The notes beneath the pieces are model-generated. The model was not told the origin of the DNA. It worked only from the letters and a program-made list of their open reading frames with translations, and ran no database searches. Shown piece by piece: positions 1 to 60,083 of a stretch of 60,083 nucleotides of DNA (the stretch's first letter is position 1; the number at the start of each line of letters is the position of its first letter). The translations under genes and the position numbers were made by a program. Origin of the DNA: Rhodothermales bacterium. GTDB lineage: Bacteria; Bacteroidota; Rhodothermia; Rhodothermales; Bin80. Where the stretch lies: NCBI GenBank assembly GCA_012271205.1, contig JAAXGT010000091.1, positions 1 through 60,083 of the forward strand, in the 5' to 3' direction.

Positions 1-893
1 CCATTGCAATGGCCGTGCAGTCCATTACGGCGGGGTTCGCAGGATGCATCATAGCCGGGGGCACAGAGTCTATGACACTCGTACCCATGTCCGGATATTA
101 CTTTCAGCCGGATCCGGATATCGCGGATGTACGCCCGGAGGTCTACGTGTCCATGGGCAATACGGCGGAAAACCTGGCGGAGAAATACCATATCGTGCGA
201 GAGGATCAGGATCGGTTTGCTCTTCAATCCCACCAGCGCGCGCTGACAGCCATTGCGGAAGGCCGGTTTGAGGACGAACTGGTCCCGCTGGAGGTAACCT
301 GCACCATGTTAAGTAATGGACGGTTGCACACAGCAAATCAGACGTTCAGCGTTGATGAGGGGCCGCGCCCAGACTCCAGTCTTCAGGCTTTGGCAAAGCT
401 GCGACCGGTGTTCCGGAGAAACGGGACGGTCACGGCGGGCAATGCCTCACAAATGTCAGATGGAGCTGCAGCCACCGTCGTAATGCGAGAGGATATGGCT
501 GCTCGCCTGAATTTGGTGCCACTGGCACGCATGACAGGCTTTGCAGTTGCTGGCGTGCCTCCGGAAATCATGGGGATAGGCCCGGTTCCGGCAATACGTA
601 AGGTGCTGAGGCAGACGGACCTGACATTAGGCGATATTGGCCTTGTAGAGCTTAACGAAGCGTTTGCTGTGCAGGCCTTGGCAGTGATTCAAGAGGCTGA
701 ACTGGACGAAAACATAGTCAATGTCAATGGAGGTGCGGTTGCGCTCGGACATCCGCTTGGATGCACGGGTGCAAAGCTTACGGCGACCCTGTTGCACGAA
801 ATGAAGCGGCGTGGCGTGCGTTACGGACTGTGCACCATGTGTATTGGGGGTGGCATGGGCGCCGCCGCCATTTTCGAAAATCTGACCCTGTAA
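1..893 (+). CDS. fadA: acetyl-CoA C-acyltransferase (thiolase), 5' end outside window
   Basis: Thiolase motifs GGTESM, TAGNASQMSDGAAA, ELNEAFA, NVNGGAVALGHPLG and CIGGGMG. The N-terminal catalytic Cys region is missing, so the gene begins before base 1. Confidence 0.95.
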   Translation, partial: IAMAVQSITAGFAGCIIAGGTESMTLVPMSGYYFQPDPDIADVRPEVYVSMGNTAENLAEKYHIVREDQDRFALQSHQRALTAIAEGRFEDELVPLEVTCTMLSNGRLHTANQTFSVDEGPRPDSSLQALAKLRPVFRRNGTVTAGNASQMSDGAAATVVMREDMAARLNLVPLARMTGFAVAGVPPEIMGIGPVPAIRKVLRQTDLTLGDIGLVELNEAFAVQALAVIQEAELDENIVNVNGGAVALGHPLGCTGAKLTATLLHEMKRRGVRYGLCTMCIGGGMGAAAIFENLTL

Positions 894-3343
894 TGAATCT
901 GGCAGACTGGGCGCCATACTATGGCGCGCTTGATGCGTACCTGTGGCAGGGGATTGTAGTCGCCGCTGTAATTCTGATCCTTCTGAGCTTCACAGGCGCA
1001 AGGCTTGGGCTGTCTTTGGCTGTCATGCTCGCGGCGCTGTATGTGTTGGGAGCACCGGCTCTGGTCATAGGGATTTTAACGGCAGTAGCGGCGCTGATTG
1101 TCGTGCGGTCCGTGCGTAGAACAGTGATCAGCGGTCCTCTAATGCGCCTGATCGCGCGCATGGGCCTGCTTCCCGTTATCTCTGAAACTGAGCGCGCGGC
1201 CATCGAGGCCGGAACAGTCTGGGTGGAGGGCGAACTGTTTTCCGGCAAGCCGAACTGGCGTCGGATGCTGGAAGCTGCTTACCCTAGACTTACGGAAGCA
1301 GAGCAGGCCTATCTGGACGGACCTGTTGAGGAGCTGTGCGCACAGGTGGATGACTGGAGAGTATGGGCCGACCGTGCCTTTACAGATGAAGTCTGGGACA
1401 TTATCCGGCGTGAGAAGCTCTTTGGCATGATTATTCCTCCGAAGTATAGGGGAAAAGGCTTTTCTGCGATGGCCAACAGCGCAGTGGTGCAAAAGCTGCA
1501 GTCCCGCTGTATGCCACTGGCCACGACCGTAATGGTCCCCAACTCTCTTGGGCCGGCGGAACTGCTTGTTCATTATGGCACGCAGGCGCAACGCGACCAC
1601 TTTTTGCCCAAACTGGCGGACGCCACGTTTATCCCCGCGTTTGCGCTGACTGAACCCGGTGCCGGTTCTGATGCAGGCGCTATTGCCGCCGATGGCGTGC
1701 TATTCAAGGATGAGGCCGGCAAACTCAAAATCAGGCTGAATTTTCAGAAGCGCTATATAACACTTGCGGCCATAGCCCACGTGCTGGGACTGGCGTTCAA
1801 GCTTCGCGATCCAGATAATCTTCTGGGTCGGGGAGAGGATCTGGGAATCACCTGTGCGCTCATCCCCTCCAATACGCCCGGGATAGTGCGAGGCCGCCGG
1901 CATGATCCGCTGGGAGCGCCGTTTGTCAACGCGCCGTTTGAGGGCACGGACGTCATCGTGCCAATAGATGCGATCATTGGTGAAGCGGAAGGCGCCGGGC
2001 ACGGCTGGCGGATGCTCATGGAATGTTTGGCCGCGGGACGGGGCATCTCACTGCCGGCTTCCGCACTAGGAGGAGCAAAGCTCGTATTCCTTGTGGCTTC
2101 GGCACATGCCGCCGTCCGCCGCCAGTTCGGGCTGCCTATCGGCCGCTTTGAGGGCGTCCAAGAGGTGCTCGCACGAATCGGAGGTTGGACCTACCTGATG
2201 GATGCTACGCGCATTTACACGCTTGGGGCCATCGATCAAGGGGCCGCGCCGGCTGTCGTCACGGCCATCGTCAAGTATAACCTCACGGAGCTTGGACGTG
2301 AGATTATACGAGATGGTATGGACATTCTGGGGGGCAACGCCATTTCGTCCGGACCGCGCAACCTGTTGGCCCATGCTTACATCAGCAATCCGATTGCTAT
2401 CACGGTGGAGGGGGCCAATATTCTGACACGTACCCTGATAATTTTTGGGCAGGGTGCGATCCGGTGCCATCCGTGGGCCTATAAGGAAATCGTCGCGTTA
2501 CGGTCAGGGGATGTCCAAGCATTTGATGAGGCCTTCTGGGGGCATATGGGGCACATCGTGCGCAATGCGGTGCGCAGCAAACTGCTCAGCTTAACGCGTG
2601 GGTATTTGGCTCGCGTTCCCGTGCGCGGACCTTCCCGGCGCTATGTTCGCCGCCTTACCTGGGTTTCGGCATCGTTCGCAATCCTCGCGGACGTGGCAAT
2701 GGTGTCGCTGGGTGGAGACCTCAAGCGCAAGGAAGCCCTCACGGGCCGGTTTGCAGATGTTTTTTCCTGGATGTATATGGCTGCTGCGACCATCCGCCGG
2801 TTTGAAGCAGAAGGGCGGCGCAAGGAAGATTTGCCGTTTTTCCAATGGTCCATGGAATATATGCTGCAAAAGATCCAAACCGCTTTTGAAGGATTGCTGC
2901 TAAACCTCCGCATGCCAGGACTCACATGGGTGCTGCGCGGGCCTGCATTCTGGTTTCACCGCCTGAATCCGTTTGGACGCGGTCCTTCTGATGCGTTGGG
3001 GCAGCGTGTGGCGCGGCTGATGCAGACGCCAAGCGAGCAAAGGCGCCGCCTGACGGATGGGGCCTATGTGCCACAGGATACGGATGAATCGCTCGGGCTG
3101 CTGGAGGCGGCCCTTGAAGGCGCGGCCAAGGCACGCGGCGTCGAATCCAAGGTTTCGTCCGCAATTCGTTCGGGCGCACTCGCTCGGAGGCCCAAATCAA
3201 CCCGGATCGACCGGGCGCAAGCCGCTGGCTTGATCACATCGGCAGAAGCTGAACTGGTGCGAAGTGCAGCGGCGTTGTCCTGGAAGGCAATTCAGGTTGA
3301 CGACTTTGATCAGGATTCTTATGAGTGTCATCATCGCACCTAA
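893..3343 (+). CDS. fadE: long-chain acyl-CoA dehydrogenase, FadE type with membrane N-terminus
   Basis: Motifs VMVPNSLGPAELL, FALTEPGAGSDA, KRYITLA, RRQFGLPIGRFEGV and ITVEGANILTR. ATG at 893 overlaps the thiolase stop (TAATG). Confidence 0.93.
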   Translation: MNLADWAPYYGALDAYLWQGIVVAAVILILLSFTGARLGLSLAVMLAALYVLGAPALVIGILTAVAALIVVRSVRRTVISGPLMRLIARMGLLPVISETERAAIEAGTVWVEGELFSGKPNWRRMLEAAYPRLTEAEQAYLDGPVEELCAQVDDWRVWADRAFTDEVWDIIRREKLFGMIIPPKYRGKGFSAMANSAVVQKLQSRCMPLATTVMVPNSLGPAELLVHYGTQAQRDHFLPKLADATFIPAFALTEPGAGSDAGAIAADGVLFKDEAGKLKIRLNFQKRYITLAAIAHVLGLAFKLRDPDNLLGRGEDLGITCALIPSNTPGIVRGRRHDPLGAPFVNAPFEGTDVIVPIDAIIGEAEGAGHGWRMLMECLAAGRGISLPASALGGAKLVFLVASAHAAVRRQFGLPIGRFEGVQEVLARIGGWTYLMDATRIYTLGAIDQGAAPAVVTAIVKYNLTELGREIIRDGMDILGGNAISSGPRNLLAHAYISNPIAITVEGANILTRTLIIFGQGAIRCHPWAYKEIVALRSGDVQAFDEAFWGHMGHIVRNAVRSKLLSLTRGYLARVPVRGPSRRYVRRLTWVSASFAILADVAMVSLGGDLKRKEALTGRFADVFSWMYMAAATIRRFEAEGRRKEDLPFFQWSMEYMLQKIQTAFEGLLLNLRMPGLTWVLRGPAFWFHRLNPFGRGPSDALGQRVARLMQTPSEQRRRLTDGAYVPQDTDESLGLLEAALEGAAKARGVESKVSSAIRSGALARRPKSTRIDRAQAAGLITSAEAELVRSAAALSWKAIQVDDFDQDSYECHHRT

Positions 3344-3372
3344 CAATTTGCAACCAAGCTCACGTCAGGCCA

Positions 3373-3810
3373 ATGGACTTCTTATGGCAACTATTGATCT
3401 TTTTGCATGTCGTTACTGCAGCAGCCTGGTTTGGCCTCAGCCTTAGGTTAGGCAGCCAGGCGCGTCTGGCTGCTGCTGGCGAATCGGCAATCTTGGAAGA
3501 AGGAGCACACGCCGTCCGTCTGATGAATCTGATGGTACTCTTGACGTTCGTTTTCTCCATGGGAGCGTTGCTATTGGGCGGAGGCTATCCGAGCCAGATG
3601 CAGTACCATGTGGCTTCTCTGCTTATTGTATTGCTCGCCGTAGTGCAATTTGCACTGATTCGTCCGGCATGGGCCCGCTTGGGTACCGAGGTCAAAGAAG
3701 GGAAGGAGGCCTCGGCCCGCAGGGTAGCCATGTTTGCAGGCATTGGGCACTTAATGTGGCTTGTCATGCTGGTCCTTATGTTCTGGAACCGGTTCGCTGC
3801 GGTTTTGTAA
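3373..3810 (+). CDS. four-helix membrane protein of unknown function
   Basis: Four hydrophobic segments and an 'FLHVVTAAAWFG' start typical of CopD/DUF2269-like membrane proteins. Start taken at ATG 3373. Confidence 0.7.
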   Translation: MDFLWQLLIFLHVVTAAAWFGLSLRLGSQARLAAAGESAILEEGAHAVRLMNLMVLLTFVFSMGALLLGGGYPSQMQYHVASLLIVLLAVVQFALIRPAWARLGTEVKEGKEASARRVAMFAGIGHLMWLVMLVLMFWNRFAAVL

Positions 3811-3859
3811 GATCTGGACCGGCATTTATCGTGTAATTTTAATCTACTCTTTGGCGGCT

Positions 3860-4054
3860 ATGGCTACAGCGCGTATGAACGAGAGTTGGCGTCAGGTGCG
3901 GAGTCAAATTGAATCTATTTGGAGCGAGACGGTATTTGAGGACGCGGAAATGAAGAAGGCACGGGGCAATATGAGGAAGATGGTGAAGCTAATCCACGAA
4001 AAGACCGGCGAGCCGTCCAACGAGATTTTCCAGAAAATAAGCGCGATCATTTAA
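3860..4054 (+). CDS. small CsbD-like protein
   Basis: 64 aa 'MNESWRQVRSQIESIW...KKARGNMRKMVKLIHEKTGE' resembles the CsbD/YjbJ pattern. Confidence 0.6.
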   Translation: MATARMNESWRQVRSQIESIWSETVFEDAEMKKARGNMRKMVKLIHEKTGEPSNEIFQKISAII

Positions 4055-4090
4055 GCGCTTCGTTGCGGCACAGCCATCAAAAGTGCGCAG

Positions 4091-6112
4091 GTGCGCACGC
4101 AAACTGCGATGGCTTGGCTATTGGCTTTATTGCTTTTGGGGCAGTCGGCAGGCGACTTGGAGGCTGCCAGGCGAGCAGTAAGTGCGCACGATTATGCACA
4201 CGCCGTTACTCTGCTGGACGCCTATCTTGAGACGGACAGCGATCATCCGGAAGCTCGCTACTTGCGCGGGATTGCATTCCGGGAGCTTGGTCGTCTCCCG
4301 ACGCTGGAGACCCGGCTTAAACGGTATCTGTATAAGGGGACGCTGGATTTTGAGCACGTGCTCGCGCGGGATTCCACCTACCAAGATGTATTGTATCAGT
4401 ATGCCCTGCTCAAGTGGTATACCAACGATCTTCCGACAGCCATACAACTCGGAGAGGCCCAGCTTCGGCACAGGCCGGATTTGGAGTATGTCCTGCCGGG
4501 CGTCTTGTTACTTTACTGGCGTTTCATAGTGCAGACCCCGCCTGAGGAAGCCCGACTTTGGTTGCGTGCGCAGGATGACTATCTAACGCCCGTTTTCATC
4601 GGCAAGGCGTACGAGCGTCAGAGTTTCTTTGACGCGGCAGAGCAAGTGTACGTGGAGTTCATAAAGCGCGAGGCTTCCGGCGATGGCATGGCCCATGTAC
4701 CAGCTCTGCTCGCTTTGGCCCGGCTGGACTTTGCACGTAATCGGCCAGAAGCCGGTACGGATGGAGTGCTTGCGGCTGCGGCGGAGATCCGCTCGCGTAC
4801 CGATGCACTTGTGCTGTTCGATGAAATCAAGACCATTGCCACCCCGGCTGAAGTGGCCGAGTTCGGGCGGATTGATCGCATCGCTGACTATCGCTCTTTT
4901 TTCCAGGTGTTCTGGACAAGCCGGGATCCGATGCCGGCTGCACCTTTCAACGCACGTATGGCCGAGCATTACCGCCGGTTGCGTGAAGCTGAGCGTCACT
5001 ATCTGTTTAACGGATTCCGATCCTGGCACAAGAGCCCCTTTACGTACGATGCCTCGTACTTCCCGGAGACGTATGCCTTGAGTCATGATTTTAATGACCG
5101 GGGCGCCATCTTTATCCGCCATGGAGAGCCGGACGACTACACACACGGAGAGTCAAACACGTGGTTGTATCATGATTCGATGCTGGTATTTCACTTTGCG
5201 CCGACCTGCTTCGGAGGCGTTTGCGGTGTCACCGAGCATTTTGTGCCGAGACCCCAGGGAGAAACTTTTGCGGCTGGCATAATCGGGGCAGACCTGTTCG
5301 AAATGGAGCAACGAGCCCTTGAGTCATTGGCGCAAGGACTAAGCAGCGACCGGCACACATGGCCTTCGGATACGCGGTACTGGGAAGTACCTTATGTGGT
5401 TGCGGCGTTCCGGGGATTGGACAACCACGCACTGGTAGAGGTGTACTACGGCGTGCCTTTACAGGAAACGGCACGCGTGCGCGGCTCGGATTCCATTACC
5501 GTGGAAACGGGTTTTGTTGTGCACACGGACAAGTGGCAACGCATCGGATATGTGCGCGAGCGCCGTAATTACCTGCGGGGGGACGACGGTTACGTAGACC
5601 GGTTTCAGATAGATTTGGAACCTGCACCCTATCACTTGGGCCTCCATGCGCGGGTAATAAACGGAGTGCATTTGGCTGCTCATCGTTTTGAATACCAGCC
5701 CCGGCGATTCGGTGGCTATGGCCTGAAGGTGAGCGACACGCTTCTGGCCGACAGTGTGGATGCTCTGCCGGACGCAAAAGTCAGGGAGGACGTGCTGGTG
5801 CACGTTAATCCCGCCAGCACGTTTGGCTCCTCGATGTATGTCTACTTTGAGGTATACGATTTGCAGTTGGCGCCGGATGGTCAAACGCGGTATCGGGTGT
5901 CGTACAGACTTGTGCCGGAGAGGGAAGGAGAGGAGGCATCGATCACGCTGCAGACCGATGACCAGCGTGGCCTGAACGTGTCACCGATCGAGTATGTGGC
6001 CATAGATCTGACTGACGTGCCGGCTGGCGATTACACGCTAGAGGTCACTGTTACCGATCAAGAAAGTGGGGCTGAAGTCAGCGCAAGCCGTTCTCTGTCT
6101 GTGGATCGGTAG
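4091..6112 (+). CDS. TPR + GWxTD domain-containing exported protein
   Basis: Signal peptide and TPR-like helices, 'FWTSRDPMP...N.RMAEHYRR', 'NDRGAIFIRHGEPD', and an Ig-like C-terminus (GDYTLEVTVTD). Confidence 0.8.
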   Translation: MRTQTAMAWLLALLLLGQSAGDLEAARRAVSAHDYAHAVTLLDAYLETDSDHPEARYLRGIAFRELGRLPTLETRLKRYLYKGTLDFEHVLARDSTYQDVLYQYALLKWYTNDLPTAIQLGEAQLRHRPDLEYVLPGVLLLYWRFIVQTPPEEARLWLRAQDDYLTPVFIGKAYERQSFFDAAEQVYVEFIKREASGDGMAHVPALLALARLDFARNRPEAGTDGVLAAAAEIRSRTDALVLFDEIKTIATPAEVAEFGRIDRIADYRSFFQVFWTSRDPMPAAPFNARMAEHYRRLREAERHYLFNGFRSWHKSPFTYDASYFPETYALSHDFNDRGAIFIRHGEPDDYTHGESNTWLYHDSMLVFHFAPTCFGGVCGVTEHFVPRPQGETFAAGIIGADLFEMEQRALESLAQGLSSDRHTWPSDTRYWEVPYVVAAFRGLDNHALVEVYYGVPLQETARVRGSDSITVETGFVVHTDKWQRIGYVRERRNYLRGDDGYVDRFQIDLEPAPYHLGLHARVINGVHLAAHRFEYQPRRFGGYGLKVSDTLLADSVDALPDAKVREDVLVHVNPASTFGSSMYVYFEVYDLQLAPDGQTRYRVSYRLVPEREGEEASITLQTDDQRGLNVSPIEYVAIDLTDVPAGDYTLEVTVTDQESGAEVSASRSLSVDR

Positions 6113-6227
6113 CTGATTACAAGAGATCAGCTATAAGGGACTTTCGAAGGAGGTCGGCTGCTGGAAGCATAATGGGGTCTCGTACTGGTCCAAGGTGCGC
6201 ATGCTTAAAATGGAAGGCTGTTCGCGT

Positions 6228-6311
6228 ACCTGTCAGATATCATGGCATGGCTGTCCGGGTAAGGCACGCATCCCCCGACCCGGAACATTCCATGCTATGA
6301 TATCTGTTAGG
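6228..6311. repeat. long imperfect inverted repeat / hairpin
   Basis: CAGATATCATGGCATGG (6234-6250) pairs with CCATGCTATGATATCTG (6290-6306) with one G-T wobble. Inner stem TCCGGGT/ACCCGGA. Confidence 0.85.
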
Positions 6312-6354
6312 GTCAAGATCCAATGAAAGAGATTAGCTCATAGTGGGAGTTACA

Positions 6355-7488
6355 ATGGCTGCGATCGACTGGATCACTATTGAGGGATTTAGGAGCATTG
6401 CTTGTATAAAACGTTTGCGACTGCGGCCGATCAACGTGTTAATCGGTGCAAATGGATCAGGAAAGTCGAATTTTATCGGGGCATTTTCGTTCCTGAATGC
6501 TGTAAGGCTTGGACGACTACGCAACTACGTCCTGCGGGCAGGCGGAGCAGAGAGGATACTGCACTTTGGCTCAAGGAACACTTCCTTGATTAGGGCTCAT
6601 ATTTCGTTTGAAAATGAACGAAATCGATATGAGATAGAGCTAAGCTCTGATGAATCAGACGGTCTGTTTCCATCTCGAGAAGCCGTTTTTTTCTGGGATA
6701 AGTCCCAACATCCAACTCCATACAGTAAATCGCTTGCTCCTTACCAAGGTGAGGCCAGAATTAGTGCTCCTGAACCCCAATACGGAGTTGCTGCCTACGT
6801 TCAAGGACATCTGGATAGTTGGCGCTTGTTTCATTTTCATGACACCAGTACCAACTCACCGATGAAGAAAACGGCAGATGTACATGACAATCGCCGCCTG
6901 CGTTCTAATGGTTCCAATCTGGCCTCCTATTTGTATTTCCTCCGTGAGAAGCATTATCAATCGTATGAGCTAATTCGACGTACTATACGACTGGCAGCAC
7001 CCTTTTTTCAGGATTTTCATTTAGAGCCCCAAGTGCTCAACGAGGACAAAATCCGCCTAGAGTGGAGGCATCTAGGGTCGGATGCGTACTTTGACTCTTC
7101 TTCTCTCTCCGACGGAACTTTGCGCTTTATGGCTCTTGCCACCTTGCTCCTCCAGCCATCCGATTATCAGCCGTCAGCCATAGTCATGGACGAGCCTGAA
7201 CTCGGATTGCATCCTGTGGCGATTACGCTTTTGGCATCTCTTGTCAGACAGGCGTCGGCGACTACTCAAATCATTCTAGCCACCCAATCGTCTCTGTTGC
7301 TAGATCATTTTAGCCCGGAAGACGTGCTTATAGCGGATCGCAAGAATGGGCAGACGGAACTGACGAGGTTGAAATCGGAGGAACTTCAGGACTGGCTGGA
7401 TGACTACAGCCTTGGCCAACTTTGGGAGAAAAACGAGTTTGGAGGACGCCCTGCGTCCGAAAACGGGGGACGAGCAGTGTCACCATGA
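6355..7488 (+). CDS. AAA_21 / AbiEii-like ABC ATPase
   Basis: 'ITIEGFRSI', Walker A GANGSGKS, signature LSDGTLRF, Walker B MDEPELGLHP, 'ATQS'. Confidence 0.9.
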   Translation: MAAIDWITIEGFRSIACIKRLRLRPINVLIGANGSGKSNFIGAFSFLNAVRLGRLRNYVLRAGGAERILHFGSRNTSLIRAHISFENERNRYEIELSSDESDGLFPSREAVFFWDKSQHPTPYSKSLAPYQGEARISAPEPQYGVAAYVQGHLDSWRLFHFHDTSTNSPMKKTADVHDNRRLRSNGSNLASYLYFLREKHYQSYELIRRTIRLAAPFFQDFHLEPQVLNEDKIRLEWRHLGSDAYFDSSSLSDGTLRFMALATLLLQPSDYQPSAIVMDEPELGLHPVAITLLASLVRQASATTQIILATQSSLLLDHFSPEDVLIADRKNGQTELTRLKSEELQDWLDDYSLGQLWEKNEFGGRPASENGGRAVSP

Positions 7489-8182
7489 GCCGACTTTTGG
7501 TCCACGTAGAGGGCGAGACTGAAGAGAGTTTCGTCAATGAGGTATTGGGGCCACATCTCTTCGAATTCGGATTCTGGGAGGTTGCTGCACGGTTACTGGG
7601 GAATGCCCGACAGCGTAGTCGCAGAGGAGGAATCTGTGGTTGGCCCTCAGTAAGGCGAGACATTGTGGGCCATCTCAAGGGGGACCCGACGTGCATCGCC
7701 ACGACAATGGTTGATTATTACGGACTCCCACAGGCCGGTGCCAGCGCATGGCCTGGGCGTACCGAAGCTTCCACTACTGTATTCGACAGAAAGGCGAGCC
7801 GCGTAGAGAATGCTGTATTGGAAGATGTGCGGAATGAAATGGGTGTCAACTTCGATTCGCGTCGTTTTATTCCGTACTTGATGATGCATGAATTCGAGGC
7901 ACTTCTTTTTAGCGACTGCGCAAAATTTGCCAGTGGTATCGGGCAGCCCGAACTAGCAGACAGATTTCAGAGAATCCGAGGCGACTTTGCAAGTCCGGAA
8001 GAGATAGACGACTCTCCAAATCATGCGCCCTCAAAGCGTATCGAGACCTTAGTAAGCGGGTACCCAAAAAAATTCATGGGACTCTAGCCGTTCTGGAAAT
8101 CGGGTTGCCGTCTATTCGCAGGGAATGTCTACATTTCTCCAGCTGGCTAAGTCAGCTGGAGGAGTTAGGGTTCGGCAATTAG
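7485..8182 (+). CDS. DUF4276 family (TOPRIM-like) protein, frameshifted at A7 run near the 3' end
   Basis: 'VHVEGETEE', 'TTMVDYYGLP', 'HEFEALLF', 'SPEEIDD...APSKRI'. Frame 0 stops at 8087; the -1 frame carries the expected tail IHG...IGLPSIRRECLHFSSWL to TAG 8182. ATGA overlap with the ATPase. Confidence 0.85.
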
Positions 8183-8207
8183 GGAGGGCGATCTGATCTC
8201 CATCCAG

Positions 8208-8385
8208 CGAAAGCGGTACCGTAATGTCTACCGCCGTTTGTCCTTGAAGACGCGCTTGGGGACGTTGGATTTACCGCAATGCCGGGACGGATCGTTTTCA
8301 ACTGAAGCACCTCTTCAAGATACAGGGGCTAATCCGAACAGGCATCATTCAAGATACAACACAACTCTTACCGGTTACGACATTC
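8208..8385 (+). mobile_element. IS256-family transposase remnant
   Basis: RKRYRNVYRRLSLKTRLGTLDLPQCRDGSFSTE matches the IS256 N-terminal motif RNGY..R.L.T..G.I.L.VPR.RDGSF. The rest of the transposase is absent and the right boundary is approximate. Confidence 0.7.
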
Positions 8386-8803
8386 AAAGGATCAGATGCC
8401 ACCCGGGGCGGACACACATGCCCGGCCCGGTCGATACGGTACGGGCTTGCCCAGCACGGTTAGTCCAAGTTTGGCGTGCATCGCGAAAAGGTGCTATTCT
8501 ACAACGGGGGTGAATGCCGCTCAATAACGGCCGCTCCGGTTGGCCACCTCCGTGGTGTGAATCGAGAAGCCAAGTCTCAACTGTGCTGTAAATTGAGACT
8601 TATATGAATCAGCCGAACGTCCTTCAATTCAAAATTCATTCAAGATATAACTATTTGTTTATTATAGACTTGAAGTATTTTGACTCGGTCACTACATCTA
8701 ACGTGCTTGGAAGAGGGACTAAAAGCGAGACACGTGATGAGAGCTGGAAGCAGCGGCTGGAGCACGTATTTTTGGTGCAGCCGTGGGGACTTTGTGGCAT
8801 TGG

Positions 8804-8820
8804 TTGTATGATGTGTGATA
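8804..8820. promoter_or_regulatory. candidate FadR/GntR operator half-match upstream of PL17
   Basis: TTGTATGATGTGTGATA shares GTATGATGT with the 22905 site and TGATGTGTGA with the 15095 site. Confidence 0.45.
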
Positions 8821-8867
8821 TATTGCCGTGACAAGAACCCTAATGCTCACGAGTAAAAGTAGCGTAA

Positions 8868-11069
8868 ATGTTGCGGTATGTGCTTTTCGTACTTCTCGCA
8901 TGTACTGCGCCGACTGTGGTCCAAGCGCAGCACGCGGGCATCTTCATTTCGAGGGAAGATGCGCGTGCCATTAAGGAAGCGCAGGGACAATACAGCTTGC
9001 TGGATCAAGCCATGGCCTTGGCCAGGAAAACTATGGATGTCGCGCTCTCACGACCCATGGAGGTGCCAAATCCAGGAGAAGCCGGGGGATACGAGCATGA
9101 GCGACACAAGCAAAACTATCGCGAAATGCGTTTTGCCGGATTGCTATTCAGCATCACGGGCGAGGAGAAATACGCAGCATTCGTCCGTGATATGCTTGAA
9201 GCGTATGCGGTCCTGTATCCGACACTCGGTCCGCATCCGCTCGCTCATCACCAAAAGCCAGGGAAGATTTTCCATCAGACCCTGAACGAAGAGGTCTGGC
9301 TTGTCCACACGAGTATTGCGTACGACTGCGTGTACGACTGGCTCTCGGAAGAGGAGCGTGCCCGATATGAAGCCAACATTTTCCGGCCCATGGCAGACTG
9401 GTTTCACATTCGCAACCAGGCGGAATTCGACCGGATACACAACCATGGCACCTGGGCCGTTGCCGCCGTCGGCATGATTGCTTATGTGATGGGTGACTTG
9501 TCGCTGGTTCAAAAGGCCCTGCATGGATCCAATCTGGATGGCAACGGAGGTTTTCTGAGACAACTGGATCTCCTGTTCTCGCCCGACGGGTACTACATGG
9601 AAGGCCCGTACTACATTCGGTATGCGTTGATGCCCTTCTTCTACTTTGCGGAAGCAATTGAAAGGAGGCAGCCCGAGGTGGGGATTTACAACTACCGTAA
9701 TCAGGTGCTGCGCAAGGCGTACTATGCGGCGGTTCAGACCTCGTTTCCGAACGGCGTTTTCCCGCCCATAAATGACGCGTCGCTGACGATGGATGTGGGC
9801 GCACCGGAAGTGATTCTGGCCAACGCGCTCACATACGACCGCTATGGTGCGGATGCATCCTTGCTGGGCGTGGCCAAATTCCAGGGACGCGTGGCCCTGA
9901 ATGGTGCCGGACTAAAGCTCGCCCGGGATTACGATAGCCATGAGCGGGAGCCGGATATGAATTGGCCCTCCGTTGAATTCAGGGATGGGCATGATGGCAC
10001 CTCCGGTGGATTGGGTATCCTGCGCATGGGCCGGGGCGGGGACCAGTCTATGCTCCTAATGAAGTATGGTGTGCATGGGGGCGGACATGGTCATTTCGAC
10101 AAGCTGCACTTCATCTTTTTTGATCAGGGAAGGCAGGTCATACGTGACTACGGGTTTGGAAGATGGATCAACGTGGAACCTAAATTTGGGGGGCGTTATC
10201 TGCCGGAAAATGACTCTTACGCCATGCAGACCATAGCCCATAACACGGTAGTAGTTGATGGGATGACCCAGAACCTGTGGGATGAAGACGATGCCGAGGA
10301 AATGTCTGGACAGCGTCACATTTTTGACGCTGAGGATCCACATGCGATGGTCATGAGTGCACGTGCCGATACGTACTATGATGGTGTAGGCATGCAGCGC
10401 ACTATGCTCCTGTTACGGGATGCGTCTCTCTCGTATCCCGTTGTAGTGGATCTCTTTCGCTTGACGAGCGATGAGGCGCACCAATACGATTATCCTCTGC
10501 ATTACTCCGGTCAAAACATCACATCGAATCTTACATTCGAGACCAACACCGATTTGCTTCAGCCTCTGGGCGAGGAATACGGTTACCAGCATATCTGGCA
10601 TACAGCCCGTGCCGCTGCAGATTCAACCATCCGCTTCACATGGCTGGACGGCAATCGCTACTATTCGATCATATCCGCCCCTTGGCCGGAAACGGAAGTG
10701 CTGCTTGGCCGAACAGGAGCTAATGATCCCAATTTCAATTTGCGATCCGGCCCGGTTCTGGTCATTAGGCGCCAGGCAGCGGACCATCTGTTTGCTTCCG
10801 TGATCGAGCCTCACGGCTACTTTAACGAGGCGCGAGAGCGTTCCGAGCAGGCACGTCCCAGTATTACCGAAGTCAGGGTCGTGAGACACTCGAACGCAGC
10901 AAGTATCATTGAAGTGACGGGGTGGCAAGGGCTTCACTGGCGCATTATGATTTCTAATCGCCGCATAGGAGCGGAAGAATCACATACCGTGACGGTTGGC
11001 AGTCAGTCCTACCAGTGGACCGGCAGCCACCATGTAGAATTCCTTAGCGGCGCGGGCAGAGAGGACTAA
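8868..11069 (+). CDS. oligoalginate lyase, PL17 (alginate lyase + heparinase II/III domains)
   Basis: Signal peptide; GGYEHERHKQNY, FHQTLNE, IHNHGTW, DGYYMEGPYY, HGHFDKL, NVEPKFGGRYLPEN and QTIAHNT motifs of PL17. Confidence 0.93.
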   Translation: MLRYVLFVLLACTAPTVVQAQHAGIFISREDARAIKEAQGQYSLLDQAMALARKTMDVALSRPMEVPNPGEAGGYEHERHKQNYREMRFAGLLFSITGEEKYAAFVRDMLEAYAVLYPTLGPHPLAHHQKPGKIFHQTLNEEVWLVHTSIAYDCVYDWLSEEERARYEANIFRPMADWFHIRNQAEFDRIHNHGTWAVAAVGMIAYVMGDLSLVQKALHGSNLDGNGGFLRQLDLLFSPDGYYMEGPYYIRYALMPFFYFAEAIERRQPEVGIYNYRNQVLRKAYYAAVQTSFPNGVFPPINDASLTMDVGAPEVILANALTYDRYGADASLLGVAKFQGRVALNGAGLKLARDYDSHEREPDMNWPSVEFRDGHDGTSGGLGILRMGRGGDQSMLLMKYGVHGGGHGHFDKLHFIFFDQGRQVIRDYGFGRWINVEPKFGGRYLPENDSYAMQTIAHNTVVVDGMTQNLWDEDDAEEMSGQRHIFDAEDPHAMVMSARADTYYDGVGMQRTMLLLRDASLSYPVVVDLFRLTSDEAHQYDYPLHYSGQNITSNLTFETNTDLLQPLGEEYGYQHIWHTARAAADSTIRFTWLDGNRYYSIISAPWPETEVLLGRTGANDPNFNLRSGPVLVIRRQAADHLFASVIEPHGYFNEARERSEQARPSITEVRVVRHSNAASIIEVTGWQGLHWRIMISNRRIGAEESHTVTVGSQSYQWTGSHHVEFLSGAGRED

Positions 11070-11163
11070 GTTATGTACACGTCCGCTGTGCAAGGGAATC
11101 CGGTTCGCTACACTTGTCCTCTCCGTTGACAATTTCCTTTTTCCTATCAATCAGAATCACAGC

Positions 11164-11922
11164 ATGCACATTGATCTAAGCAGCAAGGTTGCTCTTGTAA
11201 CCGGCGGAGGGCGCGATATAGGGAAGGCAATCGCCTGCAGGCTCGCCGAAGCTGGGGCAGCCGTAATAATTAACTATAACGCGAGCAAAGAGGAAGCCGA
11301 CGCAACAGCCGCTTCAATTCGTAGCCGAGGCGGACAGGCCATTGCGATACAAGCCGACGTTACGAAAGCAGATGAGGCCAGCCGGTTGGTACGTGAGGGC
11401 GTGGCCGCCTGCGGGGGATCGCTTGATATTCTGGTCAACAATGCCGGCGGTCTCCTGGCTCGCAAAAAGCTGAACGAAATGGATGAGTCATTCTGGGACG
11501 CGGTGATGGCTGTGAATCTCAAGAGTGTCTTTCTCGTGACCCAGGCAGCACTAGTGCACATGAAAACTGGGGGCGCGATCATCAACGTGTCATCACTGGC
11601 GGCTCGCGATGGTGGCGGTGGAGGATCCGTGGCTTATGCTACGGCAAAAGGAGGTGTTTTGACTATGACCCGCGGATTGGCCAAGGAACTGGCTTCGCGC
11701 GGTATCCGCGTCAACTGTGTCTCGCCGGGCCTGATCAATACGACCTTCCACGACACGTTTACTCCGGATGCGGTTAGAAAGATGGTGGCGAGCAGAACAG
11801 CTGTCGGCCGCGAAGGAGCATCTGAGGACGTGGCCAACGCAGTCGGATTTCTCGCGTCCGAAGCTGCCGCCTATATCAACGGCGAGTCCGTCGAAATCAA
11901 CGGCGGGCTGTACTTTATTTGA
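11164..11922 (+). CDS. SDR oxidoreductase, probable DEH reductase (DEH to KDG)
   Basis: TGGGRDIG, NNAGG, YATAK, 'SSLAARDGGGGGS'. Directly downstream of PL17. Confidence 0.85.
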   Translation: MHIDLSSKVALVTGGGRDIGKAIACRLAEAGAAVIINYNASKEEADATAASIRSRGGQAIAIQADVTKADEASRLVREGVAACGGSLDILVNNAGGLLARKKLNEMDESFWDAVMAVNLKSVFLVTQAALVHMKTGGAIINVSSLAARDGGGGGSVAYATAKGGVLTMTRGLAKELASRGIRVNCVSPGLINTTFHDTFTPDAVRKMVASRTAVGREGASEDVANAVGFLASEAAAYINGESVEINGGLYFI

Positions 11923-12166
11923 GTCTGAAGTCCCCAATTTCCGGCTGCATGATTGGGAGGTGGAAGCGTTGGATTCAGCTAATGGTATGAAAGCCATCAC
12001 AACAAGTGTGGATGCCTCAAAATGAAGTCTAACATACTTGGGGTGGTCGTGGTTAGCACGGACTTTTTCCGTGTGTACGGCTGGTTTCCATTTCGGCTCA
12101 TTTGCTTAATAACAGGTGTGCCGGAGTTCTGCAGAGCCACCCAGGGGGCTTGCTGTGTATTTGCCA

Positions 12167-13165
12167 ATGACAGGTAAACCCTTTTTGCCCCCGCTGTCAA
12201 TGGTCGCATTAATGCTGGCATCGGTCGGTTGTGATCCGGTACCAGACAGCATGGAATTGCGGCTAGCCCATATTCTCGATTCCACGCATCCGGTTCACTT
12301 GGGGATGGCGTTCATGGGAGATCGTCTTGAGGAGCTGTCCGGCGGAAGCATGCGCGTAAAGATCTATCCTAGTGGACAGCTGGGTAACGAACGAGAATCA
12401 GTGGAGCTGCTTCAACTTGGCACGCTGGATATGGCCAAGACTGCCTCAAGTGTAATTGAGAATTTTGTGCCCGCCATGGGCGTTTACAGTCTGCCGTACC
12501 TGTTTCAGGACCAGGATCATCTTTGGCGGACACTCCAAGGGGACGTGGGGCAGGAAATCCTTCTGCAGGGAGAAGCATACCGAATACGCGGGCTGTGCTA
12601 CTACGATGCCGGTTTCCGAAGCTTCTATATCCATGACCGCAAGGTTGAAACTCCCGATGACCTCCGGGGCCTGAAGATTCGTGTCATGCGCAGCAATCTC
12701 TCTATCCAGACGATCAATATGCTGGGGGCCAATGCCACGCCAATGGCCTACGGTGAGCTTTACACGGCGCTGCAGCAGGGTGTGGTGGACGGGGCCGAAA
12801 ATAATCCTCCGAATTTCTTCGGTTCAAAGCATTTTGAACAGGCGCGCTACTATACGTTGGATGAACATGCGGCCCCGCCGGATGTCCTGCTGATAGGGAC
12901 ACACACTTGGAACAAATTTTCCAGTCAGCAAAAAGCGTGGCTTGCCCAGGCCGTAGAGGAATCAGTCGAATACCAGCGACGGCAGTGGCAGGAAGCAACG
13001 GAGGAAGCGTTGCAAGCCGTTGAGGAAGCCGGAGTAACGGTCTTGTACCCCGACAAGGAACCTTTTCAGGAGGCCGTATTGCCACTTTACGATGCGCTCG
13101 AAGGTTCTGAATTAGGAGCGTGGGCGGAACGCATTCGGACGCTGGCGGGCAATAGCCAACAGTAG
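12167..13165 (+). CDS. dctP: TRAP transporter substrate-binding protein (probable lipoprotein)
   Basis: HPVH, YPSGQLG.ERE, DLRGLKIRV, ELYTALQQGVVDGAENN; lipobox-like ASVGC. Confidence 0.92.
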   Translation: MTGKPFLPPLSMVALMLASVGCDPVPDSMELRLAHILDSTHPVHLGMAFMGDRLEELSGGSMRVKIYPSGQLGNERESVELLQLGTLDMAKTASSVIENFVPAMGVYSLPYLFQDQDHLWRTLQGDVGQEILLQGEAYRIRGLCYYDAGFRSFYIHDRKVETPDDLRGLKIRVMRSNLSIQTINMLGANATPMAYGELYTALQQGVVDGAENNPPNFFGSKHFEQARYYTLDEHAAPPDVLLIGTHTWNKFSSQQKAWLAQAVEESVEYQRRQWQEATEEALQAVEEAGVTVLYPDKEPFQEAVLPLYDALEGSELGAWAERIRTLAGNSQQ

Positions 13166-13179
13166 GAGGTGTTCAAGAG

Positions 13180-13680
13180 ATGACACGCGTGATAGACAAA
13201 TCCCTTGGCCTGCTGCTCGTCGCCCTGATGAGTATAATGGTAGTCACAGTTTCGTGGCAGGTTGTCACACGCTATCTGCTTAACAGCCCCAGTTCCTATA
13301 CGGAGGAACTGGCAACGTATCTGCTGATCTGGATCAGCTTGCTGGGTGCTGCTTATGCACTCCGTGTAAGAGCACATCTCGGGATAGACGTGTTGGTGCG
13401 GCGCCTGCAGGGTGAACAGCGGCGGTCCATGCGCATATTCGCGTACGTAATCATCATCATCTTCTCGATGGTAGCGCTGGTTTTTGGGGGAAGCTGGCTC
13501 GTATTTGTGACGCTTGATCTCAATCAGCTTTCCGCGGCGTTTCAAGTCCCCATTGGTTACGTGTATCTCGTGCTTCCGCTTAGCGGATTGCTTATGACGT
13601 ACTATAGCGCGATTGCCATTTGCGACCTTCGCCGAAATAAAGTGCTGGAAGGAGAAAATTTTGCCGAACTCAACAATTAA
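13180..13680 (+). CDS. dctQ: TRAP transporter small permease
   Basis: QVVTRY...TEELA.YLLIW...GAAY...HLGID; four TM helices. Confidence 0.92.
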   Translation: MTRVIDKSLGLLLVALMSIMVVTVSWQVVTRYLLNSPSSYTEELATYLLIWISLLGAAYALRVRAHLGIDVLVRRLQGEQRRSMRIFAYVIIIIFSMVALVFGGSWLVFVTLDLNQLSAAFQVPIGYVYLVLPLSGLLMTYYSAIAICDLRRNKVLEGENFAELNN

Positions 13681-13715
13681 GCCAAGAAGTCTCTAATCCC
13701 AAGGAACCAAAGCTA

Positions 13716-15008
13716 ATGGGTCTTGCCGTGCTGGTACTTGTGGCGAGCTTTCTGATCCTGCTCCTGCTGGATGTACCAGTCGCATACTGTCTGGGTATGG
13801 CTACGCTGCTTACAATGCTGGTGGCCGTGGATTTCGTCCCCGCATCCAGTACGACTGCGCAGCGCATAGCCACTGGACTTGACAGCTTTACCCTGCTTGC
13901 TATCCCATTCTTCATCCTGGCGGGCAATCTAATGGGCCGAGGAGGAATTGCCCGTCGCCTCATTGCCCTCGCTCGTGCCCTGATCGGAGCACTTCCGGGA
14001 GGCCTGGCGCTGGTGAATATCATTGCGTGTATGCTATTTGGTGCTATCTCGGGCTCCGGTATCGCAGCGGCGGCAGCGATCGGGTCCGTGATGCACCCCA
14101 AGATGGTTGATGGCGGCTATGCGCCCGGCTTCAGCACTGCGGTAAATGTTTCATCCGCAACTACAGGGCTGCTCATTCCGCCGAGCAATGTACTAATCGT
14201 TTACTCCCTTGCCAGCGGCACCGTGTCGGTCGCAGCACTGTTCATAGCCGGATACCTCCCGGGCATCCTCATTGGCGGACTGCTAATGACGGTAACAGCC
14301 TACGTGGCACACAAGAAGGGATATGGCAAAGGCGAACGGGTTCCGTTGCGCGAAGTACTCAGGCACCTCGTGCACGCACTGCCGAGCCTCACCTTGGTGG
14401 TGGTCGTCATCGGAGGCATAGTAGCGGGCATCTTCACTGCAACCGAAGCTGCGGCTATTGCCGTGCTCTATGCGCTTGTGCTCGTATTAATCTATCGCGA
14501 GGTGCGTATTCGAGAGCTGAAGGACATCCTGCTCAATAGTGTGACGACCACCGCCGTGGTGATGCTACTCATCGGTACGTCTCTGGCCCTGTCCTGGGTG
14601 CTGTCTTTTGAGGACATTCCACAAGACATAGCGGGATCATTGGTGGCGTTAAGCAACAACAAGATTGCCGTGCTTCTGATCATAAATGCCCTCCTGCTTA
14701 TGGTGGGCACGTTCATGGATATGACCCCGGCGATACTGATATTTACGCCTATTTTTCTGCCTATAGTCACGGGGCTCGGTGTAGATCCGCTCCATTTCGG
14801 AATATTGATGGTGGCCAACCTTTGCATCGGACTCTGTACACCCCCTGTTGGTACGGTTCTCTTCGCAGGTGCCGGGATCTCCAAGGTTCCTGTGCCAAAA
14901 GTTGTCCGACCACTGGCACCTCTTTATATAGCCATGCTGATCGCGCTCCTGCTGATCACGTTTGTTCCAGCAATTACGCTGGTCATTCCGCGAGTTTTCG
15001 GGTTTTAA
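13716..15008 (+). CDS. dctM: TRAP transporter large permease
   Basis: LLAIPFFILAG, FGAISGS, LIPPS, GIFTATEA, GLCTPPVG. Confidence 0.95.
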   Translation: MGLAVLVLVASFLILLLLDVPVAYCLGMATLLTMLVAVDFVPASSTTAQRIATGLDSFTLLAIPFFILAGNLMGRGGIARRLIALARALIGALPGGLALVNIIACMLFGAISGSGIAAAAAIGSVMHPKMVDGGYAPGFSTAVNVSSATTGLLIPPSNVLIVYSLASGTVSVAALFIAGYLPGILIGGLLMTVTAYVAHKKGYGKGERVPLREVLRHLVHALPSLTLVVVVIGGIVAGIFTATEAAAIAVLYALVLVLIYREVRIRELKDILLNSVTTTAVVMLLIGTSLALSWVLSFEDIPQDIAGSLVALSNNKIAVLLIINALLLMVGTFMDMTPAILIFTPIFLPIVTGLGVDPLHFGILMVANLCIGLCTPPVGTVLFAGAGISKVPVPKVVRPLAPLYIAMLIALLLITFVPAITLVIPRVFGF

Positions 15009-15152
15009 CGGTGACTTGCGAATGAGTCATGTGTCGACTGGCCGCTTGAGTATGCTGCTTCCAGCTCATTGCCGGGCAAGGCACAGTACTTTTCTGATGT
15101 GTGAACTTCCACTAAGTCAGCTTCCTTGATTTCGCATTTCACTCCTCCCTTC

Positions 15153-15920
15153 ATGACCAAGCGTTTCAAGTCCGTAGGCAAATCCCAACTTCTCAGTCAT
15201 TCTGTAGAGGAGGCCATTGAAAAATCAATTCGAAAAGGGCATCTCGTGCCGGGGATGAAGCTCTCATCAGAGCTTGAGCTGTGTGAGCAGTTCGGTGTTA
15301 GCCGGACCGTTCTGCGGGAAGCACTCCGGATGCTGTCCGGACGGGGGCTAATTCGAATCGAGAAAGGCCGCGGCATCTTTGTTTCGCAGCTTTCCGCCGA
15401 AACCGTGACTACTCCGATGGAGATGTATCTTCATCAGCATTGGGGAGATTTTCGATCCCTCGACATTATCCGCGCCCGGCAGCTTATCGAGCCGCCCATT
15501 GCGGCCGAAGCGGCCATACACCATACGCAAGACGATGCCGACAGGCTGCAGCGGGACCTTGAAAACATGAAGGGTTGGAGTGGAGGAAGCGACGAGCTGG
15601 CGGAACTGGATCTCGCCTTCCATCGCCACATCGCGGTTGCTTCCGGTAACGCGGTCGTTCCACTGCTGATAGCGCCTATTCATGCGCTTATGCCGCAGAT
15701 CAAGTCTTCGATTCACAAGGTGGTCGAGGACGCCCGATACTCAGCCATTGAATGGCACAGCCGTATTCTCGAGGCCATTCTCAAACGCGCCCCGGAAGAT
15801 GCCCGCACAAACATGGAGTACCACTTGGTTGAATCAGAAAGGCATATAGCTCAAATGTTGTCCGCCCAGTCGGCACTCGAAACACGTGACGCTCTCAAAG
15901 AGGTTGTTGCACGCCCATAG
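15153..15920 (+). CDS. FadR/GntR-family transcriptional regulator
   Basis: wHTH 'SELELCEQFGVSRTVLREAL' plus FCD domain 'DLAFH..IA.ASGN'. Confidence 0.92.
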   Translation: MTKRFKSVGKSQLLSHSVEEAIEKSIRKGHLVPGMKLSSELELCEQFGVSRTVLREALRMLSGRGLIRIEKGRGIFVSQLSAETVTTPMEMYLHQHWGDFRSLDIIRARQLIEPPIAAEAAIHHTQDDADRLQRDLENMKGWSGGSDELAELDLAFHRHIAVASGNAVVPLLIAPIHALMPQIKSSIHKVVEDARYSAIEWHSRILEAILKRAPEDARTNMEYHLVESERHIAQMLSAQSALETRDALKEVVARP

Positions 15921-15999
15921 ATGCCCAGCGATTGACGTGCGGCAACCTCATGTCTGGATTTGAAAGTAGCAGTTTGCTGCTGGTAAGCGGCTCTAAGAC

Positions 16000-18732
16000 C
16001 TATTCGTTTGCGAGTCGCCGTTGTAACTGGTGCTGATACAACGACGGCAGCATCATCGACGGCCTGTTTACTCCTTCAACGTAGGTATCTGGTGAGGTGT
16101 CCATGCGGACCGGCACATTGCTGTCGAGGCCTATGACCATGGCCTGGTCACCCAGCTCCCCGAGATAAGCTGGAAGTCGCATGGCTTCGGCATGCTCGTA
16201 CCGCACCCTAGTGTTCCACATTATCATACCGGAACGCAAATCTGCGTCCCATATCATCGTGGTTCTGCCGTCGCTTTCTATTGTGAGTTCATCAAACAGG
16301 TTGGGAAGCATGCAACCCGTGTCGTGGATGCGATCTATTGTCCCGCGACTAACGACATTGTATCCACTGTGGCCGGAACATCCCAACGGATGCAATGCAT
16401 GCGAAAGGACACGAAGGTCTCTCACCAGTATATTTCTCGAATCGTCCAGTTGGATGCCGATGTGACCGTCACGCCCGGCAACCGAAATATGCTCAAGCGT
16501 TACCTGAGAGGACGAATTCAGGACTATTCCCGCATCTGAATTCCTTATCTCCACGCTGCGCACCCATCCGTGCCGCACTTGGGTGAGATATAAAGCGTTG
16601 TAACCGTCTTCGAGGTAGTGTCCCCCATACGGTACGTGAGAAAATTCTATGGTCAAGTGCTCAATCCCTATCTCGCTCAGATGCTCAACCTGCGTCATGC
16701 GTGGCTGCATTTCGGGTGTGAGGTTGGCCAGTAGGCGTTCCTTCGTATAAAGTGTGTTTCCGCTTCTGGCAACTAATGTGACATCCTGAATACCCTGTTG
16801 CTCGACGCCGGAGCCTTGCGTAGTCCAACTAATTTGCGCGTCGGCAGGAAGTTCAATGTCTTCGAGATTCGCTACCGTTATCAAATGTGTGCCCTGCCTC
16901 CCGCCAAGAATGGGAATATCCCGTTTCGCTGGCGACTCTTGAGGCACCCGTGACCAGAATATTCCACCAGATGCCGAAAAAGGCGATGCCGTTCGCCCCT
17001 GCACACGAAGCGTGTCGCGGAATTCCACAAGTGCGGGTGGCACATCCAATGCGCCCAGAGGCTTCTCGATGAAGATCAGGGACTCACCCATTCCGCTGCC
17101 GCGCAGAATCAGACTGTCCCGCTCTAGGAACAGTATCCCGGAAAGATGAAAGTGTCCTTTGGGGATCCCTATCACCACGGGTCCCGGTTGGGCATGAGCT
17201 GCTTCGAGAGTCCGCCGGAAAGCGTCAGTATCGTCAGCCATGTCGTCGCCTGTCGCACCAAAATCGGTTACGACCAGCGTGGGCTCATGCACGGGCAGGG
17301 GGCGCTCGCCCCATTGGTAACCCGCATGGGAGAAATCAGGAAGGTATTGCACCGTGTCAGCCAGCACCTTGGGCGACCAGGGGAATCCCCACCAAGAAGG
17401 CCCGACATCGGACCGCGTCAGGGGATCCCGTACCAGCGATGCTCCCTTGCCGGCGGCAGGGCCTTCCGTTGAGGGGCGCCATAATCCATCCGTGCCAGTC
17501 AGGAGCAATGGGTCTGCCCATTGAATTCCAAGCGGTTCCGGGATGCCCAAGTCAGCCCCGTAGAATACATTCCCGCTCCAAGAAATGTCTTCTGGAGATG
17601 CCTGTGTCGAAACTACCGGAAGATCACTATCGGTAAAGATCACATTGTCGCGGAACGATACGTCATCAGGCAAAAGCGTCTTTTCTCCGTCTGCTCCCAA
17701 GCCAAAGAGGATACTCACACGGGTTCGAACGAACGTATTTCGGGCAATGACTGGCCGCTTTACCTGGAAGTACCGGTTTAAAGGCGAATTAGGTATGCCG
17801 TTCATAATGGACAGTGACGCCCGAGAAGAATCTCCCCGCAAGTCGGCGAAATAGTTGTGGGTAATGTGGTGGTCTTCTCCTATAATCCGCACGCCGCCTG
17901 TGCTTGGTTGGCCACCCCCAAGGAAGTAGTTCTGTGTCACCGTTGCTCTGTTGCCATGACGCAACGTGAGTGCGCCTTGTGCCTCATGAAAGGTGTTGTG
18001 ACGATAGGTATTGCGGCCCGACTTGTTTGAAATGATCTCATGCTCCCCATTGGTGTGCTCGAACAGATTATGCTCTACCACCGTGTAGGAATCCTGCATG
18101 GAACGACTGCTCGTGCCAATGCGAATGGTTTCACCGCCATTCTTGCCGAGCTCCGGGCGCGGACCAAAGTGGTTGTGGTCAATTCGGTGATGATTGGGGG
18201 TGTCGTTGGGAGGATCCTCAAGCCAGACAACCAGCGTGGCCCCGTCGTGCGTCTTGCCGGCAAAATAGCAGTGGTCCACGCGGTTGTGCGTGCCGTAGAG
18301 TGAAAGCCACTTGTACTGCAGAAGCCAATTCGGCGGGTTGTATTCGGTTACAGCGCAATTCGTGAGGCGACTATGATGCGCTGCCCGGTTCGTACGGAAC
18401 GCTATGACGTGTCCTCCTTCCAAGTCTCCCCGGTGAAACCACAACCCCTCCACCTTCAGGTAATGACCACCAATTCGCAGGCGGGAGCGGCCGGTAAGAA
18501 TGACCCTGCCCGGGGTTTCCGCCCGAACGGTAATGGAGTCGCCTTTCAAGCCATCAGCATCAAACACCAGATCCGCATCGTGCCATGTGCCATTGGCCAT
18601 GGTGATGGTGTCACCGGGGCGGGCCTGCCGAACAGCCTCTCTAAACTCACCGACCGTGCGCACCAGGGTGTCACCTGGTACGTCAGATGTTGCGGCCGCT
18701 AGTCCCAGTATGAGAATGCCTAAGCTGATCAA
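16000..18732 (-). CDS. PL6 alginate lyase fused to a second beta-helix (pectate lyase 3-like) domain
   Basis: PL6 motifs NGGETIRIG, EIISNKS and LTLRHG. The second half begins LPDFSHAGY...VTDFGA.GDD..DDT and ends SLYQHQL.RR. No T9SS CTD. Confidence 0.85.
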   Translation of the reverse strand: MISLGILILGLAAATSDVPGDTLVRTVGEFREAVRQARPGDTITMANGTWHDADLVFDADGLKGDSITVRAETPGRVILTGRSRLRIGGHYLKVEGLWFHRGDLEGGHVIAFRTNRAAHHSRLTNCAVTEYNPPNWLLQYKWLSLYGTHNRVDHCYFAGKTHDGATLVVWLEDPPNDTPNHHRIDHNHFGPRPELGKNGGETIRIGTSSRSMQDSYTVVEHNLFEHTNGEHEIISNKSGRNTYRHNTFHEAQGALTLRHGNRATVTQNYFLGGGQPSTGGVRIIGEDHHITHNYFADLRGDSSRASLSIMNGIPNSPLNRYFQVKRPVIARNTFVRTRVSILFGLGADGEKTLLPDDVSFRDNVIFTDSDLPVVSTQASPEDISWSGNVFYGADLGIPEPLGIQWADPLLLTGTDGLWRPSTEGPAAGKGASLVRDPLTRSDVGPSWWGFPWSPKVLADTVQYLPDFSHAGYQWGERPLPVHEPTLVVTDFGATGDDMADDTDAFRRTLEAAHAQPGPVVIGIPKGHFHLSGILFLERDSLILRGSGMGESLIFIEKPLGALDVPPALVEFRDTLRVQGRTASPFSASGGIFWSRVPQESPAKRDIPILGGRQGTHLITVANLEDIELPADAQISWTTQGSGVEQQGIQDVTLVARSGNTLYTKERLLANLTPEMQPRMTQVEHLSEIGIEHLTIEFSHVPYGGHYLEDGYNALYLTQVRHGWVRSVEIRNSDAGIVLNSSSQVTLEHISVAGRDGHIGIQLDDSRNILVRDLRVLSHALHPLGCSGHSGYNVVSRGTIDRIHDTGCMLPNLFDELTIESDGRTTMIWDADLRSGMIMWNTRVRYEHAEAMRLPAYLGELGDQAMVIGLDSNVPVRMDTSPDTYVEGVNRPSMMLPSLYQHQLQRRLANE

Positions 18733-20465
18733 TGCCGAACCATAGTTTGAGTTAGGCGAATCCCGTCCACGCCGAGCACGGCCAGATAAGCGCCTGAGGC
18801 AAGGCCGGATGCATTAAACTTGGCAGAATGAACTCCTGCATTTCTGGTCTCGTTGAGCAGCACCGCAACTTCGCGACCCAAGAGGTCATAGATCGTCAAC
18901 TGCACATGGCTTGGCCGCTCGAGTTCAAAGCGAATGGTTGCGGCGTTTCGGAACGGGTTGGGATACGTCGACAGTTCCACGGCAAGCTTTTCGGGCGTCG
19001 GAGAAACCGACTGCAAAATAAGGCCCATGTAGGACGGGCCCACATCTTGTGCTAAGAGCGGTCGGTAGAGGATGGGGGATGAGGCGAGTTCATCTGCTCC
19101 AATGTCTGGAGCGCTGTCCCGGTTTTGACCATCGATGTCCTGGGTTGCGAAGTCTATTTCCATAGCGGCTCCGATTGCCGGACTCGCAGAAGCTGGACGC
19201 CACAGGTCTGCCCCAAAAGTGAGTTCTGGATCTGTGGTCGAGATGCCACCAACTTGCGGAATGCCAAGAGGCGCGCCATGGAATATGTTGGACTGGTAAG
19301 TGACGTTAAGCGGTTCATCTTCATAGTTGATGATTGGACCGCTGGCTGTTACCACCAGATTGTTTGCAATTAAGAGACTGTCTGGGGCGAGTGACTGTTC
19401 CGAGCTTTTTCCGGCTCCCACTGCAAATGCTTCCTCGACATTCACGAAGGTGTTAAAAGCAATCACAGCATTCCTGACTTGGAAATACCGGTTTAGCGGG
19501 GAGTTAGGCACGCCGTTGACGATTGCCAGCGCAGCGCGGTAATCCGTGCCTTCGAGATCTTGGAAATAGTTGTTGTAGACCCTGTGCCGTTCACCAATGA
19601 TGCGAACGCCGCCGGCTCCATGCTTGCCTTCCCCAAGAAAAAAATTGCCGTATACGTGGGCCTTATTGCCATGCCGCAGCGTGAGCACCCCCGATGAACG
19701 GCGAAAAGTATTGTGCCGGTAGGTGTTATTGCCGCTCTTGTTCGAGATAATTTCAATCTCTCCGTCACATTCCTCGAAGAGATTGTGTTCCACCGTCACG
19801 TTTGCATCCTGCATGGAGCGACTGCTGGTCCCGATCCTGAGTGACTCACCGCCATTTTTGCCCAATTCCGGGCGGTGACCGAAATAGTTGTGGTCAATCT
19901 GGTGCCAGACGGGACGGTCATTGGGTGGATCGCGCAGCCAGACGACCACCGTTGCCCCATCGTGATCCTTTCCGGCGAAATGGCAATGATCTACGCGGTT
20001 ATGTGTGCCATAAACGGAGACCCATTTATACTCCGTCAAACGATCCGGAGGGTTATAGTCGGTTATGGCGCAATTGGTAAGTCTGCTGCGATTGGTCAGG
20101 CGTGAGGACGAGCGCCGGAATTCGATAACGTGTCCGCTACGCAGTTCACCTCCGTCAAACCACAGTCCATCTACCTTGAGATACGTTCCACCTATGCGCA
20201 AGCGGGAGGCGCCATTAAGTACTACCTGTCCGGGAGTTTCGGCACGCAGCGTAATAGTATCCCCTTCGGCGCCCTCGGCAAAGAACGAAATCACCACATT
20301 GGTCCAAGTGCCATTGGCCATTACTACAGTATCGCCCGGACCGGAGGCGGCAATAGCAGCAGAGAGCTCCTGAGGGGTACGGGCTATGCGCTCCACCTGA
20401 GCACGGGCTGCAGATGGAAGTAACAGGCACAACAGGAGTCCGGCCCAGCTTTGCCGGCACGTCAT
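18729..20465 (-). CDS. PL6 alginate lyase with T9SS type A CTD
   Basis: NGGESLRIG, EIISNKS, LTLRHG; CTD 'YPNPF...IYDLLGREV...LASGAY'. Confidence 0.92.
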   Translation of the reverse strand: MTCRQSWAGLLLCLLLPSAARAQVERIARTPQELSAAIAASGPGDTVVMANGTWTNVVISFFAEGAEGDTITLRAETPGQVVLNGASRLRIGGTYLKVDGLWFDGGELRSGHVIEFRRSSSRLTNRSRLTNCAITDYNPPDRLTEYKWVSVYGTHNRVDHCHFAGKDHDGATVVVWLRDPPNDRPVWHQIDHNYFGHRPELGKNGGESLRIGTSSRSMQDANVTVEHNLFEECDGEIEIISNKSGNNTYRHNTFRRSSGVLTLRHGNKAHVYGNFFLGEGKHGAGGVRIIGERHRVYNNYFQDLEGTDYRAALAIVNGVPNSPLNRYFQVRNAVIAFNTFVNVEEAFAVGAGKSSEQSLAPDSLLIANNLVVTASGPIINYEDEPLNVTYQSNIFHGAPLGIPQVGGISTTDPELTFGADLWRPASASPAIGAAMEIDFATQDIDGQNRDSAPDIGADELASSPILYRPLLAQDVGPSYMGLILQSVSPTPEKLAVELSTYPNPFRNAATIRFELERPSHVQLTIYDLLGREVAVLLNETRNAGVHSAKFNASGLASGAYLAVLGVDGIRLTQTMVRH

Positions 20466-20486
20466 ATGTCTGCGTAGGGCAGTGGC

Positions 20487-22856
20487 TTATTTCGTGAGCA
20501 CGAGCGTCCGCCAGTTGCTGCGGCCGTCCACCGTAAGCCGGTAGAAGTAGGTGCCCGGCGCGCGGTGCTGCATCGAAACAGTAACGATGTATTCACCGGC
20601 GGCCTGGTGCTCATCTTTCAGGCTGGCGACCCTTCGGCCGAGCACGTCGTACAGCTCCAGGGTCACATGGCCGTCATGCTCCATTCTGTATGGGATTCTG
20701 GTTTCCGTTCGGAACGGATTCGGATAGTTCTGACCCAGAATGAATCCAGACGCTTCCGGGACAATCTCGTCCACCACAGCTGTTCGCTCGGTGATCCATC
20801 GCATGTCTCCTATTCCAAGCCCGTCCGAACCGGCTGTCACGAGTGGAGAGCTTGCCGAAAGTGAGAAATCGAGATTGTCGGGATCGGCGAATTCCGGATC
20901 AATGTCATACATCATCTCAGCTTTGGCGTTGCCAAGCAACCGGACCGGCGCAACCATGAAGGTGTCACTGTAGGTGATGCGGGAATCGCCCTCAAGGCTT
21001 ATGCTCCAATCCGCATCTTCCTTGCTGTTGGCTATGATGCTGTGTGTGATCTGTGCATTCTGGATACCCCGGGGCCAAATGGCGCGTCCGTTATTGTAGC
21101 CACAGTTGTAGCAGGTCAGGTTTTTAACGACGAATTCAGGCTCCGGCGTGGCCGGATCAGAGTCCCCAGCATAGACATAAATAGCGGACCGATTCGTGTT
21201 GGCAATCGTGGTGTTGGACACCTCGAAATGCTCTACGTTGTAATAACCCAGGTTTGGGCGCTCACTCGATTCATCCTTGATCCGGATGCCTTCTTTCCCA
21301 CTGTTATTCAGAATCGAATTCCGGAAAATCACCGAGTCAACCAAGGTCTCGGTATACTGACGCAGGAAATTACCGTCACTGCCGGCGACCACATCATGTA
21401 TGTAGCTGTCGGTAACCTTGAGTACGGTCGATGCTTTTACCGAGTCGCTCCCACTGTGACGGATGCGCAACAAGTACTTGGCATTCAAATCTGTGCCGGC
21501 CTGACCATCAATTTCGATTCTATCGAGATGCAGGGAATTGAAAATGTCAAAAACGACTCGCGTGCTTTCATCCGCTTCGTTATTCTTGATCACTGGTCTT
21601 TCGGCCAGGCCGGCAGCCGCCCGAATCGTCAGTGGCACTCGGACATTGATGTCACTGTCGTTGAGGTAGTCTCCCCCTGAGTCTGTCAGTTCGATAATGT
21701 CACCGGCCGAGGCCGCATCCACGGCGTCCATCAGTGTGTTTTGACCGGCGGCCACTTGGTGAACCGTTCCGCCTATTCCAGCAGGCCACCACCGCGGGTC
21801 ACCGAGTGTAGCGCCGTCCATGCCGGCTCCGATAAGAGGGCTGCCACTCATGAGCGTAAAGTCGCCGTTGTCTGGATCGGTAAACATTGGATCCACAGCG
21901 TACAGGCTTTCAATCGTGGGATCGCCCCGGTCCCCGGTCCAGTCTCCGTCATCGCTGACATTAAGCGTATCACTGAAAGCCAATACCGCCCCGGGCACGA
22001 GCCAGGGGGCCCCCAGTGTCTTTCCGGTTGCGTTGACGATGTCGTAATTGTTGACCATGATCGTATTGGTCACCTTGGCGTTTTCGACATCCTTAAGGTT
22101 GATCAGATAGTGGCCGGCATTGTGGATGGTCACGTGATCGATCACGACTTCGGGGCCTGGCGTATTCGGATCCTCATCACCACCGTACACACTAATGGCA
22201 TCGTTTTTGATATCCCAGAATGTTGAGTTCGAGATCTCAAAATACTTCACATTGAAGAAGCCGAAGCCGGGTCGCTCATTGTCCTCATCTCGAACGCGGA
22301 TGGCTTCCTTTCCGGTGTTTTTTACCATCGTGTTACGAATGATGATAGAGTCCGCCATCGTGTCATAGTAGGCGCGGAAAGCATTGCCGTCGCTGCCGTG
22401 AACGAAGTCGTGGAAATAGCAGTCGAGTATCTTCAGCACGTATCCATCCTTAAGATTGTCCTGATCGCTGCCACTGCTGTTGCGAATCCCGTATTTGGTT
22501 TGTTCGCCCTGGTGTGCAAGTCCGTCAAATTCAAGCCCGATAAGCGTGAGATCATTGTACATGCGGATGATGTCCTTCGTGCCGTCAGTCCCGTTGTTGG
22601 TAAGCACGGGGCGATTCATCAGTCCGGGGGCTGCCATAATCGTGAGCGGCAATTCCAGGCGCAGTTCATCGTCATTCTGGTATTGACCGCCATCGGTAGT
22701 CAGAACCAGAGTGTCGCCCGGCATGGCCTGTGATATGGCATCCAGCAGCGTATTCTGACCAGCTTCAACGTCTATGCGTTGCTGGGCAAAGGTGGGACGC
22801 GCACCCGCAATCAAGACGGCGGCAATGAGCAACAGGAATGTAGTGGACGTTCTCAT
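20487..22856 (-). CDS. tandem beta-helix (DUF5123/DUF4957-like) protein with T9SS CTD
   Basis: Two ~335 aa internal repeats, each starting 'AGQNTL.DA' and ending 'DP.F.DPDN.DF.L...SPL..AG.DG...GD.RW'; CTD 'QNYPNPF...YDVLGRRV...GTYFYRL'. Confidence 0.85.
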   Translation of the reverse strand: MRTSTTFLLLIAAVLIAGARPTFAQQRIDVEAGQNTLLDAISQAMPGDTLVLTTDGGQYQNDDELRLELPLTIMAAPGLMNRPVLTNNGTDGTKDIIRMYNDLTLIGLEFDGLAHQGEQTKYGIRNSSGSDQDNLKDGYVLKILDCYFHDFVHGSDGNAFRAYYDTMADSIIIRNTMVKNTGKEAIRVRDEDNERPGFGFFNVKYFEISNSTFWDIKNDAISVYGGDEDPNTPGPEVVIDHVTIHNAGHYLINLKDVENAKVTNTIMVNNYDIVNATGKTLGAPWLVPGAVLAFSDTLNVSDDGDWTGDRGDPTIESLYAVDPMFTDPDNGDFTLMSGSPLIGAGMDGATLGDPRWWPAGIGGTVHQVAAGQNTLMDAVDAASAGDIIELTDSGGDYLNDSDINVRVPLTIRAAAGLAERPVIKNNEADESTRVVFDIFNSLHLDRIEIDGQAGTDLNAKYLLRIRHSGSDSVKASTVLKVTDSYIHDVVAGSDGNFLRQYTETLVDSVIFRNSILNNSGKEGIRIKDESSERPNLGYYNVEHFEVSNTTIANTNRSAIYVYAGDSDPATPEPEFVVKNLTCYNCGYNNGRAIWPRGIQNAQITHSIIANSKEDADWSISLEGDSRITYSDTFMVAPVRLLGNAKAEMMYDIDPEFADPDNLDFSLSASSPLVTAGSDGLGIGDMRWITERTAVVDEIVPEASGFILGQNYPNPFRTETRIPYRMEHDGHVTLELYDVLGRRVASLKDEHQAAGEYIVTVSMQHRAPGTYFYRLTVDGRSNWRTLVLTK

Positions 22857-22902
22857 GGTGCAAATCGGGTTTAGGTGGGGGGAGCAACTCTAGTTCCGTG
22901 AC

Positions 22903-22920
22903 AAGTATGATGTAATACAA
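22903..22920. promoter_or_regulatory. candidate FadR/GntR operator
   Basis: Imperfect palindrome GTATGATGTAATAC about 47 bp upstream of the 22856 start; near-copy at 33153. Confidence 0.65.
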
Positions 22921-22953
22921 GTTAGCAGGACGTGGAATATTTTGCAAGCTTCG

Positions 22954-25569
22954 TTAACGCACACGCACAACCCGGCCTTGCACAGTCGAGCCCGCGCTAT
23001 CTGTCCAGCGCAGAATGTATGTGCCCGAAGGAGCATGGGCGCCCGTTGCAGTGCGTCCGTCCCACGTAAGGCGGACTGCTTTAGCACCCGCGGGATGATT
23101 TCCGGAGAGTACTCGTATCTGCTGGCCCAGGAGATTGTACACGATAACCGTGAATGCGCCAGGGTGTTGCACCGGTGCCTCGAGGGTAACAAATTGGTCA
23201 AAGGGGTTGGGATAGGCCTGCAGTAGCACTGCGGGTTCTGGAAGACGTTCCGATTCGAGGCCTGTAGGTTCCAATCCAATCACAATGCTCCCTTGCCTGT
23301 ACGTAAACTGGACGGCCTTCCCATTTACGTGTACCTCGTGTACGGTTCCGGCATCGGGATACGTCACTTCGATCTGGGCGGCCTGCCGGTGTGCAGGTGC
23401 GGCTATATCGAGTCTTCCGGTTGTGCGGGTGTCCAGTGCGAGTGTCACCAGAGATTCAGACGAGAATGCCACATCGCCAGCGGCAAACGAATGAGCCTCC
23501 CGAACGGCAAGCTGCTGCCACGTACCACTGCTTGTGCGCATCCATGCAAACGTGGCATCGGTGGCGAAAGCGTCTAGCGACTGATGTCGCGGTCGTGCCT
23601 GCAGGAAGAAAAAGTCAGACATGTTCGCCCTTGTGAGATTTGCGGCTACGTACGCATCTGTGCTCAGGTCCACGACATCGGGCACCGGAGCATCTATGCG
23701 GGCTGGCAGGAGCAACTGCAAAAACGCGGCCTCCGGGCCCGTCTGAGTCACCTCTACATACCGTTCATATCGCTCGTCCTTGAAGAGGCTGATGTAACCC
23801 GTGGCATGACTAATCTTAGCCAGATCCGGGAATAGAAATGCGTCCAACCTGGCGGCAGAGCCATAGCGGTTTTCAAATGGTTCCCATCTTGCGTAATGGC
23901 CATTCCGTTCAAAGGCACCACGCCCGTGAAGGTAGGCTTTGTACGTGTGTTCCTGCTCTCCCGACACCAGATCGGCCACTACAAAATAGTCTTGGTCAAT
24001 AAACCCTATAGCGCGGCGAAGGCTCGCGTCATTTGGACGAAGGTATCCACTCTCCTTTTCTGCAAACCCGAAAAACGGCGAATCTATTTCGTAGCGGGGG
24101 GGAGGGGTGACATTGTACACGAACGGAGTCTTGAACAGGCTGTCGGTCACAGGAGGATAGCCGTCCGCGGTTACGATGTTGTGTGCCTTGGCAGTCAGGT
24201 ACCAGGATCCGCGCCGGTCATCAGAGAACCCGTTGGGTCCATAACCCGCGTCGGGGACAAGGACCGCATCGTTGCCCGCCATGAAGAAGGATAACTGGTC
24301 CGGGTGATTGTGATTATCAGCTTCAGCAACGCCGTGAAAAAGGAGATATCGATCATCCGGCCCGGACTCCCATTTCTTGCGGAATACAACCTGACCTCCC
24401 CCAAGGAATTGATTCGGAGAGGCTGTTGGAGCAACCGATGGTATGGTACTGTCAAAAAGAATGTATTCGTCGATCTCCCACGTAACATCCACCGTCGCTC
24501 CAGTGTAGTCTTCGTCGACAAGGCGCGTTGTTTCGAAGTTCCACTGACAAATAGCCGCGAAGTCCGTTTCGGGATTAAGCATGGTTGGTACTCCCCTGTA
24601 AGCCGCGGCAACCATGTGCGTAGGGGCAGGCTTCAGGTATGAGTCCTCAATGTTAGGAACTTGACCTCGACCCGTACGCACTCGTATAGGCCACTCAAAT
24701 GCCGGGCGGTAGGTGCTAAACAGGTCGACGCCTGCTACGTTCAGATAGTGCCACAGAAAGGGAATCAGGTTCACGGCATTGTACATCCAGTAATGCCCCC
24801 CTTCGCGATAGATTCCGTCCGCACTGAACTGATACCGGGTGACCGAATTTGCAGCTTCCAGTGCGTGGGAGAGCCAGTCCGCTGCCTGTTCGTGGTCGGA
24901 AAGTGTCAAGGCGGCTGTTCCGATGGCCCAAGCCGGCTTTGAACGGTGATTGTGGGGGCGTGGAGCCAGCCGTTGGCCTACCATCAGGTTGTCACGCAAG
25001 TACTGCGTTTCACCAGCTAGGCGACGCCGAATTTCATTGTTCTGGTCAGGGCTGAGGTGACCGAAGACCCAGTCGTAAGCGGTGGCATAATTCTGTAGCC
25101 ACGTGGCCCGATAGATCTCATCGTAGGGTTTTTCACCGGTCTGTGGCACCCCCTCATAAGCTACCAGCAAGGCCTCAATCGCCTTTTGCAGTGCAGCGGC
25201 ATCTTCTTCCAGCAGCCACCAGAATGCAAGGGTTTTGGCAGCCCTTGGCCGATGATTTTCGTCCAGGTTCAACATATCCTTGTCGATATACCTGAGGGCG
25301 TCCGCCCGGAAGCGTTGCCAAAGCAGGTAATACCTGGACGCCGGATCTTCTTTGCGTGTTCGAAGCGAAGCGACACGGTCCGCGGAGAAAAAAAGTGACG
25401 GATGCTGCTCCGAGACTGGCAATATCGGGGTGGTATCCACGCTGAAGCCCGTATAGGTGTCGTATCTCGGATGCTGTGCCTCCGTGCGAGCAGGCAGGAA
25501 AAATCCGATTAGAAAAAGCTGCCACAACAAGACGATTGGAATGGCCACTCGCCTCCAGGTCGGTATCAT
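22954..25569 (-). CDS. heparinase II/III-like polysaccharide lyase with T9SS/FlgD-Ig-like CTD
   Basis: HPSLFF, PHNH, DGIYREGGHYW, HNHPDQLSF, DAGY and AHN motifs; C-terminal 'AYPNPF...VYNLLGQ...WDGR...SGTY'. Confidence 0.82.
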   Translation of the reverse strand: MIPTWRRVAIPIVLLWQLFLIGFFLPARTEAQHPRYDTYTGFSVDTTPILPVSEQHPSLFFSADRVASLRTRKEDPASRYYLLWQRFRADALRYIDKDMLNLDENHRPRAAKTLAFWWLLEEDAAALQKAIEALLVAYEGVPQTGEKPYDEIYRATWLQNYATAYDWVFGHLSPDQNNEIRRRLAGETQYLRDNLMVGQRLAPRPHNHRSKPAWAIGTAALTLSDHEQAADWLSHALEAANSVTRYQFSADGIYREGGHYWMYNAVNLIPFLWHYLNVAGVDLFSTYRPAFEWPIRVRTGRGQVPNIEDSYLKPAPTHMVAAAYRGVPTMLNPETDFAAICQWNFETTRLVDEDYTGATVDVTWEIDEYILFDSTIPSVAPTASPNQFLGGGQVVFRKKWESGPDDRYLLFHGVAEADNHNHPDQLSFFMAGNDAVLVPDAGYGPNGFSDDRRGSWYLTAKAHNIVTADGYPPVTDSLFKTPFVYNVTPPPRYEIDSPFFGFAEKESGYLRPNDASLRRAIGFIDQDYFVVADLVSGEQEHTYKAYLHGRGAFERNGHYARWEPFENRYGSAARLDAFLFPDLAKISHATGYISLFKDERYERYVEVTQTGPEAAFLQLLLPARIDAPVPDVVDLSTDAYVAANLTRANMSDFFFLQARPRHQSLDAFATDATFAWMRTSSGTWQQLAVREAHSFAAGDVAFSSESLVTLALDTRTTGRLDIAAPAHRQAAQIEVTYPDAGTVHEVHVNGKAVQFTYRQGSIVIGLEPTGLESERLPEPAVLLQAYPNPFDQFVTLEAPVQHPGAFTVIVYNLLGQQIRVLSGNHPAGAKAVRLTWDGRTATGAHAPSGTYILRWTDSAGSTVQGRVVRVR

Positions 25570-25639
25570 GCTTTAACGGTTATGCAGTAACACGTAGCGG
25601 GCGATTATTGCACCGGAGGCTGGGATTGGGGACTGGCTG

Positions 25640-27043
25640 TTAGAAGCTGTAAGTCACGCCAAAAAGCACATTGTGCTTGCGGATGCGATTGTAGTCCACG
25701 TTGGATTCCCACCTATCCTGGTAACGCAGGCGCTGGAATTCGTACGCGACATCTACTGTGACGAGGGTTAAGTCCTGGCCCAAACCAACGCTGAACGCAT
25801 CGCCGGTCGCGGTTTTTCCAATAAGTCCAAAACCCTCTATCCGAAACGGCTGCGGGTCATGCCGGAAGCCTGCTCGCACGAGCGTGGTACCGCGCAGCTT
25901 CCATTCCATACCCAGGCCTATGCCTTGAATCTTGCCCCAATCCGGTGCTGACTCCTGCCCGGTACCGCTAATATCGAGTGTTTCATAGTTCTGCAGAAAG
26001 TAGTCTGCTGCCAGAACGACCGAAGCGATGGGCCTGAGCGCAATTCCGGCCACTACGCGTGCCGGCAGTCTGATTTTGTCTTCCCCGGCCAGAGAAAAAT
26101 TCGTGCTCCCGGACTCCGATATCTCCACCTGGCCGTTGAGACTGAATGTACGCGTGACATGACTCGGAAGCTGATAGGTGATTCCGGCGCTAAGTATTTG
26201 GTGCTGCCAGAGAATGCCAATTGCTCTACTCCAGCCGCTATAGTCCGACGATCCGTTCCAGTTAGTTAGCCCCTCGGTGACGGTGTGACTGTAATCGTGT
26301 GCATCTTCACGCAACGCAAACATTCCTATTTGGCGGATGTATTGGCGATCCGTGGAATTTCCCCATGACCGTGAAATGCGTATGCCAACGTACAAGCTTT
26401 TCAGCAGCTCGAATCCTGCAGCGGCTGAGAGGGCCTGTATTTGCCCGTTGCGCTCCCGCTCGAAAGCAGACCATTGGACCTCAATTTCCTCGCCGGGCTT
26501 CGGACGCTCGATCGGGTCTGGACGAAACTGGCCGATATAGGGATCCAATACATTGTCGTTCCGATCATAGTCACCGAGCTGTGCAACTTGATGCAGCATG
26601 AGACCTGCAGTAAATCTCCGGTCAGCAATGCTGATTGGAATGGCCCCCCCCAGCGTTGCAAGCTGAAAATTCTGCTGGCTGTGGGTCCAGTCGGGTTCCA
26701 AAAGGGGCTCGCTCCGATAGTCCTCGGGGTCCGAAAAGAAGAGAGAGAGCCCAGCGTAATAGCGATTTGGATTCCAATGCTGCGTTTCAGCCCAGTCCCT
26801 GGACAGCCAGAGACCACCAGCTGAAAGCGCGGGACGCGACAGGCTTGCAAGACTGGCCGGATTAAGAAGAATGGATTCAGGGGAGCCGGCCGTTGCTGCA
26901 AAAGTAGCGCCCATCCCCCGGGCACGAATCGTTGTCAGGTCCTGCCGCTCCAACCCTTGAATAGTAAGAGACTGCATTACCCCCTGTCCGTGGGCCAGGG
27001 GCGCCACCAACAGCAAAAGTATTGGGAGTCGGCGAAGCATCAA
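25640..27043 (-). CDS. outer-membrane beta-barrel, FadL/PorV-like superfamily
   Basis: Signal peptide; 'RARGMG...LLNPASLA' N-terminal motif; alternating beta strands; C-terminal VTYSF. Confidence 0.75.
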   Translation of the reverse strand: MMLRRLPILLLLVAPLAHGQGVMQSLTIQGLERQDLTTIRARGMGATFAATAGSPESILLNPASLASLSRPALSAGGLWLSRDWAETQHWNPNRYYAGLSLFFSDPEDYRSEPLLEPDWTHSQQNFQLATLGGAIPISIADRRFTAGLMLHQVAQLGDYDRNDNVLDPYIGQFRPDPIERPKPGEEIEVQWSAFERERNGQIQALSAAAGFELLKSLYVGIRISRSWGNSTDRQYIRQIGMFALREDAHDYSHTVTEGLTNWNGSSDYSGWSRAIGILWQHQILSAGITYQLPSHVTRTFSLNGQVEISESGSTNFSLAGEDKIRLPARVVAGIALRPIASVVLAADYFLQNYETLDISGTGQESAPDWGKIQGIGLGMEWKLRGTTLVRAGFRHDPQPFRIEGFGLIGKTATGDAFSVGLGQDLTLVTVDVAYEFQRLRYQDRWESNVDYNRIRKHNVLFGVTYSF

Positions 27044-27051
27044 TCCCGGCG

Positions 27052-28050
27052 TTAGTCTCTCGAAAGCAAAAGCCCGAGGCGATGCACTGCTCCAAAGGCC
27101 TCAGTCATGCTACTGTAACTGTAATCAAAACCGAGCCTGACGAAGGCCACCGGCTGCCGGATGCCGCCTCCGAAACTGAATGAAGCGATGTCATAGTTAT
27201 GCTGATAGCCACCCCGCAAGAAAAACCGGTTCAGGAACGCGTACTCCAGCCCCGCAGCCCACTGCTGATCATAATCGTTGGGTTGAATGAGATCGAACGT
27301 GGCCGTAAGTCGATTGGCGTCATGAAGGGGAATCAGTCCGTCGGTTCCGATGACATTTACTGCGCCGCCCAGGCGAAACAGCAGCGGTGGCGGATAGGCA
27401 TCTTCCGCAAAGGATACCGGTGCGCCGAAGTTCATTACGGATGCACCAAGCCGCAGTGAGCGATAACCCGTGTTATATGCCATGCCAAAGTCAAAGAGAA
27501 AGGCACGGGCATCAGCGAGCCAGAGATCCTCACGGGCCATCTTGGCGGTAAGGCCTGCGGCAAAGCGGTCGGTGAAGCCCCGAGCGTAGGTGACTCCAAG
27601 AACCCAGCTGCGGAGCGAGAATGACGAGCCCGTGAGTCCCGGGTTGTAGACCTGCGTGCCTCCCTCGTCTACGAATCCTAATTGATCCACCCGCGTCTCC
27701 TGAAACTCGCCCATGTCGGCCAAATAGAAATGTACGCCTGCATGTCCCCAAGAGCCTAGGGACCGCCCATAGGCCATCCCGTAGTGTGCCGCGTCCAGAA
27801 ACCAGTCCACGCGGTCAAGCGCGAAGCTGTGGCCAGTCGTGCGCACAAGTCCGGCGGGGTTCCAGTACAGGGCGTGTGCTCCTTCTGCTATGGCGCTGGA
27901 GGCCGTGCCCACACCCATAGAACGGGCATCGGGGGCCACGCTGAGAAACTGCATGGAAGATGTTCCCACCTTCTGACCGAGGGCAAGAGACGGAAGCAGG
28001 GCACCCAGTACCACAGCGGCGGCAAATATATTTCTTGGTGGTCCGGTCAT
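27052..28050 (-). CDS. PorV/PorQ-family outer-membrane protein
   Basis: 'KVGTSSMQFLSVAPDARSMGVG...ALYWNPAGL', 'FDFGMAY.TG..SLRLG', 'GLEY...FFLRGGY', 'DYSY...FG.VHR'. Confidence 0.88.
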   Translation of the reverse strand: MTGPPRNIFAAAVVLGALLPSLALGQKVGTSSMQFLSVAPDARSMGVGTASSAIAEGAHALYWNPAGLVRTTGHSFALDRVDWFLDAAHYGMAYGRSLGSWGHAGVHFYLADMGEFQETRVDQLGFVDEGGTQVYNPGLTGSSFSLRSWVLGVTYARGFTDRFAAGLTAKMAREDLWLADARAFLFDFGMAYNTGYRSLRLGASVMNFGAPVSFAEDAYPPPLLFRLGGAVNVIGTDGLIPLHDANRLTATFDLIQPNDYDQQWAAGLEYAFLNRFFLRGGYQHNYDIASFSFGGGIRQPVAFVRLGFDYSYSSMTEAFGAVHRLGLLLSRD

Positions 28051-30290
28051 TTGATTATCACAAACTTGCCCCGGTAGGTGGCCCCATCGGGAGTACGTAC
28101 AACGAAAAAGTAGACGCCCGAAGCGATCTCCTGATCATTGCGTGTTACTTGGAACCAAGCTGTGGAATATTGCGATGCGTCGTGTTCAATCGTATCCACA
28201 AGCTGCCCGCTGTAGGAGTAGATCTCGATAGTGGCCCGTTCGGGCAGCCCGTAAAAGCCGATCTGCTGTGCAGTATTTCCTGCGCCCCCACTTGAAAAGC
28301 CGCTGTCCAGATAAAAGGGGTTGGGTACAGCGTGCACTTCAACCAATTCATCTGCGGGACCGAGGGTTGCAGTTACATAAGAGAGGTTGGTTTTGCCGCT
28401 TTCATGGCCCTGAGCGTCTATTGAAGTCACCGCATACCACTGCGATTCACCGACAGTCGTCTCTGAGTCGATGAATTGGTACAGATCCGCTTCTGTGAGA
28501 TCGGCCGCGCTTCCGACGGGGATTTCTGTGAGCATGCGCCACGGTCCAATTGCAGCCTGCGCGCGGTACACACGGTAGGTGGTAACGGTACCGGTCAGAC
28601 GCGGATGCGTGAAGTTCTCCTGTGCCCGGCCCCAGCGCAAGACCGAGTGTGCTCTGTCGTTGTTTGTGATCGTAACCGCCGGTGCCGGTGGTGGGACAGG
28701 CAGCTGATAAACTCCGTCCCGGGGATTGTCTTCCGGCCAGTAGGGCAGCACGGGTTCATTGCCCGTATAGGCATGATAGGCCATGTCAGCCACATCCTTT
28801 ACTGTCCGCACATCCGAGTTTACGTAGTCCGGATAGCCGTATTCTCCCAGATAGTTTTCAGTGAGCGTCTGACCCGATGACGGATCAATGACCCGGTCCG
28901 AAAAATGCGGGACCTCGTGCCAAGGCATTTGTTCATCGATAACCTCTCCCAAGCCCCCGCCTTCGTCCCACTCCCCCGGTCCCTCAGCTGCTCCGTAGCC
29001 GACCATCTCGGCCAGCGAGAACTCAATCTTATCGCCAGGCTCCAAGATATAGGGACCAAACACGATATGGTGGCCTACCGCCTTGTAAGACTGCCGAAAA
29101 TTGAAGGCCCCGCGTCCGATCCACCGTAGAGAGTCCGGATCTTCCGTGTCGGGCGGTGGCGGAAATACCGTTTCGCGGTAGGGTGTGTACGTGCCACTCC
29201 AGCGCGTGTACGGGACGAGCTTCGGTTTCATCTTGCTTTCGCGCGAGTTCCCGCTCTCGACCTTGTTCATAAACGGCTGCTTCAGTGTGCTGTCGGAGTC
29301 GATCATGCGCTCATTGGACACGCGGGGATCGAGCGCAAAAGTGTTCCCTATGGTGGCCAGGTGATTCCGGTCATAGAAGAGCATCTGAATGCCAGGGGCT
29401 TGGGGTGACATAAGTCCACCGCCCTGCTCTCCCGTTGACGCGTAGGTTGCGAAGTATTTTGGATCAGGCTTGCCTGACGCGGCGAAATCGGAGTCTACTC
29501 CATTGCCAATATTGAGTACATACCGCAACCAGCGATGTCGGTCGAAGTAACCGCGCAAGTCGTTCTTGTACATAAAATCATATTCCCACGTCCCGTACCA
29601 CCGCTGAAATCCCAGCATTGAAGGTGCCACGCCGTAATGGAATCCGATGAGCACTTCGTAGAGCGTTTCATTGTTATTGGCAACGCCGTCCCCATCTGTG
29701 TCGCCAGTGTTTTCGAACGTGTATTCGAATAGGATCAGATCGTCATAATCCGGATAACTCCAGGCGCGGCTTGTGCGCGTGACGGAAATTCCCGTGTTAC
29801 TGCCCCACTGGGCTACAATGATTTCTTCGGCCTCATTGGGATCATAGGCAGGATTGAGCGTGCCGTCTTCCAGCAGCGGGTAGTTCTCTATACGTTCAAT
29901 GGAAATCGGAAAGGAATACACCCCGGCCACTGTGATCGGAATGTGCTGTCCGGACGATCCGCCAAACGAATACAAGCGTTGATCGAGATCGAAAATGTTG
30001 ACCCCGCTGTACGAAGCTGCGATAGAGATCCCGCCCCCGATGATGTTGTGTTGGCCGCTGTACTGCAGCCCGTCTATGGCCGTAGCGGAATAGCCCGGCC
30101 ACTCCATAAGCGGATCCAGAGTGATATCGTGATCGCGGTAGAACCACTTGCGCCCGATTTCACCCGTATTGTAGACCGTCTCATGCAGCATTCCGCGACG
30201 GTGCACCCGTTTGTCTCGCAGGACCTGTGCATTCGCAACCGGCAGCGAAACCGAAACAGTCAGCAAGAGCGCAAGGAATCGGACCGTCAT
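28047..30290 (-). CDS. uncharacterised exported protein with FN3-like domain and T9SS-like CTD
   Basis: Signal peptide with no lipobox; 'PPPAP.V...WG...YRVYRA...YAVTSID..G.ES' (FN3-like); tail 'VPNPF...IYSYSGQLV...ASGVYFFVV...KFVIIK'. Confidence 0.8.
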   Translation of the reverse strand: MTVRFLALLLTVSVSLPVANAQVLRDKRVHRRGMLHETVYNTGEIGRKWFYRDHDITLDPLMEWPGYSATAIDGLQYSGQHNIIGGGISIAASYSGVNIFDLDQRLYSFGGSSGQHIPITVAGVYSFPISIERIENYPLLEDGTLNPAYDPNEAEEIIVAQWGSNTGISVTRTSRAWSYPDYDDLILFEYTFENTGDTDGDGVANNNETLYEVLIGFHYGVAPSMLGFQRWYGTWEYDFMYKNDLRGYFDRHRWLRYVLNIGNGVDSDFAASGKPDPKYFATYASTGEQGGGLMSPQAPGIQMLFYDRNHLATIGNTFALDPRVSNERMIDSDSTLKQPFMNKVESGNSRESKMKPKLVPYTRWSGTYTPYRETVFPPPPDTEDPDSLRWIGRGAFNFRQSYKAVGHHIVFGPYILEPGDKIEFSLAEMVGYGAAEGPGEWDEGGGLGEVIDEQMPWHEVPHFSDRVIDPSSGQTLTENYLGEYGYPDYVNSDVRTVKDVADMAYHAYTGNEPVLPYWPEDNPRDGVYQLPVPPPAPAVTITNNDRAHSVLRWGRAQENFTHPRLTGTVTTYRVYRAQAAIGPWRMLTEIPVGSAADLTEADLYQFIDSETTVGESQWYAVTSIDAQGHESGKTNLSYVTATLGPADELVEVHAVPNPFYLDSGFSSGGAGNTAQQIGFYGLPERATIEIYSYSGQLVDTIEHDASQYSTAWFQVTRNDQEIASGVYFFVVRTPDGATYRGKFVIIK

Positions 30291-30306
30291 ATCTGCGTAC
30301 CGAAAG

Positions 30307-33132
30307 TCACATGTTTACAACAACGCCAAACCGGACTGAACGAGGTCCGTTGTCGAAAATGCGGAAAGTCTGCACGGCAGCCAAGTCCGGATTATTGCTG
30401 TCGGGCAGCGCATATTCGATATCCTGCCCATCCTCATATCGACGCAGCGTCTCGGAGTCCAAAAAGACGCGGTTATAGTCGAATACACGAGTGTTGAACA
30501 GGTTGAACACTTCAGAAAAAACATCCAGTCTCGCTGATCCGACACGGATGCCCTTTGTGATCTTGAGATCCGTGTTGTGCTCCCACGGAGTGCGTTCCGT
30601 GTTCAGTTTGGCGTAATTGTCTCCCAGCAATTCGCTGGGTGTATACGGCCTTCCGCTTCGGCTGTCCTGGAGGAAGTTGATTCTTATGCGTCCCAGCGGA
30701 AAAGTGCCTGCGATTTGCGGCCCCCATCTCTGAGGCAGGTTGAGGCCGGCAATCAGCACCAAGGCATGCCGCCGATCAAAATCCAGCAGAATGTCCCGCG
30801 GGCTGGGGGCTTGAGACTGCTCGTTGTTTTCGTCGACAATCGGACTGCGACCGGTCGGCGTGGAATTCTTGCCGGTCGCAACAGAAAAGTGATAGCGAAC
30901 GGAGCCCGAAATGATACCCCGTCGCTTGTTCAGGCGGAGGCTGAAACCGCGAATATTGGCATAATCCCGATTACCGAGCGTTTCGTACAGGTTGTCGTTC
31001 GCGTCGATGTACACGACGCGTTGGATCAGGTTCTTGACATCCTTGTAATACCCGCTCACATCCAGCGTGAACCCGCGTGAGACACCCAATACCAGTCCGA
31101 CATCGTAGCTCTTTGTTTCTTCCGGCTTGAGGAGCGGGTTCCCGAGGCGTCGCGGCTCGACCGTACCTAGATTTTCGTTGAACAGCGTAGTCCGCCGTCC
31201 GATCAGGCTCTCGAGACCGGGTCGTTTGAGATAGTTGCCGTAGTTCAAGTGGAATACCGCCCGCTCGCTGATCGGAAACGAAAAGCCCAGCCGAGGTTGC
31301 AGACGGGCAATCACGGGCGTATCGGACTTCTCGGCAGATTCCTCATTAATGAGTGCCGGATTGTCGGGATCACGGAAAGGGGAAAAAGTATCGGTGTAAT
31401 ACTTCACGTTCTGGTCGTAGAAATCAAAGCGCAGTCCGACATTGGTGACCATGCCCTCGAATTCCATCTTGTCTTGGATGTACAGGGCGCCTTCGTACGG
31501 TTTGGCTCGATAATACTCCCGAACGGCACTGGACTCGGAAGAGTGATTTAGCCGGTTTTCGACATCAATGTCATACAGGTTGCCCTGGAGGCCCACCTTG
31601 AGCTGGTGACCGTTCGATACCTGGCTGGTAATGAATCCAACGGCGGAATAAGTCCACGACACCTCGTCGAAAAAGTCATCGTCCATCACGCCCGTGCGGA
31701 ATCCGTCTTCCCAGTAAAGCCGCTCCCACACGGACCGGTCCGTGATGTCATCCCGAAAGCGGTCCGGGGCAATCACATCGACTCCTTCGTCGAGTCGCGT
31801 CTGCATTCCGTTCAGGGCCAGTTCATAATAAGTGCGGTCGCTGAGCACATGGGAATAGACCAGGCCCAAGCCCGTGCTTCGGTCAAGAATCTTGTTGGCG
31901 CCAATCACGCGATCATACACCCATCTGTAAAAGCCTCCGGAGGAGTAGCTGAACTCCTGCTGGTAGACGCTGCCGTACATTCCGCTGAGTTTTAGCTTAA
32001 TGCCGGGGGCTGGTTTCAGTACAACATTTCCCATCACCTGTGCTTGCCTGTCGGATTCGGGGGTCGGCAGCAGGGGCCATACGCGATTGAACTGAGTCGC
32101 CACAAACAGGCTGGCTTTCTCGGAAAGGGGGCCGCCGAGCGTGAAATCAACCAGTGCGTCCCAACGGTTGTCATATTCATAGCCGATGTCCCGATGCGTT
32201 CGCCGCCACAGGTCATATGCGAGCTGGGCACCTTCATCGGGATCCACCCGGGAGCCAAAACCACGCCCTACGGCCCCCTGCCACCGCGGTCTGTCGTCGT
32301 TTTCCGGGTCTGGGGACTTCCACCATTCCAAGTTGTCCATCAGGCGTATGTACGGGTTGGAAGCGGGGTCAAACACGCTTCCGCCGAAGTGTTTGTAACC
32401 GGGCACACGCGTTCGGAATTCAGCCCGGCTGCTCCACAAATCACCGCCTTCCTTGGTTGAAATATTGATTACACCACTCATGGCGTTGCCGTATTCAGCC
32501 GAGAATCCACTGGTTATCACCTCAACTTCTTCAACGGCACTCAACATGGGCGTAAAAGAGCGGGAGGAATTGAGGGGGTTGACAATCCCCATGCCAGCCA
32601 ACACGTAAAGCTCCTCGTTGGATCGACCTCCCCTGAAATGGCCATCATTGATTTCGGCTTGGAGCCCGAGTACATCAGACAGGTCGGTTACACCTGCAAT
32701 CTGCTCCACTTCTTCTGGACGAATGATCTCCAGCGTGGCCGTCTGATCGGGTTCGACGTCCGGGCGGACAGCGATTACTAAGAGTTCATCTCCCTCCGTA
32801 GTCGCTTCCTCCAGGACAAAATCAACCGTGGCTGTCCGATTAATGTTGACAATCACTTCGGACTGTGTCACTGTCCGAAAGCCAACAAAGGAGGCCCTTA
32901 AACTGTAGGTGCCGGGCTCGACGTTCAAAATGAAGTATCGGCCGTCATTATCCGTCGAGGCGCCCCGCGTCGTGCCGACAATGACTACGTTAACTCCGAT
33001 CATGGTTACCCCTGATTCATCCGTGACCACACCGGTAATCTTGCCGGACTGAGCACTGGCCGGAGTAGTGTGAAAGAAGTACACGAAAGCCAGGAAGATC
33101 CCGAACACAAAGCCCCAGACCTGCTTATTCAT
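30307..33132 (-). CDS. TonB-dependent receptor with carboxypeptidase-regulatory-like N-domain
   Basis: GKITGVVTD..GVNVVI.GT..GA.TD.DG.Y; plug 'FRGGR..E' and 'ITSGFSAEYGNAMSGVINI.TK'; 'GNP.LKPE.T.SYD.G'; 'VFNLFN'. Start placed at ATG 33132. Confidence 0.93.
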   Translation of the reverse strand: MNKQVWGFVFGIFLAFVYFFHTTPASAQSGKITGVVTDESGVTMIGVNVVIVGTTRGASTDNDGRYFILNVEPGTYSLRASFVGFRTVTQSEVIVNINRTATVDFVLEEATTEGDELLVIAVRPDVEPDQTATLEIIRPEEVEQIAGVTDLSDVLGLQAEINDGHFRGGRSNEELYVLAGMGIVNPLNSSRSFTPMLSAVEEVEVITSGFSAEYGNAMSGVINISTKEGGDLWSSRAEFRTRVPGYKHFGGSVFDPASNPYIRLMDNLEWWKSPDPENDDRPRWQGAVGRGFGSRVDPDEGAQLAYDLWRRTHRDIGYEYDNRWDALVDFTLGGPLSEKASLFVATQFNRVWPLLPTPESDRQAQVMGNVVLKPAPGIKLKLSGMYGSVYQQEFSYSSGGFYRWVYDRVIGANKILDRSTGLGLVYSHVLSDRTYYELALNGMQTRLDEGVDVIAPDRFRDDITDRSVWERLYWEDGFRTGVMDDDFFDEVSWTYSAVGFITSQVSNGHQLKVGLQGNLYDIDVENRLNHSSESSAVREYYRAKPYEGALYIQDKMEFEGMVTNVGLRFDFYDQNVKYYTDTFSPFRDPDNPALINEESAEKSDTPVIARLQPRLGFSFPISERAVFHLNYGNYLKRPGLESLIGRRTTLFNENLGTVEPRRLGNPLLKPEETKSYDVGLVLGVSRGFTLDVSGYYKDVKNLIQRVVYIDANDNLYETLGNRDYANIRGFSLRLNKRRGIISGSVRYHFSVATGKNSTPTGRSPIVDENNEQSQAPSPRDILLDFDRRHALVLIAGLNLPQRWGPQIAGTFPLGRIRINFLQDSRSGRPYTPSELLGDNYAKLNTERTPWEHNTDLKITKGIRVGSARLDVFSEVFNLFNTRVFDYNRVFLDSETLRRYEDGQDIEYALPDSNNPDLAAVQTFRIFDNGPRSVRFGVVVNM

Positions 33133-33151
33133 ATCGGGATCGTGCCATAGA

Positions 33152-33168
33152 TGTAAGATGTCATACAA
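33152..33168. promoter_or_regulatory. candidate FadR/GntR operator
   Basis: TGTAAGATGTCATACAA, an imperfect palindrome about 20 bp upstream of the TBDR start; core is 12/14 identical to the 22905 site. Confidence 0.65.
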
Positions 33169-33539
33169 ATTAGGAGTTTCGGGAGAAAGTTTCAAGCACA
33201 ACCTGTACGCATCGCATTACGCGGGCTTGGCGGAGGGGCGACGTGATTGTCATTATAAGGAAGACGTGCTCGTCCGGTTACCTTTCAAGGTGCTGAAGAT
33301 CCTGTGTGACAATAGGAACCCATACTTGGCCACTCCGTCCCTGGTTCTTCGTCGCGAACTCAACGGGGCCTGATGCAGCCGTGCCAAATCTTGGCCGGGA
33401 GCGGTTTACGATACTGGCCCAGTGATCTGCAGCGGCTGCCCACGCTCCCGGGCCGGTTTACCCTCATCGCTTGCTCTGGCTGTCGGGCTTTCCATACGTA
33501 ACGCGAAGAGAGGGGCATCTCAGGCGGTCGGAATTGGCC

Positions 33540-33899
33540 CTGATTTAACCGGATATGAAATCGCGATTGATTTTGGTCCGCCTGCGGTACGTACGAGATT
33601 CAACCCCATCTACTCTCATGGTGCCGCACGCGCTTTTCAGGCCAGTCGCATATGGCCCGGTCACAGTGCCGGTTCGATCGGATTCCCCACCAATTCCAAT
33701 GATATCGCCTGAAACCTCATTGGGCAATCGGCTTCGCAATTCAGGGATGTTGAATTGGTTTGCCTCATTCACCAGGACAGAGGCAAATCCGGAAGTGTGT
33801 GTCCCCTAAAGATGACCCGGTGGCATTCGGGTATTTTCGATCCATTTCAGGAAGCTCTTGTCGGCTAATGGCAGAGGTTATGTACGCGCCATGAGGCAT
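33540..33899 (-). pseudogene. possible decayed phage tail-collar domain gene
   Basis: Pieces in shifting frames: P.GAYI...P, 'GSSL', 'FASVLVNEANQFNIPELRSRLP' (cf. TFNLPDLRGR.P) and 'PKSIAISYPVK' (cf. P.NIA..YIIK). Confidence 0.35.
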
Positions 33900-34499
33900 G
33901 CTTGGGGCTAACAAGCTCATTTGACAAGCTTCGGCGAAAACCGGGGGCATAACCGATGCGGGCGGGGCTACTTGGAAGCCGCCAAATTGCCCCCGTTGTC
34001 AAAAGCTCATGCAATCTCGGCTTTCCAGCCTGTGCGGGCGGGTGCATTACGCAGGAGGCGGGATTATGTCTGTAAACCCTCGCCGGAGTCTCAGGGCCAT
34101 CGCCAACTACGACTGGACCTACATGTTGGGAGCCTCATTCTATCTCCTCCGCTGTGATAAATGAAAACCCGGGTCGTTCCAGAGGCCGCGTTTCGTAACA
34201 CGTTGCTTGGCGACCAGTCCAAAGCCGCAGCTTATTTGTCCCGCATGGCTTCGTTTACCCGATTGGGTGAAGCTGCAGAACCTGTGTTCAGGTGGTTACG
34301 ATCAGAGCCAAAATCTCATCTGGACGGACATTATTGCTGATAGCTGGTACGAGGCGGTCACCCAGGCAGCCTAGCAGACTCACTCCTTCCCCGACCGCAA
34401 AAATCGGGATCAATGAGGTCGACACATAATCAAGTCACTATCGCGCTTCGAGTACTCGAACAGGACAGTCGTATAGCGTCTGCCCTTGGCGCTTTGTGA

Positions 34500-34709
34500 T
34501 CACTTCCTTGGATCACCAGAAACGGCCGGCTGCGGCTGTTCTTTTGAGGAGTCCAACTTTGCGTTGATGGACATCGCGGCCAACCTGGTACTTTCAATGC
34601 GATGCCATTGCCACCACGCGGCGTAGATGCCGACGGTGATGATGGAAAGCAGCATGAAAATCAGGAAGCTGCCAAAATTGGTTTGTGTTCTTATCTCCGC
34701 GTTAGTCAT
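34500..34709 (-). CDS. small membrane protein (DUF4234/DUF898-like motif)
   Basis: 69 aa with 'LLSIITVGIYAAWW', a recurrent small-membrane-protein motif. Confidence 0.6.
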   Translation of the reverse strand: MTNAEIRTQTNFGSFLIFMLLSIITVGIYAAWWQWHRIESTRLAAMSINAKLDSSKEQPQPAVSGDPRK

Positions 34710-35152
34710 ATTACGCAGGGTTTTATGATGTTCGGAGAATCTATGAAACGTGATGCAAATAACAGCCACAGTTAACCTGAAGCGCGCCACCGCGACATCC
34801 CGAACGGATTTGTGGGCCCAGCCGCATCTGGTACGTGTCAGCCCAGCACCTCGCCGGGTACACCGGTGTTTGTGGGCAGCGGATTGAGCGGGTCCCATTG
34901 AGGTTTAGTGGGTATCCGCAACAGATTCGGAAGCACGGCGATACCCGCAACTTCCTTTGGTGCCCCCGGTAGCGGCGAAAAGGTGTTACGACTCATAAGT
35001 TTCGTGCCCAATGGCAGCTCTTGCATGGCCGATCGGCATTTATCCAAGGCTTCACGCCGGTCATACCCGTATGCAAACGCCCGAGAAAAACAAGGCGGTC
35101 GCGCATCAGGGTCGTAACCATATAATAATCCGGCTGGTCGTTGCGGCAACCG

Positions 35153-36148
35153 CTATTTCTTGCGGGCAATTATGTAACGACTGAGAGCGGTTAGCGACTG
35201 GCGGGCAGGGCAGTCGGGGAAGGTGTGCAGCAGGGCTTGCACCTCAGTAATATGAGCCTCCATACGCCCTCGGGCATACGCCAAGCCGCCTGCAGCCTCC
35301 ACAAAGGAGCACACACGGGTACGATCCTTGACTGATTTCTTGCGACGACGTACAATCTGCAAAATAGACCGTCGCTCAGCCGGCTCGGCGCTGCGCAGGG
35401 CGTGGATAAGAGGCAGTGTGACGAGTTTTTTTTTCAGATCCGCACCGACAGGTTTTCCAACATTGCCCGTCCCGTAATCAAAAAGGTCATCCCGGATCTG
35501 GAAGGCCAAACCCAACTGCTCGCCAATCTCGCCCATACGATTAACGACCTCAGCACTTGCCCCCGTACTGTACGCTCCACAGCGCGTGCAGGCAGCAATA
35601 AGAGACGCTGTTTTGTCGGAAATAATCCGGTAGTAGGTCTCTTCATTCAGATCCAGTCGCCGTGTGCGTTCGACCTGCAAGAGTTCGCCTTCACTCATGC
35701 GCTGCACGGCATCGCTAAGCGTCTTCAAGAGATCAAAGTCATTGTGCTCCAGTGCCAGTAGCAGCCCGCGGCTCAAGAAATAGTCACCCACGAGCACGGC
35801 CACTTTGTTGCCCCAGAGCGCATTAATCGAAAAAGCACCGCGACGTTTTTCGGATTCGTCCACAACATCGTCATGCACCAAAGTGGCTGTGTGCAAGAGC
35901 TCAACCAGTGTGGCAGCGCGGTAGCTGCGCTCCGTTACCCCCCCACACAAGTGCGCCGACAAGAGTACTAGCGTCGGACGAATACGCTTTCCCTTTTGGC
36001 GCAGAACATACTGAACAATGCGGTCCAACAGACCGTGCCGGACACGCACGGCCTCCCGAAACTTCCGCTGAAAGGCTTTGAGGTCGTCCTCTACGACCGA
36101 CTGGATCTCTCGCAGCGTGATCGCAGGTTCTGCCTGAGTAGCTGCCAT
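35153..36148 (-). CDS. polyprenyl diphosphate synthase
   Basis: GKRIRP, LVHDDVVD, KTASL, AFQIRDDLFD, GKPVG.DL. Confidence 0.95.
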   Translation of the reverse strand: MAATQAEPAITLREIQSVVEDDLKAFQRKFREAVRVRHGLLDRIVQYVLRQKGKRIRPTLVLLSAHLCGGVTERSYRAATLVELLHTATLVHDDVVDESEKRRGAFSINALWGNKVAVLVGDYFLSRGLLLALEHNDFDLLKTLSDAVQRMSEGELLQVERTRRLDLNEETYYRIISDKTASLIAACTRCGAYSTGASAEVVNRMGEIGEQLGLAFQIRDDLFDYGTGNVGKPVGADLKKKLVTLPLIHALRSAEPAERRSILQIVRRRKKSVKDRTRVCSFVEAAGGLAYARGRMEAHITEVQALLHTFPDCPARQSLTALSRYIIARKK

Positions 36149-36212
36149 CCGGCCGGACCTGAATAAATCGGCGCCATTAACGAAAAGCAATGCACAAGTG
36201 TTCAACGAAACA

Positions 36213-37229
36213 CTAACCAAAACCGTAATCGCTGCGCCGAAGTAGTGCTAAAAAGAAAGGCACACCACAAAGCGCGGTCACAATGCCGACCGGAAGCTGC
36301 TCGCCCGGCAGAAGCAGGCGAGCCGCCAAGTCAGCCCACAACAAAAACAGTGCACCGACAATAAAGCAGGCGGGAAGAAGCCGACGATGCGTAACCCCCG
36401 TGATGGAGCGCACCGCATGCGGGACAATCAGACCCACAAAGCCGATGGCTCCGCTTGCGGCTACAATTGAGCCGGTAACCAAAGCCGCAACGACGATCAA
36501 GAGTCGCTTGATGTGCTCCACCCGTACCCCCAGATTATGCGCTGGCTCATCGCCTAGCAGCATGGCATCTAGGGGCTGCGCCATTAGCAGCAACACCGCC
36601 AACCCTAGGAGTGTGGCCAAGGTGGGCCAAGGCAGAAGCGTCCAGGTTGCGTGATGCAGCGAGCCCAAAAGCCAGAAGAGCACGGCGCGCAGCTTGTCCG
36701 GCTCAGGCGAGGACAGCGTTATAAAGGAAGTAATGGATGCCATTAGTGCGGCGATAGCAACGCCAGCCAGGAGCAGTCGCGCAACCGAAAGCCGCCCACG
36801 GCCACCGGCGACGCTGTATACGATGGTTATGGCGCATAACCCTCCAGCAAATGCGGCTAGCGGCATGGACAGATTTTTGGATAGTAGCGGGGGCAAAAAG
36901 CCCAGATAGAATAGCGAGGCACCGGCGGTGGCCCCGCTGGAAATTCCAAGGATATAAGGCTCCGCCAGCGGATTGCGGACCAGGGTCTGCATTGCGGCGC
37001 CGACAGAAGCCAATCCGCCACCAACCACAAGCGCCAACACAGCCCGTGGCAGGCGCAGGTTCCAGACAATGCGATCTGCTATGGCATCCGGTGCGGTCGC
37101 ATGCCCCAGAGTGATGCGGTACCAGAATACGCGTCCAACCTCTGCCAGCGTTACCGCCTCCCCCAGCGCGACCGCGAGGGCCACACTGATAAGCAGTGCA
37201 AAAACCAGTAGCCCGTACCAGAGCTTCAT
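36213..37229 (-). CDS. FecCD/BtuC-family ABC permease
   Basis: LRLPRA, RNPLAEPYILGISSGA, GAIGFVGLIVPH, LPVGIVTA..G.PFF. Confidence 0.93.
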   Translation of the reverse strand: MKLWYGLLVFALLISVALAVALGEAVTLAEVGRVFWYRITLGHATAPDAIADRIVWNLRLPRAVLALVVGGGLASVGAAMQTLVRNPLAEPYILGISSGATAGASLFYLGFLPPLLSKNLSMPLAAFAGGLCAITIVYSVAGGRGRLSVARLLLAGVAIAALMASITSFITLSSPEPDKLRAVLFWLLGSLHHATWTLLPWPTLATLLGLAVLLLMAQPLDAMLLGDEPAHNLGVRVEHIKRLLIVVAALVTGSIVAASGAIGFVGLIVPHAVRSITGVTHRRLLPACFIVGALFLLWADLAARLLLPGEQLPVGIVTALCGVPFFLALLRRSDYGFG

Positions 37230-38116
37230 TGTGCCGGTACCAAGCCGGGATGCAGCAGGCGCGCCATTTCCCATGCTCCCGTGACAAGCCGTGGGCCGGG
37301 GCGCAAGTACCTGTCCGCTGGAACGCCGTACACGCGACCTCCGGTCACGGCCGGCACCACGTCCCATGTCGGATGATACTCCAGCAAGCTTGTTGGCAAG
37401 TAGCCGGACCCAAACGCGCCCAGGATCACCTCAGGTTGTTCAAAGAGTACGAATTCATCTGTGAGCACCGGTGATCGTGATTCCAGATCAACGGTTATGC
37501 TTGAGCCGCCGGCAAGGGCAATCATGTCGTGAATGTAACTGCCTTGACCAAAAGCATAAAGTGTAACGTCGCTGATCAGAAAGAGTGTTGACGGTCGCTC
37601 CTCTAATTCCTCCGTGAGTACGCGCAATTGCGCCAGCGAGCGGGTGAGCGAGTCGGCCAGCTGGTCTGCTGCCGAGGCGGTATTCAGCAGTGCGCCCGCA
37701 TCGCGAATAGTCCTCGCGATGTCCTCAAGGCGGCTTACTGAGAAGAAATACACAGGCACGCCCACCGCTTCGAGCGTCGCAGCATCATTTGGACTGTTGA
37801 CCTGGTCAGAAGCCAGGGCCAAGTCCGGTTCCAGTGAGAGTACCACCTCAAAGTCGACCGGAAGCGCACTGAAACGCGGCAAGTTGTCCACTTCCGGTGG
37901 AAAATCATCTGCATCAGTTACCCCCGCGATCAAAGAGCCGGCACCCGCAGCGAATACGATTTCGGTAACGCTGGGAGCCAGCGTCACAACCCGCGTGGGT
38001 ACGCTTGACAAGTAGACCGTGCGTCCGAGGTCATCGGTGACTTGGTTGGACCGATCCGGTCCACGCCCGCAACCGGCGGCCCAGAAGCAGAGCACAAATA
38101 GTACAATAAGGCGCAT
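37226..38116 (-). CDS. cobalamin/iron-siderophore ABC substrate-binding lipoprotein (BtuF-like)
   Basis: Lipobox AAGC; 'TDDLGR.V....[13 protein letters not shown]'; 'RPGPRL'. Confidence 0.88.
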
Positions 38117-38240
38117 GATTACAGGATTGGGTGGCACCATGGAATGTCCTGCAAGTTACATTAAGCTCAAGAAGCACAGAATATGGCGAACGCTCTGGAT
38201 ATGGCCTTCCAGCTGGCTGTCTGACGATTACATCCACACT

Positions 38241-38969
38241 ATGCTGCACAGTATGGAGGATGCCGGTGCGTGCCAGGCAGGTCTCAGCTCTGCTGAAGCC
38301 TTGGTCAGGGACTTCAACCTGGCGCGGATGATTGATCACACGGCACTTAAACCTGAAACCACTGACGCGGACGTACACATCTTGTGCCAGGAAGCCAGGC
38401 GGTACTGTTTTGCGGCCGTGTGTATTCCGCCCTGTAATGTGACGGATGCTGCGCGGTGGCTGCAGGGCAGCGAAGTGGCGGTGTGCACCGTAATCGGATT
38501 CCCGCTGGGGGCTAGTCGATCGGACGTGAAGGCGGCCGAGGCCGCGCGGGCGGTGCGCGACGGGGCAGGCGAAATTGATGTGGTAATCGGTATAGGCCGA
38601 ATGAAAAGCGGCAAGTATAACGTGGTTGAAGAAGATATTCGTGCCGTAGTCGAAGCAGCACACGGTGTGGGTGGCGGCCAAATCCTGATCAAGGTTATAT
38701 TGGAGACGGTGCTTCTAACCGATGAGGAGAAGGTTATGGCCTGCAAACTGGCTCGAAACGCGGGGGCTGACTTTGTAAAAACGTCCACGGGCTTTGCGCG
38801 CGGTGGTGCCACTGAAGCAGATGTCATATTGATGCGGAAGACTGTGGGTGAAAGTATGGGGGTCAAGGCATCAGGTGGTATTCGAACGCCCGAAGATGCG
38901 GCCAAGATGATACGCAGCGGTGCCACGCGGATTGGCACCAGCGCGTCTGTAGCAATCGTCCGAGGATAG
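38241..38969 (+). CDS. deoC: deoxyribose-phosphate aldolase
   Basis: [49 protein letters not shown]. Start position uncertain. Confidence 0.95.
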
Positions 38970-38982
38970 GCTTGGCGTGTAC

Positions 38983-39522
38983 ATGAAAAAGCAGGGGACT
39001 CTTGTCTTGGTGTTTCTGGCGATTGTGGCGGGGTGCGCGGGTCCGGCTTCACGCACTGTGCTTGTAGATGACCAAGACAAAAACCAGGTTGCGATCAACT
39101 GGGCCGAACATGAGGACTTCGATGTTTTGACCTATGCTGAAGAGCAGCCCTCTCCAAGGCCGGTTATTGAGCACGACGCGCCCGCGGCCCTCTTGGCCGG
39201 TACACTGGGGAAACGTGGTGTGCCCGGCCAGCAGGCTGGCTTCAGGATCCAGATTCTGTCCACACAGGACAGGGAGGAGGCCGATCAGGTCGCGGCGCAG
39301 GCTGTAGCATGGTGGCAGCAACTGGCGGCCGAAGGTGCACTGGAAGATGTGTATCCTGGGCCCGAATCAACGCCTCCAGTGTACCAGGATTTCCGGGCTC
39401 CCTACTACCGGGTTCGGGTAGGCAATTTTGTACTGCGAGCACAGGCGGAGCGAATGCTGCCCGTGGTTGAAGACCGCTACGCCAGTGCCTTTATTGCTCC
39501 CGATCAGATCGTGATCAAATAG
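38983..39522 (+). CDS. SPOR domain lipoprotein
   Basis: Lipobox VAGC; 'GFRIQI.S', 'PYYRVRVGNF', 'AFIAPD'. Confidence 0.85.
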   Translation: MKKQGTLVLVFLAIVAGCAGPASRTVLVDDQDKNQVAINWAEHEDFDVLTYAEEQPSPRPVIEHDAPAALLAGTLGKRGVPGQQAGFRIQILSTQDREEADQVAAQAVAWWQQLAAEGALEDVYPGPESTPPVYQDFRAPYYRVRVGNFVLRAQAERMLPVVEDRYASAFIAPDQIVIK

Positions 39523-39530
39523 CTGCCGTA

Positions 39531-40337
39531 CTACCTGAGCGCGTCTTCAAGCACGGTTGCGGCGTCGGTTTTCGCGTCCCGGTACTTGACAATCACGGGT
39601 GTGTACAGCGAGAGTCCCTGCGATCTTCCAAAGGACGAGGTCACCGCACGCGCACCGGGGACTACCACCGCACGCGCCGGCACTTCCCGGCTGGATAGGA
39701 TACACTCGTTAACCAGGTCATAGATGCGAGTGGAGCCGGTAAGCGTCACATCTGGCGCGAGCACTGCCCCGGTTCGAACGACGACCCCCTCATACAGGCC
39801 GCAGCCGCCGCCGACAAAAACGTCGTCCTCCACTATAACCGGCAATGCACCCGCAGGCTCGAGCACACCGCCGACTTGGGCGGCGGCGGAAAGGTGCACA
39901 CGTTTGCCGATCTGGGCACAACTGCCCACTAGCGCATGCGAGTCGATCATCGTGCCTTCGTCGACATACGCACCCGTATTGATATACATGGGTGGCATGC
40001 AGATAACGCCGGGGGCAACATAGGAACCGGTACGGATGGCAGAGCCGCCTGGCACCAGGCGTACCCTGTCTTCAAGCCGAAGAGACTTGAGGGGAAATGT
40101 GTGCTTATCAAAAAAGGGAGCCCTGTCATGGCCGGCTGCCGTTAGTCGTCCTAGCCGGAATCCCATGAGGAGACCCTGCTTGACCCAAGCATGTGTCTGC
40201 CACATTCCGTCGTCCTGACGTGAGGCAGCGCGTATTTGCCCCCGATTCAAAGCATCGACCAGCGCATTGAACGTGCGCTCAGTTTCCACCGGGTCGCCAC
40301 TTGCAAGGCACTCGGCCACACGCACTTCCAAGCTCAT
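39531..40337 (-). CDS. dapD: tetrahydrodipicolinate N-succinyltransferase
   Basis: WVKQG.L..FR, R.VP, NTGAYVDEGTMID, GSCAQIG, GGVLEP. Confidence 0.95.
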   Translation of the reverse strand: MSLEVRVAECLASGDPVETERTFNALVDALNRGQIRAASRQDDGMWQTHAWVKQGLLMGFRLGRLTAAGHDRAPFFDKHTFPLKSLRLEDRVRLVPGGSAIRTGSYVAPGVICMPPMYINTGAYVDEGTMIDSHALVGSCAQIGKRVHLSAAAQVGGVLEPAGALPVIVEDDVFVGGGCGLYEGVVVRTGAVLAPDVTLTGSTRIYDLVNECILSSREVPARAVVVPGARAVTSSFGRSQGLSLYTPVIVKYRDAKTDAATVLEDALR

Positions 40338-41083
40338 TACTTTCTCAGTTTCCGTGCCGCACAGGCTGCCCCAATGATGCCGGCCTCATTCTGGAGCAGG
40401 GCGGGAACAAGTTCGGCACTGGTTTTAAGCAAATGGAGATATTGCGCAGTGCGCTTGGGACGACTGATTCCGCCGCCCAGAACGATCAGATCCGGATCAA
40501 GCAAAAACTCGGCATAGGACAAATAGGCCTGAAAGCGCTCAGCCCAGGCGCGCCACGTTAACGCGTCGCGTTTCCTGGCGCTGTTCGCCGCCCAAGCCTC
40601 GGCTATGGTGCCCCGCATGCGCAAGTGACCTAATTCCGTATTCGGCACCAGTCTGGAATTCACAAACAGACTCGAGCCAATGCCCGTGCCAACCGTGAGC
40701 ACGAGTACAGTTCCGCGATGGTCCTTTCCGGCCCCGAAGGTTATTTCGGCCAGTCCGGCTGCGTCCGCGTCGTTGATTACGGCTACCTTGCAGCCGGTGG
40801 CCTTGGCGAACAGCTTTCGCGCATTGGTACCGATCCACGAGTCGTCTATGTTGGCAGCGGTCTTGGCCACACCCTCCTTGACGCGGAAAGGCATGGCTAG
40901 TCCGATGGGACCACGCCAGGAAAACTGCTCTGTGACCGCCCGCACGGTAGCGGCGACATCACCCGGGTGGGCACCCGGGGGGGTCACCAGTCGAAAACGA
41001 TCGTGCACGAGGCGTCCTGTTGAAACATCGACGGGTGCGCCCTTTATGCCACTTCCGCCAACGTCAATTCCAAGTATGATCAC
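40337..41083 (-). CDS. ppgK: polyphosphate glucokinase (ROK family)
   Basis: GIDVGGSGIKGAPVD, AANIDDSWIG, NDADAAGLAE, PNTELGH, NEAGIIGAA. Confidence 0.92.
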   Translation of the reverse strand: MIILGIDVGGSGIKGAPVDVSTGRLVHDRFRLVTPPGAHPGDVAATVRAVTEQFSWRGPIGLAMPFRVKEGVAKTAANIDDSWIGTNARKLFAKATGCKVAVINDADAAGLAEITFGAGKDHRGTVLVLTVGTGIGSSLFVNSRLVPNTELGHLRMRGTIAEAWAANSARKRDALTWRAWAERFQAYLSYAEFLLDPDLIVLGGGISRPKRTAQYLHLLKTSAELVPALLQNEAGIIGAACAARKLRK

Positions 41084-41322
41084 GGCTGCAGTCTTCGAAT
41101 CCGGCAGATATTACGGGGCTGAAGATACATAGACCCGGCAAATCGCACCGAATCTGTCCGTCAGGCGTATATTCACCCTTTGATCGTAAGAATGGCACCA
41201 TGTTGCGAATTGTATTGTTTGTACTCGTGGCCGGATGTCTGACCTTTGGTGCATGCCAGTGTTCAGACAAACCGAAAACGGTCCCAGTGCAAACTCATGC
41301 CCTGTAATTCGGGCGGAATCAG

Positions 41323-43152
41323 ATGCTGATTCCGAACCATATCGTGGTCGAGGTACGTGAGGCCTCACCCATTCTTGATATCGTGCAGGATCATGTGCGG
41401 CTCAGGAAGCAGGGGCGGAATTGGGTAGGCTTGTGTCCTTTCCATGGAGAGCGCACGGCTTCTTTCAACGTCCATCCCGGAAAAGGCATTTTTAAGTGTT
41501 TCGGGTGCGGCAAAGGGGGTGATGTTATCCAGTTCGTTATGGAAATCGAGCGGTGGGATTTTCCGCAAGCGGTGCGCTTTTTGGCCCAGCGGGCCGGGAT
41601 CACCATACCAGAGAGCGGACAGGAATCGAGCGATAAACGGGAACCGCTCTACAATGCTCTGCGCTTTGCCACAAGATTCTTCCATTCGCAACTCAGAAAT
41701 ACCAGCGAAGGGCATGAAGCCGGTCGGTATTTGACCAATCGCGGCATCAGCCCGGAAACGATAAAGCGTTTCGGGATTGGTTACGCCCCGGACCGCTGGG
41801 ATGCCTTATTTCAAGCGGCCCGAGCCGAGCACATCAAGCCGGAAATCTTGCAAGCGGCCGGCTTGGTCGTGGCGCGGGACAGGGGCGGTTACTATGATCG
41901 ATTTCGGGGGCGCGTAATCTTTCCGATTTCATCCCACGTAGGCAAAGTCATTGGTTTTGGCGGGCGGAGACTCTTCGACAGGAGCGACACGCCCAAGTAC
42001 ATCAACAGTCCCGAAACGCAAGTGTATCATAAGAGTCGGGTGTTGTACGGATTGCTTCAGGGCAAACAATCCGTACGCAAAGCCGGAGAAGTGATTCTGG
42101 TTGAGGGATACACGGACGTGCTGGCGCTGCACCAGGCCGGCGTGGAAAATACGGTGGCTTGCTGCGGTACGGCGATCACACCGGAACAGGTAAAGCTGCT
42201 TAGCCGGTTCGCCAATCGCATAGTGCTTGTTTATGACGGGGACACGGCGGGCATTGACGCAACAAAGCGGGCGCTGGAGACCGTATTTGCCCAAGGCGTC
42301 GTGGCGTCTGTGGTGAGCCTGCCTGCGGGGCGCGATCCCGACGAGTTTGTGCGGGAATCCGGGCCGGAGGCGTTCTTGAAGTACTTGCAGGACCGGAAGG
42401 AGGACATCGTCAAATTCATACATGGCGCCGCGCTCTGCCACGGTGGCTTGAATTCACTGGAGTCTGTAGCCTATCACGCTGAGCAGGTTCTTCGCCTTAT
42501 TGTAAATCTTCCAGACCCGCTTTTAAGACAGCTCTATGTCCGTCGGGTAAGTGCGCAGTTTGCCGTGCCTGAAGACCAATTGACTAAAAAGCTGAAGCAG
42601 CTGCACGTGCCGGCTCAGGTGCCGGTTGATGTGTCTGCGCAGTCGCCGGCCGTGGTTTTGATGACTGTTCCAGAGATGGCGCTACTGCGAATCATGATTG
42701 AGCACGGAGGCCCCATGATTGAATTCATTATGGGGCGTATGAATCCCGGCGAGTTTAGTGAAGGGTCCGCGCGCCATATTGTGGAGCGGCTCCTTGCGCT
42801 ATACAAAGAACAGGGTGGCGAAACCAAGGCGGCAATCGATCGAGGTATGCTGATGCTGGATCCTTCGGCAAACCACGTGCTGGCACACGTCATGATGGAT
42901 GAATATCAGCCTTCCAAGAACTGGGAAACCAAGAATATCCGTGTCCCGCGGATAAACGAGGACACAAGGCGCGTGGCCCTAGATGCGATACAACAGGTGA
43001 AGATAAAGCGCGTCAACGAGCGGCTGGAGGCACTGAAGCGAACGATCGTTCAGGCGGCCTCCGGCAGCGAGGAACAAATGCGCTACCAGGCGCAGCTCTT
43101 AGACTTGTTAAAGCTCCGGCGCGAGCTGAAAAGCGGGGGATACTTTAAGTAA
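41323..43152 (+). CDS. dnaG: DNA primase
   Basis: CHC2 zinc finger CPFH...C.GC, DRFRGR, FGGR, KYINSPET, TOPRIM VEGY.D and YDGD.AG. Confidence 0.97.
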   Translation: MLIPNHIVVEVREASPILDIVQDHVRLRKQGRNWVGLCPFHGERTASFNVHPGKGIFKCFGCGKGGDVIQFVMEIERWDFPQAVRFLAQRAGITIPESGQESSDKREPLYNALRFATRFFHSQLRNTSEGHEAGRYLTNRGISPETIKRFGIGYAPDRWDALFQAARAEHIKPEILQAAGLVVARDRGGYYDRFRGRVIFPISSHVGKVIGFGGRRLFDRSDTPKYINSPETQVYHKSRVLYGLLQGKQSVRKAGEVILVEGYTDVLALHQAGVENTVACCGTAITPEQVKLLSRFANRIVLVYDGDTAGIDATKRALETVFAQGVVASVVSLPAGRDPDEFVRESGPEAFLKYLQDRKEDIVKFIHGAALCHGGLNSLESVAYHAEQVLRLIVNLPDPLLRQLYVRRVSAQFAVPEDQLTKKLKQLHVPAQVPVDVSAQSPAVVLMTVPEMALLRIMIEHGGPMIEFIMGRMNPGEFSEGSARHIVERLLALYKEQGGETKAAIDRGMLMLDPSANHVLAHVMMDEYQPSKNWETKNIRVPRINEDTRRVALDAIQQVKIKRVNERLEALKRTIVQAASGSEEQMRYQAQLLDLLKLRRELKSGGYFK

Positions 43153-43162
43153 TCAATTCCCG

Positions 43163-43930
43163 ATGCCCGAATTCTGGCGGACCCGGGTGCCGCAGTATGT
43201 GCGCCTCATGGGATATGTGGGTGGCCAGCGGCGTCTTGCTGCGAGGGGCAAGCGGTGTCGAATGCAGTGGAGGGCCCATGTATTGCGCAGCCGTGGGCTG
43301 ATGGTGGAAGCGGCCAACCACTGTTCCAGCCACGATCGGGTGCTAGTAGTGGGGTCCGGTCCGCTCCACGACATTCCTGTTGCACAGCTAAGTGCACGCT
43401 TTCGGGAGGTGGTCTTGCTTGACCTGGTGCATCTGCGTGGCGCACGTAGTGAGGTGCAGCGGTATCCTAATGTGCGGCTCGTACAGGGGGATGTCACGGG
43501 GGTAGCGGAGCAGGTGTTTGTGCGGCGTTCGCTATCGGTATGGCCAAGCGAGACGTGGGACTCCAACTATGACCTTATTATAAGTGCCAACGTCCTTTCC
43601 CAATTGCCGCTTGCGCCCTGCCAGTTCGTGCATGTTTCGGACACTGAAAAAACTACGTTTGCGCAGCGCATCGTTCGCGACCATATAAACTGGCTCTCAA
43701 AAGCGCGGGGACAGGTTTGTCTGATCACTGATGTGGAGAGACAGTACTGGAAATGTGGTCTGCTGCAGTGTGCGCACCCACTCTTATGGGGTTTCGCACT
43801 TCCTTCCGGCGCTTGTGAATGGATGTGGGATTTAGGGCCAAAGCCAGAGATGGATCCTGACTGCGATATAAGGCACAAGGTGCTGGCGTATGAGTCGTTC
43901 CCTAAAACGCACTGCTTCGCAAGCGAATAG
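43163..43930 (+). CDS. conserved hypothetical protein, SAM-methyltransferase-like Rossmann fold
   Basis: 'VLVVGSGPLHDIP', 'V.LLDLVH', 'GDVTG', 'DLIISANVLSQLP'. Confidence 0.7.
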   Translation: MPEFWRTRVPQYVRLMGYVGGQRRLAARGKRCRMQWRAHVLRSRGLMVEAANHCSSHDRVLVVGSGPLHDIPVAQLSARFREVVLLDLVHLRGARSEVQRYPNVRLVQGDVTGVAEQVFVRRSLSVWPSETWDSNYDLIISANVLSQLPLAPCQFVHVSDTEKTTFAQRIVRDHINWLSKARGQVCLITDVERQYWKCGLLQCAHPLLWGFALPSGACEWMWDLGPKPEMDPDCDIRHKVLAYESFPKTHCFASE

Positions 43931-44047
43931 TCATACGCCCAACGCAGCGTGCTGACTGCGCTTGGGGTGTTGTTTACCTCCGACCTTCTGTTGAAAGGGA
44001 GCAAGAGTCGTGATATCTTACCACATCTACTGACCCTCGATCTTTGG

Positions 44048-45085
44048 ATGTCCCACGACCACAGCGGTCACGACCACAGCCATGATCATGGCGGTCACGA
44101 CCACAGCCATGATCACGGCGGTCACGACCACAGCCATGATCATGGCCATGGCGGGGTATTCAGTGGCGGTCATTCGCATGATTTGCGAGGTGCGAGCAAG
44201 CGGCATTTAAAGTATGCCCTGTTCCTCATTCTCGGCTACATGTTCGTCGAGGTAGTCGGGGGCGTACTATCTGGAAGCTTGGCCCTGATCGCGGATGCTG
44301 GTCACATGCTTACCGATGCTGCGTCCATTGCGCTCGCGTTGGTCGCGATGTATTATGCCGAGCGTGCGGCCACGGCCAAACACACCTACGGCTTTCAGCG
44401 ATTTGAAATTCTGGCGGCTCTGGCCAATGCGCTTACACTCTGGTTGATTGTTGCGGTAATTCTGCACCAGGCTTATCAGCGCCTGTCTTCGCCCCCGGAG
44501 ATTGAAGGGGGCCTCATGCTGGCAGTCGGCTTTGTCGGGCTTCTGGTAAACGTGGGGGCCGCTGTCATCCTGCACAAATCAGTCAGCCACAGCGTAAACG
44601 TGGAAGGGGCCTACCAGCATGTGATCGCGGACCTTTTGGGTTCGGTCGGGGTCGTGATTTCGGGCGTGTTGATCTGGGCGTTCGGCTGGCAACTGGCCGA
44701 CTTGATCGTGACTGTAGTGCTGAGTCTTCTAATCCTGTGGGGGACTTGGGGTTTGCTTTCACGCGTTGTGCATGTGCTCTTGGAGGGCGTGCCCAAGCAT
44801 ATTGATGTTCACAAAATGTGCCGGGCGATTGAAGAGCTGCCCGGCGTTGCACTCATTCACGATATTCATGTTTGGACGCTTTCTCCAGGAAGTGATGCAT
44901 TGACGGCCCATGTCCTGATTGATCCGGAATACGAGGGCAAGCAGGACGGGATATTGCTCAAGTTGCGCCAAGTCATAAGCGGAGACTATGGCATAGGGCA
45001 CTTGACGATCCAACTGGAAACACAACTTACTGGATGTACCGAAGACCATCACGTAGACAACCTGTTGGCTCTTGCGGAAATGTAG
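44048..45085 (+). CDS. cation diffusion facilitator (CzcD/ZitB-like) with His-rich N-terminus
   Basis: SLALIADAGHMLTD, TYGFQRFEILAAL, NVEGAYQHVIAD.LGS, HDIHVW, HLTIQLE. Confidence 0.95.
   Translation: MSHDHSGHDHSHDHGGHDHSHDHGGHDHSHDHGHGGVFSGGHSHDLRGASKRHLKYALFLILGYMFVEVVGGVLSGSLALIADAGHMLTDAASIALALVAMYYAERAATAKHTYGFQRFEILAALANALTLWLIVAVILHQAYQRLSSPPEIEGGLMLAVGFVGLLVNVGAAVILHKSVSHSVNVEGAYQHVIADLLGSVGVVISGVLIWAFGWQLADLIVTVVLSLLILWGTWGLLSRVVHVLLEGVPKHIDVHKMCRAIEELPGVALIHDIHVWTLSPGSDALTAHVLIDPEYEGKQDGILLKLRQVISGDYGIGHLTIQLETQLTGCTEDHHVDNLLALAEM
44069..44146 (+). repeat. 27-bp tandem repeat (~3 copies) encoding HDHSHDHGG
   Basis: CACGACCACAGCCATGATCAYGGCGGT at 44069 and 44096, partial third copy at 44123, plus a short copy at 44054. 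Confidence 0.9.
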
Positions 45086-45236
45086 GAGACACAATAATAT
45101 TGCCTCCACGAAAGTCTCTAATTCGTGAAAGCGGCTGTTTTGGAAGCGGAATGGACTTTAGTATATTCTGTGCCTAACACCAATAATGCAGTACTCCAGC
45201 TGCTTTCCGTAACGTATCACTAACCGGTTATCTCAA

Positions 45237-45584
45237 ATGTCTGATCATCATACACACTCCCACACGGACCACACTCACGGCGACGATTGTGGCCACACTG
45301 CCATCAAGCATGGTGATCACTACGATTACCTGCATGACGGGCATATGCATCACCCACACGAAGACCATTCGGACGAGCATTCTCTCGAAGTGTCGGATGC
45401 GAATCCGGATGCATGCTCATCAGGCCACGATTGCTCTGGGCATGATGACAGTCACGTACATGGGGACGACTGTGGTCACGAAGCCGTTCCTCATGGCGAT
45501 CACACTGATTATTTGGTAGACGGTCACCTTCATCACCAGCACGAAGGTCACTGCGACCATCACGGTGTAGTAGAGACGGCATAA
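45237..45584 (+). CDS. His/Asp/Cys-rich two-repeat metal-binding protein
   Basis: 30 His and 5 Cys in 115 aa; two copies of HGDDCGHxAxxHGDHxDYLxDGHxHHxHExHxDxH. Confidence 0.85.
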   Translation: MSDHHTHSHTDHTHGDDCGHTAIKHGDHYDYLHDGHMHHPHEDHSDEHSLEVSDANPDACSSGHDCSGHDDSHVHGDDCGHEAVPHGDHTDYLVDGHLHHQHEGHCDHHGVVETA

Positions 45585-45651
45585 GTAGGCCGGCCCAGGT
45601 GGTGCCACTGGCCGCAAAGTGGTTTCTGACTGTGTTTCGGCCTTGGTCTTA

Positions 45652-46068
45652 TTAATAGTATCGCTCCAAGCGCTCACTGGAGTCAGGGTCATATGACTTC
45701 TGGATCCAGTACGTATCCCGATTGCGATTTATCTTTCGCCGGAGTGGGTCCCGCCCGGTCAAGCGCATTATAAGACCGATGGGCGTGATCATAAGGAAAA
45801 AAACGGCGGTGAGGATTACGTGCGTCATAACGAAGCCGAGCGCAAGGGCGAACGCCATCCAAGGTACATAGAGTGGTCGCAGAAATCGTGGCGCGCACAG
45901 GCCCAGAAGGATCAGCAGCGTGCCAGCCGCGAAAATTCCCCAACCAATCCCATCTCCCTTCCACAGGAGCACACCTGCAATGAGGGTGGCTACAAGCCCA
46001 ACGAGCAGGCCGAAGGAGCGGAGCTTCGACCGCGAAGTATCCAGGCGCTTTATTTCGTTGAGTATCAC
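45652..46068 (-). CDS. SxtJ-family membrane protein
   Basis: 'LRSFGL', 'P..LRPLY..WM..A..LG', 'ITPIGL.MR..G.DPL', 'TYW', 'LERYY'. Confidence 0.85.
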   Translation of the reverse strand: MILNEIKRLDTSRSKLRSFGLLVGLVATLIAGVLLWKGDGIGWGIFAAGTLLILLGLCAPRFLRPLYVPWMAFALALGFVMTHVILTAVFFLMITPIGLIMRLTGRDPLRRKINRNRDTYWIQKSYDPDSSERLERYY

Positions 46069-46791
46069 TTAGGCCTCCGCAGCGCAGTCGATCAAGTGCC
46101 TAAATAACGGGAGCAGATTCATACGCTCGGGGTGGAATTGCACGCCGATGCGAGTGCCCTCGGCATTCTCAATAGCTTCGATTATGCCGTCCGGGCTGCA
46201 GGCGCTGACGCGGTAGCCCGTGCCGGGTGTGCGAAGCGCCTGGAGATGTCGTGTGTTAACCTCCATGGACGTAACCTGAAGCAGCCGGTGCAAGTGAGTG
46301 TTTGGGTCGATTCGTATTGTATGCATCGTGGCCCCTCGACTTTCGCTGTGCACCAAGGCATTTGGATGCTGCTGTTCCGCATCTGCATAGAGGGCTCCGC
46401 CGGCCATCACACCCATGAGTTGCATTCCGTAACAAATTCCCAAGACGGGAAGGTCTTGGTTGTATGCTGTTTGAAGAAACAAGGTGTCGGAAGCCCACCG
46501 CAATGGATCCACCGGAGATAGCACCTCCGGCAGCGTGCCCGCCATATTGTGTGTGATTCCAGGTCCGCCAGGGACTACAAGCCCGTCTATACGTGTGCAC
46601 AATTGAGCGGCAACTTTCGGATCACTGATTGTTGGCAAAAGAACAGGCAGACCACCGGTCTCGGCCACGCACCGCACGTAGGCGTGGTCAATTCTTTGCT
46701 GTCCCTTTTCCAGCGATGTCGATATGCCAATGATAACCGCCACGGGAGGCCTATCACCGGGTGAGGTCTCTGAAGGTAATGCGCTGTGCAT
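46069..46791 (-). CDS. peptidase C26 / gamma-glutamyl-GABA hydrolase-family amidotransferase
   Basis: GG.PV.LP, DGLVVPGG, PVLGICYGMQ, DGIIEAIE, GVQFHPE. Confidence 0.9.
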   Translation of the reverse strand: MHSALPSETSPGDRPPVAVIIGISTSLEKGQQRIDHAYVRCVAETGGLPVLLPTISDPKVAAQLCTRIDGLVVPGGPGITHNMAGTLPEVLSPVDPLRWASDTLFLQTAYNQDLPVLGICYGMQLMGVMAGGALYADAEQQHPNALVHSESRGATMHTIRIDPNTHLHRLLQVTSMEVNTRHLQALRTPGTGYRVSACSPDGIIEAIENAEGTRIGVQFHPERMNLLPLFRHLIDCAAEA

Positions 46792-47092
46792 TCCTTCGCC
46801 GTGAACTGCTGCGCAGGGCTACAATCGTGTATGCGTGCGCACGCAGGCTGCTGGCGATGTGCAGTGGCAACTTTCGGCTGTCCAGAAGCTCGTGCAAGGC
46901 ACGCTTGATGGTGCGACACGCCTGATTTGGCCCACTCGTGGATGCTCCATGGATTATCCGGATTGAATCGCGCCCGCGATCTACGGCTTTGACAATCAGT
47001 GCACGGATCAGGGCTATAGCGTCGTCCACTGTACAACCGTGAACGTCCAATTCAGGTCGGTGGCCGTCGTCAACAAGGCGCGCAGTCATCAC
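46754..47092 (-). CDS. Smr/MutS2 domain protein
   Basis: 'ELDVHG.TVDDA', 'IRIIHG'. Confidence 0.85.
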   Translation of the reverse strand: MMTARLVDDGHRPELDVHGCTVDDAIALIRALIVKAVDRGRDSIRIIHGASTSGPNQACRTIKRALHELLDSRKLPLHIASSLRAHAYTIVALRSSSRRRNAQRITFRDLTR

Positions 47093-47523
47093 GTCACCGG
47101 TACGAATTCATTCTGCAACCAAGTCTGGATCTCATTGCGTACCTGCCGATAAACCGCACGTTTTTCGTCGTCAGTGCCCTGCACGCCACGCGGGTCCACG
47201 AACCGGCGATGGATCACTTTGAGCTGGGCCGGCACATAGGGACACGCTTCCCGGGCGGAATCACAGACCGTTACCACGTAGTCGGGTGGCAGACTGGCAT
47301 AAGCATCTACGTGCTCTGACGTGTGTTCAGAAATGTCTATTCCGATTTCGCGCATAACCGCCACTGCGAAAGGGCTGACACCCGTTGGAGTGGTCCCCGC
47401 GCTGCACGCTTCATAGGCATTGCCGTAGAGGTGCCGCAACAATCCTTCGGCCATCTGGGACCGGGACGAATTGTGTGTGCAAACAAACAGCACGACCGGT
47501 TTTTTTAGGTCTGCACTTGCCAT
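47089..47523 (-). CDS. arsC: arsenate reductase / LMW-PTPase family protein
   Basis: VLFVCTHNSSRSQMAEG, SAGT.P, VTVCD.A.E.CP, F.DP. Confidence 0.9.
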   Translation of the reverse strand: MASADLKKPVVLFVCTHNSSRSQMAEGLLRHLYGNAYEACSAGTTPTGVSPFAVAVMREIGIDISEHTSEHVDAYASLPPDYVVTVCDSAREACPYVPAQLKVIHRRFVDPRGVQGTDDEKRAVYRQVRNEIQTWLQNEFVPVT

Positions 47524-50500
47524 TGCAGCCGCACTTGGTTTGTGCCAAAGATATGTGCGAGGCCCTTCATAAAGTCTGAAGTGGTCTTAACCTTCACTTG
47601 ATCACATACAACGGCGAGCGTCGTCTCATTATCCATGATGTTAAACTGCAATTCGCGCTCACCGGGATGGGTGGCGCAGAGCTTGGCGAAACGCTGAATG
47701 GCGTCCGGAGACACCGCGTCCGGATCCAGCTGAATGATAAGCTTCCGGATAAAATCATCCCGAATGCGTTGCAGGGGAACCACCTGCCGTGCAATCACAC
47801 GGATGGTCCCGGCATTCTCCTCCACATCTCCTTGCACGAGCACGACCGAGTTTACGGTCAGCAGGTCCCGGGTCTTGTCCACCATCTCCTTGAAACACAT
47901 TAGCTCACCAGTGCCGGATCGGTCTTCAAGAGTCGCTTGCAGCACGGGAGTGCCCCGGGCGGTAGTGCGAATCTTAACGGACGTGACTACACCGCAGTAA
48001 GTGTGAAAGGGCTTACCTGGGCCGTTGCCGTTCAGGACGTCGAGGTTGGCCAACTTGGCCGTTGCACATGAGCGGGCTTCTATTTCCCAGTTATCCAGCG
48101 GATGGCCTGATATGTAGAATCCAGCCAGCTCCCGCTCGAAAGCGAGCTTCTGCGCCATCGACCACCGTTCGCACTCGGGCAGGTCTGGTTCGGGCATATC
48201 CATACGGTCTTCTGCGGTCCCAAACAGGGAGATCTGGCCTCGCCGTTGAGCATCCTGGATGCCGACGGCATGCTGGATAGCATGTTCCAGTGCATTCTCA
48301 AGTTGTGCCCGATGTCCTTCGAGCTCATCCAGTGCACCGGCCCGAATGAGGCACTCAAGGGTTTTCTTATTGACTTCACGCAAATCGAGTGTCCTGATCA
48401 GCTGGTAAAGATTTTTTGCCAGGCCGTGCACTTCGCGGTTGGCAATTATCGCCGAAATAGCATTACGCCCCACGCCCTTGATGGACGAGAGACCAAACCG
48501 GATTTGATCTCCTTCAACCGCGAAGTCGTGCTGGCTATGATTAATGGACGGAGGGATCATATTCAGGCGAAGCCGCCGCGCTTCGTCAAGTGTGACGGCA
48601 AACTTCTTCGAATCGTTTGCGACATTGGACATCGCCGAGGCCATGAATTCAGCCGTGTAGTTCGCCTTGAGGTAGGCCGTTTGGTACGCCAGGAGCGAAT
48701 AGGCTGCGCTGTGGCTATTGTGTACTACAAGCCCGTTGGCCAAGAAATTGTGATCGCCCGCTACGGTAAGATCAAATGTGTCCATGTGTCCGGCGGGTAC
48801 AATGGATGCAATTTCGTCCCATGCCACGTTAGACCTAGCAGTACACTTGCCAGCCAATGCAACGCGGTACAAGCCCGCCTGTGCTGTAACCGGGACCGTC
48901 ATTCCGATCCCCAGAAGCAGTCGTTGTACATCCCGTGCAAGTTCAAAGCTGCGCGTCAAGAGGTGCGTACCGCACCGCCGGCGTAGCTCTTTAACAAAGC
49001 ATTCCACGTCTGATTCACCCAGCGAGAACAGTTCTTGTGGCAGCCGAACTGCAATCCATGTTGCGATTTGTGTGTGCTGTGCTCCCCATGGTAGTGTGCG
49101 CCGCTTCGGCTTAAGCGCGCTTCGGGCTACCAGGTTTGCTGCAGCCGCAAGCCTGGCCTGTGACCACTGGTTTGCCGTCAGAGCGCCCAGCCAGGCCGGA
49201 GCCGCCAAGCGGTCCCCTGCCCGTAATCCGTCCAGCCGCATCCAGCCTCCGGGTGTCAGAAACCGATGTGTTGCAGTGGCTATGATGCGCCGGCCAAGTC
49301 GCGTTGTGAGTTCATATACGGACTTGCAGCCGTTGTACATCACATCGGTCACCGGGCGCGGCGAAAAACGGCCGTCAGAGCCGAGCGCATGGACCATAAA
49401 CCCGTCGGATCCACGCGAATATAACGCTGCAATTGTGGTGGACTGGCCCGAGACGGCGTGGACAATTTCCGTCGATCCGGCAAGGCATTTATTGAAGCCG
49501 TACTTCGCAAACTCATTCATCTGGTCGAAGACGGAATTCGCGATAGTCTTATTGATGCCATTCCTGGCCGCTCCCTGAACAAAATCGGCGCGTTGCTTGG
49601 CCATTTCGTCCTGCTTCTTCTTACCCATGGCCCGCCGCAAGAGGTCGGCAGCACCCAGCGAATACCCCCCCATTACCTGCGCAATCTGCATGACCTGTTC
49701 CTGATATACCGGAAGGCCATAGGTCTCCTTCAGTAGGGGCTCCAATATCGGATGCCCGTACGTCACTGATTCCTGGCCGTGTTTGCGTGCGACGTAATTC
49801 TGGATGTACTGCATAGGGCCTGGACGGTACAGTGCGTTCATGGCAATGAGGTCACCGAAGTGCGTGGGCTTCAGTTCCCGGAGCGACCTGCGCATGCCCT
49901 CTGACTCAAACTGGAAGATGCCAGTTGTGTCACCCTGTTGAAACAGCTGATACGTCTTAGCATCGTCCAAGGCCAGCGTATCCAAGTCAATCTCAATTCC
50001 CCGATTCTGCTTGACGAGCCGCACGGCGTCCCGCAGGATGGTCAAGGTGGACAGACCCAGGAAGTCCATCTTCAAGAGGCCGAAATGCTCTACCCAGTTT
50101 CCATCGTACTGCGTAGTCAGTACATGGTCGTCCTTGTTCTTGGTTGTGGCAACGGGCACATAGTCGCTCACCTGTCCCGGAGCAATGATTACACCCGCTG
50201 CATGGACACCTGTATGCCGAACACAGCCTTCCAGCACTATGGAATGATGGAGCAGCTGTTGAATCTCTTCTCGCGGATCGTTCTTGAGGGCGCGAAGCTC
50301 GTTTACTTTCTTGAGCGCTGCAGCCAGCTCCACCTTCGGTCCCTCGGGGATAGCCTTGGCAATCCGGTCGGCTTCGCTTAGCGAAATTCCCAATACGCGC
50401 GCCACATCCCGAATGACGGTCTTGGCCCCCATCGTTCCAAAGGTGATAATCTGGCAAACACTTTCGCGGCCGTACTTCTTGACGACATAGTCGATGACTT

Positions 50501-51728
50501 TGGCCCGGCCGTGATCGTCAAAGTCGATATCGATGTCTGGCATGGATACGCGCTCCGGATTCAGGAAGCGCTCAAACAGCAGACCGTACTTCAGGGGGTC
50601 AATACTGGTGATGCCCAAACAGTAGGCCACGACGCTCCCGGCCGCCGAACCCCGTCCCGGTCCCACGGCCACGTTCATCTCACGGGCCGCCGTGGTAAAG
50701 TCCTGAACGATCAGAAAGTAGCCGGCGTAGCCCATTTCCCGAATGATGCCGAGCTCCAGATTGATTCGGGCCTCGATGTCCGGTCCCAGTTCGGGATACC
50801 GGCTCCGTGCCCGGGCAAATACCAAATGTTTCAAATAGTTGTCGGCATCGTTGCCAAATTCTGCCGGAATCTTGAAGTGCGGCATGAGCAAATCGCCCAT
50901 GGGGAGCTCAAAGTTGCATTTATCGGCGATTTCTGCGCTCTTGTCGAGCCAAGAGGCAGCGAGCGGCTCTGGGCCGAACTTTTCAATCATCTGCTCGGCG
51001 GTTTTCAGATAGAGCTCTCCATTGCCAAACTTCAGGCGATCCGCATCGGCCATTTGTTTGCCGGTTTGCAAGCACAACAGAATTTCCTGCGAAGTGGCGT
51101 CTTTGCGCTCTACGTAATGGACATCATTGGTGGCTACCACCCCCACGTCAAATTCTTTAGCCAATTCTAGAAGTGTGGGGTTGATCTTGGACTGATCCTC
51201 TATGCCGTGTTGCTGGATTTCGACATAAAAATCGCGGCCAAACACATCGAGATACTGTTTGAAGAGTGTCCGCGCGCGTGCGAGGTTACCTGCCAGAATC
51301 GCCTGAGGCACCTCGCCCTGCAGGCAGCAGGTTGTGGCCACGAGCCCTTCACTGTGCTGCGCCAGCGTTTCAAAATCAATGCGGGGTTTGTAGTAGAAGC
51401 CCCGGAGATAGGACAATGAGGACAACTTGACCAGGTGGTGATACCCGGTTTCATTTTTGGCCCAAAGGATCTGATGATATCGCTTGCGATCCGAGCGGTC
51501 CTGCATGCCCGAGCGAGTCAGATAGAACTCGCAGCCGATAACGGGCTGAATGCCTTGCTTCCGTGTCTTTGTGTGGAATTCCGGTACGCCAAAAAGATTG
51601 CCGTGATCACTGATTCCAAGAGCCTTCATGTTGAGTGCCGCGGCCCGGTCTACCAGTCTGTCAATGCGGGCGGCTCCATCAAGCAGGGAATAGGACGTAT
51701 GGCAGTGCAGGTGGCAGAAGTATGGCAT
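47505..51728 (-). CDS. dnaE: DNA polymerase III alpha subunit containing an intein
   Basis: PHP domain HLH.HT.YSLLDG, GPGRGSAAGS, PDIDIDF, GLLKMDFLGL; YGFNK|SH motif split by an insert. Confidence 0.97.
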   Translation of the reverse strand: MPYFCHLHCHTSYSLLDGAARIDRLVDRAAALNMKALGISDHGNLFGVPEFHTKTRKQGIQPVIGCEFYLTRSGMQDRSDRKRYHQILWAKNETGYHHLVKLSSLSYLRGFYYKPRIDFETLAQHSEGLVATTCCLQGEVPQAILAGNLARARTLFKQYLDVFGRDFYVEIQQHGIEDQSKINPTLLELAKEFDVGVVATNDVHYVERKDATSQEILLCLQTGKQMADADRLKFGNGELYLKTAEQMIEKFGPEPLAASWLDKSAEIADKCNFELPMGDLLMPHFKIPAEFGNDADNYLKHLVFARARSRYPELGPDIEARINLELGIIREMGYAGYFLIVQDFTTAAREMNVAVGPGRGSAAGSVVAYCLGITSIDPLKYGLLFERFLNPERVSMPDIDIDFDDHGRAKVIDYVVKKYGRESVCQIITFGTMGAKTVIRDVARVLGISLSEADRIAKAIPEGPKVELAAALKKVNELRALKNDPREEIQQLLHHSIVLEGCVRHTGVHAAGVIIAPGQVSDYVPVATTKNKDDHVLTTQYDGNWVEHFGLLKMDFLGLSTLTILRDAVRLVKQNRGIEIDLDTLALDDAKTYQLFQQGDTTGIFQFESEGMRRSLRELKPTHFGDLIAMNALYRPGPMQYIQNYVARKHGQESVTYGHPILEPLLKETYGLPVYQEQVMQIAQVMGGYSLGAADLLRRAMGKKKQDEMAKQRADFVQGAARNGINKTIANSVFDQMNEFAKYGFNKCLAGSTEIVHAVSGQSTTIAALYSRGSDGFMVHALGSDGRFSPRPVTDVMYNGCKSVYELTTRLGRRIIATATHRFLTPGGWMRLDGLRAGDRLAAPAWLGALTANQWSQARLAAAANLVARSALKPKRRTLPWGAQHTQIATWIAVRLPQELFSLGESDVECFVKELRRRCGTHLLTRSFELARDVQRLLLGIGMTVPVTAQAGLYRVALAGKCTARSNVAWDEIASIVPAGHMDTFDLTVAGDHNFLANGLVVHNSHSAAYSLLAYQTAYLKANYTAEFMASAMSNVANDSKKFAVTLDEARRLRLNMIPPSINHSQHDFAVEGDQIRFGLSSIKGVGRNAISAIIANREVHGLAKNLYQLIRTLDLREVNKKTLECLIRAGALDELEGHRAQLENALEHAIQHAVGIQDAQRRGQISLFGTAEDRMDMPEPDLPECERWSMAQKLAFERELAGFYISGHPLDNWEIEARSCATAKLANLDVLNGNGPGKPFHTYCGVVTSVKIRTTARGTPVLQATLEDRSGTGELMCFKEMVDKTRDLLTVNSVVLVQGDVEENAGTIRVIARQVVPLQRIRDDFIRKLIIQLDPDAVSPDAIQRFAKLCATHPGERELQFNIMDNETTLAVVCDQVKVKTTSDFMKGLAHIFGTNQVRLQWQVQT
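48717..49487 (-). mobile_element. 257-aa intein with degenerate LAGLIDADG remnant
   Basis: Begins CLAGST after GFNK; block B 'ATATHRFLT'; block F 'TFDLTV.GDHNFLANG'; ends VVHN followed by Ser. Confidence 0.95.
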
Positions 51729-51786
51729 TCGAGCCAGATTGGGGTGATTATGTGATACGCTGCCGCCGATGGGCGGTCGTACCAGC

Positions 51787-51815
51787 TTGACATGGCGCAG
51801 GAACCGTACTAAATT
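51787..51815 (+). promoter_or_regulatory. sigma70-type promoter
   Basis: TTGACA - 17 bp - TAAATT upstream of the Hc1-like gene. Confidence 0.6.
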
Positions 51816-51896
51816 AGCACTCGGTGTTCAGTAATGGCATGCGCGTTTATCAGATATACGCGTTTTTCTCTCACTAAACTTTTTGTTCAAGACTTC

Positions 51897-52070
51897 ATGT
51901 CTCGATTCGAACAACTCAGGAGCTTGATAAATAGCACGGAGCAGGACTTTGCGAAATTCTACGGGAAGGGTGTGCAGTCTGCGGGCACGCGTGTCCGCAA
52001 GGCAATGCAGGAACTGAAGGTGCTGGCGCAGGAGATTCGTGTTGAAATCCAGGATATGAAAAACCGTTAG
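51897..52070 (+). CDS. histone H1-like (Hc1-like) small protein
   Basis: 'DFAKFY.KG..SAGTRVRKAMQELK.LAQEIR' is typical of this Bacteroidota family. Confidence 0.88.
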   Translation: MSRFEQLRSLINSTEQDFAKFYGKGVQSAGTRVRKAMQELKVLAQEIRVEIQDMKNR

Positions 52071-52602
52071 TGGATTCGCGGATCAGCACCAGTCCGTGTG
52101 CATCGGGGTCGGCGTGAGTGTGCAGGCACCGCGAGCGCATCGATTCTGTGGAGTCACGGGTCTATTGTTGCCTGCCTGATCAGCGGTTGCGATTGACAGC
52201 GCTATGGTTTGCCAAGGGTTGTGACCGATTTCGGTTGAAGGCGTGCTTGGTGCGGGGCCATTTCAGTCCCGGTCTGTTTAAGTGCGTCGGTGCAGTGCCG
52301 GTGTGGCGTTTTTTGTGGAAATGCTGGCGGATCAGCAGGTGCTGTTCCGCTTCGTGCTGCGATCTCGTTGCGTGACGCTGCGGGGGGTCGCAGTTTGAGG
52401 TAGTGGCACGCCTTGGCTGAACATGTCGCCCTCGAAAGGATATGCGGCGTAATTGCATGGTTTGACGCGAGCACGAACACAGAGCCATGCTGTGGCACAG
52501 TAAGATGGCAATCCGGACTTTTCAGGCTGAAGGTGCATTTAACGGGGCTGTGGAAGGCAGAGGTTTGATCGGGCTATTCGGGTAGCAGGCTCCAATGCAG
52601 CT

Positions 52603-53865
52603 ATGAGACACGTATGGATCGTGTTGTTTCTCGCTGTGGTCGTGGCGTGTTCGGCGCCATCAGAAGTACGGAGACCCAGCGCACCGCCGGTGCCGCCAGC
52701 CCCCGAATTCCATCCTGGCGTGGACGAAGTTAGGAGTATTCAACTGTATGCGGAGCAGGAACGTAACTTGCCAGTCTACCGTCTCCGGAGCGGTGTTCCG
52801 CTTACACTCGAATTCGACATATTGAACTGGAATCCACGCCCCCTTTCGGTGTATTTCTACCACGCTGATCGCGTCTGGCGGCGGGACTTAACACCGGGTG
52901 AATACCTGGAGGCTTTTGACCGTGACAATTTGTTCGACTACGAACTTTCGCGTGCGACGCTGGTCCAGTATTCGCATTACCGATATAGATTTCCAAACGC
53001 GGCGATAGCTTTTCGCCTCAGCGGCAATTACGTGCTGCGCGTGACCGAGCAGGGAAAGGAAGCAGAGGTGCTTTTTGAGCGCCCGTTCTTTGTGACGGAA
53101 GACGTAGCGGGCACGCAAATGCATCTCGATTTGTTAATGACTGGCCGACTGGCATTGCCTGCCGTGCAGCCGCATCTGCTGGTGCTTCCGCCGGCCGAAG
53201 TGGGCGCGAGCCTGTTCGATCTGTCGGTCTGTTTCTTCCAAGGGGGACATATCTTAACGCCCCGCTGCATACAGCGCCCCTCGATTTCTGGACAGTCTGA
53301 ACTCCTGTACTACCTGGACCCGGAAGATGCTTATGGTGTGCGTGTCGGGGATTATTATTTGGACTTGCGACAGTTGTTACCCCGTGACGACATCGAACAT
53401 GTAGACCGCGCATCTACCCCTTATGTAGTGCACTTGCAGCCCGATTATGCTCGTTTTCCAGACAATGACTGGGGTCCATTGCAAACTGGACAGTCCGTTA
53501 TTTCAGGTAGAGACGGGGTAGCAGACACGCAGGCGGAATATGTACACGTAGTCTTTCACTTCGTCCCGCCTGACGGAAAGCCGTTGCCCGGCGGCTTGTA
53601 TGTTACCGGCAGCTTTAACGGCTGGCGCGTGGATCTGGGCTCTGCAATGACTTGGCAAAGTGACGCCGGACAGTACGAAAGCCGGCACCTTATCAAACAG
53701 GGGGTTTACGAGTATCGCTATACTTCACCGGATCCGGAAGTGCAGCGTGCGTTGCAAGTCCGCCTGCTTCGACCCGATCAGTTGTATACCGGCTTGGTCT
53801 ACTTTCGCGATACGAGTCTGGGCACCGATCGCATTCTGGCTGTTTCGCAGGTTTTCTCCAAGTAA
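52603..53865 (+). CDS. DUF5103 / T9SS plug-like lipoprotein
   Basis: Lipobox VVAC; 'L.LEFD', 'Y.HYRY.FPN', 'SGNY.L', 'Y..V.F', 'KQG.YEY.Y'. Confidence 0.8.
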   Translation: MRHVWIVLFLAVVVACSAPSEVRRPSAPPVPPAPEFHPGVDEVRSIQLYAEQERNLPVYRLRSGVPLTLEFDILNWNPRPLSVYFYHADRVWRRDLTPGEYLEAFDRDNLFDYELSRATLVQYSHYRYRFPNAAIAFRLSGNYVLRVTEQGKEAEVLFERPFFVTEDVAGTQMHLDLLMTGRLALPAVQPHLLVLPPAEVGASLFDLSVCFFQGGHILTPRCIQRPSISGQSELLYYLDPEDAYGVRVGDYYLDLRQLLPRDDIEHVDRASTPYVVHLQPDYARFPDNDWGPLQTGQSVISGRDGVADTQAEYVHVVFHFVPPDGKPLPGGLYVTGSFNGWRVDLGSAMTWQSDAGQYESRHLIKQGVYEYRYTSPDPEVQRALQVRLLRPDQLYTGLVYFRDTSLGTDRILAVSQVFSK

Positions 53866-53945
53866 GTTGCAGGTTGCATTGAAACAGGCGGTATTGAAAT
53901 TTGTACCTTTACGTCCCTCATCAATCACTTGACAACTTGAGGCCG

Positions 53946-56423
53946 ATGAAAATGCTACGCAGTGCGAGTCTTGTAGTTCTCATTCTATGCCTGTTGGCCG
54001 GGTGTGCTGGTCTGCGAAAGGCTGCACCACCGGTTGCGGAAGCACCTTCGGAGAAGCCTGACGAGAAAGAGGAAGACACGAAGAAGTACTCGGATGTAAT
54101 CACGGACGAGGCGGAGACTGATTCCGGTCTCTTCGTGGTGCATCGCATTGACGAAAAGCTCTATTACGAAATTCCGGACTCATTGCTGGACCGCGAAATG
54201 CTGATGGTAACGCGTATTGCGGCCACGGCGAACAATCTGGGATACGGGGGCGAAAAGGCCAACACGCAGACCTTGCGCTGGCAGCGCCGTGATCGTGACA
54301 AGAAAATTCTGCTGCGTGTGGTCTCTTATCAGAATGTGGCGGACGAAGAGTTGCCGATTTACCAAGCGGTCCGCAACTCCAATTTTGAGCCTATCGTTCG
54401 CTCGTTTGATATTGAAACGGTGAATGATGATTCAACGGCCAGCGTGATTGAAGTCACCAGCCTCTTTATGGAGGACATTTCATCCTTGGGGCTGCCCTCG
54501 TTCCGGCGTGAACTTTATCGGGTACGACGGCTCGACGGCAGTCGCTCGTACATCAGCAGCGCCAAGAGTTATCCTCAAAACATCGAAGTGCGTCATATTC
54601 TGAGCTATGATGCGGGATCTCCACCGTCCAATAGTTCGAGCAACACGATTTCCGTGGAAATGAACCAGTCCATGATCCTGTTGCCGAAGGAGCCTATGCA
54701 GCCGCGCCTGTGTGATCAGCGCGTGGGCTTTTTCAGTGTGACACTGACGGATTATGGTCGGGATGCGCAAAAGGCGGAACAGCGTTGCTATATCACGCGC
54801 TGGCGCCTTGAGCCCAAGGATCCGGAGGCGTATGCCCGGGGCGAACTGGTGGAGCCGGTGAAGCCGATTGTTTACTACATAGATCCGGCCACGCCCGAGA
54901 AGTGGCGTCCATATTTGAAGCAGGGTATAGAAGACTGGAACAAGGCGTTTGAGCAGGCCGGTTTCACGAACGCCATTATAGCCAAGGATCCGCCTAGCGA
55001 GGAAGAAGATCCGGAGTTCAGTCCGGAAGACGTGCGCTACTCGGTCATCCGGTATTTCTCGTCCAACGTTCAGAATGCCTACGGACCGCATGTACACGAT
55101 CCGCGTTCCGGAGAGATTCTGGAAAGCGACATCGGTTGGTTTCACAACGTGATGAACCTGCTGCGCAACTGGTTCTTCGTACAGACGGCCGCTGTAAATC
55201 CGGATGCCCGCAGCGTAAAGTTTCGGGATGAAGTTATGGGCCGTCTTGTCCGATTTGTGTCCGCGCACGAGGTTGGGCACACGCTCGGGCTACCACACAA
55301 CATGGGTTCCAGTTACGCTTATCCGACAGATTCGCTGCGCTCACCCTCGTTTACGGACACCCACGGCACGGCCCCCTCGATTATGGACTATGCACGGTTC
55401 AATTACGTGGCTCAGCCGGGCGATGGGGTAACCAGCTTGATGCCTGATGTTGGGATTTACGACAAGTGGGCCGTCAAATGGGGGTACTCCGTGTTGCCGG
55501 ACGCCGAGTCGCCGGATGACGAGCGCGAAACCCTGAACAACTGGGTGGTCGAACGAGCCGATGATCCACTCTATTTCTTCGGAAGCACGAGCGTGGATCC
55601 CCGCGTGCAGACGGAGGATCTCAGCAATGATGCGATCAAGGCCAGTGACTACGGCGTCGCCAATTTGAAAGTTGTCCTCGGGGAGCTCATCAACTGGACT
55701 GCAGAGGATGCAAAGGATTATGGCGATTTGAATGAACTCTATGGCCAGCTGGTTACGCAGTGGAACCGGTACGTGGGGCATGTGCTGACGAGCGTTGGTG
55801 CCTATTACGAAGATGACAAGACGTACGACCAGGAGGGTGCGGTTTACACTCGCGTGCCCGCCGACCGGCAGCGTGAATCTGTACGCTGGCTTAACCGCGA
55901 AGTCTTTGCCACGCCCACGTGGATGCTGAATGAAGACGTGTTGCGGCGTATTGAGGGGGTAGGCGCTATGGATCGCATTCGGCGCTATCAGGTGAGTGCC
56001 GTAAACCGGGTACTGGATCCGTCGCGGATTGGGCGCGTGATGGAGTCAGAGGCACTCGCAAACGGAGAAACCATTTACACGTTTGCGGAACTTTTGACGG
56101 ATATGCGCAGCGGCATTTGGGGCGAGCTCCAATCGGCATCAGCCATTGGCCCCTTCCGTCGAAACCTGCAGCGGGGATATCTGGAGCGGCTGGAATACCT
56201 CATGACGCAAGAACCGCCGTCGTTCCCTGCGGCTTTTGCAGCCTTTGGTCTTACCAATGTTGATGTCAGCCAGTCCGATATTCGGGCCTACGTGCGTGGT
56301 GAACTCAAGACGTTGCAGCGGCAGGCGAGGCGTGCGGCCTCACGGACGCGCGACAGCATGACACGTCTGCATCTGGAAGATATAGATGCTCGCATAGAGG
56401 ATATCCTCGAAGGCGAAGATTAG
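53946..56423 (+). CDS. zinc-dependent metalloprotease (DUF5118/DUF5117/DUF4953)
   Basis: Lipobox LAGC; DPRSGEI; metzincin HEVGHTLGLPHN; SIMDY. Confidence 0.92.
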   Translation: MKMLRSASLVVLILCLLAGCAGLRKAAPPVAEAPSEKPDEKEEDTKKYSDVITDEAETDSGLFVVHRIDEKLYYEIPDSLLDREMLMVTRIAATANNLGYGGEKANTQTLRWQRRDRDKKILLRVVSYQNVADEELPIYQAVRNSNFEPIVRSFDIETVNDDSTASVIEVTSLFMEDISSLGLPSFRRELYRVRRLDGSRSYISSAKSYPQNIEVRHILSYDAGSPPSNSSSNTISVEMNQSMILLPKEPMQPRLCDQRVGFFSVTLTDYGRDAQKAEQRCYITRWRLEPKDPEAYARGELVEPVKPIVYYIDPATPEKWRPYLKQGIEDWNKAFEQAGFTNAIIAKDPPSEEEDPEFSPEDVRYSVIRYFSSNVQNAYGPHVHDPRSGEILESDIGWFHNVMNLLRNWFFVQTAAVNPDARSVKFRDEVMGRLVRFVSAHEVGHTLGLPHNMGSSYAYPTDSLRSPSFTDTHGTAPSIMDYARFNYVAQPGDGVTSLMPDVGIYDKWAVKWGYSVLPDAESPDDERETLNNWVVERADDPLYFFGSTSVDPRVQTEDLSNDAIKASDYGVANLKVVLGELINWTAEDAKDYGDLNELYGQLVTQWNRYVGHVLTSVGAYYEDDKTYDQEGAVYTRVPADRQRESVRWLNREVFATPTWMLNEDVLRRIEGVGAMDRIRRYQVSAVNRVLDPSRIGRVMESEALANGETIYTFAELLTDMRSGIWGELQSASAIGPFRRNLQRGYLERLEYLMTQEPPSFPAAFAAFGLTNVDVSQSDIRAYVRGELKTLQRQARRAASRTRDSMTRLHLEDIDARIEDILEGED

Positions 56424-56433
56424 AAGATCCACA

Positions 56434-56473
56434 CGGCTACGCGCGTCGGTTTCGGCGCGCGTAGCCGCTTTTT
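56434..56473 (+). terminator. Rho-independent terminator
   Basis: CGGCTACGCGCGTCG-GTTT-CGGCGCGCGTAGCCG followed by CTTTTT, 10 bp after the protease stop. Confidence 0.85.
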
Positions 56474-56958
56474 GCGTGTCTTCGTATCCCTGAATGTGCC
56501 AGTTGCTGTAAGCCAACGGCATGTTATGTCGCTGTGGAAGAGCGATGTACATTTCTGGGGGTTCAGCGTGAAGAAAGTGGATGCACGGAAGGATGAGTAC
56601 TGGAGGCCGAGTAGATGAGGCGATTTTGGCCTTAGGAACTCCAACCATTTTGATGATGGCTGGACGGGGGGCCGCCACGCGCCGGAGGAAGACCCGGAAG
56701 CCAGCCGCGAGTCGCCAATGAGCCTTTTCCACCGTGTGCTGTCGCGTCAGGCAACCTCGGGCCAGCCATTTTGGCCACTGTCCCGTTGCGGGCCACATCA
56801 GTTACGACCTTGGCAGATGGGCGCGGCGTTTCGCCAAGCTGGGTAGAACCCGCTTGGTTTCAGATCCGTTATCGTGTTTGGGCCATCTATTCCAGCCCCT
56901 TCCGCCTTCGAGGGCCAGAAAGGGGCTTAGGGAGTCGACAACAGGAGCCGTTCGACCG

Positions 56959-57688
56959 ATGGACTATCCGCCCCTGAAGAACGCGTCCATCCGGGAGGCG
57001 ATTCTCGACTTCCGAGCTCGCGTGCCGGACGAGGACGTTGACAGGCGGATCCGATAGCTGTGCGACTCGCTCGCGGGGCGATACCCAGAGCAAGCCCCGA
57101 TTCACCAGTTCCACGGGCAGATCCGGTTTGACGAGGGGGGGCGCGGCCCAGGAACAGGCCGCACTCCGGCACGGGTACCGGCTAACAAGCGCGGACGGGG
57201 AGCATGTCGTCCAGATCCGGCGGGACGGATTCACCTTCAGCCAACTCCCGCCGTACGAGTCTTGGGACGCCATGATCGAACGGGCCTGGCCTTCCTGGCA
57301 GCGTTACGCCGGAGAACTTGAGCCAGCTGGAGTCAGCCGAGTTGCCACGAGGTTCATCAATGTACTTCCTGTTACGCTCGGGCAGCCGCTCGACCGATTG
57401 CTGGCGGCACCACCAAAGATGCCCGAAGGCTTGCTCTCCACAATCGCCGGCTTCCTCTTTCGTTACGTGACGGAAGCAACGGACGGGATCGCATCCAGCG
57501 TCTCTCTGGCAACCGAAGGATCGGATCCGCTTGCGCTGGTGTTGTATATCGGTTGTTTCGCGCAGGGTGACTTTTCGGTGGCAAACGACATGGACACTGT
57601 CCGCGGGATCCTCGATCGGCTGAGGGCAAGGAAGAACGCTGTGTTCTTCAACAGCATAGCTTCGGAGGCTCTAGAACAATGGCGATGA
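56959..57688 (+). pseudogene. TIGR04255-family protein, disrupted
   Basis: 'LKNASIREAILDFR', 'GYRL.S.DG..VVQ.RRDGFTFS.L.PYESW', 'VSRVATRFIN', 'KNAVFF'. In-frame TAG at 57055 and an extra G in the G7 run at 57135-57141. AGGAG RBS upstream. Confidence 0.8.
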
Positions 57689-58182
57689 CGGTTGCGGCAG
57701 TGCTGACGGCCCCCCTGATTCCGCCGTAGCGGGGAACGGATCGCGGGGCGACACGCGGGGCCACGGTGATTCCAATCCAAGTGGCGGCAATCGAGGAAAC
57801 ATACACGGATCTGGCAGCAGACAGCTGGCGCCGGCGCACCGGTCGAGAGGCATTGGCCGAGGCTTTCCAAGAGTGTTCCGCTCCCGACTGGGATGGCTAC
57901 GGAGCCTCGCCGGCCGATCCCCTATCAGCATCGTGGGCCTGCGATGTCGTTGCCCCTCTGCTGCCGATTCTCGGGCTGCCCCATTATTCATTTGATCCCG
58001 ACGGAGACGTGTTGCTGGAGTGGCACTTGGCCGAGGATCGGGTACTTGACCTGAGTGTTGGAGCCAACGGGGAAGTCCGCTACTCAGCGGTGATCGGGGG
58101 TAGCAGGATGACCGGGATCGAGCAATTCGCCGAGGGACTACCACTAGGGCTTCTCAGCGTCGCGCGGGGTTTGGCTCAATAG
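57685..58182 (+). pseudogene. conserved hypothetical 'WDGYGA' protein, with in-frame TAG if it starts at 57685
   Basis: ATGA overlap with the upstream gene; TAG at 57727; 'DWDGYGA.P', 'PDGDVLLEW'. Could be intact from GTG 57766. Confidence 0.65.
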
Positions 58183-58525
58183 ATGACAGATGGCAGCGGC
58201 GACGTAGCCCAAGCCTCCCGCGTTCCGTTAACCCGAATTACCTTCTCGCGAAGGCACGTCGCGGGCAGTGGGAAGAGTTTTCGGTTGCGGCCCGCGGCGT
58301 TCCTGCCGCACCGGGGCACTATGTCCGTTTTCCGGATTGATGGCTTGGATGGCGCGGGCGTCTGGAAGCATGTTGGCAAGCACGCTCTGCATCCCGGCAA
58401 GCGAATGCACGGTCGCGGCGACTTCCGACTGGCGGACATGCGCGCGGTAATCTTGAAGCTCGATCTGGACGAGAGTCCACCCCGGCACGGCAATGTTGTG
58501 GGTTGGCCGCCTAGCCCTGCCGAGT
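58183..58525 (+). pseudogene. small putative ART/RES-like toxin, truncated by IS insertion
   Basis: Starts immediately after the upstream TAG; pattern L.R....AF.P...SV.R....H.NV.GWP; reads in-frame into IS sequence. Confidence 0.45.
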
Positions 58526-60083
58526 CACCACAACCAGCACTTGACAGTTGGAAGTCTGCCGGTTCATTTACCGGCATGAAGGTGCAGCATCAGGTATTGA
58601 CCACGCTTCGGACTTCGGTGCCGAGGGTGGGGGCCTCGCCCCTACCGGAGGCTCCGGAGGGGCCTCCCACGGTGGGTGAACTGGAGGCGTTGGAGATTGG
58701 GCGGGTGACCCGCCCGCCGGACCGGGCGATCTGGAACACGCGGATGAATCAGGCACCTCCGCGGGGCGGGACGAGGTTGGCCGGCGCTCCGCTCAAATAT
58801 TTGATCAAAAGCAAAAACGGCTATCTGGGAGCCCTCGGCTTTCATCCGCGGCCTTGTATCTGGAGGCCCGGGACCAATGGATCACCGGGTCTCCGGCGCC
58901 GCGCAGCCAGCCGCGGTATCGCGTCGTCCATCGGAGCCGTTTCCGGATCCGGCCCGGGGTGCCGTGCCGGAATCGAGCCCGTTACATGCTGGCCCGTGTG
59001 CGGCGTCGGTGGCGGCGCGACTTCCGGGGGCGCTATCCCTAGGCCCCCTATCTGGTGGAGACCTTGGTGGGGCCCGATCCGGAGGCTCCCGGTTTCCAGG
59101 CCGGGAATGTCCGATATTGGGGCCCGAGCTCGGGTCGCGGTCGGCCGGCGCCCACGAAGGCGGGTACGCGGTCCAAAAAGAAGATTTTGGTCGAGGAGCG
59201 GGATCCGCGCGGGCGCCGCCAACGGGAGGGGCCCGAGGTGGACCGGCGGCCGGCGCGGGCCGTGGGGGCCGGACGGGACCCCGACCGGTGGACGGAGCCG
59301 GAGTTGGGGCCGGCGGAACGGGGAGACCAGCGGCGCCCCGCCCGTCGGGTCCAGCGTGCCCCTCTGGTGGCGTCCAGTGTGGGCCAGCCGGTAACCGCGT
59401 CTCCCAAGCGGGATCGGGCGGCCGGGCGGGGCTAGGGGCGGTGGGTAGAGCAGGCGGAGGAGTTCGGCATTACGCCCGAGCCGGTGCGGGCGCCGCACCG
59501 GGCGCGGACGATGGAGCGGAGGCGGACGTAATTCAGACCACAGCCCGGGCCCCAAGTGGGCCTCGGCAGGCGACGCGGGCGCTTAATGGTGAGGGGCTTC
59601 CGCTGGGGGTATGGCGGGGTTCGTACCGGACGAAAGCAACGCAGATCCCTCCGTGGATGGACGGGCTGCAGGACCTAGAGGAGGCCGCACAGACGCGTGT
59701 GAGGAGCGTTCTGGACCGGGAGGGAGAGGGGTGGGCGATTTTGGCGGCCCAGCTGCGCGGTAAGTGCCCCGATATACGGGTGCGCGCCCGGCCGGACTGG
59801 AGGCGGGGCCCCATCCCGGCCCGGCTGTTCCAGGCGATGCGCACCGGTCCGGCGGCAGGTGTAATGGCCTGGTCGGGGTCCCAACGGAGTCGTCGGGCGA
59901 AGTCGGGCCGGGTCACCCGTGAGGGCCGTCCGGGGTGCCCGGCGCATCTGGAGGTGCGCGATCGGCGCGTGACGCGGCCGCCGACCCAGGACAAGCAAGC
60001 CACTGGGGTGCGCCTATCGGTGGTCCCTGTTCGGGAGATCGCGCCGCCGGCCGGCGCCCCACGTTTGGAGTGGTACCGGTTGA
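58526..60083 (+). mobile_element. degenerate DUF4338 + IS4 (Tn5-like) transposase element, runs off window
   Basis: ATG 58576; 'LAGAPLKYLI...YLGALGF', 'LEARDQWI', 'RF.IRP', 'LVETLV' (DUF4338); 'W...E.G....GD.R...R.V', 'PHRART..RM', 'PP.G...LEW' (IS4). Frameshifts and stops at 59040 and 59433. Left end approximate. Confidence 0.8.

Follow-up and report, generated by a model that had tools for sequence, protein, structure and literature searches.

A conserved four-gene outer-membrane set in place of a SusC/SusD pair in the alginate locus of a Rhodothermales bacterium

The alginate locus of this Rhodothermales bacterium has a conserved four-gene outer-membrane set instead of a SusC/SusD pair. 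In the window, by which we mean the whole 60,083-nucleotide stretch of contig JAAXGT010000091.1 (assembly GCA_012271205.1) that was analyzed, the set encodes a TonB-dependent receptor, a 747-aa protein here called X, a barrel of the PorV/PorQ family, and a second, more distant barrel (Table 1). On balance we favor, by a modest preponderance of probability, the reading that these four genes form the outer-membrane uptake module of the alginate locus, built on a plan unlike that of SusC/SusD and with X anchored by its tail. The initial annotation had described a module of three genes; that trio is present, but a fourth linked gene (25640-27043) had been overlooked, and the unit is one of four genes. 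The same annotation called the module SusD-less, which is true of the four-gene set but not of the genome, as 3 true SusC and 2 SusD genes are found elsewhere in it, PF07980 being matched on contigs C206 and C55 and nowhere else.

Table 1. Coordinates and main features of the four-gene set and of the neighboring alginate genes in the window.
Feature	Coordinates	Strand	Description
TonB-dependent receptor	30307..33132	minus	941 aa from ATG at 33132; signal peptide, CarboxypepD_reg-like N-terminal domain, plug, beta-barrel; non-SusC/RagA
747-aa protein X	28047..30290	minus	Sec signal peptide, predicted beta-supersandwich ~22-535, FN3 531-643, variant T9SS type A tail 645-747
PorV/PorQ-family barrel	27052..28050	minus	332 aa; NF033709 match
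Second barrel, PorV/FadL/BamG superfamily, distant member	25640..27043	minus	467 aa; sub-threshold BamG match
Four downstream lyase genes	16000..25569	minus	871-aa heparinase II/III-like; 789-aa DUF4957/DUF5123 beta-helix; 578-aa and 910-aa Chondroitinase_B-family (PF14592)
Alginate catabolism and import genes	8868..15920	plus	Alginate_lyase + Hepar_II_III_C protein, SDR, TRAP transporter DctP/DctM, GntR/FCD regulator

The genes of the set are tightly packed. The receptor ORF runs over 30307..33201 on the minus strand, with the ATG at 33132 giving the 941-aa product with its signal peptide. The ORF coordinates agree with the previously reported 16 bp between the receptor stop and the X start, and direct reading of the sequence bears out the ATGA overlap (28047-28050, a spacing of -4 bp) between the X stop and the start of the 332-aa barrel gene. 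The 467-aa barrel gene follows 8 bp downstream of the latter. The alginate context that had been proposed for these genes is real per Pfam searches, which assigned PF14592 twice, along with heparinase II/III-like, DUF4957/DUF5123, Alginate_lyase and Hepar_II_III_C, SDR, TRAP, and GntR families. The locus encodes five lyase-like proteins, and ordinary T9SS type A tails were found by Pfam and NCBIfam on three of the four encoded downstream of the set.

The same four genes are drawn in the Alg-PUL of Rhodothermus marinus (PMC9530828), the orthology being assigned by names, sizes, and order; there they are followed by the PL6 lyase gene alyRm1, with alyRm4 and alyRm3 further along. The alyRm3 product is an 870-aa, heparinase II/III-like protein with a C-terminal sorting domain (PMC9530828). 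In the available portion of that paper, only the lyases are characterized, and the genes hypA-C appear once, in the legend of Figure 2, as hypothetical and with no proposed role.

The arrangement was found in other genomes as well. The four-gene order is kept in 80/80 related loci wherever the contig allows, from Rhodothermales, Ignavibacteriota, Calditrichota, KSB1, and Neomarinimicrobiota, and because of this conservation the arrangement is not due to chance. A receptor orthologue lies directly upstream of the X gene in 79 of the 80 loci (the remaining locus is at the start of a contig), the 332-aa barrel is present in all 80, and the 467-aa barrel is present in 78, both misses being at contig ends. 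At least one lyase homologue is in the flank of 68 of the 80 loci (46 of the 57 outside Rhodothermales), and homologues of the genes at 8868-15920 flank many of them. The more general trio of receptor, tailed protein, and barrel was recovered in 20/20 loci from 20 other genomes, a sample of top-scoring matches in which the large X class is overrepresented, with one of these loci ordered receptor, barrel, X. The earlier expectation that the trio would be syntenic elsewhere, across several phyla, is therefore borne out.

Within this genome, 10 cassettes of receptor, X, and barrel genes lie beside differing degradative enzymes. Their neighbors include a GH16 protein with CBM6, a CBM48-containing protein of the alpha-amylase family (PF00128), and a phosphoesterase, each of which bears an ordinary tail. 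One further X gene (on C22) has no adjoining receptor or barrel. Across the cassettes, receptor, barrel, and tail show correlated pairwise distances (Mantel r 0.72-0.75, p <= 0.001, n = 10). We would like to note that such a correlation is also expected if the operons were duplicated as units and is not proof of physical interaction.

Chance adjacency of an ordinary receptor, an ordinary T9SS cargo, and the housekeeping porV was considered and rejected as having practically no probability: nothing was found in its favor, and against it stand the 80/80 synteny, the 10 paralogous cassettes, and the presence of PorV and PorQ elsewhere. The housekeeping PorV is encoded at C67 (288 bits on NF033710, cut-off 250) and PorQ at C209 (230 bits, cut-off 220); PorU (965 bits), PorZ (402 bits), and SprA were likewise found, all outside the window locus. 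The window barrel, which had to be distinguished from a sole housekeeping porV, scores as low as 27.8 bits where the C67 protein scores 288.

The receptor passes the general test for TonB-dependent receptors, with matches to PF13620 (68 bits) and to the PF00593 barrel (84.7 bits, cut-off 27), while its PF07715 Plug match is weak (18.3 bits, under the cut-off of 23.9). After the N-terminal domain it carries the stretch ELLVIAV, which we take to be TonB-box-like. It fails the SusC/RagA model TIGR04056 at 76.8 bits versus a cut-off of 368, aligning over residues 31-146 only, that is, the N-terminal domain; three other genes of the same genome score 617-756 bits on this model. The description of this receptor as lacking a SusC signature is thus correct as regards TIGR04056, although the N-terminal CarboxypepD_reg-like domain is common with SusC. 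Less could be made of the C-terminus (FGVVVNM), whose VVVNM ending had been singled out: Phe is the last residue of 47 of 78 receptor orthologues, against Leu in 14, Met in 10, Tyr in 4, and Ile in 3, and the terminal Met is a lineage quirk without meaning.

Protein X is not a SusD-type lipoprotein. Its N-terminus, MTVRFLALLLTVSVSLPVANAQ, has no Cys, and it is therefore not a lipoprotein, as had been stated; a lipobox-like motif is likewise absent from all 109 X family members checked. No SusD Pfam match was found in X at E <= 0.01, in agreement with the initial annotation, nor did any Pfam family score above threshold, and with a model that is an all-beta sandwich X fails the SusD/RagB test. 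The AF2 model (pLDDT 91.2, pTM 0.89), compared with known structures using VIA-align, is of a galactose-mutarotase-like, sugar-binding-type sandwich followed by an FN3 domain and a PorZ-like C-terminal domain. In this model, residues 22-535 resemble beta-sandwich domains that are non-catalytic parts of GH15, GH94, and GH65 enzymes (Z 15-19.7), the matches including 9ju0 (Z 19.7, rmsd 3.2 over 261 residues) and 1lf6 (Z 17.5), with about half of the 510 residues aligned. The FN3-like domain that had been suspected from the sequence was recovered on the model at residues 531-643 (Z 11.3). The predicted sandwich also matches domains of this non-catalytic kind in two alginate lyases, 3a0o (Z 11.8) and 9irq (Z 10.9). 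Such a fold fits the glycan-binding role that had been proposed for X, and gene adjacency and fold together suggest that X may bind alginate.

Because galactose-mutarotase-like folds also occur in enzymes such as aldose epimerases, X could instead be catalytic, a surface enzyme with alginate or its oligomers as substrate (for example a new lyase, an epimerase, or a mutarotase-like protein), and in that case the barrel may still anchor it. Aldose 1-epimerases, 3mwx and 3nre among them, do match the modeled sandwich (Z 11-12), and X is very highly conserved: identity between phyla is 45-49%, and many of its charged or aromatic residues are invariant, including R32, H36, E63, W64, R172, R175, D181-D184, and E189. 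Nevertheless, the structures matched best are sandwich domains that have no catalytic role and stand at the N- or C-terminus of multidomain enzymes, a search by sequence for a catalytic-domain family in X matched none, and the locus already holds five lyase-like proteins, so we regard an enzymatic X as unlikely.

The C-terminal domain of X, with VPNPF within it and KFVIIK at its end, was read correctly from the sequence as a T9SS tail. It passes the type A model TIGR04183 (27 bits, cut-off 23), PF18962 was not reported for X at E <= 0.01, and it fails the type B tail test (PF13585, 18.1 bits versus a cut-off of 27). With T9SS genes in the genome, X passes the test for T9SS type A cargo and is predicted to be secreted. 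Its structural match is the PorZ tail, 5m11_A (Z 11.3, rmsd 2.6 over 86 residues, 23% identity, for residues 645-747). The cassette proteins have in common a distinct subtype of C-terminal domain, to which the tails of PorU and PorZ come nearest. A profile HMM made from the 11 X tails of this genome, and then scored on those same members, gives them 94-127 bits, with PorU (26.7) and PorZ (22.1) next and ordinary tails under 19. This profile has exactly 11 matches in the genome at E <= 1e-8, versus 53 places matched by TIGR04183, which itself picks up only 4 of the 11 X tails at E <= 0.01. Of 301 genomes sampled across the phylum, 167 have a match to the tail profile, as do 102 of the 144 genera, and the X family comprises 6224 representative clusters at E <= 0.001.

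The divergence of the tail, with its 4/11 recovery by TIGR04183, is also what might be expected if barrel and tail were a self-contained export or anchoring pair that works without the T9SS, the barrel itself inserting or displaying X. We consider this highly improbable, as the tail of the window X does pass the TIGR04183 cut-off, and SprA was found in this genome and in 5/5 module-bearing genomes tested (Ignavibacteriota and three other phyla); this sample is small and has no negative control.

The 332-aa barrel matches the PorV/PorQ family model NF033709 over residues 30-329 (184.2 bits, cut-off 90) and is one of 14 members above the cut-off in the genome. It is neither PorQ proper (NF033711, 63 bits versus 220) nor PorV proper (NF033710, 27.8-50 bits versus 250), and it is weak on the PorP/SprF model TIGR03519 (19.8 bits versus 90.55). 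In a tree of the PorV family, the cassette barrels do not form one resolved clade; deep-node support is 18/49 and the cassette label needs 2 changes. When the X tail and this barrel were modeled as a complex, the tail was predicted to dock on the barrel with a score of 0.92 (0.00 for the best of 3 controls), where the score mark is reached by 58/80 solved complexes and 2/110 mismatched pairs, though the score may reflect likeness to solved PorV structures (6h3i, 8gl6, and others), since such structures exist, rather than specificity of the pair. From one model run to another, at least 97% of the contacts are the same, and the partner pLDDT is at least 79.

A review (PMC10202324), in the part available, reports that the PorU and PorZ tails stay uncleaved, bound to PorV and PorQ, and raises the idea that cognate PorV-like barrels shield a tail from cleavage. 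By analogy, we infer that the X tail is retained uncut in its barrel. The private barrel that the initial annotation envisaged as holding X is consistent with the tail subtype, its likeness to PorU and PorZ, the three-part co-diversification, and the complex model. Alternatively, the barrel could be a dedicated secretion adaptor or shuttle and not an anchor, with X then released or LPS-linked and acting apart from the receptor. Type B cargo rely on co-encoded PorP/SprF and PorV shuttles cargo (PMC10202324, as far as the available part goes), the modeled tail-barrel complex would suit a transient contact no less than a permanent one, and the barrel does have its weak TIGR03519 match. However, the X tail is closest to just the two tails reported as retained, and the strict adjacency to the receptor in 110 loci would be unexplained if X acted away from it. 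We therefore hold the adaptor role to be unlikely and favor X as a retained, anchored protein.

The 467-aa barrel is specific to the alginate-type cassette, as its HMM found no paralogue in the genome except for weak matches to PorV-family barrels. It scores 27 bits on NF033709 and has a weak PF03349 match. Its best NCBIfam match, below threshold, is BamG, and there is a likeness to the BamG-BamH system of the Bacteroidota BAM complex, in which a FadL-type 14-stranded barrel is the platform holding a surface protein (PMC12578637, in the portion available). It is nevertheless not BamG, as it falls far under the cut-off of 250 (NF053685, 48.6 bits), and its gene lies in a nutrient locus, unlinked to bamA. 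This barrel may have a role in the module.

The set shares with SusC/SusD systems a TonB-dependent transporter gene immediately before the gene for a (here predicted) surface protein, the multiplication of this pair within a genome beside different glycan-degrading enzymes, and the receptor's N-terminal domain. It differs in that the receptor falls short of the SusC model and in that X is a non-lipoprotein without a SusD/TPR fold, modeled instead as a beta-sandwich with FN3 domain and T9SS tail, and has its own barrel. With PorZ-PorQ and PorU-PorV, X and its barrel share the closest tails and a PorV-family barrel, which in those systems binds a retained cargo tail (PMC10202324, available part). 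Those pairs are single-copy housekeeping secretion parts; in contrast, the X-barrel pair has 10 copies per genome and is linked both to receptors and to nutrient loci, and its passenger is of predicted sugar-binding-type fold. Type B cargo with PorP/SprF, such as SprB-SprF, are similar in their clustered cargo and cognate barrel genes and in their proposed anchoring (PMC10202324, same portion), but the X tail is a type A variant and the window barrel belongs to the PorV/PorQ family.

In the mechanism that we propose, X would be exported by Sec and then carried over the outer membrane by the type IX secretion system. Its variant C-terminal domain would remain uncut and plugged into the co-encoded PorV/PorQ-like barrel, like PorZ in PorQ and PorU in PorV, and the anchored tail would thereby hold the large sugar-binding-type beta-sandwich on its FN3 stalk at the cell surface, beside the receptor. 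Secreted lyases with ordinary tails would cleave alginate, anchored X would capture the fragments, and the TonB-dependent receptor would import them, with the periplasmic lyase, TRAP transporter, and SDR completing the pathway and GntR controlling it. X may contact the receptor in doing so, and from gene adjacency and fold it may act as a lid on it.

These cassettes recur, both here and over the phylum, next to degradative enzymes of other kinds, which suggests that SusC/SusD pairs have a general counterpart and, with it, that a way of polysaccharide capture has been overlooked in this genome and in related bacteria. More tentatively, and with the probability somewhat against so wide a claim, a second, unrecognized class of outer-membrane machine for capturing polysaccharides and other polymers may exist in Calditrichota, KSB1, Neomarinimicrobiota, and much of Bacteroidota apart from one large sampled family. 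Each such machine would join a TonB-dependent transporter to a T9SS-delivered surface partner, which a private PorV-like barrel would pin through an uncleaved PorZ-type tail. If true, the T9SS would gain a direct structural role in nutrient import, and these machines would be multiplied within each genome and specialized for each substrate in the manner of SusC/SusD pairs.

The cassette consists of four tightly packed genes, encoding a TonB-dependent receptor, protein X and two barrels (see table). The sequence details listed in the initial annotation, namely the receptor-X gap, the ATGA overlap, the length of X, its type IX secretion system (T9SS) C-terminal tail and its FN3-like domain, were all borne out. 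The second barrel, of 467 aa, is a fourth tightly packed gene absent from the trio described there.

Genes of the window cassette, in order of transcription
Feature	Coordinates	Strand	Junction with next gene
TonB-dependent receptor, 941 aa from ATG	30307-33132	minus	16 bp
X, 747 aa	28047-30290	minus	ATGA overlap, read directly
PorV/PorQ-family barrel, 332 aa	27052-28050	minus	8 bp
Second barrel, 467 aa	25640-27043	minus	70 bp

Four lyase-like genes follow after the 70-bp gap, three of which encode ordinary T9SS type A tails, and the opposite strand carries genes for a protein with Alginate_lyase and Hepar_II_III_C domains, an SDR, a TRAP transporter and a GntR regulator; the alginate context proposed from the sequence is thus present. 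The closest relatives of X, at 80-89% identity, are from Rhodothermales or Rhodothermaceae. No Rfam match was found in the window. Upstream of the receptor, the stretch at 33202-35152 (about 1.9 kb) contains no ORF longer than 132 aa, and its sole family match is a weak one to DUF4234 (34500-34898); unlike this ORF-poor stretch, many related loci have a GntR gene upstream of the receptor. Elsewhere in the window, genes for a 381-aa AAA_21 ATPase and, after it, a 221-aa DUF4276 protein (6343-8087) separate a TPR protein gene from the alginate genes and look like an inserted small defence or abortive-infection-type module, and a 1407-aa ORF occupies 47505-51728 on the minus strand.

Per Pfam, the N-terminal domain of the receptor is CarboxypepD_reg-like, and a TonB-dependent barrel and a weak match to the plug are also found. 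The SusC/RagA model matches the N-terminal domain only (76.8 bits, cut-off 368), in agreement with the earlier view that this receptor is unlike SusC. The VVVNM ending of the receptor, which had also been singled out, is ruled out as a meaningful feature: 78 orthologues end in Phe (47), Leu (14), Met (10), Tyr (4) or Ile (3), and the terminal Met is a lineage-specific swap for the usual Phe. Searches of X retrieved neither a Pfam family above threshold nor a SusD match, as expected for the SusD-less module first described. A signal peptide without a lipobox is found in X and in each of the 109 family members checked, and the X tail scores 27 bits against TIGR04183 (cut-off 23).

The 332-aa barrel clearly belongs to the PorV/PorQ family (184 bits, cut-off 90) and falls far under the equivalog cut-offs of both PorV and PorQ. 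When solved structures were searched by sequence, it retrieved a weak match to PorV (6h3i_F, E 0.005), and the X family and the 467-aa barrel retrieved no match. The 467-aa barrel yields sub-threshold matches only, to BamG, the PorV family and FadL, and an HMM of 72 of its orthologues otherwise matches only PorV-family barrels in the genome, at 17-40 bits; we therefore regard it as a distant member of the PorV-family barrel superfamily.

The initial annotation recognized that the 332-aa barrel might be the genome's only housekeeping porV rather than a paralogue private to X. This is ruled out by a separate PorV on contig C67 (288 bits vs 250), adjoining PorU (965 bits), and a separate PorQ on contig C209 (230 bits vs 220). 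PorZ is found on contig C220 (402 bits vs 260), and SprA is also encoded elsewhere in the genome. Three true SusC genes and two SusD genes are present as well, so the SusC/SusD and X-cassette designs coexist in this genome.

The tail of X belongs to a distinguishable subtype. An HMM of 11 X tails from the genome scores those same 11 at 94-127 bits; the next best genome ORFs are PorU (26.7) and PorZ (22.1), with ordinary cargo tails below 19. At E <= 1e-8 the profile has exactly 11 genome matches, against 53 places matching TIGR04183. The C-terminal part of the PorZ family model matches the tails of seven X proteins, and residues 645-747 of the X model superpose on the Porphyromonas gingivalis PorZ tail (5m11_A; Z 11.3, rmsd 2.6 over 86 residues, 23% identity). 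Passages of PMC10202324 describe the PorU and PorZ tails as uncleaved and remaining attached to PorV and PorQ, and include the authors' speculation that cognate PorV-like barrels shield the tail from cleavage. Set beside PorU-PorV and PorZ-PorQ, the X tail and its private barrel fit the tail-protection idea put forward in those passages (PMC10202324).

Complex modelling, suggested in the initial annotation, paired residues 26-332 of the barrel (25-row alignment) with residues 536-747 of X, which span its FN3 domain and tail (22-row alignment). The model scored 0.92, while the best of three controls scored 0.00; in benchmarking, solved complexes attained this mark in 58 of 80 cases and mismatched pairs in 2 of 110. 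Runs agreed on at least 97% of contacts, with partner pLDDT of at least 79. The modelled interface involves a conserved N-terminal segment (26-38) and loops of the barrel, and on the tail side VPNPF (653-658), 689-698, 720-730 and the last strand (738-747). Because PorV structures are in the PDB, this result may partly mirror likeness to solved structures. The predicted anchoring of X by the barrel is supported by both the tail subtype and the complex model.

To describe the remainder of X, a structure model was generated from a 109-sequence alignment (pLDDT 91.2, pTM 0.89), replacing a first model from 22 sequences (pLDDT 61.8) for which Foldseek had returned FN3 tandems only. FN3 matches also predominate when Foldseek is run on the 109-sequence model. 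Using VIA-align over all representatives, residues 22-535 were matched to the beta-supersandwich, galactose-mutarotase-like domains of carbohydrate-active enzymes, including dextran dextrinase (9ju0; Z 19.7, rmsd 3.2 over 261 residues), glucoamylase (1lf6; Z 17.5), several chains of GH94, GH65 and GH116 enzymes (Z 15-17) and the C-terminal sandwiches of the alginate lyases 3a0o (Z 11.8) and 9irq (Z 10.9). About half of this region aligns, which points to large insertions. The FN3-like domain corresponds to model residues 531-643 (Z 11.3). The modelled sandwich fold suggests sugar binding by X, and since aldose epimerases have the same fold, it is also compatible with catalysis. Look-alikes of residues 25-540 in the ESM Atlas (0.92-0.94) are only unnamed 'hypothetical protein' clusters.

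Within the genome (3.34 Mb, 224 contigs, 92% complete), 15 PorV-family matches were found, 14 of them over the cut-off, and BLAST together with ORF maps identified 10 loci with a receptor, a large similar-tailed protein and a PorV-like barrel. None of nine paralogous X proteins scanned (660-1303 aa) contains a Pfam family, two sub-threshold FlgD_ig matches in the tails being the sole Pfam signals. The X proteins form a small class, which includes the window X, and a large class of 1100-1300 aa with the tail alone in common; by profile comparison, the window X is related over its full length to the small class (E 2e-30 over 620 columns) and matches the large class in the tail only (E 1.7e-17 over 99 columns). 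Other cassettes have neighbours that each bear an ordinary tail, among them a GH16+CBM6 protein, a phosphoesterase, a LamG/LTD protein and a CBM48-containing protein of the alpha-amylase family.

Pairwise distances of receptor, barrel and tail correlate over the 10 cassettes (Mantel r 0.72-0.75, p <= 0.001), indicating that the parts diversified together; this is the expectation for operons duplicated as units and is alone no proof of contact. Deep branches are unresolved in a tree of PorV-family members, and we thus do not propose that the cassette barrels constitute a single clade. The gene after the PorV-like barrel is a non-barrel in two cassettes (C214:42438-43766, locus L095:10439-11767; contig C200, locus L093:7017-8285), with a PPIase (rotamase) domain protein in one and an IPT/TIG and propeller-like protein in the other, so the fourth position varies between cassette types. 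An orphan X-type gene (C22:3817-7215, locus L102; 1132 aa) lies without an adjoining receptor or PorV-like barrel and is 72% identical to the X of the C208 cassette. At C206:25298-28825 (locus L104), a 527-aa protein whose T9SS tail is weak precedes PorV-family barrels of 378 and 304 aa without a receptor, and this set may represent another type of cargo with private barrels. The large-class X proteins (loci L094, L095, L097, L098 and L100; alignment A4) have many invariant Asp and Gly residues in DxDxDG-like runs, whose sequence is reminiscent of calcium-binding repeats.

The arrangement extends well beyond this genome. Scanning one genome per species with a degenerate pattern gave 300 stretches that encode an X relative, and the best 80 of the 300 were fetched, from Rhodothermales, Ignavibacteriales, Melioribacteraceae, Calditrichota, KSB1 and Neomarinimicrobiota. 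Among these 80 loci, the order and strand of the four genes are kept wherever the contig extends: the receptor is present in 79 (the single miss begins 155 bases into its contig), an orthologue of the 332-aa barrel in all 80, and the second barrel in 78, both absences being at contig ends. The synteny of receptor, X and barrel proposed for survey in the initial annotation is therefore kept in other phyla. At least one homologue of the window lyases occurs in the fetched flank of 68 of these 80 loci, and of 46 of the 57 outside Rhodothermales; the 12 loci lacking one span 3.3-14 kb. The orthologous cassette is thus tied to alginate-type loci across phyla. The observed arrangement is genuine and is far from being a product of chance.

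The X-tail profile has matches in 167 of the 301 genomes sampled from the phylum and in 102 of 144 genera, the maximum per genome being at least 16; a single large family is without any (0 of 63 genomes). In all 20 places examined, each from a different genome, X is flanked or adjoined by a receptor and a PorV-like barrel (receptor / X / barrel in 19, receptor / barrel / X in one); these were top-scoring places, a choice that favours the large X class. The profile built for the window-X family matches 6224 representative clusters at E <= 0.001 and 2014 at E <= 1e-10 among 1.84 billion proteins. SprA was found in all five module-bearing genomes tested, from KSB1, Neomarinimicrobiota, Calditrichia and Stygiobacter.

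The best reading of the cassette is that of an outer-membrane uptake module, in which the T9SS would deliver X, the PorV-like barrel would anchor it as a sugar-binding-type surface protein, and the anchored X would partner the non-SusC TonB-dependent receptor. Compared with Bacteroidia, X would fill the role of SusD and surface glycan-binding lipoproteins. We infer, as did the initial annotation, that X may act as a lid on the receptor and that alginate may be the ligand.

In PMC9530828, hypA-C of the Rhodothermus marinus Alg-PUL, hypothetical genes matched to the window by name, size and order, appear only in a figure legend, with no role given. The table of the R. marinus xylan locus shows a receptor and, after it, three hypothetical proteins; a Por sorting domain is predicted to attach two of these to the cell (PMC6987092), and this set may be another cassette. 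Searches of the main texts of openly accessible papers retrieved no description of a module of receptor, T9SS-tail protein and PorV-like barrel, and a 2026 review of glycoside transporters (PMC13543919) makes no mention of T9SS, type IX, PorV, Rhodotherm, Ignavibacter or 'without SusD'. What is new here is the joining of two known principles in a previously undescribed arrangement. As what appears to be the same cassette is present in the alginate locus of the cultivated R. marinus, the model is directly testable.

Prediction of polysaccharide utilisation loci outside class Bacteroidia depends on SusC/SusD pairs and would therefore miss these cassettes, of which this one genome has 10, versus two SusD genes. 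If our reading is true, the combination of receptor, X-type tail and PorV-like barrel would be a marker by which such uptake loci could be found in Rhodothermia, Ignavibacteria, Calditrichota, KSB1 and Marinimicrobia, lineages of relevance to the turnover of carbon in the sea and in sediments. It would also give a function to thousands of large 'hypothetical' proteins, all without a Pfam family, and the retained-tail anchoring of PorZ-PorQ would reach from the secretion machine to nutrient capture.
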